This document shows, one piece after another, positions 1 to 64,000 of a stretch of 64,000 nucleotides of DNA. This DNA is from a virus (lineage: Duplodnaviria > Caudoviricetes). Position 1 is the stretch's first letter. Every line of letters begins with the position of its first letter. Where the stretch lies: IMG/VR virus record IMGVR_UViG_3300048502_000104, positions 805 through 64,804 of that record. The stretch is one strand, 5' to 3'. Under the pieces are notes generated by a model that ran no database searches, had not been told where the DNA came from, and saw only the letters and a list, made by a program, of their open reading frames with translations. The position numbers and the translations under genes are program-made.

Positions 1-329
1 ACCCGGTCGTTGTATTCGCGCTCGGACATCGCCTCCTCGACCAGCTCCCGCAGCCGCAGGTGGATCGCCTCGTGGCACGCCGCCGACTCGAGCTCGCCGT
101 CGCTGGCCGGGTCCGGATCGAAGCTGGCACCCAGCTTGAAGACCGCGATCCGGCCCAGGACGTCGGCCGAAGCCAGGGAGGCCATCGCGTCGGTGCATCG
201 GTCCGGCGACAGCCAGGTGCGCCAGTCCGCCAGGTTCAGGCGGTGCAGCCAGGTGTCCAGGTAGTCCTTGAACTTGGCCGCGTGCTCTTCGGTGATGGGG
301 TTCTTGACCGGCTTGTCGGCCTTGGCCAT
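1..329 (-). CDS. Hypothetical protein with HExxH motif (possible zincin), truncated by window edge
   Basis: Hand translation from ATG at 329 (TGATG overlap with upstream stop): MAKADKPVKNPITEEHAAKFKDYLDTWLHRL...ESAACHEAIHLRLREL; open to position 1. Confidence 0.6.
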   Translation of the reverse strand, partial: MAKADKPVKNPITEEHAAKFKDYLDTWLHRLNLADWRTWLSPDRCTDAMASLASADVLGRIAVFKLGASFDPDPASDGELESAACHEAIHLRLRELVEEAMSEREYNDR

Positions 330-658
330 CAGTCGTCCTTGTCAGCTTTCAGATCCAGCTTCGCCAGGATCTGGTGCAACATCCCCTCCACGCGCTGCAG
401 GCCGTCGCGCAGGTCGTCGCGGCGGGCGTAGCGCTCCGGCAGCTCGCGCTCCATCCGCGACACGCCCTCACGCAGGGTGTCGTGATCGCGCGACAGCGTT
501 GCGACCGCCGCCCCCAGCTCCTGCCGCAGCGCGTTGTCCGCCTGCTGCAGGCCGCGCACCAGGAACCCCATGACCGACATGGCGATCGTGCCCACACCTT
601 CGACCGCGACACGGACGACCTCCCAGTTCGACACCTCACCGATCTGGCCGACGTCCAT
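329..658 (-). CDS. Lysis-associated protein (hydrophobic N-terminal segment plus coiled coil)
   Basis: ATG at 658 overlaps the endolysin stop; MDVGQIGEVSNWEVVRVAVEGVGTIAMSVMGFLV followed by a heptad-rich C-terminus. Confidence 0.55.
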   Translation of the reverse strand: MDVGQIGEVSNWEVVRVAVEGVGTIAMSVMGFLVRGLQQADNALRQELGAAVATLSRDHDTLREGVSRMERELPERYARRDDLRDGLQRVEGMLHQILAKLDLKADKDD

Positions 659-1065
659 CACTGCCACTCCCCGGTGCGCAGCTGGCGGGCGAGGCGATCG
701 GCACGCGGTCCGACCTGCTTGGCCCACAGCGAGTCGAGTGCGGCCGAGGCCGCGCCCGCCCAGTCCTTGGAACTGAGGCAGTGGAGCATGGCGGGGAAGT
801 GCAGGAGGTCGGCCCACCCCATGTTGAAGGCCATGTTCTCCAGCGCGCCCTGGCGCACCGGATCCAGATCCGTGTACCAGCTGAAGCGCGACAGGGCGGT
901 GCGCACCTCGGCGATGTCGTTGGCCAGCAGGAAGTCGATCTCGGCGTCGTTCAGACCCTTGTCACGCAGGTTCCGCCCTACCGCAATCGTGGGGATGCCC
1001 AGCGAGTCCGTGTACACGGTCCGCCGCACGCCCTCGTCGCGCTTTAGCTGTGTGACAATATCCAT
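658..1065 (-). CDS. Endolysin, T4-lysozyme-like (GH24)
   Basis: MDIVTQLKRDEGVRRTVYTDSLGIPTIAVG (E-x8-D-x5-T triad), ALENMAFNMG, SLWAKQVGPRA; GGAG RBS upstream. Confidence 0.9.
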   Translation of the reverse strand: MDIVTQLKRDEGVRRTVYTDSLGIPTIAVGRNLRDKGLNDAEIDFLLANDIAEVRTALSRFSWYTDLDPVRQGALENMAFNMGWADLLHFPAMLHCLSSKDWAGAASAALDSLWAKQVGPRADRLARQLRTGEWQ

Positions 1066-1080
1066 GCGGCACTCCTGGTT

Positions 1081-1094
1081 AGCAAGCACTTACT
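1081..1094. promoter_or_regulatory. Copy of 14-bp pseudo-palindrome AGTNAGYRCTNACT (candidate operator)
   Basis: AGCAAGCACTTACT, one mismatch to consensus, in the short gap upstream of the endolysin. Confidence 0.45.
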
Positions 1095-2687
1095 TTACCT
1101 GCGTCCGCGACGCCTGTAAAACATCAGCCAATCGATCAGATTCCCGGCCGGCCCGGTCCCGCCGCTAGCCACCACGGTGCCCGGCGCGGAGCCGAATCCC
1201 TGGACCGGGGTGAGCGGTACGGCCAGCGCGGCGGCAGCACTTCCTACGGTCGCGGTGGCGGCCACACCGGTCAGCGCGAGCGTGAAGCCGATACTCGGCG
1301 AGACGATGCCCACCGAGCCGGTTGCGGCCACCCCAGTTAGCGCGACCGTTGTGTTCGGCACAACCGAACCCGCGGCACCGGTTGCGGCCACCCCGGCCAG
1401 CGCGGGCGCGGTGTTCGGCGACACCGACCCCACCGAACCAGTTGCCTGCGCGGCGGTGAGCGGCATGTCGACCGCGACACTCACTGCGCCGAGTGAGCCC
1501 GTCGCCGAGACGGCGGTCAACGCCTCGGCGTCGCCTTCGCCCACCGAGCCCACCGAGCCGGTGGCTGACACGCCTGTCAGCGCGATCGTGAAGCCGCTCG
1601 ACGCTGAGACGGTACCTACGGCCCCCGTGCCGGCGACCTCGGTCAGCGGTACGGAATTCGCCGGCGCGACGGTACCTACGGCCCCCGTGGCTTGCGCGGC
1701 GGTGAGCGCAGGCGCAGTTGCAGGTGCGACGGTACCTACGGCCCCAGTGCCCGCGGCTTCCGTGAGGGCCAGTGGTAGTGTCGCGGTGACGGTGCCGGCC
1801 GCGCCGGTGCCGGCCACCTCAGTCAGTGGCACGCTATTTGCCGGTGAGACGGTACCGACCGACCCAGTGCCCAGATCCTGGGTGAGCGGCATGTCGATCG
1901 CCACGCCCAGCGTGCCGACCGATCCCGTGCCGGTCACGCCGGTAAGCACGGCGGTGACGTTCGGCGACGGCTGGCCCTGTTGCGCGACCACGATCAGGGG
2001 GTTCGGCCCCAACCCCGGCAGCACCTTGGGGCGGTGCGCCGGCGCGGGCACCGACTTCGATACCGCCTTGAACGCCATCATGACGGCGCTGAAGCCGGAA
2101 ATCGACCCGCCGGTCCAGCTCGTGCTCGGCGTCTCGGTCGCCGTCCCGGTAACGTCCTTGACCGCCATGATGAATGGCGGGTCCGACGTGCCGGTCGAGA
2201 AGCTGCCGCAGGTCGTGTAGCCGGTCGCAACCGTCCAGGTGATCGTCGCGCCGACGAAAGCACCCAGGCCGTAGACGACGATGTCGCCGGACTGCGTCGG
2301 CGTGATCGACAGGCCGGCGTATGGCGACGCCTGGCTCACACCGTTGTTCGTCTGGACCGTGCCGTCGACCGCGGTGGCCGGCCCGAACTCCGACAGGCAG
2401 CAGCTACTGCTGGTCGTCCCGCTCGGCATCGTCGCCGTGACGGTGTGCGTCCCGGCGCTGGCGGCGATCTTGTACCACAGGCTCACGCCGACGGAATTGC
2501 CGCCGGCGAACCCACCTAGCGTCCACGTATCGCCCGACGAGTCGGTCGGCGTGGACGGTTGGGTGATCGCGGTGTCGGTGACCGTCAGGAGGACGAGGGT
2601 ATCCCCGGCCGCGACGCCACTGAGCGTCCTGACGTTACTCGTTGTCCCGGAAGCCTGACCCGAGCTGGACTGGATCGGGTCAGCCAT
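1095..2687 (-). CDS. Putative virion/tail-fibre-like protein with ~20-aa repeats
   Basis: 530 aa, G/A/T/V/S rich; repeated LTxVxATGxVGxV units with 60-nt periodicity (GGTACCTACGGCCCC at 1611, 1671, 1731). Confidence 0.6.
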   Translation of the reverse strand: MADPIQSSSGQASGTTSNVRTLSGVAAGDTLVLLTVTDTAITQPSTPTDSSGDTWTLGGFAGGNSVGVSLWYKIAASAGTHTVTATMPSGTTSSSCCLSEFGPATAVDGTVQTNNGVSQASPYAGLSITPTQSGDIVVYGLGAFVGATITWTVATGYTTCGSFSTGTSDPPFIMAVKDVTGTATETPSTSWTGGSISGFSAVMMAFKAVSKSVPAPAHRPKVLPGLGPNPLIVVAQQGQPSPNVTAVLTGVTGTGSVGTLGVAIDMPLTQDLGTGSVGTVSPANSVPLTEVAGTGAAGTVTATLPLALTEAAGTGAVGTVAPATAPALTAAQATGAVGTVAPANSVPLTEVAGTGAVGTVSASSGFTIALTGVSATGSVGSVGEGDAEALTAVSATGSLGAVSVAVDMPLTAAQATGSVGSVSPNTAPALAGVAATGAAGSVVPNTTVALTGVAATGSVGIVSPSIGFTLALTGVAATATVGSAAAALAVPLTPVQGFGSAPGTVVASGGTGPAGNLIDWLMFYRRRGRR

Positions 2688-2696
2688 CGGCCGGCT

Positions 2697-3263
2697 TTAC
2701 GGCACGGCTACGAGTGCCGACTCCAGAATGAATTGATGCACGGTGAACGAGCCTGTGGCGACGGTCTGCGTGAAGAAGCAATCGAATGCACCACCGCCGG
2801 TCCAGTCCTGCGCGGTACCGAGCGCCGGCGTGCCGACCGGTGCCAGCAGGCAGCCGTTGCCGCCCGCGGTGTTGGCCGCGGAGCCGACGACTGCTTCCGA
2901 CTGGAACAGGCCCTGGCCGAACCACTGCGCCGCGGTCGGGCCGCTGGAGGTTTGCCGCAGCGACAGGATCGCTTCGAACCACCACGGCACCGTGGTCTTG
3001 GCCACGATGTTCAGGTTCAAGGCGCCCGTGTCGAAGAACACGTTCCCACCGATCCGGAAGTCCAGGCGCGCGGTGCCGGGCGTGGTCACGACGCACGAGA
3101 TGCGCCCCGAGGATTTGATCCGCAGGCACATGCCCGGCACGGCCACGTTCGGTGCGAACGTGTACTTGGCCGACGTCGGCAGGCACGACGCGGCCGCGGC
3201 CGAGGTGAGCGTCGGCCCGTCGGTGGTGGCAATCGCGAGAGGAGCCCAGTATCCGGCCGCCAT
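2697..3263 (-). CDS. Hypothetical virion protein
   Basis: 188-aa ORF, beta-rich composition, in late operon. Confidence 0.6.
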   Translation of the reverse strand: MAAGYWAPLAIATTDGPTLTSAAAASCLPTSAKYTFAPNVAVPGMCLRIKSSGRISCVVTTPGTARLDFRIGGNVFFDTGALNLNIVAKTTVPWWFEAILSLRQTSSGPTAAQWFGQGLFQSEAVVGSAANTAGGNGCLLAPVGTPALGTAQDWTGGGAFDCFFTQTVATGSFTVHQFILESALVAVP

Positions 3264-3272
3264 GTCGGCTCC

Positions 3273-3731
3273 TTAGCTGATCTGAATCAGCGCGGTGCCG
3301 GCCGCGTTCGTCGGCATCGTCAACGTGAAGTTGCCGGCGGTGACCGTCTGCGAACCGAACGTGTGGACGCTGACGGCGTTCTTGCCGCTGGCGGTGTTGT
3401 TGTAGATCGTCACGCAGTCGAACGCGGTCGACAGCGTGACCGTGGTCCAGGCGAACGACGCGCTCGGTGTGGTGAAGGCCGACGTGCCGCTGGTACTCGG
3501 TGCGACCCATGAGCTGATCGCCACGCCGCCGGCGGTGTAGTTCGTGCCGCTCACCTCATTGGTCGCGCTGTACGCGGTCGTGGCCGCGCCCTGCGAGCCC
3601 GACGCCAGGTACAGCGCGGCCTTGAACGAGTCGGCGGTGGTGCCCGCGCGCACGACGCTGGTTCCGAATGCGTGCAGCCCGTTCAGCAGATCCTGCTTGA
3701 ACGAGGTGCACATCGCCTGGGAATTTGCCAA
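3273..3731 (-). CDS. Conserved phage structural protein
   Basis: 152 aa, MANSQAMCTSFKQDLLNGLH...FKAALY...NEVSGTNYTAGG pattern that I recall from uncultured phage virion proteins. Confidence 0.65.
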   Translation of the reverse strand: MANSQAMCTSFKQDLLNGLHAFGTSVVRAGTTADSFKAALYLASGSQGAATTAYSATNEVSGTNYTAGGVAISSWVAPSTSGTSAFTTPSASFAWTTVTLSTAFDCVTIYNNTASGKNAVSVHTFGSQTVTAGNFTLTMPTNAAGTALIQIS

Positions 3732-3732
3732 T

Positions 3733-3945
3733 TCAGCCTCCGATACTCGCCGCCTGACCGTAGCCGGTCACGGGTTGCTTGCTGTAAACGTGGGCCGACT
3801 CGCGCACCACCTCGCCGGTCGCATCCAGGTACCGCTCGACGAATTTGATGTATTCGTCGGTCAGCTCCCAGCGCGTCTGGTAGGACAGTGAGTCGATCGG
3901 CAGGTTGCCCTTGCTCGTGTAGATCAGTGGGACGGCGTCGGCCAT
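3733..3945 (-). CDS. Hypothetical protein
   Basis: 70-aa ORF, tightly packed with neighbours. Confidence 0.6.
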   Translation of the reverse strand: MADAVPLIYTSKGNLPIDSLSYQTRWELTDEYIKFVERYLDATGEVVRESAHVYSKQPVTGYGQAASIGG

Positions 3946-3946
3946 G

Positions 3947-4264
3947 TCAGAAGCCTCCCCCGCGGTGTGCGGCCCGAGCCAGCAGCGCGCGTTGCTCTTG
4001 CGCGTACTCGTTCAGCTCGTGCGGCGACAGGATCTTGCGGGCCTGCGCCGTCTCGATCGCGTTGTGCTGCGCCTTGATCGTCAGCAGGAGGAGCGCGATG
4101 GCTTTGCGCGAGTTGTCCGGGTCGTGCATCCACAGATGATTCAGGTACGCGTCGGGGGCGACGATCTCGATGTCCCCATCCCCGTTGAACCGATAGACCT
4201 CACGGCCCTCGATCCCGAATGTCACCCAACCGTCGGGTACTTCGACTTGCGGCACGTCAGCCAC
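3947..4264 (-). CDS. Hypothetical protein
   Basis: 105 aa, GGAGG RBS upstream. Confidence 0.6.
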   Translation of the reverse strand: MADVPQVEVPDGWVTFGIEGREVYRFNGDGDIEIVAPDAYLNHLWMHDPDNSRKAIALLLLTIKAQHNAIETAQARKILSPHELNEYAQEQRALLARAAHRGGGF

Positions 4265-4273
4265 GAGGCCCTC

Positions 4274-4840
4274 CTATGAAGTAAGCGCTGACTCCGATTG
4301 TAGCCCCGCAGCCGCCGCGCCGGCAACCTGCGAGACCGCAGCCTTGACGGCGGCCAGCTGCGCCTGGCGCGCGGCCAGCTGCGCCTTGGCAGCCTTGATG
4401 TCGTCCTGGTGCTTGGCCAGTTGGGCCTCGGCGTCCACCACCTGGGCGTTGGTCGAGTCCAGGACCTTCTGGCGCGAGAGCAGCTTCGCATTCAGGTCCG
4501 CGCGCGCCTGGTTGGTGAGATCTAGCGCCTGGCGCTTGCCTTCCGCCACGGCGGCCTCGGCCGCGGTCTTGGCTTCCGCCAGGTGGGCGGCGGCGGTGAT
4601 GTGCGCCGCGTTCAGGTGGGCCGCGGCCTGGGCCTCGACCGCCTGGGCCTTGGCGGTGGCGTCGGTGAGTGCGGCCTGCGCGGCCTTCACCTTGGCCTGC
4701 AGGTCGACGTGCTTGGCGGTCCAGTCCTTGACCGCCGCCTCCAGGGATCCGGCCTGGCCGATTGCCAGGGCCGCCTGGCGCAGCCCTTCGAGGCGGGCCA
4801 GCTCCTGCTGGAGGAGGTTCGCAACGCTATTCAGGTCCAT
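4274..4840 (-). CDS. Ala-rich coiled-coil protein
   Basis: Start reassigned to MDLNSVANLLQQEL (GAGGAG RBS); long heptad pattern. Confidence 0.65.
   Translation of the reverse strand: MDLNSVANLLQQELARLEGLRQAALAIGQAGSLEAAVKDWTAKHVDLQAKVKAAQAALTDATAKAQAVEAQAAAHLNAAHITAAAHLAEAKTAAEAAVAEGKRQALDLTNQARADLNAKLLSRQKVLDSTNAQVVDAEAQLAKHQDDIKAAKAQLAARQAQLAAVKAAVSQVAGAAAAGLQSESALTS
4280..4293. promoter_or_regulatory. Copy of 14-bp pseudo-palindrome (candidate operator)
   Basis: AGTAAGCGCTGACT at the 3' end of the coiled-coil gene. Confidence 0.4.
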
Positions 4841-4851
4841 GTGTCGGCTCC

Positions 4852-5247
4852 TCAGTTGATCTGTTGCTGCAGCCGGCGCATGACCAGGATCACGTTCAGC
4901 GAGGTGGTGCCGTCGCCGGCGGTGCAGGACGGGCGCACCTGGAGCGGGGCCTCGGTCATCTGCTTGAGCGCGGCCGCGGTGTAGCTCATCGCCACCCCGT
5001 TCTGGTCGGTCAGCGTGATCGGGTTCGCCGGCGCGGGCGGAAAGCCCGTCTCGTTCGAACCCTGGATCACGATCGTCCCACCCGCGCCGAACGTGCCGTA
5101 GATATGCACGGTGCGGTCGGCCCACTCGGGCAGCTGCACCCACGCACCGACGTCGCCGTTCGCCAGGGGCGCCCACTGCACGATGACGACCGCGCCATCG
5201 GCCGAGCCGTAGCTGCTACGGTTGATGCTAGCTGCCTGAGTTGCCAT
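4852..5247 (-). CDS. Hypothetical virion protein
   Basis: 131 aa directly downstream of portal, GGAGG RBS. Confidence 0.6.
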   Translation of the reverse strand: MATQAASINRSSYGSADGAVVIVQWAPLANGDVGAWVQLPEWADRTVHIYGTFGAGGTIVIQGSNETGFPPAPANPITLTDQNGVAMSYTAAALKQMTEAPLQVRPSCTAGDGTTSLNVILVMRRLQQQIN

Positions 5248-7576
5248 TCGAACCTCCGTCGTACGGGCCGGGCTCGGACGGCGCGGCCGATTGGTCTTGC
5301 GGTTGCAGCAGTGCCTGCGCCTTCAGGTGGTGTTCGGCGGCAGCCAGTTCCTTCTGCGTGTTGGTCTGGATCACGATCTTCGCGAGCGACGACTGGATTT
5401 GCTGCAAGCTGATGTTCTGCTTGTTGGCCATCTGCAGCATCGCGACTTCCTTCTGCGCCTGCAGCTCCTCGAGGCGGGCCGCGCGATCGGTATCGGCCTT
5501 CTGCAGCATCGTCTGCGCCTCGAGCTGCGCGATCTTTTCTTGCGAAGCGGTGCGCGCCTGCTCGCCCTGCGTCTTGATCTGTGCGGCCATGACGCGCGGG
5601 TCTTGGTGCTGCTGCGCGGCCTGCTGCTGCGCCTGCATGCGCTGCGCGATCACGGTCGGGGTCGCCATGATCTCAGTTGGGTCGATGTGCTGCGCCTTGA
5701 GTGCGGCCTCGAACAGCTTCTGCAGGTCGAGGAACACCGCGTACGTCGGGTTCGAGCCCTGCTGCAGCAGGTTCATAAACGCCTGGTTCTGGATGTCCCG
5801 GACCAGGAGTGCGCTCGTGCCGCGCGCGTCGACGGCGAAGTCGCCCTTCACGTCGTCGTGCTCGGAGTAGAGCATGTTGTAGTCGTAGTACCGGGTGATG
5901 TGCGGGCGCGTGATCATGTCGTCCCACTGCTTCACCAGGCGCCGCAGCACCACGTTGCTGCTGTTCATCAGCAGCTGCATCCCACCGACCGTCTCGGGCG
6001 CGGTGCCCTTCTCGCCCTGGGCGAGCATCGGGACCGCGGTCTCCTCGTCGACCAGTTTCATCGAGAACTCGATGACCTTGATCAGCTCGTCGGCGTGGCT
6101 GTTGAACTCGATCGAGTTGAAAGCCATCCGCACGTCGGGCACATCGCTATTGGCCCACCAGACCTTGCGCGACGTCAGCGTCCACTCGCCGTCGGCCGGC
6201 TCCACACTCCCGCGCTTCAACACGATTTGCGGGCCGGCGGTGATGCCCAGGTTGTCCATCAGCTGCCGCCAGCAGCTATTGATCACCTTCTGCTGGGCGC
6301 GCATCAGGTACGGCACGCCGTAGCCCCACACGGAGCCGGTGACCTTCTCCCACACGTAGAAGTCGTACGGCAGGTCACCCGTGTCGATCGGGTTCAGGTG
6401 CACCTTCACGACGGTGTTGTTGACGAAGATCACGCACGCGCGCACGCGTGACAACGGGTCGTCGAAGTCGATGTCACCGAGGAGCTCGGGTGGGATGCCG
6501 CCTGCCAGTGCCTGCTCGGCGGTGATATCGCCCCAGTATTCCCACTTCTCGAACGTCTTATGTAGCTGCGACGTGTCGATCTCTTTGTCCGGCCCGGGCA
6601 CCGGCTGCACGAGGGTCGCCGTCGTCTTCGGCCCCTCCATCAAGACCTTGCGCAGCTGGTCCTTCATAAACCCAGGCTGCAGCGCGAGGTCGCGGATCTG
6701 GCGACCCGTGCACACCTCGCGCTCGAAAATCCCTTCGCCCTTCTGGTGGTCGTCGCCGCAACCCGGATCGGTCCAGACGTTGCGCGGATCGACCTCGTAG
6801 GATGCAGGCAGCGCTTCCTCCTGCATCGCGATCTGGTAGAACGGCTTGCCGGTGGCGTCCGTGCTCTTCGCCCAGCTGCGGCGGTACTTGTTCGTGACTA
6901 CCGGCCCCTTCAGGACACCGGTGCCCAGCATCGCGGCGTAGTGCAAAACCTTGCGTTGCACGCCGTTGTAGTCGGTCTGGTTCAGCTGGCGGTCGATCAG
7001 CTCCTGCATCGCCTTGCAGGCATCCGACACCGCTTCCATGATCAGCAGCGCGGCTTTACTCTTCGCGAGCGTGTTGCCCGCGGCGTCGACGATCGGCTGG
7101 TCCTGGTGGTCCGTCGCCGGCCCCTGTTCCTTCGCCATACGCGCGAGCGACGAGTCCGGCGCCGGCTGGATGCCCCAGTTGCGATCGTCGGTTGGCAGCA
7201 GGATGTCGGCCAGGCGCGCTTCGCCTGCGTTCGTCTTCTGCCGCGTCAACCCGATGAAGATGGTCGAGCGCGTGGCGCGCGCGTGTTCCTTGACCACCGG
7301 GAAGCCCTGTTCGGCGGCCTCCATCATCGACGACGTTTGGCGGTTCGCCTCGTCGCGCTGATGGTACTGGTCGGTGTCCTGCTCCCAGCGCTTATCGACC
7401 CCCTGCGCGGCGCGCTCGCGGATCCACTCGTCGCGCTTTTTCGCGAGAACGTTCCCTAGGCCCCACAGCACCTCGTCAGACGGATCCTTCGCCTGAGACT
7501 GGTCGTCGGTGCCGCTCCCGTCCCCGGTTCCGGGAAATGGCGGCGGCTCGTCAGGGAAATCGGTTGCGCCGGTCAT
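5228..7576 (-). CDS. Portal protein (P22-like podoviral type)
   Basis: 782 aa downstream of terminase; GTGVLKGP, VDPRNVWTDPG, WEYWG, PYDFYVWEK...VWGYGVPYLMR motifs; Gln-rich C-terminal coiled coil. Confidence 0.85.
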   Translation of the reverse strand: MTGATDFPDEPPPFPGTGDGSGTDDQSQAKDPSDEVLWGLGNVLAKKRDEWIRERAAQGVDKRWEQDTDQYHQRDEANRQTSSMMEAAEQGFPVVKEHARATRSTIFIGLTRQKTNAGEARLADILLPTDDRNWGIQPAPDSSLARMAKEQGPATDHQDQPIVDAAGNTLAKSKAALLIMEAVSDACKAMQELIDRQLNQTDYNGVQRKVLHYAAMLGTGVLKGPVVTNKYRRSWAKSTDATGKPFYQIAMQEEALPASYEVDPRNVWTDPGCGDDHQKGEGIFEREVCTGRQIRDLALQPGFMKDQLRKVLMEGPKTTATLVQPVPGPDKEIDTSQLHKTFEKWEYWGDITAEQALAGGIPPELLGDIDFDDPLSRVRACVIFVNNTVVKVHLNPIDTGDLPYDFYVWEKVTGSVWGYGVPYLMRAQQKVINSCWRQLMDNLGITAGPQIVLKRGSVEPADGEWTLTSRKVWWANSDVPDVRMAFNSIEFNSHADELIKVIEFSMKLVDEETAVPMLAQGEKGTAPETVGGMQLLMNSSNVVLRRLVKQWDDMITRPHITRYYDYNMLYSEHDDVKGDFAVDARGTSALLVRDIQNQAFMNLLQQGSNPTYAVFLDLQKLFEAALKAQHIDPTEIMATPTVIAQRMQAQQQAAQQHQDPRVMAAQIKTQGEQARTASQEKIAQLEAQTMLQKADTDRAARLEELQAQKEVAMLQMANKQNISLQQIQSSLAKIVIQTNTQKELAAAEHHLKAQALLQPQDQSAAPSEPGPYDGGSNGNSGS

Positions 7577-7577
7577 G

Positions 7578-8792
7578 CTACAGATTCACTTGTAGCGTCG
7601 CACCCGCTGCGCCGACAACGCCCGCGGTCGTACCGCTGGCTGCGGTCGGAGCCGTGCCGCCGCCGTTAAACAAGCTCTGCGTGAACGACGGCGCACCAAG
7701 ATTCAGAATCTGGGCGTTCCCGTAGTAACCGCCGCCGCCAGCGGCGCCACCCTTGCCGGTCCCAACGCCGTTGCCGCCGTTGCCGCCGTTGCCGCCGTTG
7801 ACTTGCAGCGCATTTAGGATTGTCAAGCCCAGCAGGTACTCGCACAAGATGAAGATGAAACCGCCGCCGCCGCCGCTACCGCCGCCGCCGCCGCCCGCAT
7901 TCCCGCCCGCGCCGTTGCCGCCGTTGCCGCCGTTGCCGCCGTTGCACTGGAAGATGGCCGCGGTCGCGTTGACCCCGCGCTGGATATAGCGCGCGGCAAT
8001 CCATATCCACCCAGGGGCGCCGCCGCCGCCACCACCGCCGCCGCCTGCATTAGTGCCGTCACCCCCGCCCTGTCCGCCGCCGCCGCCAAACGAGCCGCCG
8101 ACAAACTGATAAACCCCGTTGCTGTTTCCGCCGACAAAAGAAAGGCCGTTCATGTTGCTCGTTCCGAGGGTATTCAGCGATAGCGGAACGTTGTTCCAAA
8201 CCCATGGAAGCGTTGCGCTCGGTGCGCCGCCCGCCGCACCGGCGGACGTGCCCGCGCCACCTGGGCCGCCCGCGAAGGAGCAGCCGCCATTGCCAGCATT
8301 CTGCGGGTTTGTAGAGCCTGGATTTGTCCCGGTCGTAGTGTTTCCCGTACCGCCTGACGGACCCACGTACCCCGCCACCGAGGGTAGCGAAGCTGGCGAG
8401 TTGGAGTAGGCTTGGCCGCCGCCAATCCCGGCAGTTGCGCCGCTGGCGTTAGTGGCGTTGCCGGCATTCGACACGATCGCGCCGGCCGACGCCGCGCTGA
8501 TATCCAGCGTGCCGGAAACGAACACGCGATAGCCACTCGGGTTTAGTTTCCCCGAGCCGCTGATCGTCAAGTTCGTGTAGTGCATGTCGCGCGTCAGCGT
8601 CGTCGTGCCGCTACTGATGGTTGCAGCGCCATCGCTGCCGGTGCCAAAGAGAGGCGACAGCGCAATCGGATCGAAGTTCGGATCGCTACTACCGCCCGCG
8701 AGGCCGAACATCTGCCGAATCAACTCCTGGTCCTGGTAGCCCAGGCTCATCGCGTTGATCAGCTGCTGCAGCGTATATGGTGTCTGCGCCAT
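7578..8792 (-). CDS. Glycine-rich protein (tail-fibre/adhesin-like)
   Basis: 404 aa with GGGGG and GGNGGNGG runs; FGTGSDGAATIS...LTRDMHYTNLTI pattern. Confidence 0.6.
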   Translation of the reverse strand: MAQTPYTLQQLINAMSLGYQDQELIRQMFGLAGGSSDPNFDPIALSPLFGTGSDGAATISSGTTTLTRDMHYTNLTISGSGKLNPSGYRVFVSGTLDISAASAGAIVSNAGNATNASGATAGIGGGQAYSNSPASLPSVAGYVGPSGGTGNTTTGTNPGSTNPQNAGNGGCSFAGGPGGAGTSAGAAGGAPSATLPWVWNNVPLSLNTLGTSNMNGLSFVGGNSNGVYQFVGGSFGGGGGQGGGDGTNAGGGGGGGGGAPGWIWIAARYIQRGVNATAAIFQCNGGNGGNGGNGAGGNAGGGGGGSGGGGGFIFILCEYLLGLTILNALQVNGGNGGNGGNGVGTGKGGAAGGGGYYGNAQILNLGAPSFTQSLFNGGGTAPTAASGTTAGVVGAAGATLQVNL

Positions 8793-8805
8793 CTTTCAGT
8801 TCCTA

Positions 8806-10299
8806 TCAGTACCCTGTTTCGCGGTCGAGCACACCGAAGCCGGCGATCTTGGGAGCGGTAGCGGTGCGCACGTTGGTTGTGCCGTTAAGACGCATCTCGA
8901 CGGGCGACACCGCGTGGCGCCGCATCATCATCGCGATGCGCGACGCACTGATCAGGTCGTCGCGAAGTTTCACGACCTGGCCATTCAGTCTGTGCATCCC
9001 CTTGAACTCCTCGAACCACTTCACGCAGGTCGAGAACACTTTCCAGCGGCCGGTCTGCATGCGATCGAGCATCTCGCTGATACCCGCCTCGAAGCCGTAG
9101 TTCTGTTGGTCCTTGTCATCACCGAAGGTTGCGTGCGTCGGCAGCATCTTCAGCTCGTAGTCGTCGCGGTAGATCTGCGAGTACGCCTTGCCGCTCTTCG
9201 GATCGTGCTTGTGGCCATCGTGCGGCCACGCCACCGGGATCCACTTGCCCTGCGGCAGCATGTTCATCGCGTGCGTACCGATCGTCGCCTTCGCCTCGCG
9301 GTACTCGCGGTAGACGTAGATCGTGTCGGTGTCGCCGTCGTAGGCCAGCCACACGGCGGCGAACGGGTGGTCCCAACCGAAGTCGATGCCGCAGATCCGC
9401 CGCCACCAGTTCGGGATCGGGAACGGGTCCACGCGGATCGCCGACTCCGACACCGGGAACACGAGGCCCTCGCCCATGACCGGGCGGCCGAAGGCGCGCG
9501 CATCGCGGTCCGCATCCGTGTAGCCGGCGATGATCTCGGCGCGCCGCTCGGGGCTGTAATGCAGCGCGTCCTCGAGCGTCATGTTGATGAGAATGCGGCC
9601 AGGTGCGAGCGGCTTGTCCTCCAGCGGCATGAACAGCTGCACCACCTCCGACATCCCCAGCAACGGGGTGAACGTCGTGATTACCGGCCCGCCCTCGACC
9701 TGGACGCGGGTCTTACCCTCCTGGTAGATCGGAAGCGGCGGCTCCTCGTCGAACCACACGCCGGTCAACGTCTCCGCCTGCCACTTCGTGCGGCCCTGGT
9801 CGTATGACGACAGGGTGATGATCGAGTCCTCGCCCAGCTCGTGCCGGACCACGATCGAGCTGACCGCATCCTGCACGCCGGTCTGCCGCACCACGCGTTT
9901 GATGCAGTCGTAGGGGATTGCCCCCGTGCCCCACATCTCTTCGGCGGCGGGTGGGCCCAGCAGCACGCGCTGGATGCCCTTCTTGTTCAGCTCAAACGAT
10001 TCGGATCCCGCCAGCCATGTCGTAGCGCGGTGGAAGCGCCGGCCGGTCCACCAGGCGGGGTAGCGGCCGGTCAGGTGCATGGCAACCTCTGCCGCGCCAG
10101 CCCAGGTCTTCCCGGACTGGTTGGAAGCCATGAACATCCGTTCCTGGTAATCGGCCCCGGCCGCATGGAACTCGGCCTGCTTGGGGTACGGCTTGTAGCT
10201 GGCGAGCCAGTTGCGCTTTTTGGCGGTGTCGGCCAGCTTGAACAACTGCAGCAGCTCGGCCTTCTCCGCGTCGTCCAGCTTCGTGAGGTCGAGGCCCAT
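8806..10299 (-). CDS. terL: Terminase large subunit
   Basis: ASNQSGKT (Walker A-like), VWFDEEP (Walker B), TFTP coupling motif, GIDFGWDHP and DDLISA nuclease motifs. Confidence 0.93.
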   Translation of the reverse strand: MGLDLTKLDDAEKAELLQLFKLADTAKKRNWLASYKPYPKQAEFHAAGADYQERMFMASNQSGKTWAGAAEVAMHLTGRYPAWWTGRRFHRATTWLAGSESFELNKKGIQRVLLGPPAAEEMWGTGAIPYDCIKRVVRQTGVQDAVSSIVVRHELGEDSIITLSSYDQGRTKWQAETLTGVWFDEEPPLPIYQEGKTRVQVEGGPVITTFTPLLGMSEVVQLFMPLEDKPLAPGRILINMTLEDALHYSPERRAEIIAGYTDADRDARAFGRPVMGEGLVFPVSESAIRVDPFPIPNWWRRICGIDFGWDHPFAAVWLAYDGDTDTIYVYREYREAKATIGTHAMNMLPQGKWIPVAWPHDGHKHDPKSGKAYSQIYRDDYELKMLPTHATFGDDKDQQNYGFEAGISEMLDRMQTGRWKVFSTCVKWFEEFKGMHRLNGQVVKLRDDLISASRIAMMMRRHAVSPVEMRLNGTTNVRTATAPKIAGFGVLDRETGY

Positions 10300-10730
10300 C
10301 AGGCGATCTTCGGCGCCATGTCAGCTGGCACCCCCGCCTTCTCCAGCAGCGCGCGCAGGCGCGCGTCCATCTGGTCCGGCGTGAGGTTGACCTCGTGCTT
10401 GTGGTCGATCGACTTCAGCTTCGGCTGGCAATACTCGATCAGCGCCAGGTTCACGCTCGAGGCGGTTTTCGGGTCCAGCTTGCCGGACTGGAGCACTTTT
10501 ACGAGCTCCACCGTCGGGTCCATGCCCATCTCGGCCAGCACCACGGCGACCGTCTTCAGGTTGATCCGGCCCGGCTTGCGGGCGTTCTGCTCCGGGCGCA
10601 GCTCCGGCCCCGGGTCGCCGTAGGCGTTCGACGTCGCCATGCCCGGCTTTTCGCCGCCCTTGTGGATGCGCTTTCCGGCCCGCTGGCGGTTGGTTCCGCC
10701 GGCGGTGGTGATCGAGACCGGCTTCGCCAC
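10299..10730 (-). CDS. Putative terminase small subunit
   Basis: 143 aa immediately upstream of terL with TGATG overlap; helical core ending YCQPKLKSIDH. Confidence 0.6.
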   Translation of the reverse strand: MAKPVSITTAGGTNRQRAGKRIHKGGEKPGMATSNAYGDPGPELRPEQNARKPGRINLKTVAVVLAEMGMDPTVELVKVLQSGKLDPKTASSVNLALIEYCQPKLKSIDHKHEVNLTPDQMDARLRALLEKAGVPADMAPKIA

Positions 10731-11202
10731 TCACGCCCCCGCGCCGCGCGCCAGCAGACCCCGGGCGCGGGCTTTGATCCGCGCCGCGGTCGACGCGCTG
10801 ATGTTGCCGGCGTGCTCCGAGCGGGTCGCCCCGCTGATCGCCATGCGTTGGTGCGTGGCGTCGTTGACCGGGAAGCTCTTCCCCGGGCCCGCAAATTCCC
10901 CGGCCGGCATCGCTTTGCGCCGACCCGCTGTCAGTTTCGCCACGGTGTGTCTCCAGGTAGTCGGCCAGGGCGCGCAGCACCTCGGGCCGTTCTTTCAGCT
11001 GGCCGATCGCCAGGTTGCAATGCCGGCACAGGAAGCCCCGGAACCGGCCGGTGACGTGGTCGTGATCCAGGTGCATCTGGGTGTCGGTCGACCCGCACGT
11101 CGGGCAGACCGTGGGTGGTTTGACATCCGGCCCCAGCTCGCGCCGCAGCGCGCGCCGGCGGCGCCGAGCTACCGACTGCGCCTTGTTCCAGCCGCTCACC
11201 AA
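10321..11202 (-). CDS. Endonuclease VII-family nuclease (domain ~10945-11202; frame stays open across two downstream genes)
   Basis: CPTCG...HLDHDHVTGRFRGFLCRHCNLAIG signature. Confidence 0.75.
   Translation of the reverse strand: MVSGWNKAQSVARRRRRALRRELGPDVKPPTVCPTCGSTDTQMHLDHDHVTGRFRGFLCRHCNLAIGQLKERPEVLRALADYLETHRGETDSGSAQSDAGRGICGPGEELPGQRRHAPTHGDQRGDPLGARRQHQRVDRGADQSPRPGSAGARRGGVSGEAGLDHHRRRNQPPAGRKAHPQGRRKAGHGDVERLRRPGAGAAPGAERPQAGPDQPEDGRRGAGRDGHGPDGGARKSAPVRQAGPENRLEREPGADRVLPAEAEVDRPQARGQPHAGPDGRAPARAAGEGGGAS
10731..10943 (-). CDS. Small basic conserved phage protein
   Basis: MAKLTAGRRKAMPAGEFAGPGKSFPVNDATH pattern, which I recall from small genes near terminases. Confidence 0.6.
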   Translation of the reverse strand: MAKLTAGRRKAMPAGEFAGPGKSFPVNDATHQRMAISGATRSEHAGNISASTAARIKARARGLLARGAGA

Positions 11203-11204
11203 TG

Positions 11205-11230
11205 AAAAAGGGCCGCCGAAGCGACCCTTT
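11205..11230 (-). terminator. Rho-independent terminator
   Basis: Minus strand GGGTCGC-TTCG-GCGGCCC followed by TTTTT. Confidence 0.75.
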
Positions 11231-11237
11231 CCAGGTT

Positions 11238-11251
11238 AGTGAGCACTAACT
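11238..11251. promoter_or_regulatory. Copy of 14-bp pseudo-palindrome (candidate operator)
   Basis: AGTGAGCACTAACT, within GTTAGTG-AG-CACTAAC inverted repeat (11235-11250). Confidence 0.5.
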
Positions 11252-11733
11252 TACACGTCCTCGGTGCCCTTCGGCCGGCGCAGGGGCGTGCTCGACGGCC
11301 CGGGCGACGGCGCGTGGCTCTTGGTCTGGATCCACCCTTCGCAGCCTTGCTTGACCGTGTCGGCCATGTGCTCCGCGGTCCACTCGGGATGCTGGAACAC
11401 CAGCTGCAGGAACGCGGTCATGGACGCGATGTCGTCGGCGTCCTCGATGCCGTGGTCCTTGCCCGTGCCGTCCTCCAGCACCTTCTTGGCCGCCAGGGTG
11501 GCGCCGTAGTCATAGGCTTCGGCGGCCTGCTCCATCTCGTCTTTCGAGACGTGCTTGGCGATCAACTCGTCCCGGAACTTGACGTCGTCCACAACCAGCC
11601 GTTCCCAGAACTGGCAGTCGCCGATCGTCTTGGGTTCGGCGTGCGCCTGGGGTGCAAACAGGAACGACAGCGCAACCAGGAGCGCCAGAACGGTGCCCCA
11701 CGCCAAACCCTTCCAGAACGCGTACCAATTCAT
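11251..11733 (-). CDS. Exported/membrane-anchored hypothetical protein
   Basis: Signal-peptide-like N-terminus ending PQAHA-EP. Confidence 0.65.
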   Translation of the reverse strand: MNWYAFWKGLAWGTVLALLVALSFLFAPQAHAEPKTIGDCQFWERLVVDDVKFRDELIAKHVSKDEMEQAAEAYDYGATLAAKKVLEDGTGKDHGIEDADDIASMTAFLQLVFQHPEWTAEHMADTVKQGCEGWIQTKSHAPSPGPSSTPLRRPKGTEDV

Positions 11734-11924
11734 TTGGGCCCTCCGGTTTCCGGCACTTCGGTGAAGGTGACCGTGCGGCGCCCGTAGACGTGCACGACAA
11801 ACGATTCGTTCGGCTCAACCCGGGTCGTCGACACCAGCTCCGGGATCGGCGAGCCCGGCTTCCAGTCGTGGGTCTCGACGTCGACCGCGTGCCGGCCGGT
11901 GTACACCGCGATCTTGGTCGTCAT
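11730..11924 (-). CDS. Hypothetical protein
   Basis: 64 aa, ATGA overlaps on both sides. Confidence 0.6.
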   Translation of the reverse strand: MTTKIAVYTGRHAVDVETHDWKPGSPIPELVSTTRVEPNESFVVHVYGRRTVTFTEVPETGGPK

Positions 11925-12202
11925 GCCGCGTCCGGCGGCAGGCCCGACCGCAGCAGCCCATCGATTGCCGACTGCAGCGGGTCCTTCGCCGGCAGCGTGG
12001 AGCCGATCTGCGGCGCGGTCGTCTGCTCAAGCGACAGCCCCACCCACCCGAAGCCGATGTTCTCGAGCCACCCCTCCCAGTACTGCCGGATGTGCGGCTT
12101 CGCGTGCTCGATCAGCGCGCGGGAACAGAGCACGTTGTCGCCGGCCGCGACGATGAAGTCGTCGACCTTCTGCGTCAACCGCTCGAGCGCTGCATCCTGC
12201 AT
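11921..12202 (-). CDS. Hypothetical protein
   Basis: 93 aa, GGAGG RBS. Confidence 0.6.
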   Translation of the reverse strand: MQDAALERLTQKVDDFIVAAGDNVLCSRALIEHAKPHIRQYWEGWLENIGFGWVGLSLEQTTAPQIGSTLPAKDPLQSAIDGLLRSGLPPDAA

Positions 12203-12299
12203 CGATCCTCCTGTGGCTCCAGGACCATCGGCACCGGGATTTCACGGGACGTCCCCCGCGGGTGCTTACGACCGTGCCCTCTGTCCGACGACCCTGGAG

Positions 12300-12373
12300 T
12301 GGTTGCGGGGGCTGGATTCGAACCAGCATTTAGGCGGTTATGAGCCGCCTGCATCCCGCTCTGCCACCCCGCC
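12300..12373 (-). tRNA. tRNA with CAT anticodon (Met/fMet/Ile2 identity ambiguous), encoded CCA
   Basis: GGCGGGG TG GCAG AGCGGG ATGC A GGCGG-CTCATAA-CCGCC TAAAT GCTGG-TTCGAAT-CCAGC CCCCGCA A CCA; 74 nt cloverleaf. Confidence 0.9.
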
Positions 12374-12393
12374 AAATTCTCAAGTACCGCTTG

Positions 12394-12423
12394 ACTGTAC
12401 CCCACCCCGCGACACTCCGTCAA
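12394..12423 (-). promoter_or_regulatory. Sigma70-like promoter upstream of tRNA
   Basis: Minus strand TTGACG-N18-TACAGT, ending 20 nt before tRNA position 1. Confidence 0.6.
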
Positions 12424-12632
12424 CCCCAGTGGCGCCGCGGCGGCTCCATGCACACGTACACAAAAAGCGGTACGGTCACCATCACCTCGCCATGCCGACA
12501 AGGCGGCGTTAGCTCTGGCTCCCGCCGGTGCCGCCGCTCTTCGGACTCGTGGTAGCGCCGGTGGACCGCCGAGACGTCGTCTTCGATGACGCCCTCGATC
12601 AACTCCCCGATCGCGTCAAGCAACCGTGACAC
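12420..12632 (-). CDS. Hypothetical protein
   Basis: 70-aa ORF from track, GTG start. Confidence 0.35.
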   Translation of the reverse strand: MSRLLDAIGELIEGVIEDDVSAVHRRYHESEERRHRREPELTPPCRHGEVMVTVPLFVYVCMEPPRRHWG

Positions 12633-12957
12633 TGACGCTCACCGGCACCGTGACACTGACCTGCGCCGCCGTGACCGTGAACGCCGGCGACACCACGGCC
12701 GCACCGACCGCCGCACCGCTGGCGTCGAAGCGCTGCGCCGACACGGTGTAGGTGTCCGAGGCGGTGATCAGGAAGGACGCCGAGGAGGTGGTATCGGTCG
12801 CGCCCTGGGTCACCGAGACGGGGGTGCCCACGGCCTGGCCGGCGCTGTTCAGCAGGGTGAAGACGATCGGGCCGACGGATGCGGCGGCGACGGGCGAGCC
12901 CAGCGCGGCGACGGCGGAGGCGGTGGCGGGGGCTTGGCCCGGAACGGATGCGGACAT
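12616..12957 (-). CDS. Small beta-rich (Ig-like?) protein
   Basis: 113 aa, A/V/S/T rich; GAGGAG RBS. Confidence 0.6.
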   Translation of the reverse strand: MSASVPGQAPATASAVAALGSPVAAASVGPIVFTLLNSAGQAVGTPVSVTQGATDTTSSASFLITASDTYTVSAQRFDASGAAVGAAVVSPAFTVTAAQVSVTVPVSVSVTVA

Positions 12958-12968
12958 GGTGGATCTCC

Positions 12969-13220
12969 TCAGAAAAAGTCAGGTTGGGTGACGCTGCGAA
13001 CCAGGGCCATCAGCCCTTCCTGCAGATGGGTGCGGCCGATCGCCAGCCAGCGCGGGTCGACGTTGTTCGGCAAGGGCGAGCGCAGCGAGATCGCGCGCAG
13101 CTCGTCGGTGAGCTCCTGCAGCCGGTGGCCCGCGACACGTATCTCGGTGACCAGGCGGATCTGCTCTTCGCTGAGCACCTTGTGGCCGGGTGTCTCGGAC
13201 GGCGTGCCGGCAGCACTCAT
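12969..13220 (-). CDS. acb2: Acb2-like anti-CBASS nucleotide-signal sponge
   Basis: GHKVLSEEQI...DPRWLAIGRTHLQEGLMALVRSVTQPDFF matches the Acb2 pattern as I recall it (GYRxLSxEEI...RWLAIGKTxxQxGxMAxxRAxAQPxxF); ATGA-coupled to upstream gene. Confidence 0.8.
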   Translation of the reverse strand: MSAAGTPSETPGHKVLSEEQIRLVTEIRVAGHRLQELTDELRAISLRSPLPNNVDPRWLAIGRTHLQEGLMALVRSVTQPDFF

Positions 13221-13492
13221 AGATGGGTTTGTCGCGGTGAGCTGTCGGCGAGGGCCCAATCTGTCGCCAGAAGGTCGGTTTGAGAACACAACCAGGGCAC
13301 CAGGTTGCTGTCGGCCGTTTTCATGTACACGTACGGCAGCGACATCTTCGAGTGCGCGTCGGGCCGCTGCAGCTCGAGGTACATGCCCTTGCCGTTCCAG
13401 CCGGCGCGCACGACGCGCTCGCCGTTCCACAACTGCTTGACGGCCCAGCCGATGTCGTGGATCGGCACGGGCCGCTCGGTGTACGGCGGCAT
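13217..13492 (-). CDS. tad2: Tad2 / DUF2829 anti-Thoeris sponge
   Basis: IGWAVKQLWNGERVVRAGWNGKGMYL...YMKTADSNLVPWLCSQTDLLATDW, the DUF2829 signature. Confidence 0.85.
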   Translation of the reverse strand: MPPYTERPVPIHDIGWAVKQLWNGERVVRAGWNGKGMYLELQRPDAHSKMSLPYVYMKTADSNLVPWLCSQTDLLATDWALADSSPRQTHL

Positions 13493-13926
13493 TAGTCAAA
13501 CGCCTTCAGGGTGCCGCTGTCGGCGAACCCCTCGATCTTGTTCACGCCGACCGGGTTGCGCCGCACGTCGCGGGTATTGCCCAGGATTCCGCCTTCGGTG
13601 GCCGACCCGACGCCCTTCGCGGTGTCCGGACCCGGACGGTCGATCGGCCCGCCGCCGGAACGCGCCGACTTCAGGCTCGGGCCCACGGTTCCGCCGAACC
13701 CCTCGGTCACGTTGTGGCCGCTGGGTCCCGGATCGCGGGCGGCGTTTTTCGTGTTGCCCAGGATGCCGTCGCGGTTGGTTTCGATCGGCCCCTTCACGTC
13801 GGCGTCGGTGAACTTGGCACCGCGCTCGCTGGAGATGCCGCCCTTGCCGCCGCTCGAGGCGGTCGCCTTGCCCAGCTTGCCGAAGCCCTTCGACTCCACG
13901 CCGCTGCCCTTGGTTTCGAGACTCAT
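13492..13926 (-). CDS. Gly/Ser/Lys-rich, probably disordered protein
   Basis: Start MSLETKG with AAGGA RBS; GILGNT occurs twice; TAATG-coupled to tad2. Confidence 0.65.
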   Translation of the reverse strand: MSLETKGSGVESKGFGKLGKATASSGGKGGISSERGAKFTDADVKGPIETNRDGILGNTKNAARDPGPSGHNVTEGFGGTVGPSLKSARSGGGPIDRPGPDTAKGVGSATEGGILGNTRDVRRNPVGVNKIEGFADSGTLKAFD

Positions 13927-14110
13927 GGTGATTCCTTTATAAAGAAAGTCTTTAGATTGCCCGGCACCGCGCCGCGCGCTTTGGGAGCCCTGTTGCGCCC
14001 GGGCGGGCCGCCGCGAGCGTGCAGGGGTGCCGGGGCCTTTCGTGACCATCTACGGCAAACGGAGGGCCAAAAGGGTCCCGGCCAAACGCCGCGACACGCC
14101 GACTTGCCGA

Positions 14111-14509
14111 TCACGTCAGGTTGGTCAGCGCCCTGCGGTTGCGCTGCTGGCGCTTGGCCGCTTCTGCGTCCCACATTTGCTTGTGCGTCGCCACCGCGCC
14201 GGATCGCTTCACTGGCGGTTGGAGTGTCGCGGCCGAAGGTGGCGCGAGGGATGACTGCGCGCTCTGCCCGTATGACGGCGCGTTATTAGCCGGTGCGGCC
14301 GAAGCCTGGTCCGCGACACTGCCTGCCTGGGCCGAACCCGCCGTCGAGTCGTCTGAGTCGTCGTCCTCGTCATCCGCCGAGCCGGTGATCAGCTGTGTCA
14401 CGGCGTCGGCCAATTCCTGCGGATCAGAGAATGATCTGGTGGGGATCGGCTTGCCATCGACCGTACCGGACAACTGGAGGTCGGCGATGTGGAGTGTCGC
14501 GGTCTGCAT
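14111..14509 (-). CDS. Hypothetical protein (first gene of leftward late block)
   Basis: 132 aa, GAGGA RBS, acidic tract and basic C-terminus. Confidence 0.6.
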   Translation of the reverse strand: MQTATLHIADLQLSGTVDGKPIPTRSFSDPQELADAVTQLITGSADDEDDDSDDSTAGSAQAGSVADQASAAPANNAPSYGQSAQSSLAPPSAATLQPPVKRSGAVATHKQMWDAEAAKRQQRNRRALTNLT

Positions 14510-14570
14510 AGGCGTGTTTCGTCCTCGTAGGGCATCGCGCGTGGTGCGAATCGTGGGGGAGGGTATCTGG

Positions 14571-14584
14571 AGTGAGCACTTACG
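14571..14584. promoter_or_regulatory. Copy of 14-bp pseudo-palindrome over start codon of first rightward gene
   Basis: AGTGAGCACTTACG at the divergence point of late and early blocks. Confidence 0.5.
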
Positions 14585-14790
14585 TCAAGCGAATTGACGC
14601 CGACTACGCGGAAGGCAGCGCTATCGCCTACGCCGAATACAAACGCCGGCTGACTGTCGCGCAGCAGCTGTACGGCCTGGGCCTGAGCACCGATCAACAG
14701 TACGTGCGGGATGTCGAGGCGGCCGAGCAGGATTACGGGAACCTGCGCCGCTGGCTGATCGAGCGCCTCGAAGAGACCGTCGAGTTGTAG
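14572..14790 (+). CDS. Hypothetical protein
   Basis: 72 aa, GTG start; stop 2 nt before hammerhead 1. Confidence 0.6.
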   Translation: MSTYVKRIDADYAEGSAIAYAEYKRRLTVAQQLYGLGLSTDQQYVRDVEAAEQDYGNLRRWLIERLEETVEL

Positions 14791-14792
14791 CA

Positions 14793-14852
14793 GGCCGAAA
14801 CCCGGCGCAGGCCGGGTCGCACCGTGACGCGGTGCCTGATGATGGCCATCAG
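14793..14852 (+). ncRNA. Type II hammerhead ribozyme, copy 1 (predicted cleavage after 14818)
   Basis: GGCC-GAAA-[CCCGGC GCAG GCCGGG]-UC-[GCACCG UGACG CGGUGC]-CUGAUGA-U-GGCC: all core nucleotides, stems I/II/III, GUC triplet. Confidence 0.85.
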
Positions 14853-14876
14853 CTAACCCGTTGAAAGGACAGCAAA

Positions 14877-15878
14877 ATGTCGCATGCAATCACGATGATA
14901 GGCAACACGGCGCAAGCCGCCTACGCGGAAACCAAGGCGTGGCATGGCCTGGGCCAAATCCTGCGCCGCGGCGCGAGCCTGGAAGAGTGGGCGCAAGCCG
15001 CCGGCTTCGACTGGGAAGTCAAGCGCGCGTTCGTCCGCTACCTGACCGGCCCGGAGGGTCAGCCCGGCAGCAACCTGCTCGTCGACAAAGACAACGTGGT
15101 CTTGTTCGCCAGCGACACCAAACAACGCGTCGGCATCGTCTCCGACACCTACAAGATCGTGCAGCCCATCGAGCACCTGGAATTCTTCCGGGAGTGGATC
15201 GAGGCGGGCGGGGCGACGATGGAATCGGCGGCCTGGCTGCATAACCGCGCGCGCTGCTTCGCCCTGGCGCGCATCGGCGACGAAGTGGCACTCGGTGCGA
15301 ACGGCACGGACCGCATCATCCCGTACGTGCGCGTCAGCGGCTCGGTGGACGGCAGCACAGCCACCGAGGCGGGCGGTACGTCGCTTCGCGTCGAGTGCGC
15401 CAACATGTTACAGCTGTCCCTGGCGCAAGACAAAAGCGTGTACCGGTGCTCGCACCGCAGCAAGTTCCAGCCCGCCGAGGCGCGCGCCGCGGTCGAGAGT
15501 CAGATCAAGGCTTTCGGCGCGTTCGTCGAGGCGGCGCGCACGCTGGCGCGTCGCAAGGTGGCCGCGGCCGAGGCGGACGCGTTCGTTCGCTCAGTACTGG
15601 CAAGTCAGCCCGCGGTGGTGGCGGACGACGTAGCCGACAAAGCGCGTGCTTCCGCCGGGTACAAGAAAGTGCTCGCGCTGTTCAACGGCGAGGGCGGCGG
15701 CAGCGCCCTGGCCACGGCGCGCGGCACCGCCTGGGGACTGCTGAACGCCGTCACCGACTACGTAGACCACTCTATCCGCGCCACGTCGGATGACCAGCGT
15801 CTCAACAGCGCGATGTTCGGTGCGGGTAGCCAGATCAAGGCACGCGCCGCGCAGGCAGCGCTCGCCCTGGTCGCGTAA
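14877..15878 (+). CDS. DUF932 family protein (phage/plasmid TIGR03299-like)
   Basis: AWHGLG, VSDTYKIVQP, LHNRARCF, RVECANML, SHRS, GTAWGLLNAVTDYVDH motifs. Confidence 0.85.
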   Translation: MSHAITMIGNTAQAAYAETKAWHGLGQILRRGASLEEWAQAAGFDWEVKRAFVRYLTGPEGQPGSNLLVDKDNVVLFASDTKQRVGIVSDTYKIVQPIEHLEFFREWIEAGGATMESAAWLHNRARCFALARIGDEVALGANGTDRIIPYVRVSGSVDGSTATEAGGTSLRVECANMLQLSLAQDKSVYRCSHRSKFQPAEARAAVESQIKAFGAFVEAARTLARRKVAAAEADAFVRSVLASQPAVVADDVADKARASAGYKKVLALFNGEGGGSALATARGTAWGLLNAVTDYVDHSIRATSDDQRLNSAMFGAGSQIKARAAQAALALVA

Positions 15879-15880
15879 CA

Positions 15881-15942
15881 GGCCGAAACGCCAGCGCGAG
15901 CTGGCGTCGCACCGTGATGCGGTGCCTGACGATGGCCGTCAG
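15881..15942 (+). ncRNA. Type II hammerhead ribozyme, copy 2 (predicted cleavage after 15908)
   Basis: GGCC-GAAA-[CGCCAGC GCGA GCUGGCG]-UC-[GCACCG UGAUG CGGUGC]-CUGACGA-U-GGCC; stem III differs from copy 1 but is fully paired. Confidence 0.85.
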
Positions 15943-15965
15943 CAACCTTCCCTGGAGATACAGCA

Positions 15966-16256
15966 ATGGCAGCACTAACAATCGAGCTGGACCGCAGCAC
16001 GCTGGAAACGGTAATCGGCGCACTCGCCGACAAGCATGCCGCGCTGCGGCGGCGCGCCGCCGCATTCCGGGCCGCCGACAACCTCGCCGCCGCCTACGCC
16101 GCCGCCGACGCCGCCGACGCCGCCGCCGCCGCCTACTACGCCGCCTACGCCGACGCCTACGCCGACGCCGCCGCCGACGTGGCACGCCTGGAGCGGGTTC
16201 TGCAACAGCTGGAGTCGGAGCGCACGCGTCTAGCGCATTCGCGGTACCTCAAGTAG
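15966..16256 (+). CDS. Hypothetical protein with Ala/Asp/Tyr low-complexity tract
   Basis: 96 aa, GGAGA RBS after hammerhead 2. Confidence 0.65.
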   Translation: MAALTIELDRSTLETVIGALADKHAALRRRAAAFRAADNLAAAYAAADAADAAAAAYYAAYADAYADAAADVARLERVLQQLESERTRLAHSRYLK

Positions 16257-16324
16257 TCCTTTATATGTCAAGCTACGTTCAGTTGGCGGGCGTCTTGCCC
16301 GCCATAACCAAGGGAGTGGGGAAC

Positions 16325-16591
16325 ATGGATGCAATCAAGTACCTGGGCCACGGCGCCCGCACCGGCGCCCTGCAGCAGCACAGCGTCGACGATTTGATCT
16401 ATCCGTACATCGTCTACGCGCAGGAGACCGCGCACGGCACGCTGTGGGGCGTGACGCACGCGAACGGCGACTTCGACACGGGCGCTAAGTTCACCTGCGC
16501 CCACGCGCACAGCCTCGCGCGCCGCGCGCGGCAGTATCGCAGCGAGCTGGCCATCCGGGCGAGGGATCGGCTGGATAGTCGGCCGAACTAG
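16325..16591 (+). CDS. Hypothetical protein
   Basis: Start MDAIKYLGHG; the G of its TAG stop is the first base of hammerhead 3. Confidence 0.6.
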   Translation: MDAIKYLGHGARTGALQQHSVDDLIYPYIVYAQETAHGTLWGVTHANGDFDTGAKFTCAHAHSLARRARQYRSELAIRARDRLDSRPN

Positions 16592-16650
16592 GCCGAAACC
16601 CGGCGCAGGCCGGGTCGCACCGTGATGCGGTGCCTGACGATGGCCGTCAG
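16591..16650 (+). ncRNA. Type II hammerhead ribozyme, copy 3 (predicted cleavage after 16616)
   Basis: Stem III as copy 1; loop I and core as copy 2. Confidence 0.85.
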
Positions 16651-16673
16651 CAACCTTTCCTGGAGATGCAGCA

Positions 16674-16850
16674 ATGGCAAAGTACACGGTTTACGTTACG
16701 CGCACGACCACCTACGAGGTCGAGGCGGATGGCCCGGAGGATGGCGAAGATAACCTCCTGGAGCTGTGCGACGACGACACCGAAGTGGATCAGGTCACTG
16801 ATAGTGTCGAGGTCGTGCCCCAGAACGCGTCGGCGGGGGTCACGCCATGA
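16674..16850 (+). CDS. Small acidic protein (58 aa)
   Basis: Hand translation MAKYTVYVTRTTTYEVEADGPEDGEDNLLELCDDD...; GGAGA RBS; below the ORF-track size cut-off. Confidence 0.6.
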   Translation: MAKYTVYVTRTTTYEVEADGPEDGEDNLLELCDDDTEVDQVTDSVEVVPQNASAGVTP

Positions 16851-17017
16851 AAGATCAGGAGCTGAAAGATCGGCTGCGCCGCCAGCGCGCCGAGGACGAG
16901 GCTTACTGGCGCAAAGGGCACAGCGACGCGTACCTGCGTCGGCTGCGCGACTGGTCGCAATCGCGCGACAATTCGGCGAAGCGGATTGCCGCCGCCACAA
17001 CACCCGGGAGGCGGTGA
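16847..17017 (+). CDS. Small basic protein (56 aa)
   Basis: ATGA overlap; MKDQELKDRLRRQRAEDEAYWRKGHSDAY... Confidence 0.55.
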   Translation: MKDQELKDRLRRQRAEDEAYWRKGHSDAYLRRLRDWSQSRDNSAKRIAAATTPGRR

Positions 17018-17096
17018 TGGTCTTTATGAACCGTTGGGATATCGACGAGGCCCTCGCACGCGCGCGGCCTGCTTCCCTGGACTGGAGGGATTGACG

Positions 17097-17333
17097 ATGA
17101 TCAACCTGCTTAAGTGGGCGTGGTTTGCGCGCGAGCAGCACGTCACCTGCACGCGGTGCACCCTCGGCTGCCCGGCTGAGGGTGGATTCTCCGACGCGGC
17201 GCTGTACGCCGAAGGGCGGCCCAGTTTCGTCTGTGCGAACTGCGCGAAAGGCAAGCCGCCCGTCTTCCCCGTGGCGCCGAAGGTGCTCGCTCAGGCCGCG
17301 CCGCGCATCGACCCCGACGACGTCATTTTCTAG
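17097..17333 (+). CDS. Small Cys-containing (CxxC...CxxC) protein
   Basis: MINLLKWAWF...CTRC...CANC; GGAGG RBS. Confidence 0.55.
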   Translation: MINLLKWAWFAREQHVTCTRCTLGCPAEGGFSDAALYAEGRPSFVCANCAKGKPPVFPVAPKVLAQAAPRIDPDDVIF

Positions 17334-17341
17334 GAGGCATC

Positions 17342-17443
17342 ATGCGCCGCGCCGCCGTCTGGACAATCCTAAAGCTCTGGCGCGTGATGCCGCTGCGCCT
17401 GAAGCTGTGGGCTTTTATGAACGACGATATGCCCGAGGATTAG
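17342..17443 (+). CDS. 33-aa peptide
   Basis: GGAGG RBS; stop 1 nt before hammerhead 4. Confidence 0.45.
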   Translation: MRRAAVWTILKLWRVMPLRLKLWAFMNDDMPED

Positions 17444-17444
17444 A

Positions 17445-17506
17445 GGCCGAAACGCCAGCGCGAGCTGGCGTCGCACCGTGATGCGGTGCCTGACGATGGC
17501 CGTCAG
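17445..17506 (+). ncRNA. Type II hammerhead ribozyme, copy 4 (predicted cleavage after 17472)
   Basis: Same ribozyme sequence as copy 2. Confidence 0.85.
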
Positions 17507-17529
17507 TAACCTTTCCTGGAGATACGAGA

Positions 17530-17844
17530 ATGGCGAATTACCGAATCACCATCTGCGCGCGGTTCCGCGATGGCACCACCAACGAGACCGTAAGCGTCCA
17601 CCACGCGAACCTGGTACCGCTGGAGGCGGTGGGGCGCGCCGTACGCAAGCACTACGGGCGCGGCGCCTACTTCCGCACCGGCCGCCAGGAGCCCACGGGC
17701 GGCAACGTGATCGCCGGCACCATCGCGCGTGATCAGCCGTTCAAGCGCGCGCCCTTTGGGGCCGAGCTGGTCGGCAGCGTCGAGACCATGATCCTAGCGC
17801 ACGCCGTGGCGACCGTCACCCACCATCGCAAGGTGCGGCCATGA
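17530..17844 (+). CDS. Hypothetical protein
   Basis: 104 aa, GGAGA RBS after hammerhead 4. Confidence 0.65.
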   Translation: MANYRITICARFRDGTTNETVSVHHANLVPLEAVGRAVRKHYGRGAYFRTGRQEPTGGNVIAGTIARDQPFKRAPFGAELVGSVETMILAHAVATVTHHRKVRP

Positions 17845-17957
17845 AGGGCGCGAAGAACTGGGCGCTGATCATCGTCTCGACCTGCGCGCTGACCGGATTG
17901 AGCGCGGGCCTCTTTGCGATCTGCATCAGCGCAGCGCGCACCGGGGCGCTGGCATGA
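17841..17957 (+). CDS. 38-aa single-TM peptide
   Basis: ATGA overlaps on both sides; MKGAKNWALIIVSTCALTGLSAGLFAICISAARTGALA. Confidence 0.45.
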   Translation: MKGAKNWALIIVSTCALTGLSAGLFAICISAARTGALA

Positions 17958-19339
17958 TCACCGCAACCACAGGAGCTGAAATGAACACTGCAACCACCGT
18001 CACGACGGCCGTCGAAGCGCCGGCCGAGGTCGAGGTCATCGCCGTCAAGGGCTTCGACAAAGATCTGAAATGCCGCGGCTTCCAGTACGAGATCGGCAAG
18101 TCGTTCGAGCATGACGGCCAGGTCATGGCCTGCGAATCGGGCTTTCATGCCTGCGAGCGGCCCAGTGACGTATTCGCCTACTACGCGCCTGGCGAGTCGC
18201 GGTTCGCCGTTGTCAAGCTGAGCGGCGAGCTGTCGCGGCATGGCGGAGACTCCAAGATTGCCGCTGCGCGCATCACCATTGAGGCCGAGGTCGGCGTTCC
18301 GGAAATCGTCAAGCGCACGATCGATTGGGTCATCTCGCATTGCGAGCCGGAAGGCGAGCAGGCCACGGGCACCAGAGGCGCAGCGTCGGCCACGGGCTAC
18401 CAGGGCGCAGCGTCGGCCACGGGCTACCGCGGCGCAGCGTCGGCCACGGGCGGCAGCGGCGCAGCGTCGGCCACGGGCGACAGCGGCGCAGCGTCGGCCA
18501 CGGGCGACGGCGGCGCAGCGTCGGCCACGGGCGACGGCGGCGCAGCGTCGGCCACGGGCTACCGCGGCGCAGCGTCGGCCACGGGCGGCAGCGGCGCAGC
18601 GTCGGCCACGGGCGACGGCGGCGCAGCGTCGGCCACGGGCTACCGCGGCGCAGCGTCGGCCACGGGCGACAGCGGCGCAGCGTCGGCCACGGGCGACGGC
18701 GGCGCAGCGTCGGCCACGGGCGACAGCGGCGCAGCGTCGGCCACGGGCACCAGAGGCGCAGCGTCGGCCACGGGCTACCAGGGCGCAGCGTCGGCCACGG
18801 GCTACCGCGGCGCAGCGTCGGCCACGGGCGACGGCGGCGCAGCGTCGGCCACAGGCTACCGCGGCGCAGCGTCGGCCACGGGCGAGGGCGGCGCAGCGTC
18901 GGCCACGGGCGACGGCGGCGCAGCGTCGGCCACGGGCTACCGCGGCGCAGCGTCGGCCACGGGCGACAGCGGCGCAGCGTCGGCCACGGGCGACAGCGGC
19001 GCAGCGTCGGCCACGGGCGACGGCGGCGCAGCGTCGGCCACGGGCTACCGCGGCGCAGCGTCGGCCACGGGCGGCAGCGGCGCAGCGTCGGCCACGGGCG
19101 ACAGCGGCGCAGCGTCGGCCACGGGCACCAGAGGCGCAGCCATGGCTTCCGGTCGATTCGGCCGCGCCATGGGCGCCGAGGGCTGCGCGCTATTCCTGGT
19201 CTACCGCGGCGAGGACTGTAAGATCGTCCACGCGCGAGCAGCTATCGTCGGACGCGATGGCATCAAGCCCGACACGTGGTATTCGCTCAGCGATGCCGGC
19301 GAGATTGTGGAAGCCGCGAGGAGGTGGGAGCGTGATTAG
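17954..19339 (+). CDS. Phage protein with conserved N-domain and GAASATGxx repeat
   Basis: KGFDKDLKCRGFQYEIG...CESGFHACE...DSKIAA N-domain; repeat region; C-terminal DGIKPDTWY. Confidence 0.8.
   Translation: MITATTGAEMNTATTVTTAVEAPAEVEVIAVKGFDKDLKCRGFQYEIGKSFEHDGQVMACESGFHACERPSDVFAYYAPGESRFAVVKLSGELSRHGGDSKIAAARITIEAEVGVPEIVKRTIDWVISHCEPEGEQATGTRGAASATGYQGAASATGYRGAASATGGSGAASATGDSGAASATGDGGAASATGDGGAASATGYRGAASATGGSGAASATGDGGAASATGYRGAASATGDSGAASATGDGGAASATGDSGAASATGTRGAASATGYQGAASATGYRGAASATGDGGAASATGYRGAASATGEGGAASATGDGGAASATGYRGAASATGDSGAASATGDSGAASATGDGGAASATGYRGAASATGGSGAASATGDSGAASATGTRGAAMASGRFGRAMGAEGCALFLVYRGEDCKIVHARAAIVGRDGIKPDTWYSLSDAGEIVEAARRWERD
18361..19140 (+). repeat. 27-bp in-frame tandem repeat (~29 units)
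   Basis: GGCGCAGCGTCGGCCACGGGC plus 6 variable nt encoding TR/YQ/YR/GS/DS/DG/EG. Confidence 0.95.
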
Positions 19340-19574
19340 GCCGCACTGGCGGATGTTCGACAGCCCACCGGGCGGCCACGTCGCGCACCAGGTTGTCCAC
19401 GTCCGCCAGGATGGCGTGCGCGTTCGCCTGCTCCGCAGGAATAGCTTTCAAGGCGGCGTGTGGCAGGCGCTGCGCAACGATGAAGACGTTCACCCTGCCG
19501 AATTCACGAGCCTGGGGCGCGCCATGGACTGGTGCGATGAGCACTGGCCCCTAGTTCCGCCGACGGCGCCGTAG
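19332..19574 (+). CDS. Hypothetical protein
   Basis: GTG start overlapping upstream stop region; last plus-strand gene before convergence. Confidence 0.5.
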   Translation: MIRPHWRMFDSPPGGHVAHQVVHVRQDGVRVRLLRRNSFQGGVWQALRNDEDVHPAEFTSLGRAMDWCDEHWPLVPPTAP

Positions 19575-20060
19575 GAATCGACCGGCCTGGCGCTCAAAAT
19601 CGTTGCAGCACTCCTCAATCGCAGCTCCCATTGCCTTGGCAAGCGGGAGCTGTTTTTCGTCCACGTTCACCTCGCGCCAGCCGCCGCCGCCGCACACCTC
19701 GCAGGCTTTATCGCTCAGCCGCCCGGTCCCTGGGATCACGCGGAAGCCGCGCCCGCGGCACACCGAGCAGCAGGGGCTCAGCCACCGCAGGATCACCAAC
19801 AGCGCGATCCGCTGCAGCTCTTCGGGCGGCACGCCGACGCCTGCCTCGGTGCACAGCTTCTGCACCACTTCGGCGAGCTCGATGAGGCCCCGCTCACCCG
19901 CTGAGGCCGCCACGCGGTGGGCGCAGGAGCCTACCTTCGACTTGATTGATGCGAGGCCCGCCGCGCCGAGCAAATCCACCGTGGGTGAATCGGGCGACAG
20001 ATCGTCAGCCTGGTACGCGCGGATCAATGCTTCACGGATGGCCACAGCGTGCCTCCCCAT
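19551..20060 (-). CDS. Antitermination protein Q-like zinc-finger protein
   Basis: CSVCRGRG...CEVCGGGG zinc ribbon after a helical region; last gene of the replication block. Confidence 0.55.
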   Translation of the reverse strand: MGRHAVAIREALIRAYQADDLSPDSPTVDLLGAAGLASIKSKVGSCAHRVAASAGERGLIELAEVVQKLCTEAGVGVPPEELQRIALLVILRWLSPCCSVCRGRGFRVIPGTGRLSDKACEVCGGGGWREVNVDEKQLPLAKAMGAAIEECCNDFERQAGRFLRRRRRN

Positions 20061-20517
20061 TCACTATGCGGTAGGCTTGCGACGTAGCGATACCGAAGTG
20101 CGGCGCGACCCGGTACGGCGGGAAGCCAGCCTCCACCCACGCGCGAAACACAGGAATAGCCGCCTCGCTTATCTTGGTGCACGGATGGGCGTCACCCACC
20201 GCGCGGCCGAACCGAACCCGGCCTTTAGCTTTGCAGTCGCGCAAATTGTCTGTGGCCGTCCCGACCCAGAGGTGCGTAGGGTTGACGCAGGCCCGGTTGT
20301 CGCAGCTGTGGCAAACATCGAGGGCGGCAGGCCACGCGCCCCGCGTCAAAAACCAGACGGCGCGATGCGCTCCTACCTGGCCCTCACGACAACCTATGAA
20401 TACGCACCCGTAGCCGCTTTGCTTACCCCCCTGCCACTCCCAACACTCGTCCAGGCCGCGCACTTCAACCTTCGACCAGAATCGCTCCGCAAGCGTCTTT
20501 GTTTTTCGATTCGACAT
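20032..20517 (-). CDS. HNH endonuclease (homing-type)
   Basis: RFWSKV...CWEWQG...AHRAVW...VCHSCDNRACVNPTHL...NLRD. Confidence 0.9.
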   Translation of the reverse strand: MSNRKTKTLAERFWSKVEVRGLDECWEWQGGKQSGYGCVFIGCREGQVGAHRAVWFLTRGAWPAALDVCHSCDNRACVNPTHLWVGTATDNLRDCKAKGRVRFGRAVGDAHPCTKISEAAIPVFRAWVEAGFPPYRVAPHFGIATSQAYRIVNGEARCGHP

Positions 20518-21946
20518 AGCTCTTCACACCCTCCCAAAAGTCTTGCTTGCGATCCAACGCATCGAGCACCATGCGCTCCATCGGGTGCGCGGTGACGATC
20601 CGGTAGACGAAGCAGCGATCGCTTACTTGCCCCGGCCGCCGCAGCCGCGCGTTGGCCTGCGCGTACAGATCATAACTCCAGGTGAGGTTGAACCACACCA
20701 CAGTCGAGCCGCCGGCCTGCAGGTTCAACCCGTGCGCCGCCGAGGCCGGATGCGCCACCAGTACCTTCACGCGCCCAGCCAGCCACGCCTCCATCGCGCC
20801 AGGCTCCTCGATCAGCTTCGCGCGAGCGCCGAGCGCTTTCATAATCGGAGGTCGGTCGTGGTCGAACCCGATGAGGCAGAACACGCCGCCCCGCGCCTGT
20901 TCCACCACCTCCAGGAGTGCCTCGACCTTGGCGCTGTGAAGGCGCTGCACGTACCGGCCGAACCCGTCGGTGACGTAGAGCGCGCCGGCGCACACTTGCA
21001 GCGCCTTGTTCAACCCAGCTGCCACAGACGCAGGAAGGACGGACAGCCCAGGCTGCACCAGGGTGAGCGCGTTGTCCATCAGATCCGAGGCCGCGCGCGA
21101 CAGCTCCGGCGACAAATCCACTTCGAGATCGACCACCACCTCTTCCGGGAGCTGAAGATGCCCGGCGCTGGACATGGATACCCAGACCTTCGCGATGGCG
21201 TCCTTCAGCTCGCGCTCCGCCGCGTCGTCGCGCGGCACCCAGGTGCGGGCCACGCTGTAGGGCGTCGCATCCTTCATAAACCGCTCTCGAAAGCCGCCCA
21301 GCGTCGGCTCCAGCGTCTCGCCGCGGTCGAGCAGGTACTGCTGAGGCCAGATGTCGTCGAACGATCCCTCTGAGGCGAACATGCCGGCCAGCCCGATGCG
21401 CCGCCGCGCGCCCGCCGACAGCTGCCTGGCGCCGCTCCAGCGGTTGCTGGCACGATTCTTGGCAAGAGACAGCTCGTCGAAGACGAGGCCGTCCCAGGGT
21501 CGGCGCTGCCCGAGTGCTAACGCCAGCCAGTTGACCGCATCCCACGACGTGATGCAGATGCGGTGCGCCGCCGCGGCGGCCAGAAGGTGCGCGCGGGTAG
21601 CGCGCCGGTCCCGGAACCAAAGCTGGCCGGCCGTAACGTCCTTGGGCACCGCGCCGTGGTCGACGTCGCCTTGCGTGGCTCTCCGCAGGTCCAGGTCATC
21701 GTGGGTCAACACGCGCAGCTCCGCCGGCTTGGCCAGGCCCCATTTGATGGCCTCCGCGCCCCATACGTGGTCTCTGACGCGCTTCGGCGCAACCACGAGC
21801 CACCTACCCACGTCCAGCGCCCAGCGGGCCGCCCAGAGGGCTATACGCGTCTTGCCCATGGACATGGCGAGAGACAGGCCGATGTAGGGCTGGCGCAGCA
21901 CGCGCTCCCCCACCTCCAGCTGGTACGGCCGCAGGTCAGGCAACAT
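20465..21946 (-). CDS. SNF2-family (SF2) helicase
   Basis: LRPYQ, SMGKT, VFDELS, HPASAAHGLNLQ, QANARLRRPGQ. Confidence 0.88.
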   Translation of the reverse strand: MLPDLRPYQLEVGERVLRQPYIGLSLAMSMGKTRIALWAARWALDVGRWLVVAPKRVRDHVWGAEAIKWGLAKPAELRVLTHDDLDLRRATQGDVDHGAVPKDVTAGQLWFRDRRATRAHLLAAAAAHRICITSWDAVNWLALALGQRRPWDGLVFDELSLAKNRASNRWSGARQLSAGARRRIGLAGMFASEGSFDDIWPQQYLLDRGETLEPTLGGFRERFMKDATPYSVARTWVPRDDAAERELKDAIAKVWVSMSSAGHLQLPEEVVVDLEVDLSPELSRAASDLMDNALTLVQPGLSVLPASVAAGLNKALQVCAGALYVTDGFGRYVQRLHSAKVEALLEVVEQARGGVFCLIGFDHDRPPIMKALGARAKLIEEPGAMEAWLAGRVKVLVAHPASAAHGLNLQAGGSTVVWFNLTWSYDLYAQANARLRRPGQVSDRCFVYRIVTAHPMERMVLDALDRKQDFWEGVKSYVESKNKDACGAILVEG

Positions 21947-22373
21947 CGAAGCCTACCGCCAACGCCTTGACGAACTGGGCGTGCATCGCGACCAGACTGG
22001 CCGGGTTCACCGGCTCGACGCCTGGTGGCCGTTCCCTGGAATCCAGCAGGCGCTCCATCGCGCGCCGCGAGTGCCCGATGCCCCAGCCCGCGTCGTCCAG
22101 CAGCTCGAAGAACTGCTGCCGGCTCGACACCCACCCGGCGTCGACCCCCAGGTCGGTGGCCAGCGCCTGGAGCCTGGCGGCCTGCTCCGGCGAGACCGTG
22201 GCGCCCGGTCGCTTGAACTCCACTAGCAGGATGACCGGCGGGCGGTTCGGGAAGGTGGGGAGCATGACCAGCCGATCGGGCCAGTGCGCCCGGCCCTGGA
22301 TCTTCAGCAGGCAACCGCCCCACAGCTGTTCGACGTACCGGCCGCACTGCGCCTCAAGGTCTTTCTCTTTCAC
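21936..22373 (-). CDS. VRR-NUC domain nuclease
   Basis: EKDLE...GWPD-like HWPDRLV...LVEFKRPG...Q PD-(D/E)xK pattern. Confidence 0.8.
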   Translation of the reverse strand: MKEKDLEAQCGRYVEQLWGGCLLKIQGRAHWPDRLVMLPTFPNRPPVILLVEFKRPGATVSPEQAARLQALATDLGVDAGWVSSRQQFFELLDDAGWGIGHSRRAMERLLDSRERPPGVEPVNPASLVAMHAQFVKALAVGFDVA

Positions 22374-22397
22374 TTTCGGCAGCTCCTTTCCAATGTT

Positions 22398-22411
22398 AGT
22401 GAGTGCTTACT
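22398..22411. promoter_or_regulatory. Copy of 14-bp pseudo-palindrome (candidate operator)
   Basis: AGTGAGTGCTTACT between the VRR-NUC RBS and an upstream minus-strand TTGACA. Confidence 0.5.
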
Positions 22412-22429
22412 GTTTCGCGTTGTCAACTA

Positions 22430-22658
22430 CTTTTCTAGTAAGTAGGGAAGAAGGGAGGAAGGGAGATAAGAAGAAAATTAGCAGAAATGATTCTCTTTAT
22501 ATTAATTAGATAATTCAATTTTCTTTTTCTCTCTCTCTTTGTATACCCGGGATTCGTTCCCGGATTCCCTACTTCACCACGTCCGCGACACTTTTTTACC
22601 CGATCCACCTGGTCCCGCGACACTTTTTTACCCGATCCACCTGGTCCCGCGACACTCC
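22430..22658. repeat. AT-rich tract plus 32-bp direct repeats (candidate replication origin)
   Basis: AT-rich ~22430-22545; CCGCGACACTTTTTTACCCGATCCACCTGGTC at 22583 and 22615, partial third copy at 22647. Confidence 0.7.
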
Positions 22659-22710
22659 GACCCGCCGACGCCCCGAAAAAATCGCCCCGAGTAGGGTCCG
22701 AAGGGAACGC

Positions 22711-25269
22711 TCACCGACCCTCCGACACGCCGACTCGGGACGCCCCGCGCGCCAACGATGGCATGCCCTTCATGTAAAAATCCTCCCGCCGCTTCGATAT
22801 GTCGGTCTGGTGCGCCACCCCATCCGCCAGCTCGATCACCCGCGGGTTGACGTACCACTGGCTGGGCTGGCCGCGCCGCCACGCCCCCAGCTCCGTCTCG
22901 ACCGCCCCCCGCAGCACGCCGATATCGTGCAGGTACTGCAGCGCCGTCGCGCGCTCCCGCTCGTCGGCATCCCGGAACGCGAACGTGCCCTGGTACAGCG
23001 CCTGCCGCGACACGGTTCCCGCGACACTGCCCTGCGTGGCCGAACGAATCAGCACCCCGACCACTCCGCGGGCGATCCGCAGCGTCGTCGCCTGCTCCCC
23101 GCCGATCAGGTTGCGGTGCGTCGACGCCTCCCAGCGCATGAAGGCGATCGCGCGCTCCAGGGTGGCCAGCGGGATGGCCGGCTCGGCGGGTGGGAGTGTC
23201 ACGGCGAACGGGTCGTCCGCGTGCAGCCACGCGTGCTCGATCAGGTGGTAGCCGAGTGCCAGGCGCGCGGTGAGCGTCTCGCCCTTGAACAGGTGAAACT
23301 TCTCGAGAGCCTCGTGGCTGCCGCGCGCCAGGGTGGTCATCTCGGCCGTGAACTCGCTAAAGACACGCTGGGCCTCGGGCTCGAACGTGTAGGTGGCCGG
23401 CGGCAGGCTGTGCAGCAGCTTGCCGGCCCGCAGGTAGCGGGCAAGATCCGTCGCCGGATGAGATCGGCTGCGAGGGGGGAGCGCCCGAGTAGGGGAAGCA
23501 GGGAGGAGGTAAAAACGCGGGATGTAGCCGTCATCCTGCATCCGCCCTTCCGCCATGTGGCGCTTCAGCACATCGAGCTGGATGCCGCCCGCCGTGTCGA
23601 AGCCGCACTCCCTGATGTCCAGGAACCCCCGCACGACCCGCTCGACCTGCTTGTCGCCACCGGTCCACCCCGTCAGCTTGAACGTGCGCATCACGTCGCC
23701 CGAGCCCTTGGCCGTATACCGGCCCTCCATCGCCATGATCGACGACAGCTCGTCGACGAACCACACCACCTTCGAGGTGCACGCCGCCAGCCTGCGCTGC
23801 AGCACCTCCGTCGTCGTGTCATCCACGAGCGGTAGGTTGCGCTGCGGCTCCGGGTTGCCGAGCAACCACGCGGCCAGTGCCCCGCCGCTCAGTGCGGCCT
23901 TCTGCGCTTCCCACGCCGCATACGTCATGCGCCACCGCGCCAGCTCATCCCGGTTGATCTCTTTCAGCGGGGCGAACCCGGCCTGCCCGGCCGGCGTCTT
24001 GCCGGTCGACGGCTCCGCCACGCACGCCGACCAGTAGATCGGCTTCGTCACGTAACCCTGCCGGATCTCCAGGACGCTCGACAGCGGGATGCAGGCCAGC
24101 GCCCCAAACGTGAACGCCCACACCCCCAGGTTAGGGTCCAGGCCGTTGGCCCCCGCCCAGTCCCGGATCAACTGCCCAAGTGCCGCCGGCACCGCCCCCG
24201 CCGGCGCGTCCATGATGACCGTCTCCAGATTGAACACGTCCGTGACCGGCGGCACCGCGTCCTCCGCCCGCTCCGTCCAGTCCTGAAACGCCGTCGGCGG
24301 GCGCCACCCCGCCTGGCGGGCGAGATAGGCCAGCGTGCCGATCGTGTTCGCCCCGCCCGAGCGCTTGCCCAGGTACGGCCACACCCGCGCATCCAGGAAC
24401 GCCTCATCATGCTTCGGCGAGCGCGCCGACCACTCCACGAACACCGGGTGCCCGGCCTCATCCCCCAGCGCGTGGTGCACCGACGCCGCCACCGTGAACC
24501 ACCGGTCGTACGGCGTGTCCGCATCGTTCGGGATCGCCGCAAGCAGCGACCGCACGAGCGCCGGGTCCTCGCGCCCACCAGGCTTGGCGGGTTGCGGCGG
24601 CGAAGTGGGTACTAACTTCACCGCCTCGGGCAGGGTCGAGTCGGGAAGATTCGACCAGTAGTCCGCCGGCATCAGGGTCCAGTCTTCGGTGAGCTCCAGG
24701 AACACCGGATCCAGCCAGCCCGACCGCCCGGCCCCGGGCAGATAGCACATATTCCCAAAGGCGCCCTCCGCCAGCGCGTCCTGCTTCGGGAAAACCTCCA
24801 CCTGGCCGGCCAGCACCCCGCCCGTGCCGTCCTTGAACTTGCACTCGGTGAGCACCTGGCGCATCAGCTGCCGGACCCCTGCCGCCAGCGTGCCCGGCGC
24901 CCAGAAGATCCAGACATGCAGGCCGGCCCCGCCGCCGGAGCGCGTGCAGCGTGCCAGCACCCCGCGCGCGGCCAGCGCGTTGAGCAGCCGCCGCGCGACC
25001 TCGAGCATCCCCAGCCAGCTCATCTGCCCGTCGTGGCTGTCCAGGTCGAAGCACGAGACCCGGCAGCTCGAGTCCCCCGGCCGCAGGAAGTAGCCGCCGA
25101 CGCGCGCCGTGCGACCGAAATGCAGATCCCAGGGTGCGTCGAGTAGTGGCTTGAGGATGCCGCCGGTAGGGTGCGGATCCGACTCCAGGCGGTACGCGTA
25201 GCAGTCTTGCCGGAAGCGCTCGCGCAGCGGCAGGAAGGCTTGCTTCAATCCAGCGAGGTCAAGCGGCAC
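22711..25269 (-). CDS. Primase-helicase (AEP primase, PriCT-2-like, DUF3987-like P-loop); start uncertain
   Basis: CFDLDSHD, RSGGGAGLHVWIF, EVFPKQ, GNMCYLP; YDRWFTVAASVHH...FVEWSARSPKH; AEPSTGKT and FVDE. Confidence 0.8.
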   Translation of the reverse strand: MPLDLAGLKQAFLPLRERFRQDCYAYRLESDPHPTGGILKPLLDAPWDLHFGRTARVGGYFLRPGDSSCRVSCFDLDSHDGQMSWLGMLEVARRLLNALAARGVLARCTRSGGGAGLHVWIFWAPGTLAAGVRQLMRQVLTECKFKDGTGGVLAGQVEVFPKQDALAEGAFGNMCYLPGAGRSGWLDPVFLELTEDWTLMPADYWSNLPDSTLPEAVKLVPTSPPQPAKPGGREDPALVRSLLAAIPNDADTPYDRWFTVAASVHHALGDEAGHPVFVEWSARSPKHDEAFLDARVWPYLGKRSGGANTIGTLAYLARQAGWRPPTAFQDWTERAEDAVPPVTDVFNLETVIMDAPAGAVPAALGQLIRDWAGANGLDPNLGVWAFTFGALACIPLSSVLEIRQGYVTKPIYWSACVAEPSTGKTPAGQAGFAPLKEINRDELARWRMTYAAWEAQKAALSGGALAAWLLGNPEPQRNLPLVDDTTTEVLQRRLAACTSKVVWFVDELSSIMAMEGRYTAKGSGDVMRTFKLTGWTGGDKQVERVVRGFLDIRECGFDTAGGIQLDVLKRHMAEGRMQDDGYIPRFYLLPASPTRALPPRSRSHPATDLARYLRAGKLLHSLPPATYTFEPEAQRVFSEFTAEMTTLARGSHEALEKFHLFKGETLTARLALGYHLIEHAWLHADDPFAVTLPPAEPAIPLATLERAIAFMRWEASTHRNLIGGEQATTLRIARGVVGVLIRSATQGSVAGTVSRQALYQGTFAFRDADERERATALQYLHDIGVLRGAVETELGAWRRGQPSQWYVNPRVIELADGVAHQTDISKRREDFYMKGMPSLARGASRVGVSEGR

Positions 25270-25459
25270 GGTGGACCCCGCCGGATAGCGCGATGGCGTC
25301 ACGCGGCAGCTTGACCAATGGGGTCGCGGGATCCTCCCGCAGCCCTGCGTTACCAGACTCCATGTTGTGGGTACTCCTAGAGGAAGGGTGAGAAGCCGAT
25401 CTGTCGCCGGCTCAGCCAAGAGTTGATGCGGGGGACGCGATGCTACGCCTTGGGGGTGC

Positions 25460-25723
25460 TCATGGGCGCACCTCGGCTGCCTGGGCCAGCGGCTCACGCG
25501 ACCCGCCGCCCAGGTAGGGGCCAGGCATCGGCGCCCACGCGATCACCCGGCCGAACAGATCCTCGTTCGCCCACCCCGAGCCGCGTGCGGCGCGCGACCA
25601 GTGCGTCACGTCGACGTAGCGCCGCCCTGGGCGCACCACGATGTTGGATGGCGACTCGCGCGTGATAAGGTACACGCCGGCGCAGGGTGGCGCGTACAGG
25701 GCGTCCGTCCAGTCGGTATTCAT
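25460..25723 (-). CDS. DUF551-like small phage protein
   Basis: PPCAGVYL...VIAWAPMPGPY pattern. Confidence 0.5.
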   Translation of the reverse strand: MNTDWTDALYAPPCAGVYLITRESPSNIVVRPGRRYVDVTHWSRAARGSGWANEDLFGRVIAWAPMPGPYLGGGSREPLAQAAEVRP

Positions 25724-25848
25724 TGCAGGGCCACCCAGACCGCCAGCTTGGCTAGCACGACGCAGGCAAGGACCAGGGCAGACGCCCACGTCAGCAGGGC
25801 GAGTACCCTCACCACACCATTCAACGCCGCCTCGATTCTCCTCAACAT
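25720..25848 (-). CDS. Small single-TM protein (42 aa)
   Basis: MLRRIEAALNGVVRVLALLTWASALVLACVVLAKLAVWVALQ; GGAG RBS. Confidence 0.55.
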   Translation of the reverse strand: MLRRIEAALNGVVRVLALLTWASALVLACVVLAKLAVWVALQ

Positions 25849-25859
25849 CCGGTTCTCCC

Positions 25860-26003
25860 TCAGAGTACAAACAGGGCCGCCAGGCAGCCCGCGAACACGC
25901 ACAGGATCTCGCGCCCCGCCGGCGCACGCACCGCGCACGCGAGCGCCACCACCCCGCCCACCGTCAGCGACAGGCTCAACACCCACAGGACGGCGCGGAT
26001 CAT
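25860..26003 (-). CDS. Small 2-TM protein (47 aa)
   Basis: Hand translation MIRAVLWVLSLSLTVGGVVALACAVRAPAGREILCVFAGCLAALFVL; ATGA overlap. Confidence 0.55.
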   Translation of the reverse strand: MIRAVLWVLSLSLTVGGVVALACAVRAPAGREILCVFAGCLAALFVL

Positions 26004-26143
26004 CGCGACCCCGGGATCGTGGCGATCACCACCGCAAGGCCCAGCGCGCAGATCACCACGAGGCCGCCGCCCTTGCCACCACCGCCGGCCACCGTCAGGA
26101 AGGTCACCATCAGCAGCACGCCCAGCGCGATCATCGCCCTCAT
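26000..26143 (-). CDS. Small 2-TM protein (47 aa)
   Basis: Hand translation MRAMIALGVLLMVTFLTVAGGGGKGGGLVVICALGLAVVIATIPGSR; ATGA overlap. Confidence 0.55.
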   Translation of the reverse strand: MRAMIALGVLLMVTFLTVAGGGGKGGGLVVICALGLAVVIATIPGSR

Positions 26144-26430
26144 GGGAAGAACCTCAGCGGGGTCAAGACCAACTCTTCACCACCACGCTCGACGGCGTAG
26201 ACCGAGCACTTCGTCGCAACGAACACTTTCTCGCCGCAGGCGACCATCGCGACGACCTCCTCGCCGGGGGGCGGCTTCACGCTCGGCCCCTGGCGCTGGC
26301 CGGGGGGCACGTCCGCCCAGGACACGTAGCCCGGCGGCTCGTCACGGTGGTCGTAGTAGTGGCACGGCTCGCGAAGGTCCGACCAGCACAAGCACTGGCT
26401 CAGGCAGCGTTGACACGGTTTGGTTCTCAT
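26140..26430 (-). CDS. Cys-rich hypothetical protein
   Basis: MRTKPCQRCLSQCLC...PPGYVSW. Confidence 0.55.
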   Translation of the reverse strand: MRTKPCQRCLSQCLCWSDLREPCHYYDHRDEPPGYVSWADVPPGQRQGPSVKPPPGEEVVAMVACGEKVFVATKCSVYAVERGGEELVLTPLRFFP

Positions 26431-26621
26431 GCCGCCCCCGCGATCTGCTGAATCTGCTCGCCGGCGTAGACCACGCACACCAGGCTGCTCGTCAGCCCGA
26501 GCAGAGTGCTCGCCACCACGGCCTCGACAGGCGTGAACGCGCCCCGGTGGTACGCCAAGGCCGACCCGACCAACCCGGCGAGAATCAGCAGCTGCGCCCC
26601 GAAGAAGTCTTCGGTGGTCAT
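26427..26621 (-). CDS. Small 2-TM protein
   Basis: 64 aa, two hydrophobic segments. Confidence 0.55.
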   Translation of the reverse strand: MTTEDFFGAQLLILAGLVGSALAYHRGAFTPVEAVVASTLLGLTSSLVCVVYAGEQIQQIAGAA

Positions 26622-27007
26622 GGCTTGTCCTTCAGGGCGGCGTCGATCTTTTCAACCGCGTCGCATAGCTTGTCCTGGTCGCGGATCGATACCAGTAATA
26701 GCTTGTCCTGGTCGCGGATCGATACCAGTACCTCGCGCGCCATCAGCAGCAGCGCCTTGCACTCCGCGAGTTCGGCCTTGAGTTCGGTTCGTTGCCGGAG
26801 TAGGTCTTCTTCGGCTTCTGTGGCTGCGCGGATTGCAGGCATTTCCACGAACGTAGGATCGGTATATAGGGGTTCCCAGTCGGACGCATCTGGCAGCCCT
26901 TTTGGCGATTCCACGCGAAAGGCATACGAAATGCCGCCCATTATTGAGAGTGGCACACGATTGCGCCACGCTACTGCACCGGGCACTGTATGCGAGTCGT
27001 CGGTCAT
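26618..27007 (-). CDS. Hypothetical coiled-coil protein with 11-aa duplication
   Basis: 129 aa; 33-bp tandem duplication 26665-26730. Confidence 0.6.
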   Translation of the reverse strand: MTDDSHTVPGAVAWRNRVPLSIMGGISYAFRVESPKGLPDASDWEPLYTDPTFVEMPAIRAATEAEEDLLRQRTELKAELAECKALLLMAREVLVSIRDQDKLLLVSIRDQDKLCDAVEKIDAALKDKP

Positions 27008-27276
27008 TTGGTCGTCGCCTGCTCGTTCATGATCGGGCTGTAGCCGAGAAGCTTCTCAGCCATCACCCGCGCTTTGATGTTCAGCCGGAGGGCCTCGTCC
27101 TTGACCCGCAGCTCCCGCTCCAGCTCCGCCACCTTGGCGCGTAGCTCGATGACCGTCTCCGCGACGCGCGAGCACTGGGCGCTGCGCCACTGCACCTCCA
27201 GGTCGGCCTGCGCGATCACCTTCTTCGCGCCGTCGAGCAGGTCTTCGAATTTCGGCAATAGCTCGTTCGGGGTCAT
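27004..27276 (-). CDS. Coiled-coil hypothetical protein
   Basis: 90 aa, ATGA overlaps. Confidence 0.6.
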   Translation of the reverse strand: MTPNELLPKFEDLLDGAKKVIAQADLEVQWRSAQCSRVAETVIELRAKVAELERELRVKDEALRLNIKARVMAEKLLGYSPIMNEQATTK

Positions 27277-27530
27277 GGCCGCACCCTAACATCGCCATCG
27301 TTAGCGTGCGGGCGCCCGTCGCTCACCTCCACCTCGGGCTCCGGCCGGCAGTCCGAGATCGCGCGCAGCCCGTCGGGGTAACCCTCGCCGTCGAACGCCG
27401 CCGCCAGCGATCTCGCACGCTTCTCGCACGCCTCCAGCGTGTCGAACAGCTGCACACCGAACGTCGGCTGCGGGTGCTCCACCGGCGCCGGCCCGAGCCA
27501 GAACACCACCAGTATCCAGATCGTGCCCAT
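27273..27530 (-). CDS. Exported/membrane hypothetical protein
   Basis: MGTIWILVVFWLG...FDTLEACE...C pattern. Confidence 0.5.
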   Translation of the reverse strand: MGTIWILVVFWLGPAPVEHPQPTFGVQLFDTLEACEKRARSLAAAFDGEGYPDGLRAISDCRPEPEVEVSDGRPHANDGDVRVRP

Positions 27531-27772
27531 CAGTGGAACACCCGGCCGTCTTCGCACAGGACTGCGACACCCCCACTCTCCTCGGCGGCGATCTGCCGCA
27601 CCGCGCACCCGGCCGGAAGCTGGAGCGGGACCCAGTTGCCGACCAGCCGGTTGAGCCCCTGCCCGGGGGCGATCTTGTCGCACGACACGAGCGCGACGCA
27701 CGCCAGCACGGTCAGCACGCCGATCGCGCCCCACCCGAACGCCCCATTCACCACTCGATCACCTTGGATCAC
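27530..27772 (-). CDS. Membrane/lipoprotein-like small protein
   Basis: Hydrophobic stretch ending VALVSC; 80 aa. Confidence 0.5.
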   Translation of the reverse strand: MIQGDRVVNGAFGWGAIGVLTVLACVALVSCDKIAPGQGLNRLVGNWVPLQLPAGCAVRQIAAEESGGVAVLCEDGRVFH

Positions 27773-28245
27773 GTTGCACCTCCCTCAGTTGGTTGAATCT
27801 CCGCGACACTCCCTGCGCCACCCCGCCGCCTAATCCCGCTCGCCTGATTCCGCCGGGCCTGCAGGGTCGCCTGATAACGCGCACTGCGCTGGCCCACATA
27901 CTTCGTCCCCCTGTCGGCGATGTGCTGAATCGACTTTTCGTACGCTCGATGCGCGTACTCGGGCGCGAAACCGAGCCACGCATCGGGGGATCGTTCGGCC
28001 GCTGAGAAGGCGCGCGGGTTCGCCAGCCAGGCCAGCGCGGGGTACAGGAAGCGCGCGTCCGGATGGATCGTGAAGCCCCCGATCAGCTGGCGCGCCACCG
28101 AATAGTCCGTCCCGGTGTCGCGGCACAGCTGCGCCACATTCCAGCGCCGTGACGCCAGCAGCTCCCGCAACCGGTCCACGTCCCGGCGGTACTGCGGCTC
28201 CTTCCACAGGTTCTGCCGCGGGCGTAACTCTTCGCGCGGCGTCAT
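27769..28245 (-). CDS. Hypothetical protein (possible HTH)
   Basis: 158 aa; WNVAQLCRDTGTDYSVARQLIGG resembles an HTH. Confidence 0.5.
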   Translation of the reverse strand: MTPREELRPRQNLWKEPQYRRDVDRLRELLASRRWNVAQLCRDTGTDYSVARQLIGGFTIHPDARFLYPALAWLANPRAFSAAERSPDAWLGFAPEYAHRAYEKSIQHIADRGTKYVGQRSARYQATLQARRNQASGIRRRGGAGSVAEIQPTEGGAT

Positions 28246-28496
28246 CCGGCATCACTGGGGTCGAGGTGCGGCAGCGCGCGGTTCAGCTGCGCGCGCCGCA
28301 ACCGCTTCGAGCTCTTTATGGCCTGGCGCCGGCCCACCAGGCGGACCAGCGCACGGCGCGCTCGCTTCGCGTCCGACGCCTTGTGCAGCTGCAGGCCACC
28401 GTCCGGCAGCCCACGCATCTGTTCGGCGCGCTGGGCGACGAACGCGGCGCGCGCGGCCGCCACCATCGCGGCGGTCTCGGCAAAGGGGTTACGCAT
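28242..28496 (-). CDS. Basic Arg/Ala-rich protein
   Basis: Start MRNPFAETAA; overlaps neighbours. Confidence 0.5.
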   Translation of the reverse strand: MRNPFAETAAMVAAARAAFVAQRAEQMRGLPDGGLQLHKASDAKRARRALVRLVGRRQAIKSSKRLRRAQLNRALPHLDPSDAG

Positions 28497-28645
28497 CAGG
28501 ACCCCAGGCGGTACTGGCAGACGAGCTCGATCGCCGTGGAGCACAGCCACGCCGCCGACAAGATCGTGCCGGAGCGGCTCTCGCTGAACAGACCCAGCGT
28601 GAACCAGACCAGCAGGCCCCACAGGAACACGAGGTGGCCGCCCAT
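28496..28645 (-). CDS. Small 2-TM protein (49 aa)
   Basis: MGGHLVFLWGLLVWFTLGLF...ILSAAWLCSTAIELVC. Confidence 0.5.
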   Translation of the reverse strand: MGGHLVFLWGLLVWFTLGLFSESRSGTILSAAWLCSTAIELVCQYRLGS

Positions 28646-28646
28646 C

Positions 28647-28988
28647 TCAGGGCCGCCACACGACGTTGTGCAGCGGGTGGGTCGGCACATCCGGGCACGT
28701 CGGCTTGCTGGTGCGGTCGAACAGCCCATCGGTGTTGTGACGGTGCGCGAGCAGTCCCTCGACCTTGGCCTCGAGGCAGTCCAGCTTGTTGCGCACGTCC
28801 AGCACGAACCGCCCCAGGAACGCGAGTTGCTGCGCCGGGTCGGCGGTCTCCCAGGACACGTAGCCCGGCGGCACGTCCGGGTCGTCGTAGACGCCACCGA
28901 GCATCTGGCCGACACCGGTCGTCGGGCGGTGGATCGACTTGATTGCCTCCGCGCCCGTCGCGGCGAACGAAATGGGGTTGTGGCTCAT
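28647..28988 (-). CDS. Hypothetical protein
   Basis: Start MSHNPISF, AAGGA RBS; contains PPGYVSW. Confidence 0.55.
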   Translation of the reverse strand: MSHNPISFAATGAEAIKSIHRPTTGVGQMLGGVYDDPDVPPGYVSWETADPAQQLAFLGRFVLDVRNKLDCLEAKVEGLLAHRHNTDGLFDRTSKPTCPDVPTHPLHNVVWRP

Positions 28989-29233
28989 CGTAGAATTCCT
29001 TTCCGTGGGACAGGTGGTTTGAAGACGTCCGGGCGCAGCTGCGCCTCGGTGTAATAGGCGCCGCGCCGGCGCGCCTCGACGACCAGGTCCACCACGCGGT
29101 CGGCCGGCGGCTTGCCCGCCTTGCACCACTGGTTGACGGCCTGCGCCGTGACCCCCAGGAACCGGGCCACCGCCGCCTGGCCACCCAGGTCGGCGATCAG
29201 CAACGCGAACACTTCGGCGGGTGTCGTGTCCAT
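28985..29233 (-). CDS. Cro-like HTH transcriptional regulator (YdaS-like)
   Basis: LGGQAAVARFLGVTAQAVNQW...PPADRV...LRPDVF. Confidence 0.8.
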   Translation of the reverse strand: MDTTPAEVFALLIADLGGQAAVARFLGVTAQAVNQWCKAGKPPADRVVDLVVEARRRGAYYTEAQLRPDVFKPPVPRKGILR

Positions 29234-29754
29234 CAGAAGCTCGGCTCGACACCGGTGAAGGTCGTCGGCAGATCGTTCAGCTCGGGCGGCAACAGCCCCG
29301 CCTCGATCCGGGTCTTGATCTCGATCAGGCTGGCAATGTTCCAGATGGCCGCATCCAGGTGCGGCTCGTCGGTGTAGCCGGCCAGCACTTTGAGAAGGTG
29401 ACGCAGCGCGCTGTTGGCGAAAACAGACAGCGGCATCCCCTTTTCGAAGTTGCGGTCGCCATATTTCTTGGCACCCCGCTCCAGCTGCCGCGCGAGCGCT
29501 AGGATCCCGTGAACCTGTAATAGATCGAAGCGGCCCTTGTCGTTCGGCGCATCGCGCACCGCCCCCGTAGCGAACTCCCGGCGCGCACCGCTGTCCTTCA
29601 GGACACCCGGGCCGACGATGTTCCGGATGGCCGCGTCCGGGTCGACCCACAGGAACGCGCGGTCGTACTCGGGCAGCTGGGCCGCAGACGGCGTAGGTGA
29701 GCGCTTGCTCACCTTCGGATTGGTGGCCTTGCGGATCGGTTTGGCTCGCGGCAT
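29233..29754 (-). CDS. dATP/dGTP diphosphohydrolase domain protein (DUF5664)
   Basis: FATGAVRD...KGRFDLL...GAKKYGDRNFEKG...SALRHL...HLDAAIWN. Confidence 0.8.
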   Translation of the reverse strand: MPRAKPIRKATNPKVSKRSPTPSAAQLPEYDRAFLWVDPDAAIRNIVGPGVLKDSGARREFATGAVRDAPNDKGRFDLLQVHGILALARQLERGAKKYGDRNFEKGMPLSVFANSALRHLLKVLAGYTDEPHLDAAIWNIASLIEIKTRIEAGLLPPELNDLPTTFTGVEPSF

Positions 29755-29809
29755 GTGGGTCCTCCGGTGGGTCTAACGGGTGCCATGATGCCGCGATCAA
29801 TGCGATAAA

Positions 29810-29850
29810 TCAAGCAGTGCTTGACAGATCAACTACCACATCGCTACAGT
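29810..29850 (+). promoter_or_regulatory. Sigma70-like rightward promoter with overlapping palindrome
   Basis: TTGACA(29821)-N18-TACAGT(29845); TCAAGCA-G-TGCTTGA (29810-29824) overlaps the -35; at a divergence point. Confidence 0.65.
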
Positions 29851-29879
29851 TCGTCCTGCCCGAACCACCGGAGGACCCC

Positions 29880-30386
29880 GTGACGATCGAGATCAACATC
29901 AAGCTGGAGAAGACCACCCCAGTGGCCGCCATCACCCTGGCGTCCGAATTCCTGACCGCCTTCCACGCCGCCTGCGGCGAGGCCGCTGTGACCGCGAGCG
30001 CGACCTTCGGCGAGCCGCCGAAGCCGCGCGGCCGGCCGGCCAAGGCGGCGACCGAAACCGCCGGCGCGGCCTCCTCACCCACCACCACCTCCGGGCCTGT
30101 TCAGACACAAGCTGCCACGGCGCTGGACACCACGGTGAGCGCTGCGCCGGCGGCCCCGCCTCCACCGAGCTACTACACCGACGAGCAGCTGCGCGCGTTC
30201 CTGGCGCCGCACCTCGACACCTACCGCGCGCAGCTGTCGCAGCTGATCGTCGGGCTGAACGTCAAGGCCCTGTCCGAGATCCCGGGGCCGGCGCGCGCGA
30301 AGTTCGTCGAGGACGCGGGCAAGGTGGTGGGTGTGTCGTTGGTTCCGACCGGCGCCCCGTCAATTCCGACCGCGGTGGGGTTCTGA
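29880..30386 (+). CDS. Hypothetical protein (Ala/Pro/Thr linker, helical C-domain)
   Basis: GTG start with GGAGG RBS; architecture typical of genes upstream of DUF2800. Confidence 0.6.
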   Translation: MTIEINIKLEKTTPVAAITLASEFLTAFHAACGEAAVTASATFGEPPKPRGRPAKAATETAGAASSPTTTSGPVQTQAATALDTTVSAAPAAPPPPSYYTDEQLRAFLAPHLDTYRAQLSQLIVGLNVKALSEIPGPARAKFVEDAGKVVGVSLVPTGAPSIPTAVGF

Positions 30387-30880
30387 TGCGCACCCTGCAC
30401 GAGATCGCGTGCGGGGACGGCGCCCTGGGGATGCACGAGCCGGCCGCCCCCCTCCACTTCCCTGGTTTCCCGGAAGGCTATCTGGGCGACGTGCCCCCGG
30501 AAGAGGGGCCGCCGCCCCCACCCGCCACGCCGGCGCTGGGCGACGGCTCGGGCATCCCGCAGTACGAGCCGAACCGGGTCAACATCCTGCAGCTGACGAT
30601 CATCCACAACGTGGACCGCGGTACGCTGGCGCTGACCTGCACGACTCCGTACATCGAGGCGACCGAGCCCGCTCACGCGTTCGCCACCCAGCGGCTGTAC
30701 CAGTACCTGGCCGCCGAGTTCGAGCGCGTGACGGCCCCCGCCGGGGACGGCGCGATGCCGATCTACGGCGAGTTCCTGGACCCGAAGCCCGAGCCCACGC
30801 CGCACGTCGCCCGGCCCGTCGACATCGCGTCGCGGCCCCTGGTCGACGGCTACGGCAACCCGCTGGACAGCATCAATTGA
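30386..30880 (+). CDS. Hypothetical protein
   Basis: 164 aa, TGATG overlap. Confidence 0.55.
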   Translation: MRTLHEIACGDGALGMHEPAAPLHFPGFPEGYLGDVPPEEGPPPPPATPALGDGSGIPQYEPNRVNILQLTIIHNVDRGTLALTCTTPYIEATEPAHAFATQRLYQYLAAEFERVTAPAGDGAMPIYGEFLDPKPEPTPHVARPVDIASRPLVDGYGNPLDSIN

Positions 30881-31221
30881 TCAAGACTTCGGCCTACCGG
30901 CTGCCCGCACTGGTCGAGCGCTTGCACGAGCTCGGATCCGACTACGCGGGCGGCTGGGTGCCTCACGAGGGCCCTTACGCGGGGGTCTGCCCGATTTGCC
31001 TGTTCGAGCGCGCCTACTGCGGCGTGCGCGAGCCCGTAACCGCCCTCCAGCTGGAGCTGCAGTGGTACCTGGTCGCCGACCTCGTCGACCACGGTGACAT
31101 GCCGCCCCCGCTGGCGCAAGCCAGGGAGAACGACCGATGGCGATCCACAGCCCCCGACCCACGCCCGCGCCGGCGTCGTACACCGACTCGTTCCGCCTCG
31201 ACTGGGTTGAACGCAACATGA
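30877..31221 (+). CDS. Hypothetical protein
   Basis: TTG start overlapping upstream stop; CPIC motif. Confidence 0.4.
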   Translation: MIKTSAYRLPALVERLHELGSDYAGGWVPHEGPYAGVCPICLFERAYCGVREPVTALQLELQWYLVADLVDHGDMPPPLAQARENDRWRSTAPDPRPRRRRTPTRSASTGLNAT

Positions 31222-31346
31222 TGGAGTGCTGGACCGACCTGTGCGGCAACCGCTGGAGCCACATCCACATCGATGTGGTGCCCGGCCAGTCGCTGCGCAA
31301 CGCGATCGATGCCGCCATCGACCATCGGAGTCCGTTCCGTGGATAG
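31137..31346 (+). CDS. Small phage protein
   Basis: RLDWVE...SLRNAIDAAID pattern; GGGAG RBS. Confidence 0.6.
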   Translation: MAIHSPRPTPAPASYTDSFRLDWVERNMMECWTDLCGNRWSHIHIDVVPGQSLRNAIDAAIDHRSPFRG

Positions 31347-31638
31347 CTCGATCGCGGCGTCGATCGCGCTGCGGGCCGCGGAGTGCTTGGCACCGGGCCG
31401 GCCTCCCGCGTATCGCACTTTCGAGTACAGCTGCGTGGCGTTGAGCTGGTCCGGTGCCACGCCCACCTACCTGGAGAAGTACGCGGAGTTGTTTTCCCCC
31501 GTCGCTGGGGTGGCCCCTGGCTCATTCTGGCTCGACTACACGCAGCCTGGGTGGCGGCCGACGACAGAGTCGAAGTACCTCTGGCGCCTCACCGCACTGT
31601 GCTTCCTGGCCGCCATGTGCGACGCGGGGGACTTCTGA
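31339..31638 (+). CDS. Hypothetical protein
   Basis: GTG start overlapping previous gene end; C-terminal RLTALCFLAAM. Confidence 0.5.
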   Translation: MDSSIAASIALRAAECLAPGRPPAYRTFEYSCVALSWSGATPTYLEKYAELFSPVAGVAPGSFWLDYTQPGWRPTTESKYLWRLTALCFLAAMCDAGDF

Positions 31639-31817
31639 TGCGGATCCTGATCCTGGAGCTGGCGGGGGTCGCCGTGATGCTCGCGTTCCTGTGGGGCGCG
31701 TGCGCCTACCTCAACCACGAATTTCTCGTGCGCGCCGCACCGACCGCGGCCGCGCCGACCACCCCGTCCGACTGCGGACCTTACCACTGGAGGTACAACC
31801 GGCATGGACAGCATTAG
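31638..31817 (+). CDS. Small single-TM protein
   Basis: MRILILELAGVAVMLAFLWGACAYL. Confidence 0.5.
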   Translation: MRILILELAGVAVMLAFLWGACAYLNHEFLVRAAPTAAAPTTPSDCGPYHWRYNRHGQH

Positions 31818-32337
31818 CCCCGAGATCCTCGCGAGCCAGGCCAACCCGGCGGACGTCACCGAGCTGGTGTTCCAGCTGGCGTCGCGCATGACGTCGCTCG
31901 AGTCCGCGTTCAGCTCGATCGCGGTCTCGCTGCGCGAGCTGATGAATCGCACCGACGCCAAGGGCCGGCTGCCGGGCGAGGCCGGCACGCCCCAGGTTGC
32001 CGCGCAGGCCGCGACCCAGGCGTCCAAGCAGATCAAGGACGTCAAGAATCGGGTCTCGCGCGAGGTGGCGTGGGACGTGATCAAGGCGGACGCGCGGCGC
32101 TTTCGCGTGCTGCAGGCCATCGTCGAGGTGCAGCCGCGGTCCGACGGGTGCGTGTGCCTGACCACGCCGCACTTCCAGGTGGTGGGCAACCGGACCGCGG
32201 ACCAGCTCTTCCCGCATCCGGCGGACGAGGCCACCGCGACCACGCGCCTTGAAAGTGTTCGGGCCTACGCGGACGGCGTGCTCGAGGAGTTGGAGCGCGA
32301 GGACAAGATCATTCGCCTCTTCGAGACGCCGCGATGA
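31804..32337 (+). CDS. Hypothetical protein
   Basis: 177 aa, GGAGG RBS. Confidence 0.6.
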   Translation: MDSISPEILASQANPADVTELVFQLASRMTSLESAFSSIAVSLRELMNRTDAKGRLPGEAGTPQVAAQAATQASKQIKDVKNRVSREVAWDVIKADARRFRVLQAIVEVQPRSDGCVCLTTPHFQVVGNRTADQLFPHPADEATATTRLESVRAYADGVLEELEREDKIIRLFETPR

Positions 32338-32705
32338 CCGACCGGGCGGCGCGCGCCGCGTTCGTGTGGGTGCTGGTATGCGTGGGCGCGGCGTGGTCCT
32401 GCACAACTTTGCAGCCGGCGCACGCCAGCGGTGGGGTCAAGGCGGAGGTCTGCCAGGACTGGGCGGACCTGGCGCGCTTCATCGCGGACAACCGGGCCAC
32501 GACCCCGCTCGTCCAGGTGAAGCTGGCCATCCACAAGATGGTCCTCGACTACCCACGGATCTTCAAGGACCCGGACGACCTGACGTACGCGCTGGGGATT
32601 GCCGACTCGATCTACGGTCCCAGCTACAAGGACACGCCACCGGCCGACATCGAGGCCGAGATGCTCGACGCGTGCAGGGCCAATCCGCCGGAGAGCGCGC
32701 AGTGA
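32334..32705 (+). CDS. Exported hypothetical protein
   Basis: Signal-peptide-like N-terminus ending PAHA; two Cys in mature part. Confidence 0.6.
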   Translation: MTDRAARAAFVWVLVCVGAAWSCTTLQPAHASGGVKAEVCQDWADLARFIADNRATTPLVQVKLAIHKMVLDYPRIFKDPDDLTYALGIADSIYGPSYKDTPPADIEAEMLDACRANPPESAQ

Positions 32706-33244
32706 GCCGCGCGCACCCGGTGGTCTACCTGGCCGGCCCGATCGGGGGGCTGACGTTCGGCCAGGCCGACGGCTGGCGGCAGATCGCCGCCACGTATCTC
32801 GCCGAGGCGGGCATCACCGCGCTGTCGCCGCTGCGCGGCAAGAACCCTACCGAGTTCGGTGGCCAACCGCTGCGCGGAGACAACGCCTACTACCGCCGGA
32901 TCACGCAGGAGCTGTCGCAGCCGCGCGCGATCGTGGGGCGGGACTACTTCGACGCGTCGACCTGCGACCTGATGCTGGTCAACTTAACGGTCGGCCGGCA
33001 GGGGCTCGTGTCGATCGGCACCGTCTTCGAGATAGGTGTCGCGTACTCGCACAGCATTCCGATCGTGCTGGTCCGCGATCCGCTCGATACGACCCACGAC
33101 CACATCTTCATCACCGAGACCGCCACCTTCAAGGCGACGAGCCTGGTGGACGGCGTCGACCTGGCCATCGCCATCCTCGAACCGACCGCTCGTCGGCGCA
33201 GGGCGCTCCCCGAGTCCGTACTCGGTACAATCGAGCCTCGCTAA
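32702..33244 (+). CDS. Nucleoside 2-deoxyribosyltransferase / nucleotide hydrolase family
   Basis: VYLAGPI...WR...SPLR...RD...CDLMLVN...SIGTVFEIGVA...PIVLV. Confidence 0.8.
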   Translation: MSRAHPVVYLAGPIGGLTFGQADGWRQIAATYLAEAGITALSPLRGKNPTEFGGQPLRGDNAYYRRITQELSQPRAIVGRDYFDASTCDLMLVNLTVGRQGLVSIGTVFEIGVAYSHSIPIVLVRDPLDTTHDHIFITETATFKATSLVDGVDLAIAILEPTARRRRALPESVLGTIEPR

Positions 33245-33258
33245 TCAAGGGAGACTTG

Positions 33259-33567
33259 ATGGATCCGATCACTGCCACGCTCCTGGCGACCACGCTGACC
33301 TTCACGGCGGCGGACATCGACCAGACGCTGAAGATTCGCCACACGCCGGGGATGTACGAGCTGAACCCGATGCTCGGGCGCCATCCCAGCGAGGCGCGCG
33401 TCCTGGCCGACGGCGCGCTGGCGGCGGCGGCGGACGTGGCGGTCGCCGAGTTCCTGCCGCCGCTTTACGCGCGCACCTACCTCGGGGTGGCGTGCGCGCT
33501 GGAGGTTACGGTGGTCCACAACAATGCCAAGCGCGGCCTGGGGCTGCGCTGGGCGGCACACTTCTAG
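33259..33567 (+). CDS. Membrane protein
   Basis: Hydrophobic; ADIDQT...ELNPMLG...VVHNN pattern. Confidence 0.55.
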   Translation: MDPITATLLATTLTFTAADIDQTLKIRHTPGMYELNPMLGRHPSEARVLADGALAAAADVAVAEFLPPLYARTYLGVACALEVTVVHNNAKRGLGLRWAAHF

Positions 33568-33575
33568 GAGGGTTC

Positions 33576-33974
33576 ATGCCGCAACAGAATTGTTTCCTGC
33601 CCACCAACTGCGAAAGCGGTGCGGAGGGCAACTACGTCAGCTTCGTCCTGAACCGGTTCACCAAGCTGAATGCCGGCGTCCTGGGTCTGGTCCACGCCGC
33701 GGTGGGGATCTCCGGCGAAGCCGGCGAGCTGCTCGACGCCGTCAAAAAGCACTGGGTCTACGGCAAGCCGCTGGACGTGCAGAACGTGATCGAGGAGCTG
33801 GGCGACCTGGAGTTCTACGCGGCCGCCTTGCGCGCGCTGATCGGTGTCAGCCGGGAGGAAGTGATCAAGGCCAACGTCGACAAGCTACGCAAGCGCTACC
33901 CGGACGGCTACACCGACGCCCTGGCCGCCGCGCGCCTGGACAAGGTCACCGAAACTCAGATCCTGGAGAGCTGA
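33576..33974 (+). CDS. mazG: MazG-like NTP pyrophosphohydrolase
   Basis: HAAVGISGEAGELLDAVKKH...EELGDLEFY...NVDKLRKRYPDG. Confidence 0.88.
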   Translation: MPQQNCFLPTNCESGAEGNYVSFVLNRFTKLNAGVLGLVHAAVGISGEAGELLDAVKKHWVYGKPLDVQNVIEELGDLEFYAAALRALIGVSREEVIKANVDKLRKRYPDGYTDALAAARLDKVTETQILES

Positions 33975-35230
33975 TGGCCCTCGCTACGCTGGAAGAGCTG
34001 CGCCCCGCCCACGCGATCCTGGGGGCGTCGGGCGCGCACATCTGGGGTGTGTGCACCCCCAGCGCCGTCGAGGGCGTACGGGCCAACCTGCCCGACCCGC
34101 AGACAGACTACCGGGAACGTGGCACGCTCGGGCACGCGATCGTGCAGCAGAAGCTGAAGGCCAAGCTGGACGACGGCGAGGACGGTGTGCCGCCCGACTA
34201 CGACGTGGCAACCTGGAAGACCCACAGGCTGTGGGACCAGGAGCTGGAGGATCACACCGACGTCTGCGTCGACTACGCGATGGAGCGCATCGCCTACGCG
34301 AAGCTTATGGACGCCAGCGCCAAGGTCTTCGTCGAGCGCACGGTGGAGCTGTCGAAGTGGATTCCCGGGGCGTTCGGCACCGCCGACCTGATGCTGGTCT
34401 ACGGCAACACGCTGGAGGTGGCGGACTGGAAGTTCGGCCAGGGCATCCTGGTCGAGGCTGAGGGCAATTGGCAGATCCGCATCTACGGCCTGGGCGCCCT
34501 GCTGCAGTACGACGGCTTCTGGGATATCGCGAACGTCACGCTGTCGATCGTGCAGCCGGCGCGCGACTCGATCAAGCGCGAGATCCTGACCAAGGCCGAG
34601 CTCTCCACCTGGGCCGACGAGGTGCTGGTACCGGCCGCACGCCTGGCCGCGCAGGGGCTGGGCCCCTACGTGCCGGGTCCGCACTGCGGCTTCTGCAAGA
34701 TCGCGCCCGTGTGCCGGGCGCGCGCGGACGCGGCAACTACCGTGCTCGACACGCTCGAGCCCGGCCCGATCGAGTCGGGGCGCTACACGATCGCGGAGCT
34801 GGCGGCGAACCTGCAGAAGTATCGCCAGGCGCTGGCCTGGGCCGGCGACGTGCAGGAATTCCTGACTGCCCGCGCGCTCGAGGGCGCCGAGGTGCCAGGC
34901 TACGTGCTGGTCGACGGGCGCAAGAGCTACACGATCAAGGACATCCCAGCCCTGGTCGAGAAGCTGGGCAAGGAAGGTGTGCCCGAAGCGATGCTCTACG
35001 ACCGCAAGCTGGTCGGGTTCACCGAGATGAAAAACCGCATCGGCTCGCGGCTGTACAAGACCGTCGTCGAGCCGGAGCGCGTCCCCAACCCGCCGAAGAA
35101 AACGTTGGTCCCGGCGGACGACCCGCGCGCGAACAAGCCCAAGGGGCACGCGGCGGCCGTGTTCACGGACCACACCCAACCAGCCAACCAGCCAACCGGA
35201 GAGCCCGATGCCAACGCTCAACCTGCCTGA
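33974..35230 (+). CDS. DUF2800 PD-(D/E)xK (Cas4-like) nuclease
   Basis: HAILGASGAHIWGVC, ERGTLGH, FGTAD, DWKFGQG, QIRIY, IVQP, HCGFC. Confidence 0.85.
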   Translation: MALATLEELRPAHAILGASGAHIWGVCTPSAVEGVRANLPDPQTDYRERGTLGHAIVQQKLKAKLDDGEDGVPPDYDVATWKTHRLWDQELEDHTDVCVDYAMERIAYAKLMDASAKVFVERTVELSKWIPGAFGTADLMLVYGNTLEVADWKFGQGILVEAEGNWQIRIYGLGALLQYDGFWDIANVTLSIVQPARDSIKREILTKAELSTWADEVLVPAARLAAQGLGPYVPGPHCGFCKIAPVCRARADAATTVLDTLEPGPIESGRYTIAELAANLQKYRQALAWAGDVQEFLTARALEGAEVPGYVLVDGRKSYTIKDIPALVEKLGKEGVPEAMLYDRKLVGFTEMKNRIGSRLYKTVVEPERVPNPPKKTLVPADDPRANKPKGHAAAVFTDHTQPANQPTGEPDANAQPA

Positions 35231-35852
35231 CACCACGATCATCACCGGCGTGTGCCGGATCCTCTACGCGAACGACCTGTGGCAGCCGAAGATGCCGCCG
35301 AATGCCAAGGAAGAGCGCGACGAGAACGGCCAGCTCAAGATCCGCCTGAAGTACGGCTGCACGCTCCTCGTGCCCAAGACTGACACCACCACCGTCAACG
35401 GGATGCTCAAGTGCATCAACGCGGCACGGCTGCGCGGTGTCACGCTGGGCAAGTGGAGCAAGGAACGCGCGCCCCACGTCAAGTCGGTGGTGCGTGACGG
35501 CGACGCCGAGCTCGAGCAGGGCCTGAAGAAAGATCGGGTCTACGCCGGCCACTACTTCGTCAACGCGGCGACCTACTCGCCACCGGAGCTCGTCGGGCCG
35601 AACCCGCGGATCCCGCTGCCGAAGGACCGCAAGCACATCTACAGCGGCATGTTCGGCTGCGCGGAGATCAACTTCTACCCGGCCAAGGTCAACGGCAACG
35701 AGGTGATCGCCGCCGGCCTGAATTCGCTGCAGAAGGTCAAGGACGGCGAGCGCGTGGACGGCCGCGTCGACCCGAGCAGTGTCTACCAATCCTACGACAC
35801 CGACGACGGGCCCGAGGCGCCGATCGGTGGCGGCGGAGCCGTGTCCTTCTGA
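35208..35852 (+). CDS. DUF2815 single-stranded DNA-binding protein
   Basis: KYGCTLLVPK, RDGD, YSG, GLNSLQKVKDGER, acidic C-tail ending in F. Confidence 0.85.
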   Translation: MPTLNLPDTTIITGVCRILYANDLWQPKMPPNAKEERDENGQLKIRLKYGCTLLVPKTDTTTVNGMLKCINAARLRGVTLGKWSKERAPHVKSVVRDGDAELEQGLKKDRVYAGHYFVNAATYSPPELVGPNPRIPLPKDRKHIYSGMFGCAEINFYPAKVNGNEVIAAGLNSLQKVKDGERVDGRVDPSSVYQSYDTDDGPEAPIGGGGAVSF

Positions 35853-35919
35853 CGGGGGCTTTGCCGGGCGTCTGGGCACGGATTGTTGCCGGCCCGGCTT
35901 TTTTCAGGAGGTGGACACG

Positions 35920-36222
35920 ATGGCACTGAATCGAATCAAGGGTTGGCTGCTGTACCGGCTAGCCGACGCGCTGCTGGCTCTGGCGGCGTCTAATCGCGCG
36001 CTGGCCAGGCAGCGCAAGGTCAGCGAGTTCCGCCGCGCCCAGGCATCGCGGTGGTTCCAGGAATACTACGTCTGCCGCAAGCTGCTCGAGGAGTCGCGCG
36101 ACCCGTTCGAGATCAACGGAATGTTGGATGCGGACCCAACCATCCAGGCTCGCCGCGCCCAGGCGGACGCGGCCGGCGAGCCCTGCGGCTTCGATCGCGG
36201 CGGGCACTGGACCGGCGCCTGA
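35920..36222 (+). CDS. Hypothetical protein
   Basis: Start MALNRIKG, GGAGG RBS. Confidence 0.55.
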   Translation: MALNRIKGWLLYRLADALLALAASNRALARQRKVSEFRRAQASRWFQEYYVCRKLLEESRDPFEINGMLDADPTIQARRAQADAAGEPCGFDRGGHWTGA

Positions 36223-38285
36223 TGGCTTACGACGTCCTGCGCCTCGACGGCGAGACGTACGCCGCGGTGGACCTGCCCGAGGTGGGTCTGTACCGCTACG
36301 CGCGCGACCCGTCGTTCGAGATCCTGCTGATGGCCGGCCAGCTGAACGATGGGCCGGTGGTCTGCTGGGATCTGGCGCAGGGCGAGCGCATCCCGCCCGA
36401 GATTCAGCAGGCGCTGGTGAGCCCGGACGTGATCAAGGTCGCGTGGAACGCCTACTTTGAATTCGTCACGCTGCAGGAGCACTTCGTCGGGATGCAGTTC
36501 GACATCCGCCAGTGGCGCTGCAGCATGACCCACGCCATGATGCTCGGGCTGCCGGCCAAGCTGTCCGAGGCGGCCATCGCCTTGAAGCTGCCGCAGGAGC
36601 AGCGCAAGTCGGCGGTGGGGCGGCAACTCATCAAATACTTCTGCGGCCCGTGCAAGCCGACCAAGGCCAATGGGATGCGCTCGCGCAACCTGCCACGCGA
36701 CGACCCGGCGAAGTGGGAACTTTTCATAGACTATAACAAGCAGGACGTCGTCACCGAATCGTCGGTGCTGGCCGCGCTCGACGGCCTGGGCACGTTCATA
36801 CCAGGCGAAGGCGGCGACGAATGGATGCAGCGCGAGCACCGGTTCTGGGCGGAGATCGACCACCCGATCAATGCGCGCGGCGTGCCGATCGATGGCGCGT
36901 TCGTCGACGGCGCGATCAAGATGGACGGCGACTACCGCGCCGAGCTCGAGGCGAAGATGACGCGCATGGCTGGGATCGAGAACCCGAACAGCGCGCCGCA
37001 GTTCAAAGCCTGGATGTTGAAAGAGACCGGTGTGATCTGCGACGCGCTCAACAAAGAGACGATGCCCGAGTTGCTGCGCACCGCGCCCACCGATCTGGTG
37101 CGCGAGATGCTGCAGCTGCGCGAGGAGATCGCGCAGACCGCGTCCGTCAAGTACCATGCCGCACGCCGGGCCGCTGGGCCGGACGACCGCGTGCGCGGAC
37201 TGTTGCAGTTCAACGGCGCGCCGCGCACCGGGCGCTGGAGCGGACGCCTCGTGCAGATCCACAACATGAAGAAGGGGGTCAGCCCGATCTTCGACGCGCT
37301 GCGGGAGGCGGTCAAACGCGGCGACCGCGACTTCGTCGACATGTGGTTCGGCGGGGTGAACACCGCGCTCGGGCACCTGGTGCGCTCGATCTTCGCGCCC
37401 GCGCCGGGCCGCGTGTTCGTCGGTGGCGATTGGTCGGCTATCGAGGCGGTGAACCTCGCCTGGTTGGCCGATGAAAAATGGCGCCGTGAGGTGTTCGCCA
37501 CGCACGGCAAGCTGTACGAGGTGAGTGCGTCGAAGATGTTCAACGTACCCTGGTCGGAATTCCAGGCGTACATCGACCAGAAGAAAAAGCATCCACTGCG
37601 CCAGAAGGCGAAGGTGGCCGAGCTGGCGCTGGGATTCCAGGGCGGCCCTGGGGCCATGATCACGATGGGCGCGCTCGATGAAGGCATCCCCGAGTCGGAG
37701 CTGCCAGGCATCGTGGACGCGTGGCGCCTGGCGAGCCCGCGCATCAGCAACTGGGACGATGGCCTGTGGATCCGTCTGCAGAACGCGGCCATCGCGTGCG
37801 TGTTGAGCGGGCGCGCGATCGAGGTGAAGGTCGGCCCGGACAACTGCAGCGCGGTCTGGTTCGAGATCCGGCGCAACAAGCTGGGCTACAAAGTCCTGCA
37901 GATGCACCTGCCGTGCGGACGCCGGCTGTCCTACTTCGACCCGCAGGTCGCGAAGGATCCGAAGTTCGGCAAGAGCGCCGTCAACTACAAGGGTGTCAAT
38001 GACAAAAAGCAGTGGAACGTCATCTGGTCTTACGGGGGCAAGTGGACGGAGAACCTGGACCAGGCGATGGCCGCCAGCATCCTGCGCGAAGCGCTCGATG
38101 CGCTGCGCGATGACCCGGCGGCATTCCACGTTCACGACGAAATCCAGCTCGAGGAATCGATCGAGCGCGCGTCGGCGCTGGCCGCCCGGCTGAAGGCAGT
38201 GATGGAGCGGCCGCTGAAGTGGGCGCCTGGGTTGATCTTGAAGGCAGAGACGGAGATCCTGCCCTACTACCGGAAAACGGATTGA
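36222..38285 (+). CDS. polA: DNA polymerase family A (SPO2/APSE-like)
   Basis: Exonuclease DGETY, AWNAYFE, YNKQDV; polymerase DWSAIE, RQKAKVAELALGFQGG, HVHDE. Confidence 0.92.
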   Translation: MAYDVLRLDGETYAAVDLPEVGLYRYARDPSFEILLMAGQLNDGPVVCWDLAQGERIPPEIQQALVSPDVIKVAWNAYFEFVTLQEHFVGMQFDIRQWRCSMTHAMMLGLPAKLSEAAIALKLPQEQRKSAVGRQLIKYFCGPCKPTKANGMRSRNLPRDDPAKWELFIDYNKQDVVTESSVLAALDGLGTFIPGEGGDEWMQREHRFWAEIDHPINARGVPIDGAFVDGAIKMDGDYRAELEAKMTRMAGIENPNSAPQFKAWMLKETGVICDALNKETMPELLRTAPTDLVREMLQLREEIAQTASVKYHAARRAAGPDDRVRGLLQFNGAPRTGRWSGRLVQIHNMKKGVSPIFDALREAVKRGDRDFVDMWFGGVNTALGHLVRSIFAPAPGRVFVGGDWSAIEAVNLAWLADEKWRREVFATHGKLYEVSASKMFNVPWSEFQAYIDQKKKHPLRQKAKVAELALGFQGGPGAMITMGALDEGIPESELPGIVDAWRLASPRISNWDDGLWIRLQNAAIACVLSGRAIEVKVGPDNCSAVWFEIRRNKLGYKVLQMHLPCGRRLSYFDPQVAKDPKFGKSAVNYKGVNDKKQWNVIWSYGGKWTENLDQAMAASILREALDALRDDPAAFHVHDEIQLEESIERASALAARLKAVMERPLKWAPGLILKAETEILPYYRKTD

Positions 38286-38296
38286 TTGGAGGGACT

Positions 38297-38689
38297 ATGG
38301 CTGGGGAGATGACAGACGAAGCGCGGCAAGTGCTGGAGGCGATTCTCCAGCTGCACAAGTCCGGCGCGGAGGACGGCGAGACGCTAACCGACATCAGCAC
38401 CGTCGGTCGCGTTGGCGACGACGCGAACGTCGAGGCGTATCGCATCCTCGACCGCGCGGCCGGCAAGAAAGCGCCCGAGCCGCGCACGCGCAAGTGGGAA
38501 GATCGCGAGTACCTGATCGTCGAGGGGCACAAGGTCGTGTACTCGGTGATCAAGGGCGAGGGAACCCTCGTGCATCTGCACGGGGGTGGGCAACGCTGGC
38601 TGCGTGACATCCGCTGCACGGGGCCGGGCTTCCGCGCCCCACAGGTGCTGCGGGTGGCGAGCTATCTGAGGGAGGTGAACGATGAATGA
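38297..38689 (+). CDS. Hypothetical protein
   Basis: GGAGG RBS; 130 aa. Confidence 0.55.
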   Translation: MAGEMTDEARQVLEAILQLHKSGAEDGETLTDISTVGRVGDDANVEAYRILDRAAGKKAPEPRTRKWEDREYLIVEGHKVVYSVIKGEGTLVHLHGGGQRWLRDIRCTGPGFRAPQVLRVASYLREVNDE

Positions 38690-39122
38690 CGAGGTGCCAC
38701 AGACTCCGGCCGACGAGGAGATCGACAAGGTCGTCTCGGAGATCGCGGAGCACATCGAGCAGCAGCGCGTGATCGCCACCGTGCTCGAGGCGCTGGACCT
38801 GATCGTCCAGGCGGTCGACAAGCACAGCGCCGCGCCGAGGGGCCTGACGTCGCTCTTCGAGACGGAGGAAGACAAGGCATCGGGCCGCGAGTTCGTGGTG
38901 CGCATGGTCGAGTCGCCGCGCTCCGAGATGATCCGGTTCGCGGCCGCGGTCGGCGCGATCCCCGGCCTGTCACGCGAAGACGGCGTGCCTGAAGCGAGCC
39001 CGCAAGACTTCATGCTGTTCCTGCTGGCCAACTCTCTGGTCTCGCTGTTCCGTTCGGACCCGCGGGCCCTTTTCGAGAGGATGCTGTTCTCGCAGTTTCG
39101 GCTCGACAAGGTGGGCGAATGA
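38682..39122 (+). CDS. Acidic helical hypothetical protein
   Basis: 146 aa, GGAGG RBS. Confidence 0.6.
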   Translation: MNDEVPQTPADEEIDKVVSEIAEHIEQQRVIATVLEALDLIVQAVDKHSAAPRGLTSLFETEEDKASGREFVVRMVESPRSEMIRFAAAVGAIPGLSREDGVPEASPQDFMLFLLANSLVSLFRSDPRALFERMLFSQFRLDKVGE

Positions 39123-39763
39123 GCGAGGACCCGATCTTCCTGGAGGAGGTGTATGTGGTGCAGGAGCCGCCGCCCTTCGAGCCGTTCCCGAAGATTCCAC
39201 GGTGGTCGCGCGACATCGTGATCACCGAGAAGATCGACGGCACCAACGGGCGCATTGTTGTGCTGCCCGATGGCCGCTGCATCGCAGGCAGCAAGAATCG
39301 CTACCTGTCGGTCGACAGCCGGGACGGCTTCGGGTTTGCGCAGTGGGTCGAGCAGAACTACAAACTCCTCGCCATGCTCCTGGGGACCGGCACACACCTG
39401 GGCGAGTGGTGGGGCGAGGGCATCCAGCGCGGCTACGGGGTGCGCCGGAAAAAGTTCTCGCTCTTCAACGTCTCGCGCTGGGCGCACCCGTGCGAGTACT
39501 ACCCGCTTGGCGGCAAGGAGTTCTGGGGTGGCGCGTGGGCCGAGCACGCGGACGCGATCGGCCTGGACGTCGTGCCGGTGCTGTACGTCGGCGAGAACAC
39601 CAACTACTCGATCCACCTGGCACTGAGCAGGTTGCAGGTGGGTGGGAGCGTGGCCGCACCCGGCTTCACAAATCCCGAGGGCGTCATCATCTACCACACC
39701 GCGGCCAACTCGATGTTCAAAAAGACCATCGCGAAAGACGAGGAGGGCAAATGGACGAAGTGA
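39119..39763 (+). CDS. ATP-dependent RNA ligase-like nucleotidyltransferase
   Basis: FPKIPR...ITEKIDGTNG (motif I), GSKNR, GEWWG, FSLFN, EGVII, FK. Confidence 0.8.
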   Translation: MSEDPIFLEEVYVVQEPPPFEPFPKIPRWSRDIVITEKIDGTNGRIVVLPDGRCIAGSKNRYLSVDSRDGFGFAQWVEQNYKLLAMLLGTGTHLGEWWGEGIQRGYGVRRKKFSLFNVSRWAHPCEYYPLGGKEFWGGAWAEHADAIGLDVVPVLYVGENTNYSIHLALSRLQVGGSVAAPGFTNPEGVIIYHTAANSMFKKTIAKDEEGKWTK

Positions 39764-40308
39764 TCGAGGTGGTGCCGCTGGGCAATTCCGACGAGGTGTA
39801 CGCGGACCGGATCGAGGCATTGCGCCAGGAGAACGCGGCGTTGCGCGCGCGCCTGCAGGAAGCCCTCGAATACCGCGGCGACACGTTCCGGGAGATCGCG
39901 GAGGCGATCGTCGAGACGCGGCTGAACATCTACGCCGCATCGGTCACAGGTGGCGAGATGCCGGACGAGGCCCAGGCGGACGCGGCCCGGCGAGCGGACA
40001 ACCTTCGGCGGGTTATGGAGACGCCGATCTGGGCGCGCGTCAAGCGCATCCTGCGTTTCTCCGAGGTCATCCTGTGGGCGACGGTGAAAGCCTACTGCGG
40101 GGTGGCGCTGCGCAATCCGGTCGTCTGGATCAGGCCCAACGAGCAGCGCGAGTCGGGCTGGTACGAGCTGTGGCCGCACGACGACGGCCAGGTCGAAATC
40201 ATCTACAAGGGAGGCAAGGATGGGCGAGCAGTTGCAGGGCCCGGACCCCGTTCCGGGGTTCAAGCGTTACCGCTCGCACAAGGTGGTGCTGGCGGCGGAA
40301 ATCACTGA
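39751..40308 (+). CDS. Hypothetical coiled-coil protein
   Basis: Start MDEVIEVV, GGAGG RBS. Confidence 0.5.
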   Translation: MDEVIEVVPLGNSDEVYADRIEALRQENAALRARLQEALEYRGDTFREIAEAIVETRLNIYAASVTGGEMPDEAQADAARRADNLRRVMETPIWARVKRILRFSEVILWATVKAYCGVALRNPVVWIRPNEQRESGWYELWPHDDGQVEIIYKGGKDGRAVAGPGPRSGVQALPLAQGGAGGGNH

Positions 40309-40498
40309 CATCACACCGAACGGGCCGCAGGATCACTGGATCCACCTGCACGGGCGAAAGTGGTCGGTGACCAACGCGTGGTTGGAGATACACGAGCCGA
40401 AGAAGGGTTGGGTGCTGGTACTGTACCCGGATGGCTACGTCAGCGCTTCGCCGCCGGAGCCCTTCGAGGAGGGCTACGCGCTGGTGGCGGATCACTGA
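40220..40498 (+). CDS. Acb4-like putative nucleotide-signal sponge
   Basis: YRSHKVVLAAEI...GWVLVLYPDGYVSASPPEPFEEGY; pattern recalled for the Acb4-type family. Confidence 0.5.
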   Translation: MGEQLQGPDPVPGFKRYRSHKVVLAAEITDITPNGPQDHWIHLHGRKWSVTNAWLEIHEPKKGWVLVLYPDGYVSASPPEPFEEGYALVADH

Positions 40499-43400
40499 GC
40501 GGGCACGGCACTCTGGGCGATGCTATTGCGCTGCGCGTTCAGCCGCGTGATCATCGCCCGCTTCTGCTCAGCTGAGAGAGACGTCGATTGCTCTACGCGA
40601 TGAATCTGTTTCGTGACGTCGGTCAGTTCCTTTTCGGCGCCCTGGATCCGGCCGCGCTGCGCGAGCAGCGACGTATTCTCTGCCGCCAGGCGCTGCGCGC
40701 GCGACCAGTCGCCAGTTTCTTGCGCACGTTTGATCGTCGCAAACGTCTCATCCACCTTCTTGCTCTGTTCGTAGAGAGCCTCCACGTAGCGCGAGTGGTC
40801 GCTCGGCTGATCGCGAAGGAACCCGCCCGACCAGGTATCGAGTTTCCAGCTGGGCGCCGGCCCCTTGTCATCGGGCCGCGCCACCGCGTCGAGCGCCGTG
40901 TTTACCAGCGAGCTGACCGACCCTGTGTACGCGCGCAGCATGTAGTCGACCTGCTTCGGCGACAGGGGCTCGTAGGTCGCCTGCACCAGGCTCGCCGGGT
41001 TCGGAAGCCCCAGCGACCCCAGGAAGCGCGCCGCCATCGAGGTGTTCTCGTCGTAGCGCTCGTTCGGGAGCAGACGCTGGTCGGTGCCGGTCTCTATCGG
41101 CCGCTGAGTGAACGGGTCCTTATTCTGGGCGACTGACAGGATCGGTTTGACGAGCTGCGGCGTGGGGTCGAAGCTGAAGGTGTTCAGCAACGTTTGCCCG
41201 ACGTTCGAGCCGAACCGCCGGCCGGTCATGTCCTTGTTGAACATCAGCTCCCAGGTGCGTTCGAACATGGTCGCCATCGCGCCGAGCTCGAACGGCTTCG
41301 GGATGTACATCGCCTGGTCGCCGACGCGCACCGCCCAGTAGGCGTCGCGGTCGAAGTCCTCGCGGCGCTTCCACCAGTCTTCATCCTGCTGGCTCAGCAT
41401 GAGCGCCAGCGATGCGAGCCCCATCGAGCCGACGATCGCGCCGACCTTGGCCGGTTCCTTCTGCCAGGTGCGCCCGAGCGCGTACAGCGACTGCATCCGG
41501 GCGTTCATAAACGGCACGGTCTGTGTCAGGAACCGCACGACCGGCCAGCGCCCGGATGCGGTGAAGTCCAGGAGGTCGCGCGCCATGAATGACGCCTCCT
41601 CGTGGCTCTTGCCTTTCTTGATCAGCTGGTCGTACAGCGCGGCCCGGTTCACGTTCTCGACGCGGTTGCCGAACTCGTGGTACACCTCCGCGATCTCACC
41701 GAGCTGGCGACCCCAGCGCTGCATCGTGGTCTCGTCGATCGTCGCCCCGCCGGCGCGCTTGATCATCGCGTTCACGCGGCTTCCGCGCTCTGTCGACCCG
41801 AACCGGATCTGGCCGCCGCCGGCCAGCAGCGAGGCGAAGATCTGCGATCGCGGGTCGGTGTTGCGCCAGCCTTGCGCCAGGTTCGAGATCGCGTTCGCCG
41901 AGATGTCGGACTGCGCGGTCGCGGCCAGCGTCTCCCGCAGCAGGGTGCGCACCTTGAACACCGGACTGACTGTCACGCCCCAGGTCAGCGCGCGCTTGGC
42001 CGCCCCGAACGCTTTCAGGTACGAGGGCGCGACGTAGTTGATGGCACCCATCGCCTCCGCGGCATGCGGGTCGTGGATCTGGTACCACTCGGCCTGGCCG
42101 TCGCGCATGATCTTGACCGCGCCGTTGCCCGGCTCCGAGCGCTCGGCGACGTCGGCCTTGACCATGTCGTCGATGCCGCGCACCGCGGCCCGGTTCTTGG
42201 CGCTCGCGTTGAGGACGTGGGCCCAGTTGCGCATCGTGTTGTCGAGCAGATCCCCGAGCTGGCCGGTGCCACCCGTCAGCTTCCGGTAGGCGTACTGGCT
42301 GAACAGCCCGCTCGGCAAGCCGGCGGCGATCGTCTTGCCGTCGTCTTCCATCACCCGGTAGAATGGCACGTAGGGGGCGTCGCGCATCTTGGCGAGCGCG
42401 CCCTCGCTCAGCAGCCCGGACTGGCGCGCGATGTCGAGCATCGCGTTGTTGTAGTCGGTGTACTCTTTCAGCACCTTGCCGTAGACCTCGGCGCGCGAGG
42501 TCACCCCGTCGTCGCGCAGCGTTCCCTGGTTCAGGCGCTGGAGCGCTTCGATGTCTTTGCCGTCGAGCAGATTCTCCAGCCCCATCGACTTCAGGAGCGC
42601 GGCACGCTGGCCGGCGACCCACCACAGGAACTGTTGGTGCTCGCCCTTGAGCTGTGCGAGGGTGTTGGCGAAGCCGTGGGTGGGGTCATTGATGTCGACG
42701 TCGACGGCGCCGTCGCGCAGGAACGGCTTGCCGAACATGATGGCCGCCTCGAGCGATCCCTCGGAGCCCTTGGCCAGGCGCGCCCAGCGGTAGGCGGTCG
42801 GGGACCAGTCGCGCAGCGCGCGGAACTCGTCGACCAGGCCCTGTGTTGCGCGCATCTTCCAGTCGGCGCGCAGCTTGCCCAGCTTCTGGCCCCAGGTCTC
42901 GCCTGGGCGGAAGGCGCCCGCTTTCTCGAGGGCGGCTTCCTGGTCCGGGTCTAGCTTTCCGAACTGGGTCCGGGCGACCGACTCCTGGACGTGCGGCTCG
43001 TCGGCGTCTACCCCGTCAGGGACAGATTCGGCAGCCCGATCCCGATCGGCGGATCCGAACTGAGTGGCGTGATCGTAGGCGCTGCGGAACTCGACGGTAC
43101 GCCTGGCAACTTGACGGACGCGCTCTGGGATGTCTCCCCGAGCGATGTCGCGGTAGCCGGCGGCGTGAGCGAGCGCGGTTTTGAAGAAAGCGTATGCGTC
43201 CGGTTCTTCACGATATAGCTCCTTGCGCATGGTTGCACTGCGCATGATAACCGCGCCCTGCGCGAAAAGTTCCTCGCGGGCGCTGGCGACGTCCATATTT
43301 TTTGCAACGACCGGGCTGAGCGGGTACTTCAGGATCTCGGCGCCGTAGGGGTTGGTGCGGTAGAACCGATCCAGGGCCTTGGCCACCCTGCCGATCGGCA

Positions 43401-46400
43401 CGAACTGAGGAAGCGTACCTTCCGCGCTCTTGTCGACGAACAGGTCCGGGTGGGAGCTGTAGATGCTGCCGTTGCCAGCGTGGTCCATGACGTGGGCCAT
43501 CTCGTGGTAGATGGTTCGGGCCGCGGTCACCTCGTGGTCTTCGTCCATCAACCGCTTGAACATCTTCCACATGAAGATGTGCGGCTCGCCGGCGCCGTTG
43601 ACGGTGTAGGTCGCGGCCGTGTCGCCCAAATTCTCGTGCGTGCCGTCGTAGAACTTCGACGCCCGGTGCGTCCAGCCCAGCCCTTCCTGATCGAGTGCCT
43701 CGCGCGCCGCGCCGATCGCTGGGTGGCTGCGCATCTCCTCTTCCGACAACGGCAGCTTCTGGCGCACGATGTCGTTCATCACCTGGTTCTTCGTCCGCGG
43801 GGCGCTGTAACTGAGATCTCCAGGTTCTTCGAACTGCTGGCGCAGCGCGCGCGATTGCTCGTAGGAGATAGGCAGCATCTTGCCGCTCAGGAAGCCGCGC
43901 TGCCCTTGCATCAGCCCGCCGAAGTCCTGTGGGTGAAAGTAGCGCTCGGCGTCGATCGGCGAGCGGGGCTGTCCGCCCCGCTGATCCCGGATGACAACTG
44001 GCACGCGGTCCACGCCGGCGTCGGCCAGTGCCTGCATGCGGTGACGCCCTTCATGCCCGACGATCTGCATACCTTCCGGCGTATCGCGAACATGCAGGAA
44101 CGGTGTCTGCGACTGGTTGCGCAGCCGTTCCGCATCGAGCGGGCCCGCCTCCTCGCGCAGCGCTTCCCGATATTCAGCCGGGGTGGTGGCGCGAACAAAG
44201 TCTTTCGGCCGTACCATCATGGCGTACGCCTTCGACTTTTTCGGGTCGTTAGGGTACGCGTGCTCGCTGATCAACCGGTCGACCCGGTCCTTTGTCCAGC
44301 GCGCTTCGATCGGCCCGTCGAACCGGTTGCGCGGCAGGCTGAAATCCGGCAGGTCGCTGTCGTCGGACGGCTCCTCCGGCACGTCGCCGCGCCGTACCGC
44401 GGCCATGCGCTCGGCGGCGCGCTGGGTCAGCTGCTCTTGAGTTTCTGGAGCAAACGGCGCTGCTTCTCGACCAGCGACGGATCCTTCTGCCGCTGCGCGC
44501 GCATTATCTCCGCGATCTTGGAGACCGTTGAGTCGGTCTCCGAGTCCGATGGCCTCGAGTCGTTTGGTGACGGCGGGCTCCCCGAGGAGGGTTGCGAAAT
44601 CGGGCGTGGCTTTGAGAAGCTCATCGGTAAGCGCTCCCTGGCGTAGCAATTCGTCCGGCGGGGTTTTGGTCTTGTCGGCCAGCTCGATGAGGGTCTTGAC
44701 CCACGACCAGCTGGTCTCTTGCACTTCGCGTGGCGTCCACTCGTCGCCGGTCAACTCGCGCAGCCGCTCGGCGGCGAGCCGCGTCCACGCGCTCATCGCC
44801 AGGTAGCCGGGCGATTTGATCTTCATCTCGCCGAACTGGTCGAAGTCGGCGCGGCCGGTGCCCTCCGGGAACGTCGGGCTCACGCCGGCGAGTGTGGCCT
44901 GCCAGGTGTCGTTCGTCACTTCGTTGACGTGGTCCATCAGGTTCTGATAGAACGAGTGGACCTTCGGGCCACCGAGGAACGTCGAGTTGGCGTCCTCGGC
45001 CGACAGCGCCCGCATCGCGTTAAGTCGGAAGGCGTCGCCCAGGTTTCCGACGATCGCCAGCATCCCGTCGCGATCCGTGGGGCGGCCGGCCTTGGTCCAC
45101 TTGCCCCAGATGTCGATCGCGCGGCGCAGGTTTTCGTCGACCGGTGTGCGCGGCGACAGCGACGCTAGGAGTGCCGTGAAGCGCGGCGCGTCCGCGCCCC
45201 AGATGTGCCCGATAGTCCGCGCGGCGTCGCGGTACCAGCCGCGCTTGGCGCGCCCGGCCCATGCCGCGGCGGCGAGCTCGTCGACCGGCGGCAGCTGCGC
45301 GAACTTGTCGACCAGCCGCTTGCCGATCGTGCGCGTCAGCCGATCCATCTCTGGTTCGGTCAGACCGCGAGCGATGCGCTCCAGGTCTTTCTGGGCGTCC
45401 TGACTTTCCAGGGTGGGCAGCTCGCCGCGCTCGCGATCGCGCCGGCGGCCGGCACTTTCCTTAACTTCTGGCGGCAGGTCCACGCGCGGTGGGCGCGGCC
45501 CTTCGCCGACGTGCTTGATCGGCACGGAGCGCCGGTCGAGCAGCACGGCGCTACCCTCGCGCTCGCCTTGGTGGCGGACGTGGTAGCCGTCGTAGCCGTG
45601 GTCGAGCACCTGCGACTCGAAGCGGTTCATGCCGGCGCCAGGCGGCTCCCCGGGCCGGTCGCTTGCGTCGAAGCCTTCCGGGTTGCGGTTGGCGTCGTAC
45701 AAGCCTTCCAGGCGCGCCTCGTGGGCGTGGCGGCCCGACCCGGCGGTGGGCAGGACGCCCGCGCCCTTGTTGACCTTGAAGTAGATCCGGTGGCGCAGGC
45801 GGTCGTCGTTGGTGAACCTTAGCCGGCCCTGGTCGGCGGCGCGAAGTCCGGCTCCGTAGTATTCGGAGTAGGCGGCGCGTCGCGGCTCGGGGGCGAAGTG
45901 GGTGCCGGTGAGGGTGTCCCCTTCGAACTGTTCACCACGCTCGTATCGAGATGGTCCTGCAGTCTCAGGTTCGCGTTCATTGACGGCGCGTGCCCGTGAA
46001 AGCCGCGCGCCTTCGGTTTCGTTGGCCCGTGCATCGTCTACTCCTGTTCCCCGAACTTCGGCTGGTGCGCCGGCAGCACCTTGTCGCTCGGCTTCAGCGG
46101 TGCCGCGATCCGGGGCGGACGCGCCGACCTCGGAGGCAACCATACGGGACGCTTCATCCCTAAGAACATCCGCGAGCCCCCCGGCTTGTACTGAGGCATC
46201 TGCTTCTCCTGATGGGAAGGCACCGTGCACCGGCCGGTGGTCTACCTCGAGCCCGGTGGCGTCACGGATCCGTTGCTTGGCATCCTCCGTGGGCACCCCG
46301 GTCCATTCCCCTGAGTGGAGGATGTTCATCTCGTTCGAGCCCTCGACCGTCGAGTGGCCCAGGAACAGCGGTTCGCCGTCGTCCTTCTTGATCGAGTGCA

Positions 46401-49400
46401 CCTGATCGTACACTTTCTGCAACTCGTCAAACGATAGCGGACCGGGCAAATGCACCCGCAACTCGTCCATCGGGTCGCTGCCCTCGAACGGGTGGTCGGC
46501 CAGCAGGCCCACCGCCTCCTGCTTGAAGACGTGCCCGATCAGCTTCGCGGCCCTTGGCAAGTCCGCGGGATCTTCGACCTTCAGCACGTAACTGCGGTTT
46601 TGATCGCCCTTCCACCCACCGATCTGCGACTCGATCGAGCCCTTGATCCCGGCCGCGCGCAGGATTTTCGGCACCATCGCGCGGGCGACCTTGTCCGAAA
46701 TCTGTGCACGTTTTGCCGCCGGCAACGAGTTCCACCGTGCCGCTGTCTCGGTATCCCGTGGATCGGGTGCGACCTCGAAGTTGCCGGTCGCCTGGCGCGC
46801 AGAGCTCGACTGCGCAGCGCGCCGCGCCGCCCCGGCCTCCTCGCGCATCCGCCGGCCCTCGGCAGCCGACTGCTGCTCGGGCGACGGCTCCTTGGGTGGC
46901 GCGGTCGCTTCGGGCTTTTGCACCCGGGCGAGCGGCACCCGCGCGGCCTCGTGCGCACCCTTCAGCCGGGCGAGTTCCATCTCGCGCGCGGCCATCTGGC
47001 GCGACACGCCGTAGCGCGCCAGCATCTCGACGGCAGCGCTTTCGATCCGCTTGACGTCGGAAACGAACTTGTCGGATTCGAACCCCTCGCCGCCCACCGC
47101 CTTCAGGATCGAGCGCACCGCGCGCGTGACCAGGGCGCCGAACTTCATCACGAGCGACGTGCGATCCGCGCCCCCGGCGGCCATGCGGGCGGCGACCTTC
47201 GACATGAACTCGGGGTCCATCATCCTGTTGCCCAGCATGTCGGCGGAGATCTCCTCCGCGTGGCCGGCGCCGACCTTGCCGGGCTCACCCTGGGCGGTGA
47301 ACTTCTCGTTGCCGTAGTACCGCTTGAACGCTTCGGCGCCCTCGGGGGTCAGCTCCGACAGCACGGTCTGCCGGAACGCTTCGGCGGCCTCCGGCATGTT
47401 GTGCGCGATGGCATGGAAGAGCTCGTGGCCGAAGATAGCGAGCGCCCCCTCCTTGCCGTTCACGTTGATGTAGACCCGGTCCGGGGTACGTGGGTCGAAG
47501 AACCCCCCTTCCTTGTTGGGGTCCCCGTCGTAGTGCACGACCTGGTGGCCGAAAACGCGCGAGATCGCGGCCGACAGGCGCGCCAGCTTCCCGACCTTGG
47601 GGTCGGTGTCGGCCAGCACGGTGCCTTCGATGCGCTCGCCGTTCGGCTTCGGGATGTTCATCTTCTCGCCGGCGCGTGGCGCCGAGAACAGCGTTCCCTG
47701 ATCTGGCGCAGGTCCCTTGGGCTTGGCCGGCCCTTTCATCTTCGGCGCCGGCGGCGTGCCGCCCGACCCGCCTTGCAGGTCCAGCTGCTGCTGGCCGGGG
47801 GCCGGGATCGAGCTCGTGCCGTTGTCGAAGTCCAGCCGGCCCTGCTGGCCGATGCCCGGGCCGACCTTGCGCGGCGGCCCCTTCATCTTGGGCGCCGGGG
47901 GAGTTCCGCCCGCGCCACCCTCCAAATCGAGCGTTCGCTGGCCGCCGACAGGTGTTAGCATCCCTCCGGGCCGCGGTGAGGTGGTCGGGCCGCCTCCAGC
48001 GGAACCTGCCGGCAGCGCCAACTCCGGCGCCACCTCCCGCAGCCCACCCTCCGCCGGCGCGCCGGCGCGGCCAGGCCGGCCCGGGCTGACCGGCTCGAGC
48101 GCGTGCGGCGTGATCGAGTCGTAGTTGCGCGGCAACCCCATCGCCTGCAGGTGCGCGGCCTCCTCGGGCAGGGCTACCCCGCCGCGCTCGTCGATGCGGC
48201 GCTGGTACAGATCCGCGAGGATCCGCGCGGCCTCGGGCGAGAACGAGCCCGGGCGCGGCGGCGCACCCGGCTGCGGGGCCAGGGTGAGGTCCGGGCGGAT
48301 GTTTGCCGGCGGCGTCTTCGGCCCCGGCCAGGGCGACGTGCCCGAGCTCGGCCCGTTGGCGAGACGTTCCTGGTCCGCGGCGCGCGCGGCCTGTGCTTCC
48401 TCCGACTCCCGCATTGCTTCGCCGGTCGCGGCCGCCTGACGTACGCCGGCGAGCGCTTCCGCCGACTCGGCCGGTGGGCCGCCAGGCGACGGCAGGAGTG
48501 GCGTGCCCGGCAGCTGCGCGCCCTCGACCTGGCCTTCGAACGGCAGGCCGGTGGCCTGGTCGCGCGCGTGGTAGCCGATCGCCGGGGGCGCAGGTTTGAG
48601 CAGCTCGTCGACCGAGGCGACGACGTTGCCCAGGTCCGCGTCAGCGTTCCGGGATGCTTCGAGTGCCGCCTGGGCGGCGTCGTGCGCGCTGCCGGCGGCG
48701 AAGATCTTGGCCAGATCACCCTGCTTGCGCACCGCCTCCGGCACGCCAGGTTTCTTGATGCCGGCGGCCGCGCCCGCGACACCCCCCACCACCGCACCCG
48801 ATGCGACGGCGTTGCGATACGCCGAGTCGGCCTCGTCGCCGGTCAGATCCTGCCCCGCACCCCAGCGCGTCGCCGCCGTCTGGGTGAGCATGTCCGCGCC
48901 CTGGGTTGCCGCACCCAGCGCCGCATTGCCCGCGACACGCCCCACCCTGCCGAACCCAGACAGCGCCTCGGCCCCGCCCTGCTTGATGAAGTGGCCGCCC
49001 AGCTTGTCGGTGATCGACTGGGCCACCGCCGCCATCGTTCCGCCGACTCCGACCTGCAGCAGGCGGTCCCCCTCGAGCCCTTCGCCGGCCTGGGGATTCG
49101 CCGCCTGGTACGTCGCACCGATCATCGTCGGCACGTTGAATCCGGCGGTGCCGGCCACCTGGCCCATCTGGATGATCTGGGCGTACGCCCGCTGCACGGC
49201 CTGCTTCTGGATCTCGGCCTGGGCGCCGGCGTTCACGGCCCCGTTGACGGCGGCTTCGGCGGTGAGTTTTTCGGCCTGGTTGGCCACGAGGCCGGCCGCG
49301 ACACGGTCGATCGCGCCGCGGACGAGTGACCCATCCGCCGCCCCGGCGACCGCGCCCGCAATCCCTCCGGCCCCGCCCGTGACCGCGGAGGCGGCGAGTC

Positions 49401-50418
49401 CCCCGATGAGTCCGGCCGCCAGCTGCTGACCGATGACGGCCCCGGCCTGCCCGACGTTGTAGGCCAGGAAGTGGGCGAACGCCCCGAAGTCGCCATCCTT
49501 CTGGATCGCGTCGACCATGCCATCGTACGTATCGGAAGGCTTGGCGTTCTTTTGTTCTTCGGCCTGCGACTTCTGGTACCAGCCAATTGCCGTGTCGCGG
49601 AGCTTCGCGGCGATCGGGTTGCCGCCCACGGCCTTGTCGGCCACGTCGGCCATCCAGGCGAGCGCGCCCGCCGACATCGACTTGGTGCCGCGGATCGTGT
49701 CGCCGAAGCCGCGCGCGAGAGTTCCGCCGATCGACTCCGGCGGAGGCGGCGGGGGGACGATGTTCGCGTTGTACTCGTCGAACGCCGCCTTGGTGCGCGG
49801 GTCCATCCCACTGCCGTCGTCGGGCTGATCGGACGCACCCATCGCGGAGTTGACGTCCGCAGCACCCTGCGCTTGGTAGCCGGCCATCAGGTCCGGGCGC
49901 TGCGCGGTGGCGAGCACCGAGTGCGCGAACCCGGCCGGCGTCGAGCCCATCGCGTCCGAGATGTCACCGCGAATCGAGCCGTCCTGCGCGATGGCGTTCG
50001 GGCCACCCAGGTGCTCGGCCAGGGCGTGCGGGTAGCTGCCGTCGTGCTTGTCGAGCGCGATCTTGAAATTCTTCATCCCCAGGTCGGCAAGATCCTGGGG
50101 CGTCATCTTGTTGACGTCGTAGCCGTAGCCGGCGGCGGTTGCCGGCATCACCTGGAACAGGCCGCGGGCGCGCTCGCCGCTCTTGGTCGGCACACCGATC
50201 GCGTTGGGGTTGAAGCCCGACTCGTGCTTCGCCAGGGCGATCGCGACCTGCGGGTCGACGCCGTACTTCAGCGCCGAGCGCGCCGCCATCAGCGCGCCAG
50301 GCGGCAGGTCGCTCAGGTCCGGGCGTCCCTCGCGCGGGGCCGGCGCAGGCGGCGCACTCCCGTCCTCCTGCGCAGGTGGGGGCGCTACCAGGTCGGGGCT
50401 GTCGGCGTCGTCGGCCAT
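40492..50418 (-). CDS. Giant polyvalent internal virion/ejection protein (3308 aa)
   Basis: N-terminal SLT transglycosylase (HESGFNP...ARGLFQVMPATA), two HExxH motifs, ART-like, HhH-glycosylase-like and ParB-like segments, LPD38-like C-terminus (YIPKPFELG). Confidence 0.85.
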   Translation of the reverse strand: MADDADSPDLVAPPPAQEDGSAPPAPAPREGRPDLSDLPPGALMAARSALKYGVDPQVAIALAKHESGFNPNAIGVPTKSGERARGLFQVMPATAAGYGYDVNKMTPQDLADLGMKNFKIALDKHDGSYPHALAEHLGGPNAIAQDGSIRGDISDAMGSTPAGFAHSVLATAQRPDLMAGYQAQGAADVNSAMGASDQPDDGSGMDPRTKAAFDEYNANIVPPPPPPESIGGTLARGFGDTIRGTKSMSAGALAWMADVADKAVGGNPIAAKLRDTAIGWYQKSQAEEQKNAKPSDTYDGMVDAIQKDGDFGAFAHFLAYNVGQAGAVIGQQLAAGLIGGLAASAVTGGAGGIAGAVAGAADGSLVRGAIDRVAAGLVANQAEKLTAEAAVNGAVNAGAQAEIQKQAVQRAYAQIIQMGQVAGTAGFNVPTMIGATYQAANPQAGEGLEGDRLLQVGVGGTMAAVAQSITDKLGGHFIKQGGAEALSGFGRVGRVAGNAALGAATQGADMLTQTAATRWGAGQDLTGDEADSAYRNAVASGAVVGGVAGAAAGIKKPGVPEAVRKQGDLAKIFAAGSAHDAAQAALEASRNADADLGNVVASVDELLKPAPPAIGYHARDQATGLPFEGQVEGAQLPGTPLLPSPGGPPAESAEALAGVRQAAATGEAMRESEEAQAARAADQERLANGPSSGTSPWPGPKTPPANIRPDLTLAPQPGAPPRPGSFSPEAARILADLYQRRIDERGGVALPEEAAHLQAMGLPRNYDSITPHALEPVSPGRPGRAGAPAEGGLREVAPELALPAGSAGGGPTTSPRPGGMLTPVGGQRTLDLEGGAGGTPPAPKMKGPPRKVGPGIGQQGRLDFDNGTSSIPAPGQQQLDLQGGSGGTPPAPKMKGPAKPKGPAPDQGTLFSAPRAGEKMNIPKPNGERIEGTVLADTDPKVGKLARLSAAISRVFGHQVVHYDGDPNKEGGFFDPRTPDRVYINVNGKEGALAIFGHELFHAIAHNMPEAAEAFRQTVLSELTPEGAEAFKRYYGNEKFTAQGEPGKVGAGHAEEISADMLGNRMMDPEFMSKVAARMAAGGADRTSLVMKFGALVTRAVRSILKAVGGEGFESDKFVSDVKRIESAAVEMLARYGVSRQMAAREMELARLKGAHEAARVPLARVQKPEATAPPKEPSPEQQSAAEGRRMREEAGAARRAAQSSSARQATGNFEVAPDPRDTETAARWNSLPAAKRAQISDKVARAMVPKILRAAGIKGSIESQIGGWKGDQNRSYVLKVEDPADLPRAAKLIGHVFKQEAVGLLADHPFEGSDPMDELRVHLPGPLSFDELQKVYDQVHSIKKDDGEPLFLGHSTVEGSNEMNILHSGEWTGVPTEDAKQRIRDATGLEVDHRPVHGAFPSGEADASVQAGGLADVLRDEASRMVASEVGASAPDRGTAEAERQGAAGAPAEVRGTGVDDARANETEGARLSRARAVNEREPETAGPSRYERGEQFEGDTLTGTHFAPEPRRAAYSEYYGAGLRAADQGRLRFTNDDRLRHRIYFKVNKGAGVLPTAGSGRHAHEARLEGLYDANRNPEGFDASDRPGEPPGAGMNRFESQVLDHGYDGYHVRHQGEREGSAVLLDRRSVPIKHVGEGPRPPRVDLPPEVKESAGRRRDRERGELPTLESQDAQKDLERIARGLTEPEMDRLTRTIGKRLVDKFAQLPPVDELAAAAWAGRAKRGWYRDAARTIGHIWGADAPRFTALLASLSPRTPVDENLRRAIDIWGKWTKAGRPTDRDGMLAIVGNLGDAFRLNAMRALSAEDANSTFLGGPKVHSFYQNLMDHVNEVTNDTWQATLAGVSPTFPEGTGRADFDQFGEMKIKSPGYLAMSAWTRLAAERLRELTGDEWTPREVQETSWSWVKTLIELADKTKTPPDELLRQGALTDELLKATPDFATLLGEPAVTKRLEAIGLGDRLNGLQDRGDNARAAAEGSVAGREAAPFAPETQEQLTQRAAERMAAVRRGDVPEEPSDDSDLPDFSLPRNRFDGPIEARWTKDRVDRLISEHAYPNDPKKSKAYAMMVRPKDFVRATTPAEYREALREEAGPLDAERLRNQSQTPFLHVRDTPEGMQIVGHEGRHRMQALADAGVDRVPVVIRDQRGGQPRSPIDAERYFHPQDFGGLMQGQRGFLSGKMLPISYEQSRALRQQFEEPGDLSYSAPRTKNQVMNDIVRQKLPLSEEEMRSHPAIGAAREALDQEGLGWTHRASKFYDGTHENLGDTAATYTVNGAGEPHIFMWKMFKRLMDEDHEVTAARTIYHEMAHVMDHAGNGSIYSSHPDLFVDKSAEGTLPQFVPIGRVAKALDRFYRTNPYGAEILKYPLSPVVAKNMDVASAREELFAQGAVIMRSATMRKELYREEPDAYAFFKTALAHAAGYRDIARGDIPERVRQVARRTVEFRSAYDHATQFGSADRDRAAESVPDGVDADEPHVQESVARTQFGKLDPDQEAALEKAGAFRPGETWGQKLGKLRADWKMRATQGLVDEFRALRDWSPTAYRWARLAKGSEGSLEAAIMFGKPFLRDGAVDVDINDPTHGFANTLAQLKGEHQQFLWWVAGQRAALLKSMGLENLLDGKDIEALQRLNQGTLRDDGVTSRAEVYGKVLKEYTDYNNAMLDIARQSGLLSEGALAKMRDAPYVPFYRVMEDDGKTIAAGLPSGLFSQYAYRKLTGGTGQLGDLLDNTMRNWAHVLNASAKNRAAVRGIDDMVKADVAERSEPGNGAVKIMRDGQAEWYQIHDPHAAEAMGAINYVAPSYLKAFGAAKRALTWGVTVSPVFKVRTLLRETLAATAQSDISANAISNLAQGWRNTDPRSQIFASLLAGGGQIRFGSTERGSRVNAMIKRAGGATIDETTMQRWGRQLGEIAEVYHEFGNRVENVNRAALYDQLIKKGKSHEEASFMARDLLDFTASGRWPVVRFLTQTVPFMNARMQSLYALGRTWQKEPAKVGAIVGSMGLASLALMLSQQDEDWWKRREDFDRDAYWAVRVGDQAMYIPKPFELGAMATMFERTWELMFNKDMTGRRFGSNVGQTLLNTFSFDPTPQLVKPILSVAQNKDPFTQRPIETGTDQRLLPNERYDENTSMAARFLGSLGLPNPASLVQATYEPLSPKQVDYMLRAYTGSVSSLVNTALDAVARPDDKGPAPSWKLDTWSGGFLRDQPSDHSRYVEALYEQSKKVDETFATIKRAQETGDWSRAQRLAAENTSLLAQRGRIQGAEKELTDVTKQIHRVEQSTSLSAEQKRAMITRLNAQRNSIAQSAVPAQ

Positions 50419-51567
50419 CTACTGACCGATCTGCGAGGACTGCTGCAGGTCTTCGGGCGACTGGCCCATCGACGGGTCGTAGTTCGAGGAGTTGCCCGGA
50501 GCGCTGAGGATCCCCGGCAGCCCGATGCGCAGTGGCGCCGTCGGCGCGTCAGCGGCACTCGGCGCCTCGTTGGAGGCTTCGCGCACCCCGGCTTGCAGCA
50601 GGCCACCCGGCTGGGGCACCACATACCGCCCCGGGTCCGGCCCCGCACCCCGCTTGCCGCGTGCGTCGATCGGCGACTTGAACGTCTTGACGATGCCCGC
50701 CACCCCACCGTTCAGTGCATTCTGGTAGGCGGTGACGAACTTCGGATCGCTCGGATCGCTCGTTCCGGCCAGCACGGCCGCGCTGGATAGCGCCTGCTGC
50801 TTCATGCCGCGCGTGAGTTGGTACAACTCGGCCTGCAATCCCGCGGTGTCGGTGACGCCGGTCGCCGGGTCGTGGTACTTGGCCATGCGCAGCTGGTTGC
50901 CCAGGTCGCCCACCGCCGTGCGGTACATCACATCCGGCGCGTCCTTGCCGTTGCTGTCCTTGCCGAAGGTCTGGCCGGCGGTCATCTTGTCGAGTGCCGC
51001 CTCGACGATCTGGTTGCCCTTCTGCGCGTTCAGCTCGCGCTGCTCTGGTGTGACGCGCGCGCCGCCGCGTGCGGCCGCGATAGCGAGTTTGTCCGCCGTG
51101 TAGTCCTTGACCGGGGTGACCACACCGCTCGCGGGCTTGAAGGTGTACGCCCCGTAGGCGTTCTGATGGAACTGGGTATTGCTGCCGTACAGGTCGGCCA
51201 TACCCTTCGTCACCTCGGGGGCCAGCCCGGCTTTCGCGCCGGCGCTCTGGACTGCCTCGACACGCCCTTCCAGCCACGCCGCGCGCGCCTTCTCGGCCGC
51301 TTCGTCGCCCATACCAGTCGTATCCGGCGCCGGACCGTAGTCGTCGGCCGCCTTCTGGAAGATGCCGCCCACGCGCTGCTGCTCCTGGTGCATCATGTTC
51401 ATCTTGTTCTCGGAGATGCGCGCGTCGGCCTGCACCTGCAGATCGGAGAGCTGCTGGTTCAGGTACTGCTGCTGCTGGAACTTCATCTCCGAGTCGGCGG
51501 CCTGCGCGGCGCCCTGCGCGCCACCCTCGAGCAGCCCACCACCCAGTGCGGCGAAGATGTTCGGCAT
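50419..51567 (-). CDS. Internal virion (ejection) protein
   Basis: 382 aa, Gly/Ala-rich N-terminus followed by Gln-rich helix; directly upstream of giant gene. Confidence 0.65.
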   Translation of the reverse strand: MPNIFAALGGGLLEGGAQGAAQAADSEMKFQQQQYLNQQLSDLQVQADARISENKMNMMHQEQQRVGGIFQKAADDYGPAPDTTGMGDEAAEKARAAWLEGRVEAVQSAGAKAGLAPEVTKGMADLYGSNTQFHQNAYGAYTFKPASGVVTPVKDYTADKLAIAAARGGARVTPEQRELNAQKGNQIVEAALDKMTAGQTFGKDSNGKDAPDVMYRTAVGDLGNQLRMAKYHDPATGVTDTAGLQAELYQLTRGMKQQALSSAAVLAGTSDPSDPKFVTAYQNALNGGVAGIVKTFKSPIDARGKRGAGPDPGRYVVPQPGGLLQAGVREASNEAPSAADAPTAPLRIGLPGILSAPGNSSNYDPSMGQSPEDLQQSSQIGQ

Positions 51568-51570
51568 GGC

Positions 51571-52335
51571 TTAGCCTCCCGGCGCGCCGGCGCCGCCGGC
51601 CATCAGACCAGGTGGAGGTTGGCCTCCCCCCGGTGCCCCAGGAGGACCGCCGCCGGGTTGAGGACCCCCAGCTGGGGATGCTGGACCTGGCGCAGGTGGC
51701 GCGCCGGCTGCGGGACCTTGGCTCGCGCCAGGCCCACCAACCCCAGCTGGGGGCCCTCCGGGCTGCTGGCCAGGCTGCGGCGCGCCCGGGTGGTGGCCGC
51801 TATTTTGCGCCTGCTGCAGCGCCCAGGCGGTCTCCTGCATCATCATCTGGATCGACTGGGCGAGATCCTTGTCGTCCATCTGCACGAGACCGCTCTTGAC
51901 CAGGAAGTGGGCCAGCCACACCAGGACGTAGACCGACGCCGGGATCAGCATCTGCGGCGGGAAGGTGTTGTTCGACTGATGCCACAGGATCTGCATCAGG
52001 GACACCACACCCTTGGCCAGCTTCTGAGACACCGGCCCCGGGCCGCGCAGCGACTGCAGCACGAACTGGTGGGTTTTCGGGTTCGTGCAGAACTGGATCG
52101 CGGCCTTGACGATGTTCGTGAACGCGGGCATCTGGTTGCCCGGGATGTGCATGCCGGCCAGAACCTTGTCGGGCGTGACCGACAGGCCGTCCGGCGCCCC
52201 ACCTGCCGCGGCGGGCGTAGCGGGGCCCTGCCCCCCGCTCGGGGCTTGCGTACCCGGCTTTCCCTTGGACGGCGGCGGAGCCGGCGCGGGCTTCGGCGCA
52301 GAATTGAATGCGGCTTTGCGTGCTTGGCGCTTCAT
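51571..52335 (-). CDS. Hypothetical virion protein with Pro/Gly-rich termini
   Basis: 254 aa, helical core. Confidence 0.6.
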   Translation of the reverse strand: MKRQARKAAFNSAPKPAPAPPPSKGKPGTQAPSGGQGPATPAAAGGAPDGLSVTPDKVLAGMHIPGNQMPAFTNIVKAAIQFCTNPKTHQFVLQSLRGPGPVSQKLAKGVVSLMQILWHQSNNTFPPQMLIPASVYVLVWLAHFLVKSGLVQMDDKDLAQSIQMMMQETAWALQQAQNSGHHPGAPQPGQQPGGPPAGVGGPGASQGPAAGAPPAPGPASPAGGPQPGGGPPGAPGGGQPPPGLMAGGAGAPGG

Positions 52336-52337
52336 GG

Positions 52338-53348
52338 TCAGACCACGCTCGAGTTACGCGGGGCGTTCTGGGGCTGGCCCGAGTACGCCTGCGGGGTTTG
52401 CTGTTGGGCGGCCTGGGCCAGGATGCCCGTGGCCGGCGCGACGGGCGCACCGTTGGCGCCGCCGGCCGCCGCCTGGTTGGCGAGGCCGCTGGCACCGAGC
52501 AACGTGTTGTTGTAAGCCGCGCGCTGCGCTTCCGTGTACTGCAGGGATTCGAGCGGCACCTGGCTGGCGGCGATCTCGGCCTTCTGTTCGGGAGACGGCG
52601 CGATGTAGCTCATCAGGCCGCCGACACCCTGTGCGCCGACCTTCACGAGTGCGGCCTGGGTCTCCGGCTTCAGGCTGCCGAACCACTTGCCGACCTGGTC
52701 ACCCAGCCCGGTGCCGTTGTTGGCGGCCTCGTCAGCCGAACTCAAGCCGGTAGTGCCGAGCGGCGTGGAGCCGCCGGCTTCGTCCGCGGCCTCGCGCACG
52801 GGCGGAACGTTCGCGCCCGGCGTGGTGGGCGTGGAGGTGACGGTGTTGCTGGCCGGTGGGCCGCCAGGTGTCGTGTCCGCGTTCGCGGCCGCACCCTGCG
52901 ACATCATCCCCTGGCCCTCGCCGGGCGCGCCAGCGCTCGCCGGGATCGGTTGCACCGCGGCCGCATCCTGCGGGGCCACAGCACTCGAGCTGGCGTTCAG
53001 GTAGCTGGCGGGGTCCGAGGAGTCGACCACCGTGGCGGCCGCGGTCGCCCCACCCCCACCGGTCGTGCCGACGGTGTCCGCGACGCCGGCCGTGGGCGCG
53101 ACACCGCCAAGGTTAGACGGTCCGAACAGATCGATCGCGCCCGTGGCCACGCTTCCGGCCGCGCCGAGGTAGCTGCCGTACTGCTCCAGGTGGGAGTTGC
53201 CCGTCGCCGCGCCGATAAGTGTCACCGCGCCGCCGGCAATGGCTGCGCCCGCGGCAATTGTCGCCATCGTGCCCACGGCGGCACCCAGCGCTACCGAGCC
53301 TCCGTAGATCTCGGCCGCGGCAATGATGATTGGAACGACCATCGGCAT
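52338..53348 (-). CDS. Internal virion (DNA transfer) protein
   Basis: Hydrophobic Gly/Ala-rich N-terminus typical of ejection proteins. Confidence 0.6.
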   Translation of the reverse strand: MPMVVPIIIAAAEIYGGSVALGAAVGTMATIAAGAAIAGGAVTLIGAATGNSHLEQYGSYLGAAGSVATGAIDLFGPSNLGGVAPTAGVADTVGTTGGGGATAAATVVDSSDPASYLNASSSAVAPQDAAAVQPIPASAGAPGEGQGMMSQGAAANADTTPGGPPASNTVTSTPTTPGANVPPVREAADEAGGSTPLGTTGLSSADEAANNGTGLGDQVGKWFGSLKPETQAALVKVGAQGVGGLMSYIAPSPEQKAEIAASQVPLESLQYTEAQRAAYNNTLLGASGLANQAAAGGANGAPVAPATGILAQAAQQQTPQAYSGQPQNAPRNSSVV

Positions 53349-53358
53349 CTCAGTCTCC

Positions 53359-53745
53359 TCAGCGCGCGGCGTACGCCGGCGCGTCCAGCATGTAGTAGTT
53401 GAAGCTGCCGTCCGTCCAGGTGAACCCGAACCCCAGCCGCTCGACGAATCGCGTTGCCTCGATGTCGCCTTGCATAATTCGCGTAGTCAGGTAGCCGTCT
53501 TGTTCTAAAAGACGGTGCAAAAATTGCACAATCCTGTTCTTCTGCAGCGCCAGCGCGCGGGCCTCTTTCTTCAGCACGAAGTGCACCTCGGTGCCCTTGC
53601 GCGCGACCGCTCCCGCGATCTTGTTGTTGACGATGAACGGCACGAGTTCCCAGTCCCCCAGATAGCCGCGCAGTTGCGCGTCGCTCAGCTGCGTGACCGT
53701 GCGCAGGTAGTCGAGTACGAGCTGAATCAGGCTTTCGCGTCCCAT
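53359..53745 (-). CDS. GNAT-like acetyltransferase-fold virion-associated protein
   Basis: EVHFVL...ATRFVERLGF; position analogous to T7 gp13-type genes. Confidence 0.6.
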   Translation of the reverse strand: MGRESLIQLVLDYLRTVTQLSDAQLRGYLGDWELVPFIVNNKIAGAVARKGTEVHFVLKKEARALALQKNRIVQFLHRLLEQDGYLTTRIMQGDIEATRFVERLGFGFTWTDGSFNYYMLDAPAYAAR

Positions 53746-53748
53746 CTA

Positions 53749-54897
53749 TCAGTTGCCGGAGCTATCGGTGGCGCCGGCGGCGTTGTAGAAGCTGGGTATC
53801 TGTGGGTTGGCCGGCGCGGGCGCGGCAGCGCTGGCCGGCGCGGGGGCTGGGGTCGGCACGCCGTTGATCACCGGCGCGTTGGTCGGGGTGGCGGTGGCGG
53901 GAGTCGTCGCCGCGTTAGTGCCGCGCCCGAAGCCCGTCCCGCCGGTGCCCGTGCTGGTGCCGCTCGCCCCCGGCAGGTTCGCGCCGCTGTTGTTGGCCAG
54001 CGAATTGTTCGGAGTCTGTCCGCCGTTGACCGTCGGGCCGAGGTTCAGCCCGGTGACGGCGTCCATCGTATTCAGGGACTGCTGCAGCTGCTGCGTGATC
54101 GTGTTGATCGCCGCCGACATCGCGGCCGCGTTGGTGATGTTCGGGTTCTGCATGATCGCGGCGATGTTGTTCTGCGCGGTCTGCGCGAGTGACGCGGCCG
54201 CGGTGTTGGAACTCAGCAGCTGCTGGTACGCCGACGTGATGTTCGACATCGTGATGTTGGTCGAGTTGACGGTGTTCTGGATCGACGCCTTGTTCGCGTT
54301 GTCGGCGGAGTCGACCGCGGCCTGGCCGGCGATCGACAGCTGGTTGTTCACGTTCGTGTTCAGCGCGGCGGCGTCGCTCTCGGCGATCGGCAGCGCTGCG
54401 TTGTCGGCCGCGGTCTGCCCCGCTTGCAGGGCCATGCTGCTGTTCAGCAGACCGCTGTTGGCCGCCTGCTGGCGCGCCTGTGTGTCGGCCTGCTGCATCA
54501 ACGGGCTGCCGGCTTGGGTCAGCTGGTTGAACTGGTTGGCGACCGTCGCCGTGCTGTTGTTGGCGTTGTCGAGCATCCCGGAAGTCGGCTGCGCGACCGC
54601 GGTGCCCGAGGCGGCCGCAGTCGTCGGGCCGGCGGTGCCGTACGGGTTGCTCGAACTGGTTTGCGACGCGCCGCCGGCCAGCAGCCCGCTCGTCGGGGTG
54701 TTGGCGGACGCGCTCGAGCTGCTTGGCGTGGGGCTCGTCGCGCTGGATCCGGTACCGCTAAGCAGCCCGCTGCCCCCCGTCGCCGTGGAGACGTTGACGC
54801 CACCGGCTGCGGCGTTTTGCGGCTGCGGAACGTTGTTGTTGGCGCTGCCGACTTGCGGGGCGGTAGCCGGCGCGGCGCCGGTGGAGGCGGTGGCCAT
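53749..54897 (-). CDS. Internal virion protein (Ser/Thr/Ala/Asn-rich)
   Basis: SPLMQQA...GLLNSSMA...AALPIA core, low-complexity termini. Confidence 0.65.
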   Translation of the reverse strand: MATASTGAAPATAPQVGSANNNVPQPQNAAAGGVNVSTATGGSGLLSGTGSSATSPTPSSSSASANTPTSGLLAGGASQTSSSNPYGTAGPTTAAASGTAVAQPTSGMLDNANNSTATVANQFNQLTQAGSPLMQQADTQARQQAANSGLLNSSMALQAGQTAADNAALPIAESDAAALNTNVNNQLSIAGQAAVDSADNANKASIQNTVNSTNITMSNITSAYQQLLSSNTAAASLAQTAQNNIAAIMQNPNITNAAAMSAAINTITQQLQQSLNTMDAVTGLNLGPTVNGGQTPNNSLANNSGANLPGASGTSTGTGGTGFGRGTNAATTPATATPTNAPVINGVPTPAPAPASAAAPAPANPQIPSFYNAAGATDSSGN

Positions 54898-54906
54898 CTG
54901 GGCGCC

Positions 54907-55422
54907 CTAGGTCAAGGCCGCGATCGTGCGGTCTTTGTCAGCCGACGAACGGGTGGTGCCGAACCAATATTGCATGCAGGCACCCCAGGTGGCGGCGAGC
55001 GCGCCGACGAGCTGCGTCAGGTTCGCGCTGTCGTCCAGCTTCAGGAGGTGCAGCGACGCGCCCCCGAGCAGCCCGAAAAACCCCAGAGTGACCAAAAACG
55101 TCATATAGGCCGGCACGTCGGAGTGCGTCGACTCCTCCAGCTTCCGGGCGCTGTCACGGTCGTCTGCGGCGATCTGCTCCAGCTTGATGCCGTTGTCGTC
55201 CAGGTGCGCCTGCAGCGCCAGCTCGGCCTGCTTGAAGGCGGCGAGCTGGTCCGGGCCCATCTGGCCGTCCTCGATCACCTTCTGGATCGAGCCGACGGTT
55301 GGTTTATCCAGATGCAGGAGCGGCCCGAGGATCGACACCGCGATCCCGGCGAACGGGCCACCGATTGCCGTGGCCAGGGCGGGCGCTACTTTGGCGAGCG
55401 TCCCCAGCCACGCCGCGGCCAT
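54907..55422 (-). CDS. Holin (3-TM GTA-holin-like)
   Basis: VAPALATAIGGP...DRDSAR...two TM segments...YWFGTTRSS. Confidence 0.75.
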   Translation of the reverse strand: MAAAWLGTLAKVAPALATAIGGPFAGIAVSILGPLLHLDKPTVGSIQKVIEDGQMGPDQLAAFKQAELALQAHLDDNGIKLEQIAADDRDSARKLEESTHSDVPAYMTFLVTLGFFGLLGGASLHLLKLDDSANLTQLVGALAATWGACMQYWFGTTRSSADKDRTIAALT

Positions 55423-55423
55423 G

Positions 55424-55717
55424 CTAGCTCGCGGTGGACGCGGCGGCGTGGGACGCAGCAGCCTGGGACAGCGCACCCGAGGCGAGCTGCAGGGCGGTCG
55501 CGGCCGAGACCAGGTGCTTGGCGGTCGTGGCCGCGCTCGAGACGTCGGCGGCGACGGTGCCGGCGGTCGACTTGGTCTGGGCGACGGCGGTCTTGAAGGC
55601 GGCCGTGATCTTGGCGTCGAGCGACTTGGCGTGCACCGACCAGGCGAACCAGCCGCCGGCGACACCGATCGCGCAAGTCAGAACCGGGACCAGGAACTGG
55701 AGAACTTGGGCATCCAT
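55424..55717 (-). CDS. Single-TM hypothetical protein (possible lysis accessory)
   Basis: N-terminal TM followed by Ala-rich helix, adjacent to holin. Confidence 0.55.
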   Translation of the reverse strand: MDAQVLQFLVPVLTCAIGVAGGWFAWSVHAKSLDAKITAAFKTAVAQTKSTAGTVAADVSSAATTAKHLVSAATALQLASGALSQAAASHAAASTAS

Positions 55718-55776
55718 GAGGGCTCCTCGAAATGGGGTCGGCGCGCGCCCGCGCCTGGGCTCCGGGATTATGGGCT

Positions 55777-55790
55777 AGTAAGCGCTTACT
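55777..55790. promoter_or_regulatory. Perfect 14-bp palindrome (candidate operator)
   Basis: AGTAAGCGCTTACT in the intergenic gap upstream of the holin pair. Confidence 0.55.
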
Positions 55791-55792
55791 GT

Positions 55793-56458
55793 CTAGTGGA
55801 TCAGGATCACGCCGAACTCGTACACCTGCACCGTGGAGTGGGTATTGTCGAGGGACGCCACCATCGTCACGGCTTCGCTGGCCGACAGCTCGGCCTCGGT
55901 GACGATGAGGCCGCTGAAGTTGCAGGAGGCGCTGTCGTTGGTTGTCCGGTTGTAGACCAGGGTCTCGTTTGCGAACAGGTCGCTGCCGTTGCCCTGAAAT
56001 TTGACCAAGTTGCTGAATGTGCTGCTGCCGGCTCCGCTGCCGCCACTGGTAAGTACCGAGGCGTAGCACCGGTACCGGCCGGCGACCGGCACCGTGATGG
56101 TCCCGGCGCTGGTCGACACCGTCACACCGCCCTGGCTCGTCGAGCCGGTCCACCCGCTGCCTAACGTCGCGCCGGAGATGACGCCGGAGACGGCCGGGTA
56201 GCCCGTCAGCGTGCCCCACGGTTTGGTGGGGGAGGCGTAACGCAGAATCCCGTTCGAGTCGATGTAGACGCTGTTCGCCGTAACCAGCGCGGTCCCGGCG
56301 GCGTTGACCTGCACCAGGCTTCCGGCTACCGAGGGGCTAAACGCAGGCAGCGCGGCGAAGCCGGTCGCGATGGCGGCGAACTCGGCGTCCGCGGTCGCGG
56401 GAGCACTGGCTGAGTTGTCGGCGGGGTAGCCCGTGGCGTTGTAAAAGGGGTTCGTCAT
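55793..56458 (-). CDS. Tail fibre/spike paralog 3 (C1q/TNF-like C-domain)
   Basis: N-terminal YNATGYP...AEFAAIATGF; C-domain GTITVPVAGRYRCYASV. Confidence 0.65.
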   Translation of the reverse strand: MTNPFYNATGYPADNSASAPATADAEFAAIATGFAALPAFSPSVAGSLVQVNAAGTALVTANSVYIDSNGILRYASPTKPWGTLTGYPAVSGVISGATLGSGWTGSTSQGGVTVSTSAGTITVPVAGRYRCYASVLTSGGSGAGSSTFSNLVKFQGNGSDLFANETLVYNRTTNDSASCNFSGLIVTEAELSASEAVTMVASLDNTHSTVQVYEFGVILIH

Positions 56459-57135
56459 CCGATCAACTCCACCTCGAAATACTGCACCGTCAGCGTGCCG
56501 CTGTTGATAACCGATCCGGCAAGCTGCAGCGTGGTATTCGCGGCAAGGACGACCTGTGTCTCGACATCACTCTGAATGGACCAGCTGGGCGCGCCGTTGA
56601 TTCCCGTGCCGTACATCGTGTTCTGATAAAGGTTCGGAATCAGCGCGCTGCCGTTAGCGTTCAGCGTGATGGATCCGGCAGAGTTGGCGGATCCGCTTGA
56701 CACCGAGTGCCCCGTGGCGGCAACGCACAGGTGAATCCGGTAGCGGCCGGCGGGCCCGATCTGGATCGTGCCATTTGTCAGGTTGACGCTGAACTGCGTG
56801 CCCGCCTGTGCGCTGGACGACACCGCGGACGCGCCACCGAACAGCCCACCGCTCAGGCTCATCGGGCCGATGCGTGTGAAGAGCTGCTGGCCGCCGCCGT
56901 TGAACGCGCCGGCAGCCGTGACCTGCCACACGAAGCCTCCGAGTCCGGTGAACACAATCAGATCGTTCGTATCCGACGCAAAGGGGATCGCGAGCGCGTA
57001 CGCCCCCAGAGACCCGATGCCCGCGCCCAGTAACGCCGTGAACCCGGCGGCGATGGCGGCGAACTCGGCACGAATCAGCGCGGGGCTCCCCGACGAGTTC
57101 GACTGTGGGTTACCGGTGACAATGTAGTAGCTCAT
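56455..57135 (-). CDS. Tail fibre/spike paralog 2
   Basis: MSYYIVTGNP...RAEFAAIAAGF; GTIQIGPAGRYRIHLCV. Confidence 0.65.
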   Translation of the reverse strand: MSYYIVTGNPQSNSSGSPALIRAEFAAIAAGFTALLGAGIGSLGAYALAIPFASDTNDLIVFTGLGGFVWQVTAAGAFNGGGQQLFTRIGPMSLSGGLFGGASAVSSSAQAGTQFSVNLTNGTIQIGPAGRYRIHLCVAATGHSVSSGSANSAGSITLNANGSALIPNLYQNTMYGTGINGAPSWSIQSDVETQVVLAANTTLQLAGSVINSGTLTVQYFEVELIG

Positions 57136-57764
57136 ACCAGCAGCTCGCAGCCGAACTCGTTGATGGCCTGGTTGCTCGCCGTCCCCAATGGGCACAGAAG
57201 CTGCAACGTGTCACCGGCGGCGCACGTCAGGGCTGTCCCCGCGGACAGGCTCATCGACGGCTCGAAGGCGCCGTAGCTGTACGCCTGGCCGGCGCCGCTC
57301 GATAGCGCGCTGCCGTTTTTTGCGATAGTGACTTTCAGGTTGTTGGCCTGCAGCTGGCCGAGGGACCCGGCGAGCGTGGCCCATACCCAGTACACACCAG
57401 GTGTGGCGATCGTGATTGTCCCGGTCGACAGCGTCACGCCGATGCCGCCTTGCTGGAATCGCGTCGACGCGAACGAGCACGGCCCGTTCGAATTCTGGGT
57501 AGCCGGCGTGGTGCCCGTCACGAGCAACGCGGCGGGCTGCTTGCCGCCGAGATCTTGCAATCCGAACGCGAACACCCAGTTGGAGTCGGTGACGAACCCG
57601 GTCCCGGAATCGTTCACGCGCAGCAAGCCCCCCTGGTTATACGGTGGCTGCGGAAAGAAAGTCATGCCCCTGGCAATCAACGCGAACTCGTTGCGCATCA
57701 CGGCCGAGTACGCGCCCTGCCCGTTGATCGGGTTGCCGGTGGGGTTGTAGTAAGGATTGGTCAT
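57132..57764 (-). CDS. Tail fibre/spike paralog 1
   Basis: MTNPYYNPTGNP...RNEFALIARGM; GTITIATPGVYWVWATL. Confidence 0.65.
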   Translation of the reverse strand: MTNPYYNPTGNPINGQGAYSAVMRNEFALIARGMTFFPQPPYNQGGLLRVNDSGTGFVTDSNWVFAFGLQDLGGKQPAALLVTGTTPATQNSNGPCSFASTRFQQGGIGVTLSTGTITIATPGVYWVWATLAGSLGQLQANNLKVTIAKNGSALSSGAGQAYSYGAFEPSMSLSAGTALTCAAGDTLQLLCPLGTASNQAINEFGCELLV

Positions 57765-59893
57765 CAGCGAATCCTTCTGCCGGGCGACCACGCCAGCGTC
57801 ATCGTGTTCAGCGTCCACTGGGCCGCGTAGTTCACGTTCGAGGAGATCGTGATCGCAATGTTCTCGCCGCGGCCCAGCACCTCGCACTCGGTCGGCGCCA
57901 GCGTCAAGCCGTCCCAGGTGAAGTTGTTCCAGACGAACGATCCCCACAGCGGCAGCGCGAAGGGCGCGGTGTACGACGCGAACGCCGGCGTCGGGTACAC
58001 GGTCAGCCCGTAGGCTTGCGAGTAGCCGAGCGTGAAGGATGCGTAGCTCGTCCCGCTGATCTCCAGCGACGCCTTGCGGTAGCGCTTGATGATTCGGTGC
58101 GACTGCTCGCTCGCGTAGACGAACGTCATGTAGGCATTGATCGCGGCCCCATCGAAGCTGGTTCCGCTATCCAGCTGCATGATGTGACCGGAGTCGGTCC
58201 CAAAGTACGTCGCCTCGATGTTCGACGCGCCCGCGGCCGCCGGCCCCTCGCACACGCAGCGCACGACGTCGGGGAAATTCACCGGCATCGCGCCCGCGTA
58301 GTTCTTCACGAGCCAGGTCAGGTACAGCGCGGTGCCGTCCGAGAAAAACACGCGGTACTGGCCGCGCTCGCGGTTGAGCACCGAGCAGCTGACGATGTTG
58401 CGCTTGGCCGCAATCAGCGGCTCGATGTTCATCGTCACCGCGCTGGGCTCGAAGTTGCCGTAGTCCAGCGTCGTGCTCAGTCCCACCACGCCGCGCATCT
58501 CGAACACGTACGTGTCGTACATGTTCTGCGCGGTGTTTGCGATCGCGCCCGTGCCCGAATTGAACGACGCGAGCTGTCCGTTGGCGCCGGAACCGAACGT
58601 CGAACCGTACAGGATGAACGTGTCGTTCGCGGTCCAGACGCCCATCGCACCCGTCGACTGGTTGCCTGGCAGCACGAGCAGGTTGGTGATCGCTTCGGGC
58701 AGCGCGATCTCACCGGAGCCAAGCAGCGGCGACCATACGTAGGGGTAGTTGAGCGCCGAGAACTGCAGCGACGGCCCGAAGCCCAGGAAGAGATAGAACT
58801 TGTGGACGCACACGTTGGTCGGCACGTCCGGAGACATGCCGGTCGTGATCGGCAAGTAGTTGATGCCGTCGAACTCGAAGCCCTTGTTCACGCCGTCGAT
58901 GCCGTACGCCTTCTGGATCGCGAGGCCGCCTCCGCCGAAGTTGCCTAGCGCGAACTGGTAGCTGCCGCCCGCGGTGGGTTGGATCAGTGCGGGCAGCGAC
59001 GTGATCGTGCCGAAGTGCACGGAGCCGGCGGTGACCTCGATTACCTCGTTGAGCTGGAAGGTCCCAGTGATGCCCGTCAGCAGCATCACGCCGCTGACCG
59101 CGTTGGACGTCCAGCTGCCGGCCAGGTTGGTGTTGTAGTTCTGGACCGCGAACACCGACACCGTCGCGGTCGCACCAGACGTCACGCCTTTGATAGCGGT
59201 GCCGTTACCCGGGTTCGTCGCGGTGCCATTGCTCGTGAAGCCTGCCAGGTACTGATATGGCACTTGCACCCAGCCCGCGTTGGTCGACTTATAGATGTTG
59301 GTGGTCGCCCCGCCGACTGCATCGCGCCACGCGTACACGACGCCGTTGAGGTACACCACGCCGCGGATGCGTCCCTGCCCCGGCACCGGGCTCATCAGCG
59401 CGCGCTGCACGTCGGCGGCGTTCGCCGTGAACTGCGCCGACGTCGCGGCATCGGTCACGGCGGGGACCAACGTGGTGACGGTCGCGGCGACCGTCGTGCC
59501 GTTGATCTTGATCGTCTCGCCGACCTGGAACGGCGTGTTGTTCCACAGCGTCAGCGCGTAAGTGTTCGGCGACGTCGACAATTGTGTTACGCCGCACAGG
59601 GTGCCGGATGCCCCGCTCGTCACACCCTGGATTGTCTGACCCTGCACGTAGCCGACGAGCGACGACACCGCGACCGTCGTGTAGGTCATCGAGCTGGGTG
59701 CGGCCTGCCCGGTGTATCGCTCGTACCCGGCGATGCGCGCGTAGCCGCCGGTGATCGAGATCTCGAAGTTCTGCGCGGCGCGCACGAACCCCGCGGGCAG
59801 CGACAGCGTGGGGGTCTTCAGATCCAGACCGCCCTTCATCTGGATCACGTCATCCCGGACCTCGCTCCAGCCCTGCGCCCCACCGCGCGCCAT
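57764..59893 (-). CDS. Tail nozzle / stabilisation protein
   Basis: 709 aa, beta-propeller-like composition; position after adaptor gene. Confidence 0.65.
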   Translation of the reverse strand: MARGGAQGWSEVRDDVIQMKGGLDLKTPTLSLPAGFVRAAQNFEISITGGYARIAGYERYTGQAAPSSMTYTTVAVSSLVGYVQGQTIQGVTSGASGTLCGVTQLSTSPNTYALTLWNNTPFQVGETIKINGTTVAATVTTLVPAVTDAATSAQFTANAADVQRALMSPVPGQGRIRGVVYLNGVVYAWRDAVGGATTNIYKSTNAGWVQVPYQYLAGFTSNGTATNPGNGTAIKGVTSGATATVSVFAVQNYNTNLAGSWTSNAVSGVMLLTGITGTFQLNEVIEVTAGSVHFGTITSLPALIQPTAGGSYQFALGNFGGGGLAIQKAYGIDGVNKGFEFDGINYLPITTGMSPDVPTNVCVHKFYLFLGFGPSLQFSALNYPYVWSPLLGSGEIALPEAITNLLVLPGNQSTGAMGVWTANDTFILYGSTFGSGANGQLASFNSGTGAIANTAQNMYDTYVFEMRGVVGLSTTLDYGNFEPSAVTMNIEPLIAAKRNIVSCSVLNRERGQYRVFFSDGTALYLTWLVKNYAGAMPVNFPDVVRCVCEGPAAAGASNIEATYFGTDSGHIMQLDSGTSFDGAAINAYMTFVYASEQSHRIIKRYRKASLEISGTSYASFTLGYSQAYGLTVYPTPAFASYTAPFALPLWGSFVWNNFTWDGLTLAPTECEVLGRGENIAITISSNVNYAAQWTLNTMTLAWSPGRRIR

Positions 59894-59894
59894 G

Positions 59895-60629
59895 TCAGGC
59901 TACCGGTGGGCCGAACTGCATCGGCGGGAGCTGCTGCTGCTCCAGCGGATCCATGATCTGCTTGTAGTTCTGGCCCGCGCGGATCAGCACTTCCGGCGCC
60001 GACTCGAAGCCGGCGTAGTTGTCCATCAGCGCCTTCCACACGATCGCCATGTGGTACTCGACCGGGCACAGCGGCGCGTCGGCGTCAGCCGACAGCATCT
60101 GCGGCTGCAGCTCGCACTCGACCTCGATCCGGTAGACCGCGTTCGGCACCGGCGCGAACCACAGCGTGCGCGCGGGGTCCTCGGACCACACGACCTGGCG
60201 CGACTGGGTGGTGCGCTGTGTCGCGTAGAGGTAGACGTTGCGGAACGTCGACCAGTCCATGTAGTTCAGGATCTGTTCGTCGGCGTACGCCTGGCCCTCG
60301 GTCGACGCGCGGCCGGTCTTGTGGATGTAGCTGCGGATGCCGCCGAGGCTGGTCGCGATCGGGTAGGTGTTCAGCAGGTTGACCGCGGCGTAGACCTGGG
60401 CCAGCGTGTAGTTCGCCTGGCCGATCGTGGTGTCCCACTGGATTGTCTGCCGCAGGAAGTTCCACTGCTGCCGCTTGATCTGCATGGTGAGCCACGCGTC
60501 CTGCACCCAGCCCTTGAAGCGTGTCGCTTCGAGGGAGGGCAGCGTGCCCTGCAGCGTTGTGAGCGGTGACGTGGCCTGGGTTGAACCGGCCTCGAGCATC
60601 GCACGGTTCACCAAGGCCAGGTAGTTCAT
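59895..60629 (-). CDS. Head-tail adaptor (tail tubular protein A-like)
   Basis: MNYLALVNRAMLEAG...WNFLRQ...FAPVP...PVEYHMAIVW pattern. Confidence 0.7.
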   Translation of the reverse strand: MNYLALVNRAMLEAGSTQATSPLTTLQGTLPSLEATRFKGWVQDAWLTMQIKRQQWNFLRQTIQWDTTIGQANYTLAQVYAAVNLLNTYPIATSLGGIRSYIHKTGRASTEGQAYADEQILNYMDWSTFRNVYLYATQRTTQSRQVVWSEDPARTLWFAPVPNAVYRIEVECELQPQMLSADADAPLCPVEYHMAIVWKALMDNYAGFESAPEVLIRAGQNYKQIMDPLEQQQLPPMQFGPPVA

Positions 60630-61114
60630 CAGTCGTTAACCTTCTCCAGCAGGATCGCGCGGATCCAGGCCATGCCCTTGGCGCCGGACGGATCGTGCAG
60701 GACGTCGAAGTTGTAGACCAGGCCGCTGCGCGCGACCATCGTGGCGCGGTCAAGGCTGACCGGGTCGCGATGCTGCGCGTAGCGCGTCTCTTTCATGCGG
60801 GCCAGCACCTCGACGTACTTGCGCTTGACTTTCGTCGGCACGTCGCGGAACACGACCTGATTCGTGGCGTTCACGGCCAGGACGACGTGGTCCGGCGCGT
60901 GCTCGTCGTAGCTCGGGTGGATCAGAATCTCGATCAGCTCGTCTTCGAACGCGGTCTCGGCCGCGATCTTGCGCAGGTCGGCTTCGCCGTTGACGGTGTC
61001 GATGCCGCCCGCTTCGTCGGCATGCACCACGTTGATCGCCGCACCCGCCAGCGCTCCGGCGGCCGCAGCCTTCTCGATCTTGCGCGAATTCAGACTCAGA
61101 GTTTCTTGACCCAC
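60629..61114 (-). CDS. Conserved hypothetical protein downstream of capsid genes
   Basis: 161 aa, GGAGG RBS. Confidence 0.6.
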   Translation of the reverse strand: MGQETLSLNSRKIEKAAAAGALAGAAINVVHADEAGGIDTVNGEADLRKIAAETAFEDELIEILIHPSYDEHAPDHVVLAVNATNQVVFRDVPTKVKRKYVEVLARMKETRYAQHRDPVSLDRATMVARSGLVYNFDVLHDPSGAKGMAWIRAILLEKVND

Positions 61115-61168
61115 GAGGCCCTCCAGTAAGTGCGGCGGGGGCCGCAGCCCCCGCGCGCCGCCGCCCGA

Positions 61169-61762
61169 TTAGATCGGGTTGGACGGGTAGTTGAACAGGT
61201 TGTAGACGACGGTCGTGATGCCGGTGCCGCCCCAGGCGGTCTGGAACGTGACGCCGGAGATCGCGGCCGCGGTCGGCGCGCCCCACGCGGACGGCAGCTG
61301 CAGGCCGTTGGCGGCGTTGGTCGTGACGTTGAACAGCGCGATCGGCACGATGCCGGCGACGGCTTGCGGCAGGCTGGTGCCCGACACACCGGACACCGCG
61401 CCCGCGTTGCTCACCGGGTCGGCCTGGCCTTGCGGGGCCGGGATCGGCGCGCTGATCTGGTCGGCCGTGACGATCGCGCCCTGCAGGATGTAGATCGTGC
61501 CGGAGTAATCGAGCGCCCAGATGAAGTTGCACTTCTGGGAGTTGATCAGGTTCTTCGGAACGATCTGACCCTGGTAGGTCGAGCCCACCGCGCTCGGCAG
61601 GAACGTGCCGGCGGCGTTGGTCTGCGCGGTCAGGGTCTTGAGGATCCCGTTGACCGCGTAGGCCACCGTGTTCGCGGTGGTCAACGTGGTGGTGGTACCG
61701 GCCGACGCGCCCGCGCTCGACAGCCCGAGGTAGCCGCCGTTGGTTTCGGAAAGGTTCAACAT
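61169..61762 (-). CDS. Putative capsid decoration protein
   Basis: 197 aa, small-residue rich, GGAG RBS. Confidence 0.55.
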   Translation of the reverse strand: MLNLSETNGGYLGLSSAGASAGTTTTLTTANTVAYAVNGILKTLTAQTNAAGTFLPSAVGSTYQGQIVPKNLINSQKCNFIWALDYSGTIYILQGAIVTADQISAPIPAPQGQADPVSNAGAVSGVSGTSLPQAVAGIVPIALFNVTTNAANGLQLPSAWGAPTAAAISGVTFQTAWGGTGITTVVYNLFNYPSNPI

Positions 61763-61772
61763 GGCGAAACTC

Positions 61773-62294
61773 CTAACGAAAGGTGACCGGCGCGAAGGGT
61801 GCGCTGCCGGCTGGGGCGTTGAAGAAAGTCGAGGTCACGCCCGTTGCATTGAGGTTCGTGGTACCGCCGACGAATGGGTTGGTTGCGTTCTGGATGATCA
61901 CGCCGCCCACGATCACAGTCGGAATCGAGTCGGCCGGCACCGGCCACACGAGCCCGACCAGCGAGGTCGCGGACGCCAGGATCGTTGGCGAGATGAAGCT
62001 GTACAGGGTTCCGTTGGCATCGATGCCGAACAGCACGCACCCGGTCTGTCCCGCGGCAAGACTCAGCCCGGTCAGCGCGGGGAACGCGCTGCCTGCGGCC
62101 TTGCTGACCACGGCGCCATTGATCATCGCGATCAGCGGGTTCGAGCCGACCACGGGGGTCGCGAACGCACCCGTCGCCAGGCCCGCGGGCGCGATGATGT
62201 AGTTGTTCACGCACCAGAACAGCAGCTCGGTGATCGCTTGCCGGGTCAGGCCGTCCGAGAGGTAGGTGAGCCACTTTTTGAAGAATTGCCACAT
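61773..62294 (-). CDS. Putative capsid decoration protein
   Basis: 173 aa, AAGGA RBS, directly after major capsid gene. Confidence 0.55.
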   Translation of the reverse strand: MWQFFKKWLTYLSDGLTRQAITELLFWCVNNYIIAPAGLATGAFATPVVGSNPLIAMINGAVVSKAAGSAFPALTGLSLAAGQTGCVLFGIDANGTLYSFISPTILASATSLVGLVWPVPADSIPTVIVGGVIIQNATNPFVGGTTNLNATGVTSTFFNAPAGSAPFAPVTFR

Positions 62295-62351
62295 GGTCGT
62301 TGTCCTTTGGATTTGGAGGTTGGGTCGTAGCGCGGCTACGACCCGCGCGCC

Positions 62352-63425
62352 TTACAGCGCGGTGACCCCGGCTTCCAGACGGACCAGCCAGGCTTCGTTC
62401 AGCCGCGCGGCCGCGAAGTAGGTCTGCGCGCCGACGTAGCCGAACTGGCCCAGCGGGTTGGCGTGGTTGGTTTGGCTCGCCTTCAGCACGATCGGCTTGA
62501 TGCTGGCCATCCCCTTCAGCGCCACCTGGCCCCAGGCATCTTCGCCCAGGCACAGGAACGGATAGACGTCGACCGCGGCGCCCGCTTGCGACAGGCAGCC
62601 GTTGATGGTCGCGGACCCGCCGGCCAGGAACGGCCGAAGCAGCGGCGAGGTGATGAAGCGGAAGTCCTCGCACGCGCCGATCTCGCGGTCGTGGATCGGC
62701 TTGAAGCTGCCGTAGTCCTCGACCCGGGTGAAGCCCGGCAGGTTCCGAACGTCCGCCATCGCGTCGGTATGAACGAAAACCAGGAACGTCGGCTGCACGG
62801 CGCGGGTCGCGAAGTTCGGCCCCGGGGCGACGCGCGAGGTGATCCGCTTGGCGCGGTTCGCTTCGAGCGAGCGCGCGACCTTGCGCAGCGCATTGATCGA
62901 GATCACGCTGTTCACGTTGGCGCGCGAGGCGACGCCGCCGGCGTAGACGACACTGGAGCCGACCTTCAGGGTGCCGTAGCGGACGAGCTCGAGCACTTCG
63001 GCGAGGGTCTCGCCGACCAGCTTTTGCATCTCGACCGGCACGTCGTCTTCGTACAGCTGCTCGACCTTGCTCGAGAACTTGAACAAGATGCCGAACTGCT
63101 GCAGTGTGACGGTGATGTCCTGGAAGGTGATGGTGTTGCTGTTCGGGGTCGAACCTTCCGCCAGGATGAAGTCGGAATAGTTCAGGCCGGTCGCGCCACC
63201 AGGCGTGCCGACATACCGGGTCGTGTTTTCGATCGCGAGGCCGGCGGTGGTCGCACCGAACGGCAGCGTGCGCCGGAACACGATGGTGTCGGTCGCGTTC
63301 ATCGACAGCTCGCGCTGCGTGCCGAAGTCACCGAGGACGGTGATCGGCTCGGCGTGTTCGAGCATGCCCATCGCGGCACGAATGAGGTTCCGCGAGGGCG
63401 CGGTGCCGTATTGTTGAATCGCCAT
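62352..63425 (-). CDS. Major capsid protein (N4-gp56 family)
   Basis: TIVFRR, LAEGSTP, TLQQFG, EIGACEDFRFI, DVYP...GEDAWG, PLGQFGYVG...LNEAWLVRLE. Confidence 0.88.
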   Translation of the reverse strand: MAIQQYGTAPSRNLIRAAMGMLEHAEPITVLGDFGTQRELSMNATDTIVFRRTLPFGATTAGLAIENTTRYVGTPGGATGLNYSDFILAEGSTPNSNTITFQDITVTLQQFGILFKFSSKVEQLYEDDVPVEMQKLVGETLAEVLELVRYGTLKVGSSVVYAGGVASRANVNSVISINALRKVARSLEANRAKRITSRVAPGPNFATRAVQPTFLVFVHTDAMADVRNLPGFTRVEDYGSFKPIHDREIGACEDFRFITSPLLRPFLAGGSATINGCLSQAGAAVDVYPFLCLGEDAWGQVALKGMASIKPIVLKASQTNHANPLGQFGYVGAQTYFAAARLNEAWLVRLEAGVTAL

Positions 63426-63434
63426 GACTGGCTC

Positions 63435-64000
63435 CTACGAATTGGCGGCCTGGCGCCGGCGCGATAGCGCTGCGGCTTCCTGGGCCCAGATTTGTTCGGG
63501 CGTGAGCTGATCGTCCGACAGCCTGGTGGCCGGCGGGGACGCTCGACGTACGGGCGCAGCTGCCGCGCGCAGCTTCTGCTGACGTTCCGCCGACACGTCG
63601 CGAGTTGCATCGCGCTGCGCGGCCTTGAACTGATTCAGCACTTCGATCGATTCGGCGGCCGATTGCGACTTGAGGAACACCTCATTCGCCTTCGGGTTCG
63701 CTTCCCGGAACTTCGTGAACGCCTCCGACTTCACGACGTCCACCCAGTCCGGGTGGCGCGCGGTGAGCCGTACTTCTTCCTGGACGCGTGCGGACTGGGC
63801 CCGCATGTCGTCGAGAGTCTTCTGGACCTGCTGCTGCAGGGCCACGAATCGTTCTTCGCCCACGTTCGCGGCGCGTTCGGCCGCGGTCTTCGCGTCGACG
63901 AACTGCTCCATCGCGTCGGCCCAGTCGGGGAAGTCTTTCTTCAGCTCTTCCCACTTGGCCGGCGTCTTGAACGCCGCTTTGATCGCCTGCTCGTTCGGCG
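63435..64000 (-). CDS. Scaffolding protein (5' part beyond window)
   Basis: Frame open to the edge; HPDWVDVV...F...W pattern and basic C-terminus directly upstream of the capsid gene. Confidence 0.65.
   Translation of the reverse strand, partial: PNEQAIKAAFKTPAKWEELKKDFPDWADAMEQFVDAKTAAERAANVGEERFVALQQQVQKTLDDMRAQSARVQEEVRLTARHPDWVDVVKSEAFTKFREANPKANEVFLKSQSAAESIEVLNQFKAAQRDATRDVSAERQQKLRAAAAPVRRASPPATRLSDDQLTPEQIWAQEAAALSRRRQAANS

Follow-up and report, generated by a model that had tools for sequence, protein, structure and literature searches.

Type II hammerheads in phages and prophages

Clustered type II hammerhead ribozymes flanking phage genes are a published and common arrangement (Perreault et al. 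2011, PMC3088659). Such clusters beside prophage genes cleave in vitro, and the set from Agrobacterium tumefaciens also cleaves in E. coli (PMC3088659). In Desulfovibrio vulgaris, activity inside the cell has been observed for three type II hammerheads (PMC8782182). The prophage arrays of A. tumefaciens, Azorhizobium caulinodans and Clostridium scindens contain several ribozymes per transcription unit, placed among small and poorly conserved genes (PMC3088659, Figure 3), and were proposed to cut a long phage transcript into messages of single-gene or block length (PMC3088659). In the described type II consensus, stem II has 2 bp, and the tail behind it engages a loop I of about 10 nt in a Watson-Crick pseudoknot of at least 4 bp; this pseudoknot is found in the majority of the members, but not in all of them (PMC3088659). 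The role of bacterial and phage hammerheads is still treated as open in reviews (PMC6155905).

We analyzed a 64-kb stretch of phage DNA (the window), which contains a comparable array of four elements. They share with the type II hammerheads of bacteria and prophages the core, the permutation, the intergenic phage or prophage habitat and a short stem II (PMC3088659; RF02276). However, stem II is a fixed 4-bp GGCC/GGCC helix preceded by an invariant A, an extra U follows A9, loop I has the 5-nt form U-N-A-N-G, and the tail pairs with the catalytic core and at most weakly with loop I. The array resembles those of the prophages in carrying several ribozymes among small genes of one putative transcription unit, but cleavage was demonstrated for the latter (PMC3088659) and is predicted for the former. 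Only the core-masking tail is unusual.

Structure of the four elements

The four elements, each of about 61–63 nt, lie on the plus strand and contain a full hammerhead core in type II order. In all of them, GGCC is followed by GAA, stem III bounded by A15.1 and U16.1, C17, a 6-bp stem I with a 5-nt loop, CUGAYGA, a single U and the second GGCC. The core (C3, U4, G5, A6, N7, G8, A9, G12, A13, A14, A15.1-U16.1 and H17) is complete in the four copies, and the permutation is that of type II, with the 5' and 3' ends in stem II and with stems I and III closed by hairpin loops.

Copy 1 (14792–14852) begins with A(-1) at 14792, followed by the 5' strand of stem II (14793–14796), G12A13A14 (14797–14799), the stem III hairpin (14800–14817) and C17 (14818), and the predicted cut lies between 14818 and 14819. 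The stem I hairpin with the loop UGACG (14819–14835), the core CUGAUGA (14836–14842), the extra U (14843), the 3' GGCC (14844–14847) and the masking tail AUCAG (14848–14852) complete this copy. Copy 2 (15880–15942) has GGCC at 15881–15884, GAA at 15885–15887, a second sequence version of stem III with 8 bp at 15888–15907, C17 at 15908, stem I with the loop UGAUG at 15909–15925, CUGACGA at 15926–15932, the extra U at 15933, the 3' GGCC at 15934–15937 and the tail GUCAG at 15938–15942. The first G of the 5' GGCC (16591–16594) of copy 3 (16590–16650) is the final base of the upstream TAG; GAA (16595–16597), stem III (16598–16615), C17 (16616), stem I (16617–16633), CUGACGA (16634–16640), the extra U (16641), the 3' GGCC (16642–16645) and GUCAG (16646–16650) follow. 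Copy 4 (17444–17506) consists of GGCC (17445–17448), GAA (17449–17451), stem III (17452–17471), C17 (17472), stem I (17473–17489), CUGACGA (17490–17496), the extra U (17497), GGCC (17498–17501) and GUCAG (17502–17506). Stem III has two unrelated sequences, CCCGGC/GCCGGG in copies 1 and 3 and CGCCAGC/GCUGGCG in copies 2 and 4, and both pair perfectly.

All four copies were recognized by sequence. For a degenerate pattern of the element, 100 shuffles gave an expectation of zero chance matches. A covariance model built from relatives found exactly four sites in the whole 64-kb phage, with scores of 78.3, 78.4, 81.5 and 78.2 bits for copies 1 to 4 (E of about 1e-21), and its next match reached 12.6 bits. 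There are no further copies in the phage. The shuffles and the gap in the model scores exclude a chance origin. The copies are near-identical paralogs within the window. By these sequence measures, the four elements are real type II hammerhead motifs.

A sequence-only reading of this DNA had already proposed four type II hammerheads at these coordinates, with GUC cleavage sites after 14818, 15908, 16616 and 17472, one extra nucleotide between A9 and G10.1, and two unrelated but perfectly paired stem III sequences. Each of these statements agrees with our analysis. The type II assignment is further supported by the family-wide covariation of the three stems and by a core that is invariant except at N7. 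The check that it had suggested, a search with the Rfam Hammerhead_II model (RF02276), succeeded only in part. Copies 1 and 3 matched, but at 28.8 and 29.9 bits they fell under the gathering cut-off of 37 bits, and copies 2 and 4 were not listed by this model even at E up to 10. A search of Rfam at gathering thresholds matched a tRNA alone and no hammerhead.

G10.1 and C11.1 are paired, yet one U stands between A9 and G10.1. When this U is read as an insertion, the rule against mispairs at this site is kept; a strict descriptor would reject the elements. The extra nucleotide lies beside the A9/G10.1 metal site and could slow catalysis. De la Pena and Flores reportedly found that an extra U at this place is tolerated or even beneficial, and it is said to occur in two natural hammerheads. 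Hammerheads of viroids and satellites that have one additional nucleotide at this position, such as that of the CChMVd (+) strand (De la Pena and Flores 2001, J Biol Chem 276:34586, as cited in PMC2632901), are of type III and belong to circular plant RNAs, whereas the insertion is the majority state in the phage subfamily described below.

Gene context

The four ribozymes punctuate a plus-strand gene block (14572–19339; GC3 of 0.76–0.90 in the frames). Minus-strand genes flank this block on both sides; it diverges from those ending at 14509 and converges on those from 19551 onward. Ribozyme 1 separates the genes 14572–14790 and 14877–15878, the latter encoding a DUF932 protein. The genes 15966–16256 and 16325–16591 lie between ribozymes 2 and 3. 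Five genes (16674–16850, 16847–17017, 17017–17094, 17097–17333 and 17342–17443) lie between ribozymes 3 and 4, and 17530–17844, 17841–17957 and 17954–19339 (DUF7666, with collagen-like repeats) follow ribozyme 4. PHROG and Pfam matches were obtained for three genes of the block. Within each smaller block the genes overlap or abut, and the ribozymes are confined to the junctions between blocks. The earlier label of 'early operon' is plausible for this region.

From the end of the upstream stop codon to the 5' GGCC there are 2, 2, -1 (overlapping) and 1 nt in copies 1 to 4, in line with the earlier statement that the elements start within 2 nt of a stop codon. The distance of about 23 nt that it had given to the next ATG also stands, being 23–24 nt when counted from the end of the conserved tail. 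However, its repeat was drawn too short, and the AUCAG or GUCAG tail beyond the 3' GGCC, which is complementary to the core, had gone unremarked.

The tail of copy 2 is followed by a leader with a GGAGA ribosome-binding site and ATGGC (15943–15970), and the same unit recurs at 16651–16678 and 17507–17534. These leaders are part of a direct-repeat family (D4) of 91 nt with 77–95% identity, which in copies 2–4 covers the ribozyme, the ribosome-binding site and the start codon. The leader of copy 1 has a different sequence with AAAGGA (14853–14879). In copies 2–4, the ribozyme was evidently duplicated together with its ribosome-binding site.

Distribution and covariation of the subfamily

The same architecture was found in 153 distinct elements from viral contigs and also in cultured Streptomyces phages, where Satis and its relatives have two intergenic copies each. 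When the scan was restricted to the 17-nt tail hairpin, it gave 109 sites, of which 68 are preceded by GGCCGAAA, stem III, U-H and stem I; when the tail was omitted, at least 118 stretches were obtained. Judged from these sequences, the elements form a widespread phage and prophage subfamily of type II hammerheads. Its marks are the invariant A before the 4-bp GGCC/GGCC stem II, the extra U after A9, a 6-bp stem I with the U-N-A-N-G loop, and a stem III that is free in length. The extra U is optional, being present in 132 of the 153 elements and absent in 19.

Covariation was examined in a model-based alignment of 89 sequences. In this alignment, which is itself fitted to the model, 99.1% of the cells pair, and the covariation score is 0.747, compared with 0.146 for shuffled sequences and at most 0.10 with slid partners. 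At 13 of the 16 pairs both sides change; these pairs are spread over all three stems, and two of them belong to stem II. The core positions G12, A13, A14, A15.1, C3, G5, A6, G8 and A9 are identical in all 89 sequences, U16.1 and C17 in 88 and U4 in 87, and 84 of 85 rows keep the A15.1-U16.1 pair. The sole variable core position is N7 (U 44, C 32, A 7 and G 6), which is exactly the hammerhead rule. The stems contain G-U pairs, and every copy is on the coding strand ahead of a ribosome-binding site; therefore, the constraint acts on RNA. A role at the DNA level, such as a recombination site or a hairpin promoter, is ruled out by the G-U pairs, the strand specificity and the fixed place before the ribosome-binding site. 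No promoter sites were found at the elements, and the promoter reading was rejected.

The hammerhead of Pseudomonas phage PaP3 was assayed by Perreault et al. (PMC3088659). No subfamily member was found in PaP3 with the relatives-built covariance model at E up to 1; therefore, the PaP3 assay is not transferable to the subfamily. The motif CUGAYGAUGGCC is absent in either orientation from the primer table and the descriptors of Perreault et al. (PMC3088659), and the A. caulinodans primer sequences have CUGACGA directly followed by GGCCC, with no inserted U. The subfamily scores 29–32 bits with RF02276 against the cut-off of 37 bits. The Rfam type II model thus misses it, and phage annotation pipelines under-count these ribozymes. 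The alignments from this analysis could seed a better type II model.

The core-masking tail and the two folds

About half of the subfamily, including the four copies in the window, has a 3' tail CRUCAG, which is complementary to CUGAYG of the core. The complementarity between tail and core is bimodal, with 1–2 bp in 69 elements and 5–6 bp in 80. The only free pair of the resulting masking hairpin, between N7 and the first tail base, is C-G in 53 elements, U-A in 17 and U-G in 3. Copies 1 and 3 of the window differ at three positions, two of which are the compensatory N7/tail pair.

The hammerhead fold and a fold with three hairpins are only 0.5–1.0 kcal/mol apart in all four copies. The minimum-energy fold is the hammerhead in copy 1 and the inactive three-hairpin fold in copies 2–4, and a large share of the molecules of the latter copies could therefore be trapped uncut.

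Most of the described type II hammerheads are accelerated by a Watson-Crick pseudoknot of loop I with the 3' tail. Covariation supports neither this pseudoknot in the subfamily nor its being the reason for the tail. UGA of loop I could pair with UCA of the tail by 3 bp, plus a U-G pair in copies 2–4. The second base of loop I is G in 44 of 69 tailed members, compared with 16 of 63 untailed members. The fourth base does not covary with the tail, and U-N-A-N-G is equally conserved in the untailed members.

Proposed mechanism and alternative explanations

Sequence and computation establish the motif and its conservation, covariation in every helix (the masking hairpin included) and nearly equal energies of the two folds; that the RNA is cleaved, in what order the folds form, and how message stability and translation are affected is inferred. 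The ribozymes most likely cut one long message into separate messages, as arrays of this kind are usually read (PMC3088659). The block 14572–19339 would be transcribed as a single RNA, in which the stem III and stem I hairpins form at each element and the two GGCC strands close the three-way junction. The RNA would then cut itself 3' of C17, after 14818, 15908, 16616 and 17472, and the halves would be joined solely by the 4-bp stem II. The tail could now pair with the core, using the last C of GGCC, and the resulting third hairpin would set the upstream fragment free and prevent re-ligation. The downstream message would have a 5'-OH end flush with two hairpins and a free ribosome-binding site 23–24 nt before the ATG, while the upstream message would carry a 2',3'-cyclic phosphate and terminate with the stem III hairpin, 26–28 nt past its stop codon. 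We consider it probable that the elements are genuine type II hammerheads of a widespread phage and prophage subfamily that act by such a transcript-cutting mechanism with a tail lock. Cleavage followed by locking may be the order of the two folds; masking before cleavage is equally allowed by the data.

If the third hairpin formed first, the tail would be an off-switch, and the ribozymes would be mostly inactive until opened, for example by a protein, by temperature or when a 30S subunit loads onto the ribosome-binding site, which lies 23 nt downstream. Message cutting would thereby be coupled to translation or to the infection stage. In copies 2–4 the three-hairpin fold is the ground state, and in no copy does it differ from the active fold by more than 1 kcal/mol; the tail leaves the polymerase just 1–6 nt after the last base that the active fold needs, and the hairpin is kept by covariation and hence selected. 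In the actinophage members, the core has a potential competitor for the tail in an upstream CUGAC that includes the upstream stop codon. However, with such near-equal energies the active fold would often be sampled, and because the parting of the halves makes cleavage practically irreversible, a simple equilibrium would still reach full cleavage. Moreover, the tailless members, about half of the subfamily, occupy the same gene context, and no ligand pocket or protein site is evident. We consider an off-switch unlikely. The three hairpins, the sub-threshold Rfam scores and the four near-identical paralogs, whose conservation within the window proves little, would also be expected of non-catalytic intergenic repeats (REP-like elements, or RNase III or RNase E sites) that stabilize the message or mark it for host nucleases, with the hammerhead letters incidental or a dead relic. 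This is very improbable, as the unpaired G12, A13, A14, C17/H17, C3–A6 and G8–A9 are invariant across 153 divergent elements, in which stems I and III vary freely and N7 is the only free core position. Stem II is not needed in the three-hairpin fold and yet covaries at two pairs, the A15.1-U16.1 pair is fixed, and the third hairpin is missing from half of the family. The elements are not terminators either; no terminator-like site was found at the four elements, and no U-run follows the third hairpin.

Hammerheads also catalyze the reverse reaction, ligation. After two successive cuts, the 5' half of one ribozyme might join the 3' half of its predecessor through their shared GGCC/GGCC helix, rebuild a hammerhead and ligate the ends of the cassette into a circular message. 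Such chimeric reassembly is sterically possible because type II products are joined by stem II alone, which is identical in the four copies. However, the tail would sequester the 3' GGCC strand and the core after cleavage and oppose re-association, and a 4-bp helix would have to hold ends that are 0.7–1.1 kb apart. Perreault et al. sought spliced or circular products of such arrays and found none (PMC3088659). The peat RNA runs described below contain no back-joined contig, at a coverage far too thin for this to count. We regard circular messages as extremely improbable.

We prefer cleavage before locking as the order. The subfamily has a clean design, a ribozyme fixed between a stop codon and the next ribosome-binding site with an alternative helix that covaries with the sole free core nucleotide. 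A lock of the cleaved state by the tail, if it exists, would explain how a ribozyme with a 4-bp stem II achieves one-way processing, and how each gene block obtains protected 5' and 3' ends without host RNases. RiboJ, which Lou et al. reportedly engineered in 2012 from a type III satellite ribozyme, is said to place a hammerhead and then a hairpin before a ribosome-binding site. The likeness is one of working principle only, in that ribozyme, hairpin and ribosome-binding site give a uniform, short and structured 5' leader whatever is upstream. The RiboJ hairpin is not known to mask the core, whereas the phage unit is natural, can mask its core with the tail, and is duplicated with its ribosome-binding site. 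We tentatively suggest, as a possibility short of a probable one, that the tailed element is a two-state ribozyme with a built-in lock. Upon cutting, the tail would capture the core and one strand of stem II, expel the upstream fragment, forbid re-ligation and leave a 5'-OH leader of two hairpins before a portable ribosome-binding site, as a natural equivalent of RiboJ across phages of many bacterial phyla. In a bolder form of this proposal, ribosomes would read the two states, coupling cutting to translation.

RNA data from peat

Contig ends in the peat RNA lie at 14795 and 15884, and a contig start lies at 17488, all of them at repeat borders, where assemblers break anyway; none of the contigs bridges a ribozyme. 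They are silent on cleavage, expression and strand. Three peat metatranscriptome runs contain 8–13% of the words, and 17 short pieces of metatranscriptome contigs match the region 14000–18100 with at least 99% identity. This phage or a near-identical one occurs in the peat samples.

Four hammerhead elements between gene blocks

The virus record is complete (64.8 kb; G+C 66-71%) and carries four direct repeats on the plus strand of the window, at 14792-14852, 15880-15942, 16590-16650 and 17444-17506 (copies 1-4). Each begins with A, GGCC, GAA, a perfect hairpin opened by A and closed by U, and C. A 6-bp hairpin (GCACCG/CGGUGC) capped by the loop UGAYG follows, and the 3' part consists of CUGAYGA, U, GGCC and RUCAG. 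In hammerhead numbering, these parts are the 3' strand of stem II, G12 A13 A14, stem III (A15.1-U16.1), C17 and stem I, followed on the 3' side by C3-A9, one inserted U and the 5' strand of stem II.

This is the type II permutation with a GUC cleavage triplet, as a sequence-only reading had proposed, and the complete core is read in all four copies. That reading had placed C17 correctly at 14818, 15908, 16616 and 17472. The extra nucleotide that it noted between A9 and G10.1 is a U in every copy, and the two unrelated stem III sequences that it described (one in copies 1 and 3, the other in copies 2 and 4) both pair perfectly. Its repeat boundaries stand in part. The upstream stop codons do lie close by, ending 2, 2, -1 and 1 nt before GGCC (copies 1-4), the third overlapping it. 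The distance of about 23 nt to the next ATG is 23-24 nt when measured from the RUCAG tail, but the repeat of copies 2-4 does not end there; it runs on via a GGAGA ribosome-binding site to ATGGC (repeat family D4, 91 nt). Therefore, the duplicated unit is the ribozyme together with a translation start.

Comparative evidence for the hammerhead class

At curated thresholds, Rfam returned only a tRNA and no hammerhead. The Hammerhead_II model (RF02276), which had been suggested as a check, matched copies 3 (29.9 bits) and 1 (28.8 bits) under permissive settings, both below the cut-off of 37 bits and with E-values of 0.002-0.004 for a 2.9-kb stretch; copies 2 and 4 were not listed even then. Such sub-threshold matches alone are weak, and the comparative evidence is decisive.

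A blastn search of the region against cultured phages matched the element alone, in five 186-kb Streptomyces phages. Phage Satis has two copies between small genes, in which stems I and III differ from those of the window, while the core, inserted U, GGCC and tail are the same. Viral contigs scanned with the 17-nt 3' part (CTGAYGATGGCCRTCAG), a query that left everything upstream unspecified, yielded 109 sites, 68 of which are immediately preceded by GGCCGAAA, a U-closing hairpin, H and another hairpin. When the tail was left out of the query, a second scan returned at least 118 stretches. Among the matches listed, the hammerhead pattern also occurs in genomes of many bacterial phyla, a collection for which we calculated about 20 chance matches.

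The covariance model R1, derived from 45 relatives, recovered exactly four sites in the window (78-81 bits), after which scores fell to 12.6 bits. In the model-based alignment A2 (89 sequences), 99.1% of cells hold standard pairs, a value somewhat inflated by fitting to the model, though not to the observed extent. The covariation score is 0.747, compared with 0.146 for shuffles and at most 0.10 for slid partners, and both sides change in 13 of the 16 pairs, including two of stem II. G12, A13, A14, A15.1, C3, G5, A6, G8 and A9 are present in all 89 sequences, U16.1 and C17 in 88 and U4 in 87, while N7 can be any base (U 44, C 32, A 7, G 6). Generic hairpins were rejected because the unpaired core is fixed, one core position is free and the stems covary freely. 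This combination is the hammerhead signature, and the four elements are almost certainly members of the class.

Features of the subfamily

The family alignments A2 and A3 were pooled to give 153 distinct elements. Stem II is almost always GGCC/GGCC and is preceded by A (88/89 in A2); stem I has 6 bp. Loop I has 5 nt in 136 of the 153 elements and reads U (135/136), N, A (104), N, G (118). Given the fixed length of stem I, the invariant A and the U-N-A-N-G loop, loop I may make a non-Watson-Crick tertiary contact with the open end of stem II. In this subfamily, such a contact would take the place of the pseudoknot that links loop I and the tail in the described type II consensus (PMC3088659).

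The residue after A9 is U in 132 elements, absent in 19, A in one and G in one. The insertion of U is therefore optional but the majority state, and the core is otherwise canonical. An extra U after A9 is reported to be benign or beneficial. Viroid hammerheads likewise carry an additional nucleotide there (De la Pena and Flores 2001, cited in PMC2632901). Arrays are typical of the subfamily, and several contigs have three or four copies in 2 kb (e.g. L112, L082). The assayed PaP3 ribozyme falls outside it.

A tail complementary to the catalytic core

RUCAG follows the 3' GGCC in all four window copies and in about half of the family. Together with the last C of GGCC, it is the exact complement of C3-G8. 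Tail-core complementarity is bimodal (1-2 bp in 69 elements, 5-6 bp in 80), a count inflated by the first scan, whose query included the tail; about 45% of the 80 stretches listed from the tail-free scan carry it. Five of the six pairs use invariant core bases. The sixth, between N7 and the first tail base, is C-G in 53 cases, U-A in 17, U-G in three and other in two; discordant Y/R combinations, which the first-scan pattern permitted, were found only at sites without a hammerhead. Two of the three positions that differ between copies 1 and 3 form a compensatory N7-tail pair. On this evidence, the hairpin CUGAYG-AUGGC-CRUCAG is under selection.

The tail may also have other partners. Loop I could form a pseudoknot with it (UGA with UCA), and the second loop base is G in 44 of 69 tailed and 16 of 63 untailed elements. 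The fourth loop base, however, does not track the tail, and untailed elements conserve the loop motif just as well (153 elements). Actinophage-like members have a conserved CUGAC, complementary to the GUCAG tail, at 3-5 nt upstream of the 5' GGCC; the TGA stop codon of the preceding gene is part of this CUGAC (contigs L010, L011, L026, L029, L041, L050, L066, L078, L079, L085 and L001:2678-3069). As a second rival partner for the tail, it might lengthen stem II or link folding to the termination of translation; the window copies have no upstream CUGAC.

The AUG created by the inserted U (A9-U-G10.1; window 14836-14856 and the same part of copies 2-4) opens a five-codon mini-ORF in copy 1, AUGAUGGCCAUCAGCUAA. 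These AUGs would be buried by the masking hairpin.

Predicted folds and a possible role of the tail

The masking hairpin cannot coexist with the active core or with stem II. For the complete hammerhead and three-hairpin folds, the nearest-neighbour energies are -31.2 and -30.7 kcal/mol for copy 1, -32.0 and -33.0 kcal/mol for copies 2 and 4, and -31.1 and -32.1 kcal/mol for copy 3. When the tail is removed, the minimum-energy fold is the hammerhead. The predicted 3' products of copies 1 and 4 begin with two hairpins flush with the 5' end; the second hairpin, of 5 bp, also forms in copy 2, and copy 3 has a different, long-range minimum-energy fold over its 75 nt. The stem III hairpin forms the end of the predicted 5' product.

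From these sequences, genuine self-cleavage in infected cells is probable. The long transcript would cut itself at each element and, because the ribozyme is of type II, the products would then be joined by the 4-bp stem II alone. The tail would capture the core and one stem II strand, releasing the upstream fragment and blocking the reverse reaction. We propose this cleave-then-lock role tentatively, with some doubt. That the same hairpin acts as an off-switch instead of a post-cleavage lock is unlikely.

Under cleavage followed by locking, the upstream message would keep its stop codon and 26-28 nt beyond it, enough for normal termination, and its last hairpin would bear a cyclic phosphate. 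A 5'-OH and two hairpins would open the downstream message, whose ribosome-binding site would be free. As bacterial mRNA decay is generally understood, such ends would be expected to shield the messages against 3' exonucleases and 5'-end-dependent RNase E or J, and each block's leader would not depend on upstream sequence.

Relation to known arrays

The array is real, yet it is an expected kind of element, since phage hammerhead arrays and their cleavage have been published. Perreault et al. proposed that long phage transcripts are processed to gene-length mRNAs; they demonstrated that three such arrays cleave, and saw no spliced or circular products (PMC3088659). A 2017 review regarded hammerhead function as still open (PMC6155905), and three type II hammerheads were shown to be active in Desulfovibrio vulgaris cells (PMC8782182). 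No description of the variant architecture with a covarying masking tail was found in the accessible literature; the 2011 alignments may include the subfamily.

Gene context

The elements lie in a plus-strand block (14572-19339), delimited by GC3 and family matches, which is divergent from the minus-strand genes that end at 14509 and convergent with those from 19551. It has genes for a 72-aa protein, a DUF932 protein and a DUF7666/collagen-repeat protein, along with nine small genes that belong to no known family. One flank holds the structural module on the minus strand (portal/adaptor, 5228-7576; terminase, 8806-10299), and the other holds replication genes (helicase, 20465-21946; DNA polymerase, 36051-38285). 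Early expression of the block is plausible. Genes abut or overlap within its sub-blocks (e.g. 16847/16850, 17015-17019), and the ribozymes occupy longer gaps between these. A search for sigma-70-like promoters and for terminators at the four elements found none.

The only long gap of the block without a ribozyme (16257-16324) contains a plain 7-bp G+C hairpin without a U-run (16285-16303, GGCGGGC-GUCUU-GCCCGCC), placed between an Ala/Asp/Tyr-rich gene and the next gene. The former, a 96-aa ORF directly behind hammerhead 2 (15966-16256), is mostly low-complexity Ala, Asp and Tyr, is built from 9-18-nt DNA repeats (GCC GCC GAC / TAC) and has no family match. The 461-aa DUF7666 protein (17954-19339) contains about 39 tandem copies of a 27-nt unit (18226-19281), so that the protein repeat is 9 residues long; it has tail-fibre-like PHROG matches and, at borderline strength, a collagen-repeat match.

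Elsewhere, the interval that separates the structural module from the ribozyme-bearing block holds a tRNA gene (12303-12373, minus strand, 52.8 bits). A single 3308-aa ORF (40492-50418, minus strand) is possibly a giant virion or ejected protein; its C-terminal 800 residues strongly match phrog_18222 (unknown function), and its N-terminus is weakly lysozyme-like. Metatranscriptome contigs from three studies place the phage or a near-identical relative in peat samples, and the divergent region upstream of the block (14000-14541) is matched by peat contigs at 99% identity or more with the highest depth (maximum about 60-69).

Follow-up and report, generated by a model that had tools for sequence, protein, structure and literature searches.

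The window analyzed here is a 64,000-nt stretch (positions 805 to 64,804) of the IMG/VR record IMGVR_UViG_3300048502_000104, a virus record of 64.8 kb with genes for terminase, portal, and a major head protein. Between leftward gene blocks lies a separate 4.8-kb rightward unit of small ORFs without assigned function, and on the same + strand are four near-identical type II hammerhead ribozymes with predicted cleavage after C14818, C15908, C16616, and C17472 (scissile bonds placed by base counting in the sequence). According to the original prediction, consecutive cleavage sites bound three internal fragments, 1090, 708, and 856 nt long, that all keep an RBS and complete ORFs. These coordinates were reproduced exactly (14819-15908, 15909-16616, and 16617-17472), and the assignment of the DUF932 gene to the first fragment, two ORFs to the second, and a string of small ORFs (five as counted here) to the third held as well. 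The first ORF of every fragment is preceded by a Shine-Dalgarno-like motif 6-10 nt upstream, and no ORF with coding-type GC3 spans a cleavage site in the ORF list and GC3 profile. A consensus scan for promoters and terminators found none separating the units, apart from one weak hairpin.

The first gene of the rightward unit (14572-14790, + strand; ORF list and GC3 profile) encodes 72 aa with no Pfam or PHROG match. It is carried by the 5' leader piece, which would be unable to circularize because its 5' end is the end of the primary transcript. The sole ORF of the 1090-nt fragment is the DUF932 gene (14877-15878, + strand; Pfam PF06067, 4.3e-44; phrog_1221, 2.4e-50). The two ORFs of the 708-nt fragment (15966-16591, + strand) run from 15966 to 16256, coding for an Ala-rich protein of 96 aa, and from 16265 or 16325 to 16591 (phrog_29226); the G of the TAG stop codon at 16591 is shared with stem II of the third hammerhead. 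The 856-nt fragment carries five small coupled ORFs (16674-17443, + strand) of 58, 56, 25, 78, and 33 aa at 16674-16850, 16847-17017, 17017-17094, 17097-17333, and 17342-17443, none of which belongs to a known family in Pfam or PHROG. The distal genes (17530-19339, + strand) comprise two ORFs, one of 104 aa and one short, and the gene of a DUF7666 protein of 461 aa in which collagen-like repeats of 9 residues occur. They lie on the 3' piece, which could not circularize by hammerhead-end chemistry since it ends in the 3'-OH of the transcript.

Four type II hammerhead units

The units are located on the + strand at 14793-14852 (HH1), 15881-15942 (HH2), 16591-16650 (HH3), and 17445-17506 (HH4), and the whole 64.8-kb record contains exactly four copies. 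From 5' to 3', each unit reads GGCC-GAAAC, the stem III hairpin, and GUC, followed past the cut by the stem I hairpin (GCACCG-UGAYG-CGGUGC), CUGAYGA, U, and GGCC. All four copies have the canonical catalytic core (CUGAYGA and GAAA, A15.1/U16.1, and GUC at the cleavage site), that is, C3-U4-G5-A6-N7-G8-A9, G12-A13-A14, the A15.1-U16.1 pair, and a cleavage triplet whose last base is H17; an extra U stands between A9 and G10.1 in every copy and might affect the cleavage rate. Three helices are likewise found in all four: stem I of 6-7 bp, stem III of 7-8 bp with tetraloops, and a 4-bp stem II of GGCC/GGCC. Loops close stems I and III and stem II is open, which is the type II topology. For HH1 the predicted minimum-energy structure is the ribozyme fold itself. 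Stem III comes in two fully compensatory versions within the window, type A in HH1 and HH3 and type B in HH2 and HH4, which alternate A-B-A-B along the array. The copies are also mosaic: by stem III, HH1 goes with HH3 and HH2 goes with HH4; by the tail/RBS region, HH2, HH3, and HH4 stand together against HH1. HH1 is marked by a loop C, U7, and a tail A, and HH2 and HH3 show differences near the RBS.

At its gathering threshold Rfam reported one tRNA only, and the hammerheads surfaced only in an E-value search against Hammerhead_II (RF02276), in which HH3 scored 29.9 bits and HH1 28.8 bits, under the threshold of 37, and HH2 and HH4 were unlisted. This shortfall is consistent with short loops and a 3' tail unlike those of the model. 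On sequence grounds, the type II hammerhead identity is established by the core, the three-helix layout, and covariation despite the sub-threshold Rfam scores. A type I/III-style pattern gave no match in the window, only type II copies being present, and there was no twister, pistol, or hatchet hit at 12-22 kb or in seven related loci.

Covariation, module geometry, and the tail/core hairpin

A pattern search of IMG/VR that imposed no pairing requirement returned 110 unique motifs. Stem III formed at least five contiguous pairs in 89 of the 110 motifs (9 expected from shuffles; 97 distinct sequences), and stem I at least four pairs in 104 of them (4 expected from shuffles; 92 distinct sequences). 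Pairing was counted by script, as the MAFFT alignment misaligned stem III. As judged across these relatives, the compensatory changes in stems I and III over ~100 distinct sequences, together with the invariant core, show that the RNA fold itself, and not DNA homology alone, is under selection. DNA and protein searches of cultured phages found no close relative; the DNA matches consisted solely of the 62-nt ribozyme motif, at 83% identity, in unrelated Streptomyces phages. A scan of genome contigs yielded a single contig, from a Gemmataceae MAG.

The position of the ribozyme relative to the genes is also conserved. Within the window, GGCC follows the stop codon after 0-3 nt, and the start codon stands 58 nt past the cut. 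Among 123 unique relatives, a stop triplet occurs no more than 12 nt upstream of stem II, or overlaps it, in 113, and 108 have a Shine-Dalgarno motif with a start codon no farther than 120 nt from the cut.

Each unit ends in a tail, CAUCAG in HH1 (14847-14852), able to pair with the core CUGAUG, and CGUCAG in HH2, HH3, and HH4. The tail, CRUCAG in general form, is complementary to the core CUGAYG, and the resulting hairpin sequesters C3-G8. It is present in 57 of the 123 relatives, where the pair at position 7 is C:G in 45 and U:A in 12 with zero exceptions; the remaining 54% are without it. The tail/core hairpin fold is predicted to be more stable than the ribozyme fold by 0.1-1.7 kcal/mol, and with the extended pairing of the minimum-energy structures the inactive fold is favored by 1.9-4.4 kcal/mol. 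Because of this latter difference, cleavage might be slow or conditional instead of constitutive. Most type II hammerheads have a pseudoknot in which loop I pairs with the 3' tail past stem II (Perreault et al., 2011; PMC3088659). In the window, 3-4 pairs would be possible between loop UGAY and tail RUCA, whereas in relatives loop I varies freely. We set the pseudoknot aside as the meaning of the RUCAG tail, since the tail tracks core position 7 (57/57) and not loop I.

Probable processing into linear mRNAs

We know of no natural phage hammerhead for which a processing benefit (stability, insulation) has been demonstrated, nor, to our knowledge, has a biological role been proven for the hammerheads of bacteria and phages, which number in the thousands. 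With four near-identical stop-ribozyme-hairpin-RBS modules in what would be one operon, the array is a clean, compact test case, suited to measuring the effect of ribozyme processing on mRNA stability and translation, and circle formation.

The most probable reading, to which we assign a probability of roughly 0.75, is that active type II hammerheads in intercistronic modules cut one transcript into linear mRNAs and provide RiboJ-like insulation. Each module runs from the upstream stop codon through the ribozyme, a short hairpin, and the Shine-Dalgarno sequence to the start codon. A single rightward transcript from ~14.5 kb would be cut into five linear RNAs during or soon after synthesis. The 5'-OH of each downstream piece would sit on the stem I hairpin, which is fully paired, and each upstream piece would close with the stem III hairpin and bear a 2',3'-cyclic phosphate; ends of this kind should give little access to 5'-monophosphate-dependent RNase E, to 3' exonucleases, or to poly(A) polymerase. 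The cassettes would each receive a near-identical 5' UTR, independent of the preceding gene, and the unit could act as a natural RiboJ-like module that uncouples the stability and translation of adjacent cassettes. After cleavage, the 4-bp stem II would allow the two halves to part, and the tail CRUCAG would fold onto the core CUGAYG, so that religation would be disfavored.

Published work on similar elements is available for several of these steps. Hammerheads clustered in prophages self-cleave both in vitro and in E. coli, and have been interpreted as mRNA processing elements (PMC3088659, PMC6765202). Products of type II hammerheads that carry 2',3'-cyclic phosphate as well as 5'-OH ends were obtained in linear form from Desulfovibrio cells (PMC8782182), and 5'-OH substrates are cut poorly by RNase E (PMC4191395). 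RiboJ, which joins the sTRSV hammerhead to a hairpin of 23 nt placed upstream of the RBS, increases the levels of both mRNA and protein, an effect credited to its terminal hairpin (PMC6206723). The present units share with RiboJ the order ribozyme, hairpin, RBS and a cut that would strip the upstream context to leave a hairpin-capped, standardized 5' UTR. They differ from it in being natural, type II and not type III, and placed between cistrons and not after a promoter, and in that their hairpin uses the catalytic core of the ribozyme itself.

It is unlikely that the unit of ribozyme and RBS serves mainly as a repeat that spreads, or as a boundary for recombination, and so shuffles cassettes among phages, with RNA cleavage secondary or neutral. 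Such spreading would agree with the mosaic copies in the window (stem III of HH1+HH3 and HH2+HH4; tail/RBS of HH2-HH4 versus HH1), with the 62-nt motif shared with Streptomyces phages, and with the genes between hammerheads, which vary among relatives (Perreault et al., 2011; PMC3088659); the compensatory stem I and III changes and the invariant core argue against it, as they point to selection on the RNA fold. Distinctly unlikely, too, is a conditional switch, in which the tail/core hairpin and flanking pairing would hold the ribozymes off until a signal arrives (for example Mg2+, temperature, or a ribosome positioned at the neighboring stop codon or RBS) and so time or tune the downstream cassettes. 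The conserved, perfectly covarying hairpin over C3-G8, an inactive fold predicted to be as stable as, or more stable than, the active one, and the position of the upstream stop abutting or overlapping stem II, with the RBS just 3' of the tail, all speak for a switch. However, more than half of the relatives do not have the hairpin, the units have no evident ligand-binding or sensor domain, and a post-cleavage lock and 5' UTR insulator, as in the linear-processing reading, explains the hairpin equally well.

Proposed circularization of the internal fragments

The linear-processing reading differs from the original prediction, which had proposed circular early mRNAs: the internal fragments would be circularized by host RtcB, or by a reverse hammerhead reaction via stem II, into exonuclease-resistant circular mRNAs. 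We consider this very unlikely. The end chemistry on which it was built is sound, as each internal fragment would carry both required ends, a 5'-OH and a 2',3'-cyclic phosphate, which are joined by RtcB. Stem II (GGCC/GGCC) is common to all four units, so that any 5' half could rebuild a hammerhead with any 3' half, and the tail/core hairpin could partly protect a circle from re-cleavage. The native RtcB of E. coli circularized engineered ribozyme-flanked mRNAs consisting of RBS, ORF, and stop, and these were translated, with a GFP yield 1.5-fold higher (PMC12628768).

The circular mRNAs nevertheless found no support in the sequence; self-recutting junctions, the lack of phage ligation genes, and mostly single hammerheads in relatives all count against them. 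On ligation, a complete cis hammerhead would be rebuilt at the circle junction, with fold energies as at the native sites, and for this reason a circle would be expected to re-cut itself. In sequence, such junctions would be set apart from the linear repeats by no more than a few SNPs. The competing hairpin is 0.1-1.7 kcal/mol more stable at the rebuilt junctions (1.9-4.4 kcal/mol with extended pairing), equal to the native sites, which must cleave. RtcB-joined RNAs were reported to be re-cleaved by ribozyme fragments that kept the active fold (PMC8782182).

With respect to ligation genes, the phage record contains no RtcB, no AAA_33/polynucleotide kinase, no Metallophos or 2H protein, and no 2',3'-phosphoesterase. 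It does contain, in the replication block, a 214-aa RNA-ligase-family protein (39119-39763, + strand; PF09414, 2e-11; phrog_548 'RNA ligase', 2.7e-25). PF09414-type RNA ligases join a 3'-OH to a 5'-P, not hammerhead ends; the 5'-P/3'-OH type that had been predicted for the gene at 39119 was therefore correct, and its product would be unable to use the hammerhead ends. RtcB itself is absent from many bacteria (4/14 control genomes).

Relatives do not conserve paired, mutually compatible flanking sites: 81 of the 104 related locus-strands have a single hammerhead, and the stem II halves are mismatched in 7 of 26 internal fragments, which therefore could not rebuild stem II. The GGCC stem II occurs in 113 loci; it is a trait of the subclass and not peculiar to this array. 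For an RtcB-positive host, it is more doubtful still that a meaningful share of the three internal fragments would be ligated into translatable circular mRNAs, with the tail/core hairpin locking the regenerated hammerhead. If true, this would be the first case of natural circular mRNAs in a DNA phage.

The original prediction knew of no described case, but the proposal itself has a precedent: Perreault et al. (2011; PMC3088659) already raised circular products of hammerhead clusters; they sought circular or spliced products from comparable clusters and detected none. In their prophage clusters, for example the three type II hammerheads arrayed around ardA in Agrobacterium tumefaciens, same-strand type II hammerheads also border individual genes or short runs of small phage genes that are not conserved, and the role expected was processing of a polycistronic transcript. 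The present array, with four same-strand sites 1090, 708, and 856 nt apart in a virus record, is of the same clustered kind. It differs in having four copies of one subclass (GGCC stem II, extra U after A9), in alternating stem III A-B-A-B, in the fusion of each unit to a conserved hairpin and RBS, and in flanking DUF932 and small ORFs without assigned function instead of ardA. We concluded that the layout has been known since 2011, and that the array adds an example of it and is no evidence for circular mRNAs.

Two other systems in which circles do form can be compared with the array. Tornado-type circular mRNA made by native RtcB in E. coli also starts from two-sided cleavage, which leaves a 5'-OH and a 2',3'-cyclic phosphate on an RNA of RBS, ORF, and stop (PMC12628768). 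However, Tornado discards its ribozymes, and designed complementary ends form the stem for RtcB, whereas the present fragments would keep most of each ribozyme, could bring together ends 700-1100 nt apart by a 4-bp helix alone, and would rebuild a self-cleaving site on ligation. In Avsunviroidae, viroid-like satellites, and retrozymes (PMC4918200, PMC7761336), hammerheads likewise cut both ends of a unit to give ligatable ends. Those RNAs are mostly non-coding, their hammerheads are type III or type I, eukaryotic tRNA ligase circularizes them, and rod-like or branched folds silence their ribozyme; the present array is instead a putative coding operon of a dsDNA phage, with no such fold evident and no known ligase partner.

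Four type II hammerheads and their relatives

Reading of the sequence over 14700-17640 together with a repeat search revealed one unit in four copies (HH1 to HH4), all on the + strand, and there are exactly four copies in the whole source record (64,804 bp, rated complete by CheckV; the window covers bases 805-64804 and has a G+C content of 67%). The unit runs GGCC-GAAAC, hairpin, GUC, hairpin GCACCG-UGAYG-CGGUGC, CUGAYGA-U-GGCC. Every hammerhead core position is present, with a single additional U between A9 and G10.1, and cleavage is predicted 3' of C17, i.e., after 14818, 15908, 16616, and 17472. The original prediction of a hammerhead array with three internal fragments was confirmed, and its fragment sizes (1090, 708, and 856 nt) match these cuts. 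In Rfam, HH3 and HH1 scored 29.9 and 28.8 bits, both under the 37-bit threshold; HH2 and HH4 had no match even in the sub-threshold listing. A structure-aware scan detected no further hammerheads in the window.

Stem III occurs in two fully compensatory versions, which alternate A-B-A-B along HH1-HH4. IMG/VR was searched with a pattern that fixed the core and stem II only and left both hairpin regions free, and 113 loci were matched. At least five contiguous stem III pairs were present in 89 of the 110 unique matches (9 expected from shuffles) and at least four stem I pairs in 104 (4 expected), with 97 and 92 distinct sequences for the stems. The compensatory stem III and the excess of pairing argue at the sequence level that the four units are real ribozymes. 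The GGCC stem II plus extra U is therefore a widespread phage subclass, not a peculiarity of the array.

The units (14792-14853 vs. 15880-15970, 16588-16678, and 17444-17534) are mosaic in composition: by stem III, HH1 goes with HH3 and HH2 with HH4, whereas the tail (the bases directly 3' of stem II) and RBS region set HH1 apart from HH2, HH3, and HH4, a pattern that suggests gene conversion or duplication of blocks. An unannotated 62-nt stretch, 83% identical to a window hammerhead, occurs at ∼146.1 kb in the Streptomyces phages Satis, Kradal, Quantum, EhyElimayoE, and JustBecause; in these five 186-kb actinophages it probably represents a type II hammerhead that has gone unrecognised. In two IMG/VR loci from related phages (L007:2179-2626 and L010:553-889) a GGCC-type hammerhead lies 270-380 nt from a type II hammerhead of another kind (stem II GGGC/GCCC, lacking the extra U), with one small gene between them. 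DNA and protein searches found no close cultured relative of the phage, which encodes terminase, portal, major head protein, family A DNA polymerase, helicases, and an RNA-ligase-family protein.

A hairpin competing with the core

CRUCAG, the hexamer following stem II (it shares the final C of GGCC), is complementary to core C3-G8. The hairpin CUGAYG-AUGGC-CRUCAG (14841-14852, 15931-15942, 16639-16650, and 17495-17506) sequesters the catalytic core; at position 7, U7 pairs with A in HH1 and C7 with G in HH2-HH4. The full 6-bp hairpin is found in 57 of 123 unique relatives (L013-L117), where position 7 is always Watson-Crick (C:G in 45, U:A in 12) and loop I varies. By energies without tertiary contacts, the ribozyme and hairpin folds are 0.1-1.7 kcal/mol apart, and in the MFE structures, where one more helix forms, the inactive state is more stable by 1.9-4.4 kcal/mol. 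The hairpin could be a post-cleavage lock or a switch. Perreault 2011 (PMC3088659) reported a loop I-tail pseudoknot for type II hammerheads; no description of the tail/core hairpin was found there.

Layout of the cassettes

Fragment 1 (14819-15908, + strand) carries a DUF932 gene (Pfam 4e-44), fragment 2 (15909-16616, +) two ORFs, one matching phrog_29226, and fragment 3 (16617-17472, +) five small coupled ORFs. Each was expected to keep its own RBS and complete ORFs, and this held: by ORF lists and GC3 no coding-type ORF spans a cut, and SD-like motifs precede the starts, with a start codon 58 nt downstream of each cut. Stop codons lie 0-3 nt upstream of stem II, and the G of the TAG ahead of HH3 is part of GGCC. 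The relatives share this geometry: of 123, 113 have a stop triplet that overlaps stem II or lies no more than 12 nt upstream of it, and in 108 an SD with a start codon follows no more than 120 nt after the cut. A consensus scan found no promoter in the block, and the single terminator-like hairpin inside it is weak; co-transcription is plausible.

Stop codons abut or overlap the stem II 5' strand at 14788-14796, 16589-16594, and 17441-17448, so that a terminating ribosome would cover that strand. The competing tail, in turn, would lie beneath a ribosome bound at the downstream RBS. Hammerhead cleavage may be coupled to translation.

Linear or circular products

Each unit is best explained as a module for intercistronic processing and insulation. 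The linear mRNAs produced by cleavage would start in a paired hairpin bearing a 5'-OH and finish in a hairpin bearing a cyclic phosphate; the weak stem II would let the products separate, and the tail/core hairpin would then capture the 3' product. This reading is consistent with the low efficiency at which RNase E cleaves 5'-OH substrates (PMC4191395). The post-cleavage hairpin of RiboJ, to which raised mRNA and protein levels are attributed (PMC6206723), offers a parallel, and linear type II hammerhead products with 5'-OH and 2',3'-cyclic phosphate ends were recovered from living Desulfovibrio (PMC8782182). Clustered hammerheads flank prophage genes and cleave in vitro and in E. coli (Perreault et al., 2011; PMC3088659), and the phage array is a further case of this known phage/prophage layout. 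Later reviews (including PMC6765202) consider the hammerhead role still open and prefer mRNA processing.

The original prediction read the internal fragments as circular early mRNAs. Circular products had already been considered for such clusters by Perreault et al. (2011), who detected none. All four ribozyme halves are interchangeable, the end chemistry is as predicted and suitable, and native E. coli RtcB is able to close a translatable mRNA flanked by ribozymes into a circle, as Tornado-type constructs have shown (PMC12628768); in contrast to the phage fragments, those designs lose the ribozymes and include an added closing stem. When the two ends of each internal fragment are joined in silico, this restores a complete cis hammerhead (-33.3, -32.3, and -33.2 kcal/mol, the same as native sites), so circles would cleave if native sites do. 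RNAs that RtcB had attached to ribozyme fragments keeping an active fold were immediately cut off again (Olzog et al.; PMC8782182). The phage record contains no RtcB, AAA_33 kinase, Metallophos, or 2H phosphoesterase. PF09414/phrog_548 members join 3'-OH to 5'-P, and membership of the 214-aa ORF at 39119-39763, which ends the replication block, agrees with its earlier assignment as a 5'-P/3'-OH ligase; no companion kinase or phosphatase was found anywhere in the genome. E. coli appears to have no kinase that acts on 5'-OH ends left by hammerheads (PMC4191395). Within the DNA examined, 81 of 104 related locus-strands have one hammerhead, 19 two, and 3 three. Stem II halves are mismatched in 7 of 26 distinct internal fragments of relatives, and the compatible majority says little because the search pattern biases the sample towards GGCC. 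Given the rebuilt hammerhead junction, the lack of RtcB or healing genes in the phage record, and the mostly single-hammerhead relatives, circular mRNAs are unsupported and improbable.

Neither the 5' piece (gene 14572-14790) nor the 3' piece (17473 onward, including the DUF7666 repeat protein) can circularise by hammerhead-end chemistry. The latter protein (17954-19339, 461 aa), the last gene product of the ribozyme-containing unit, carries DUF7666 at its N terminus, together with ∼29 collagen-like 27-bp repeats (GAASATGxx) in tandem.
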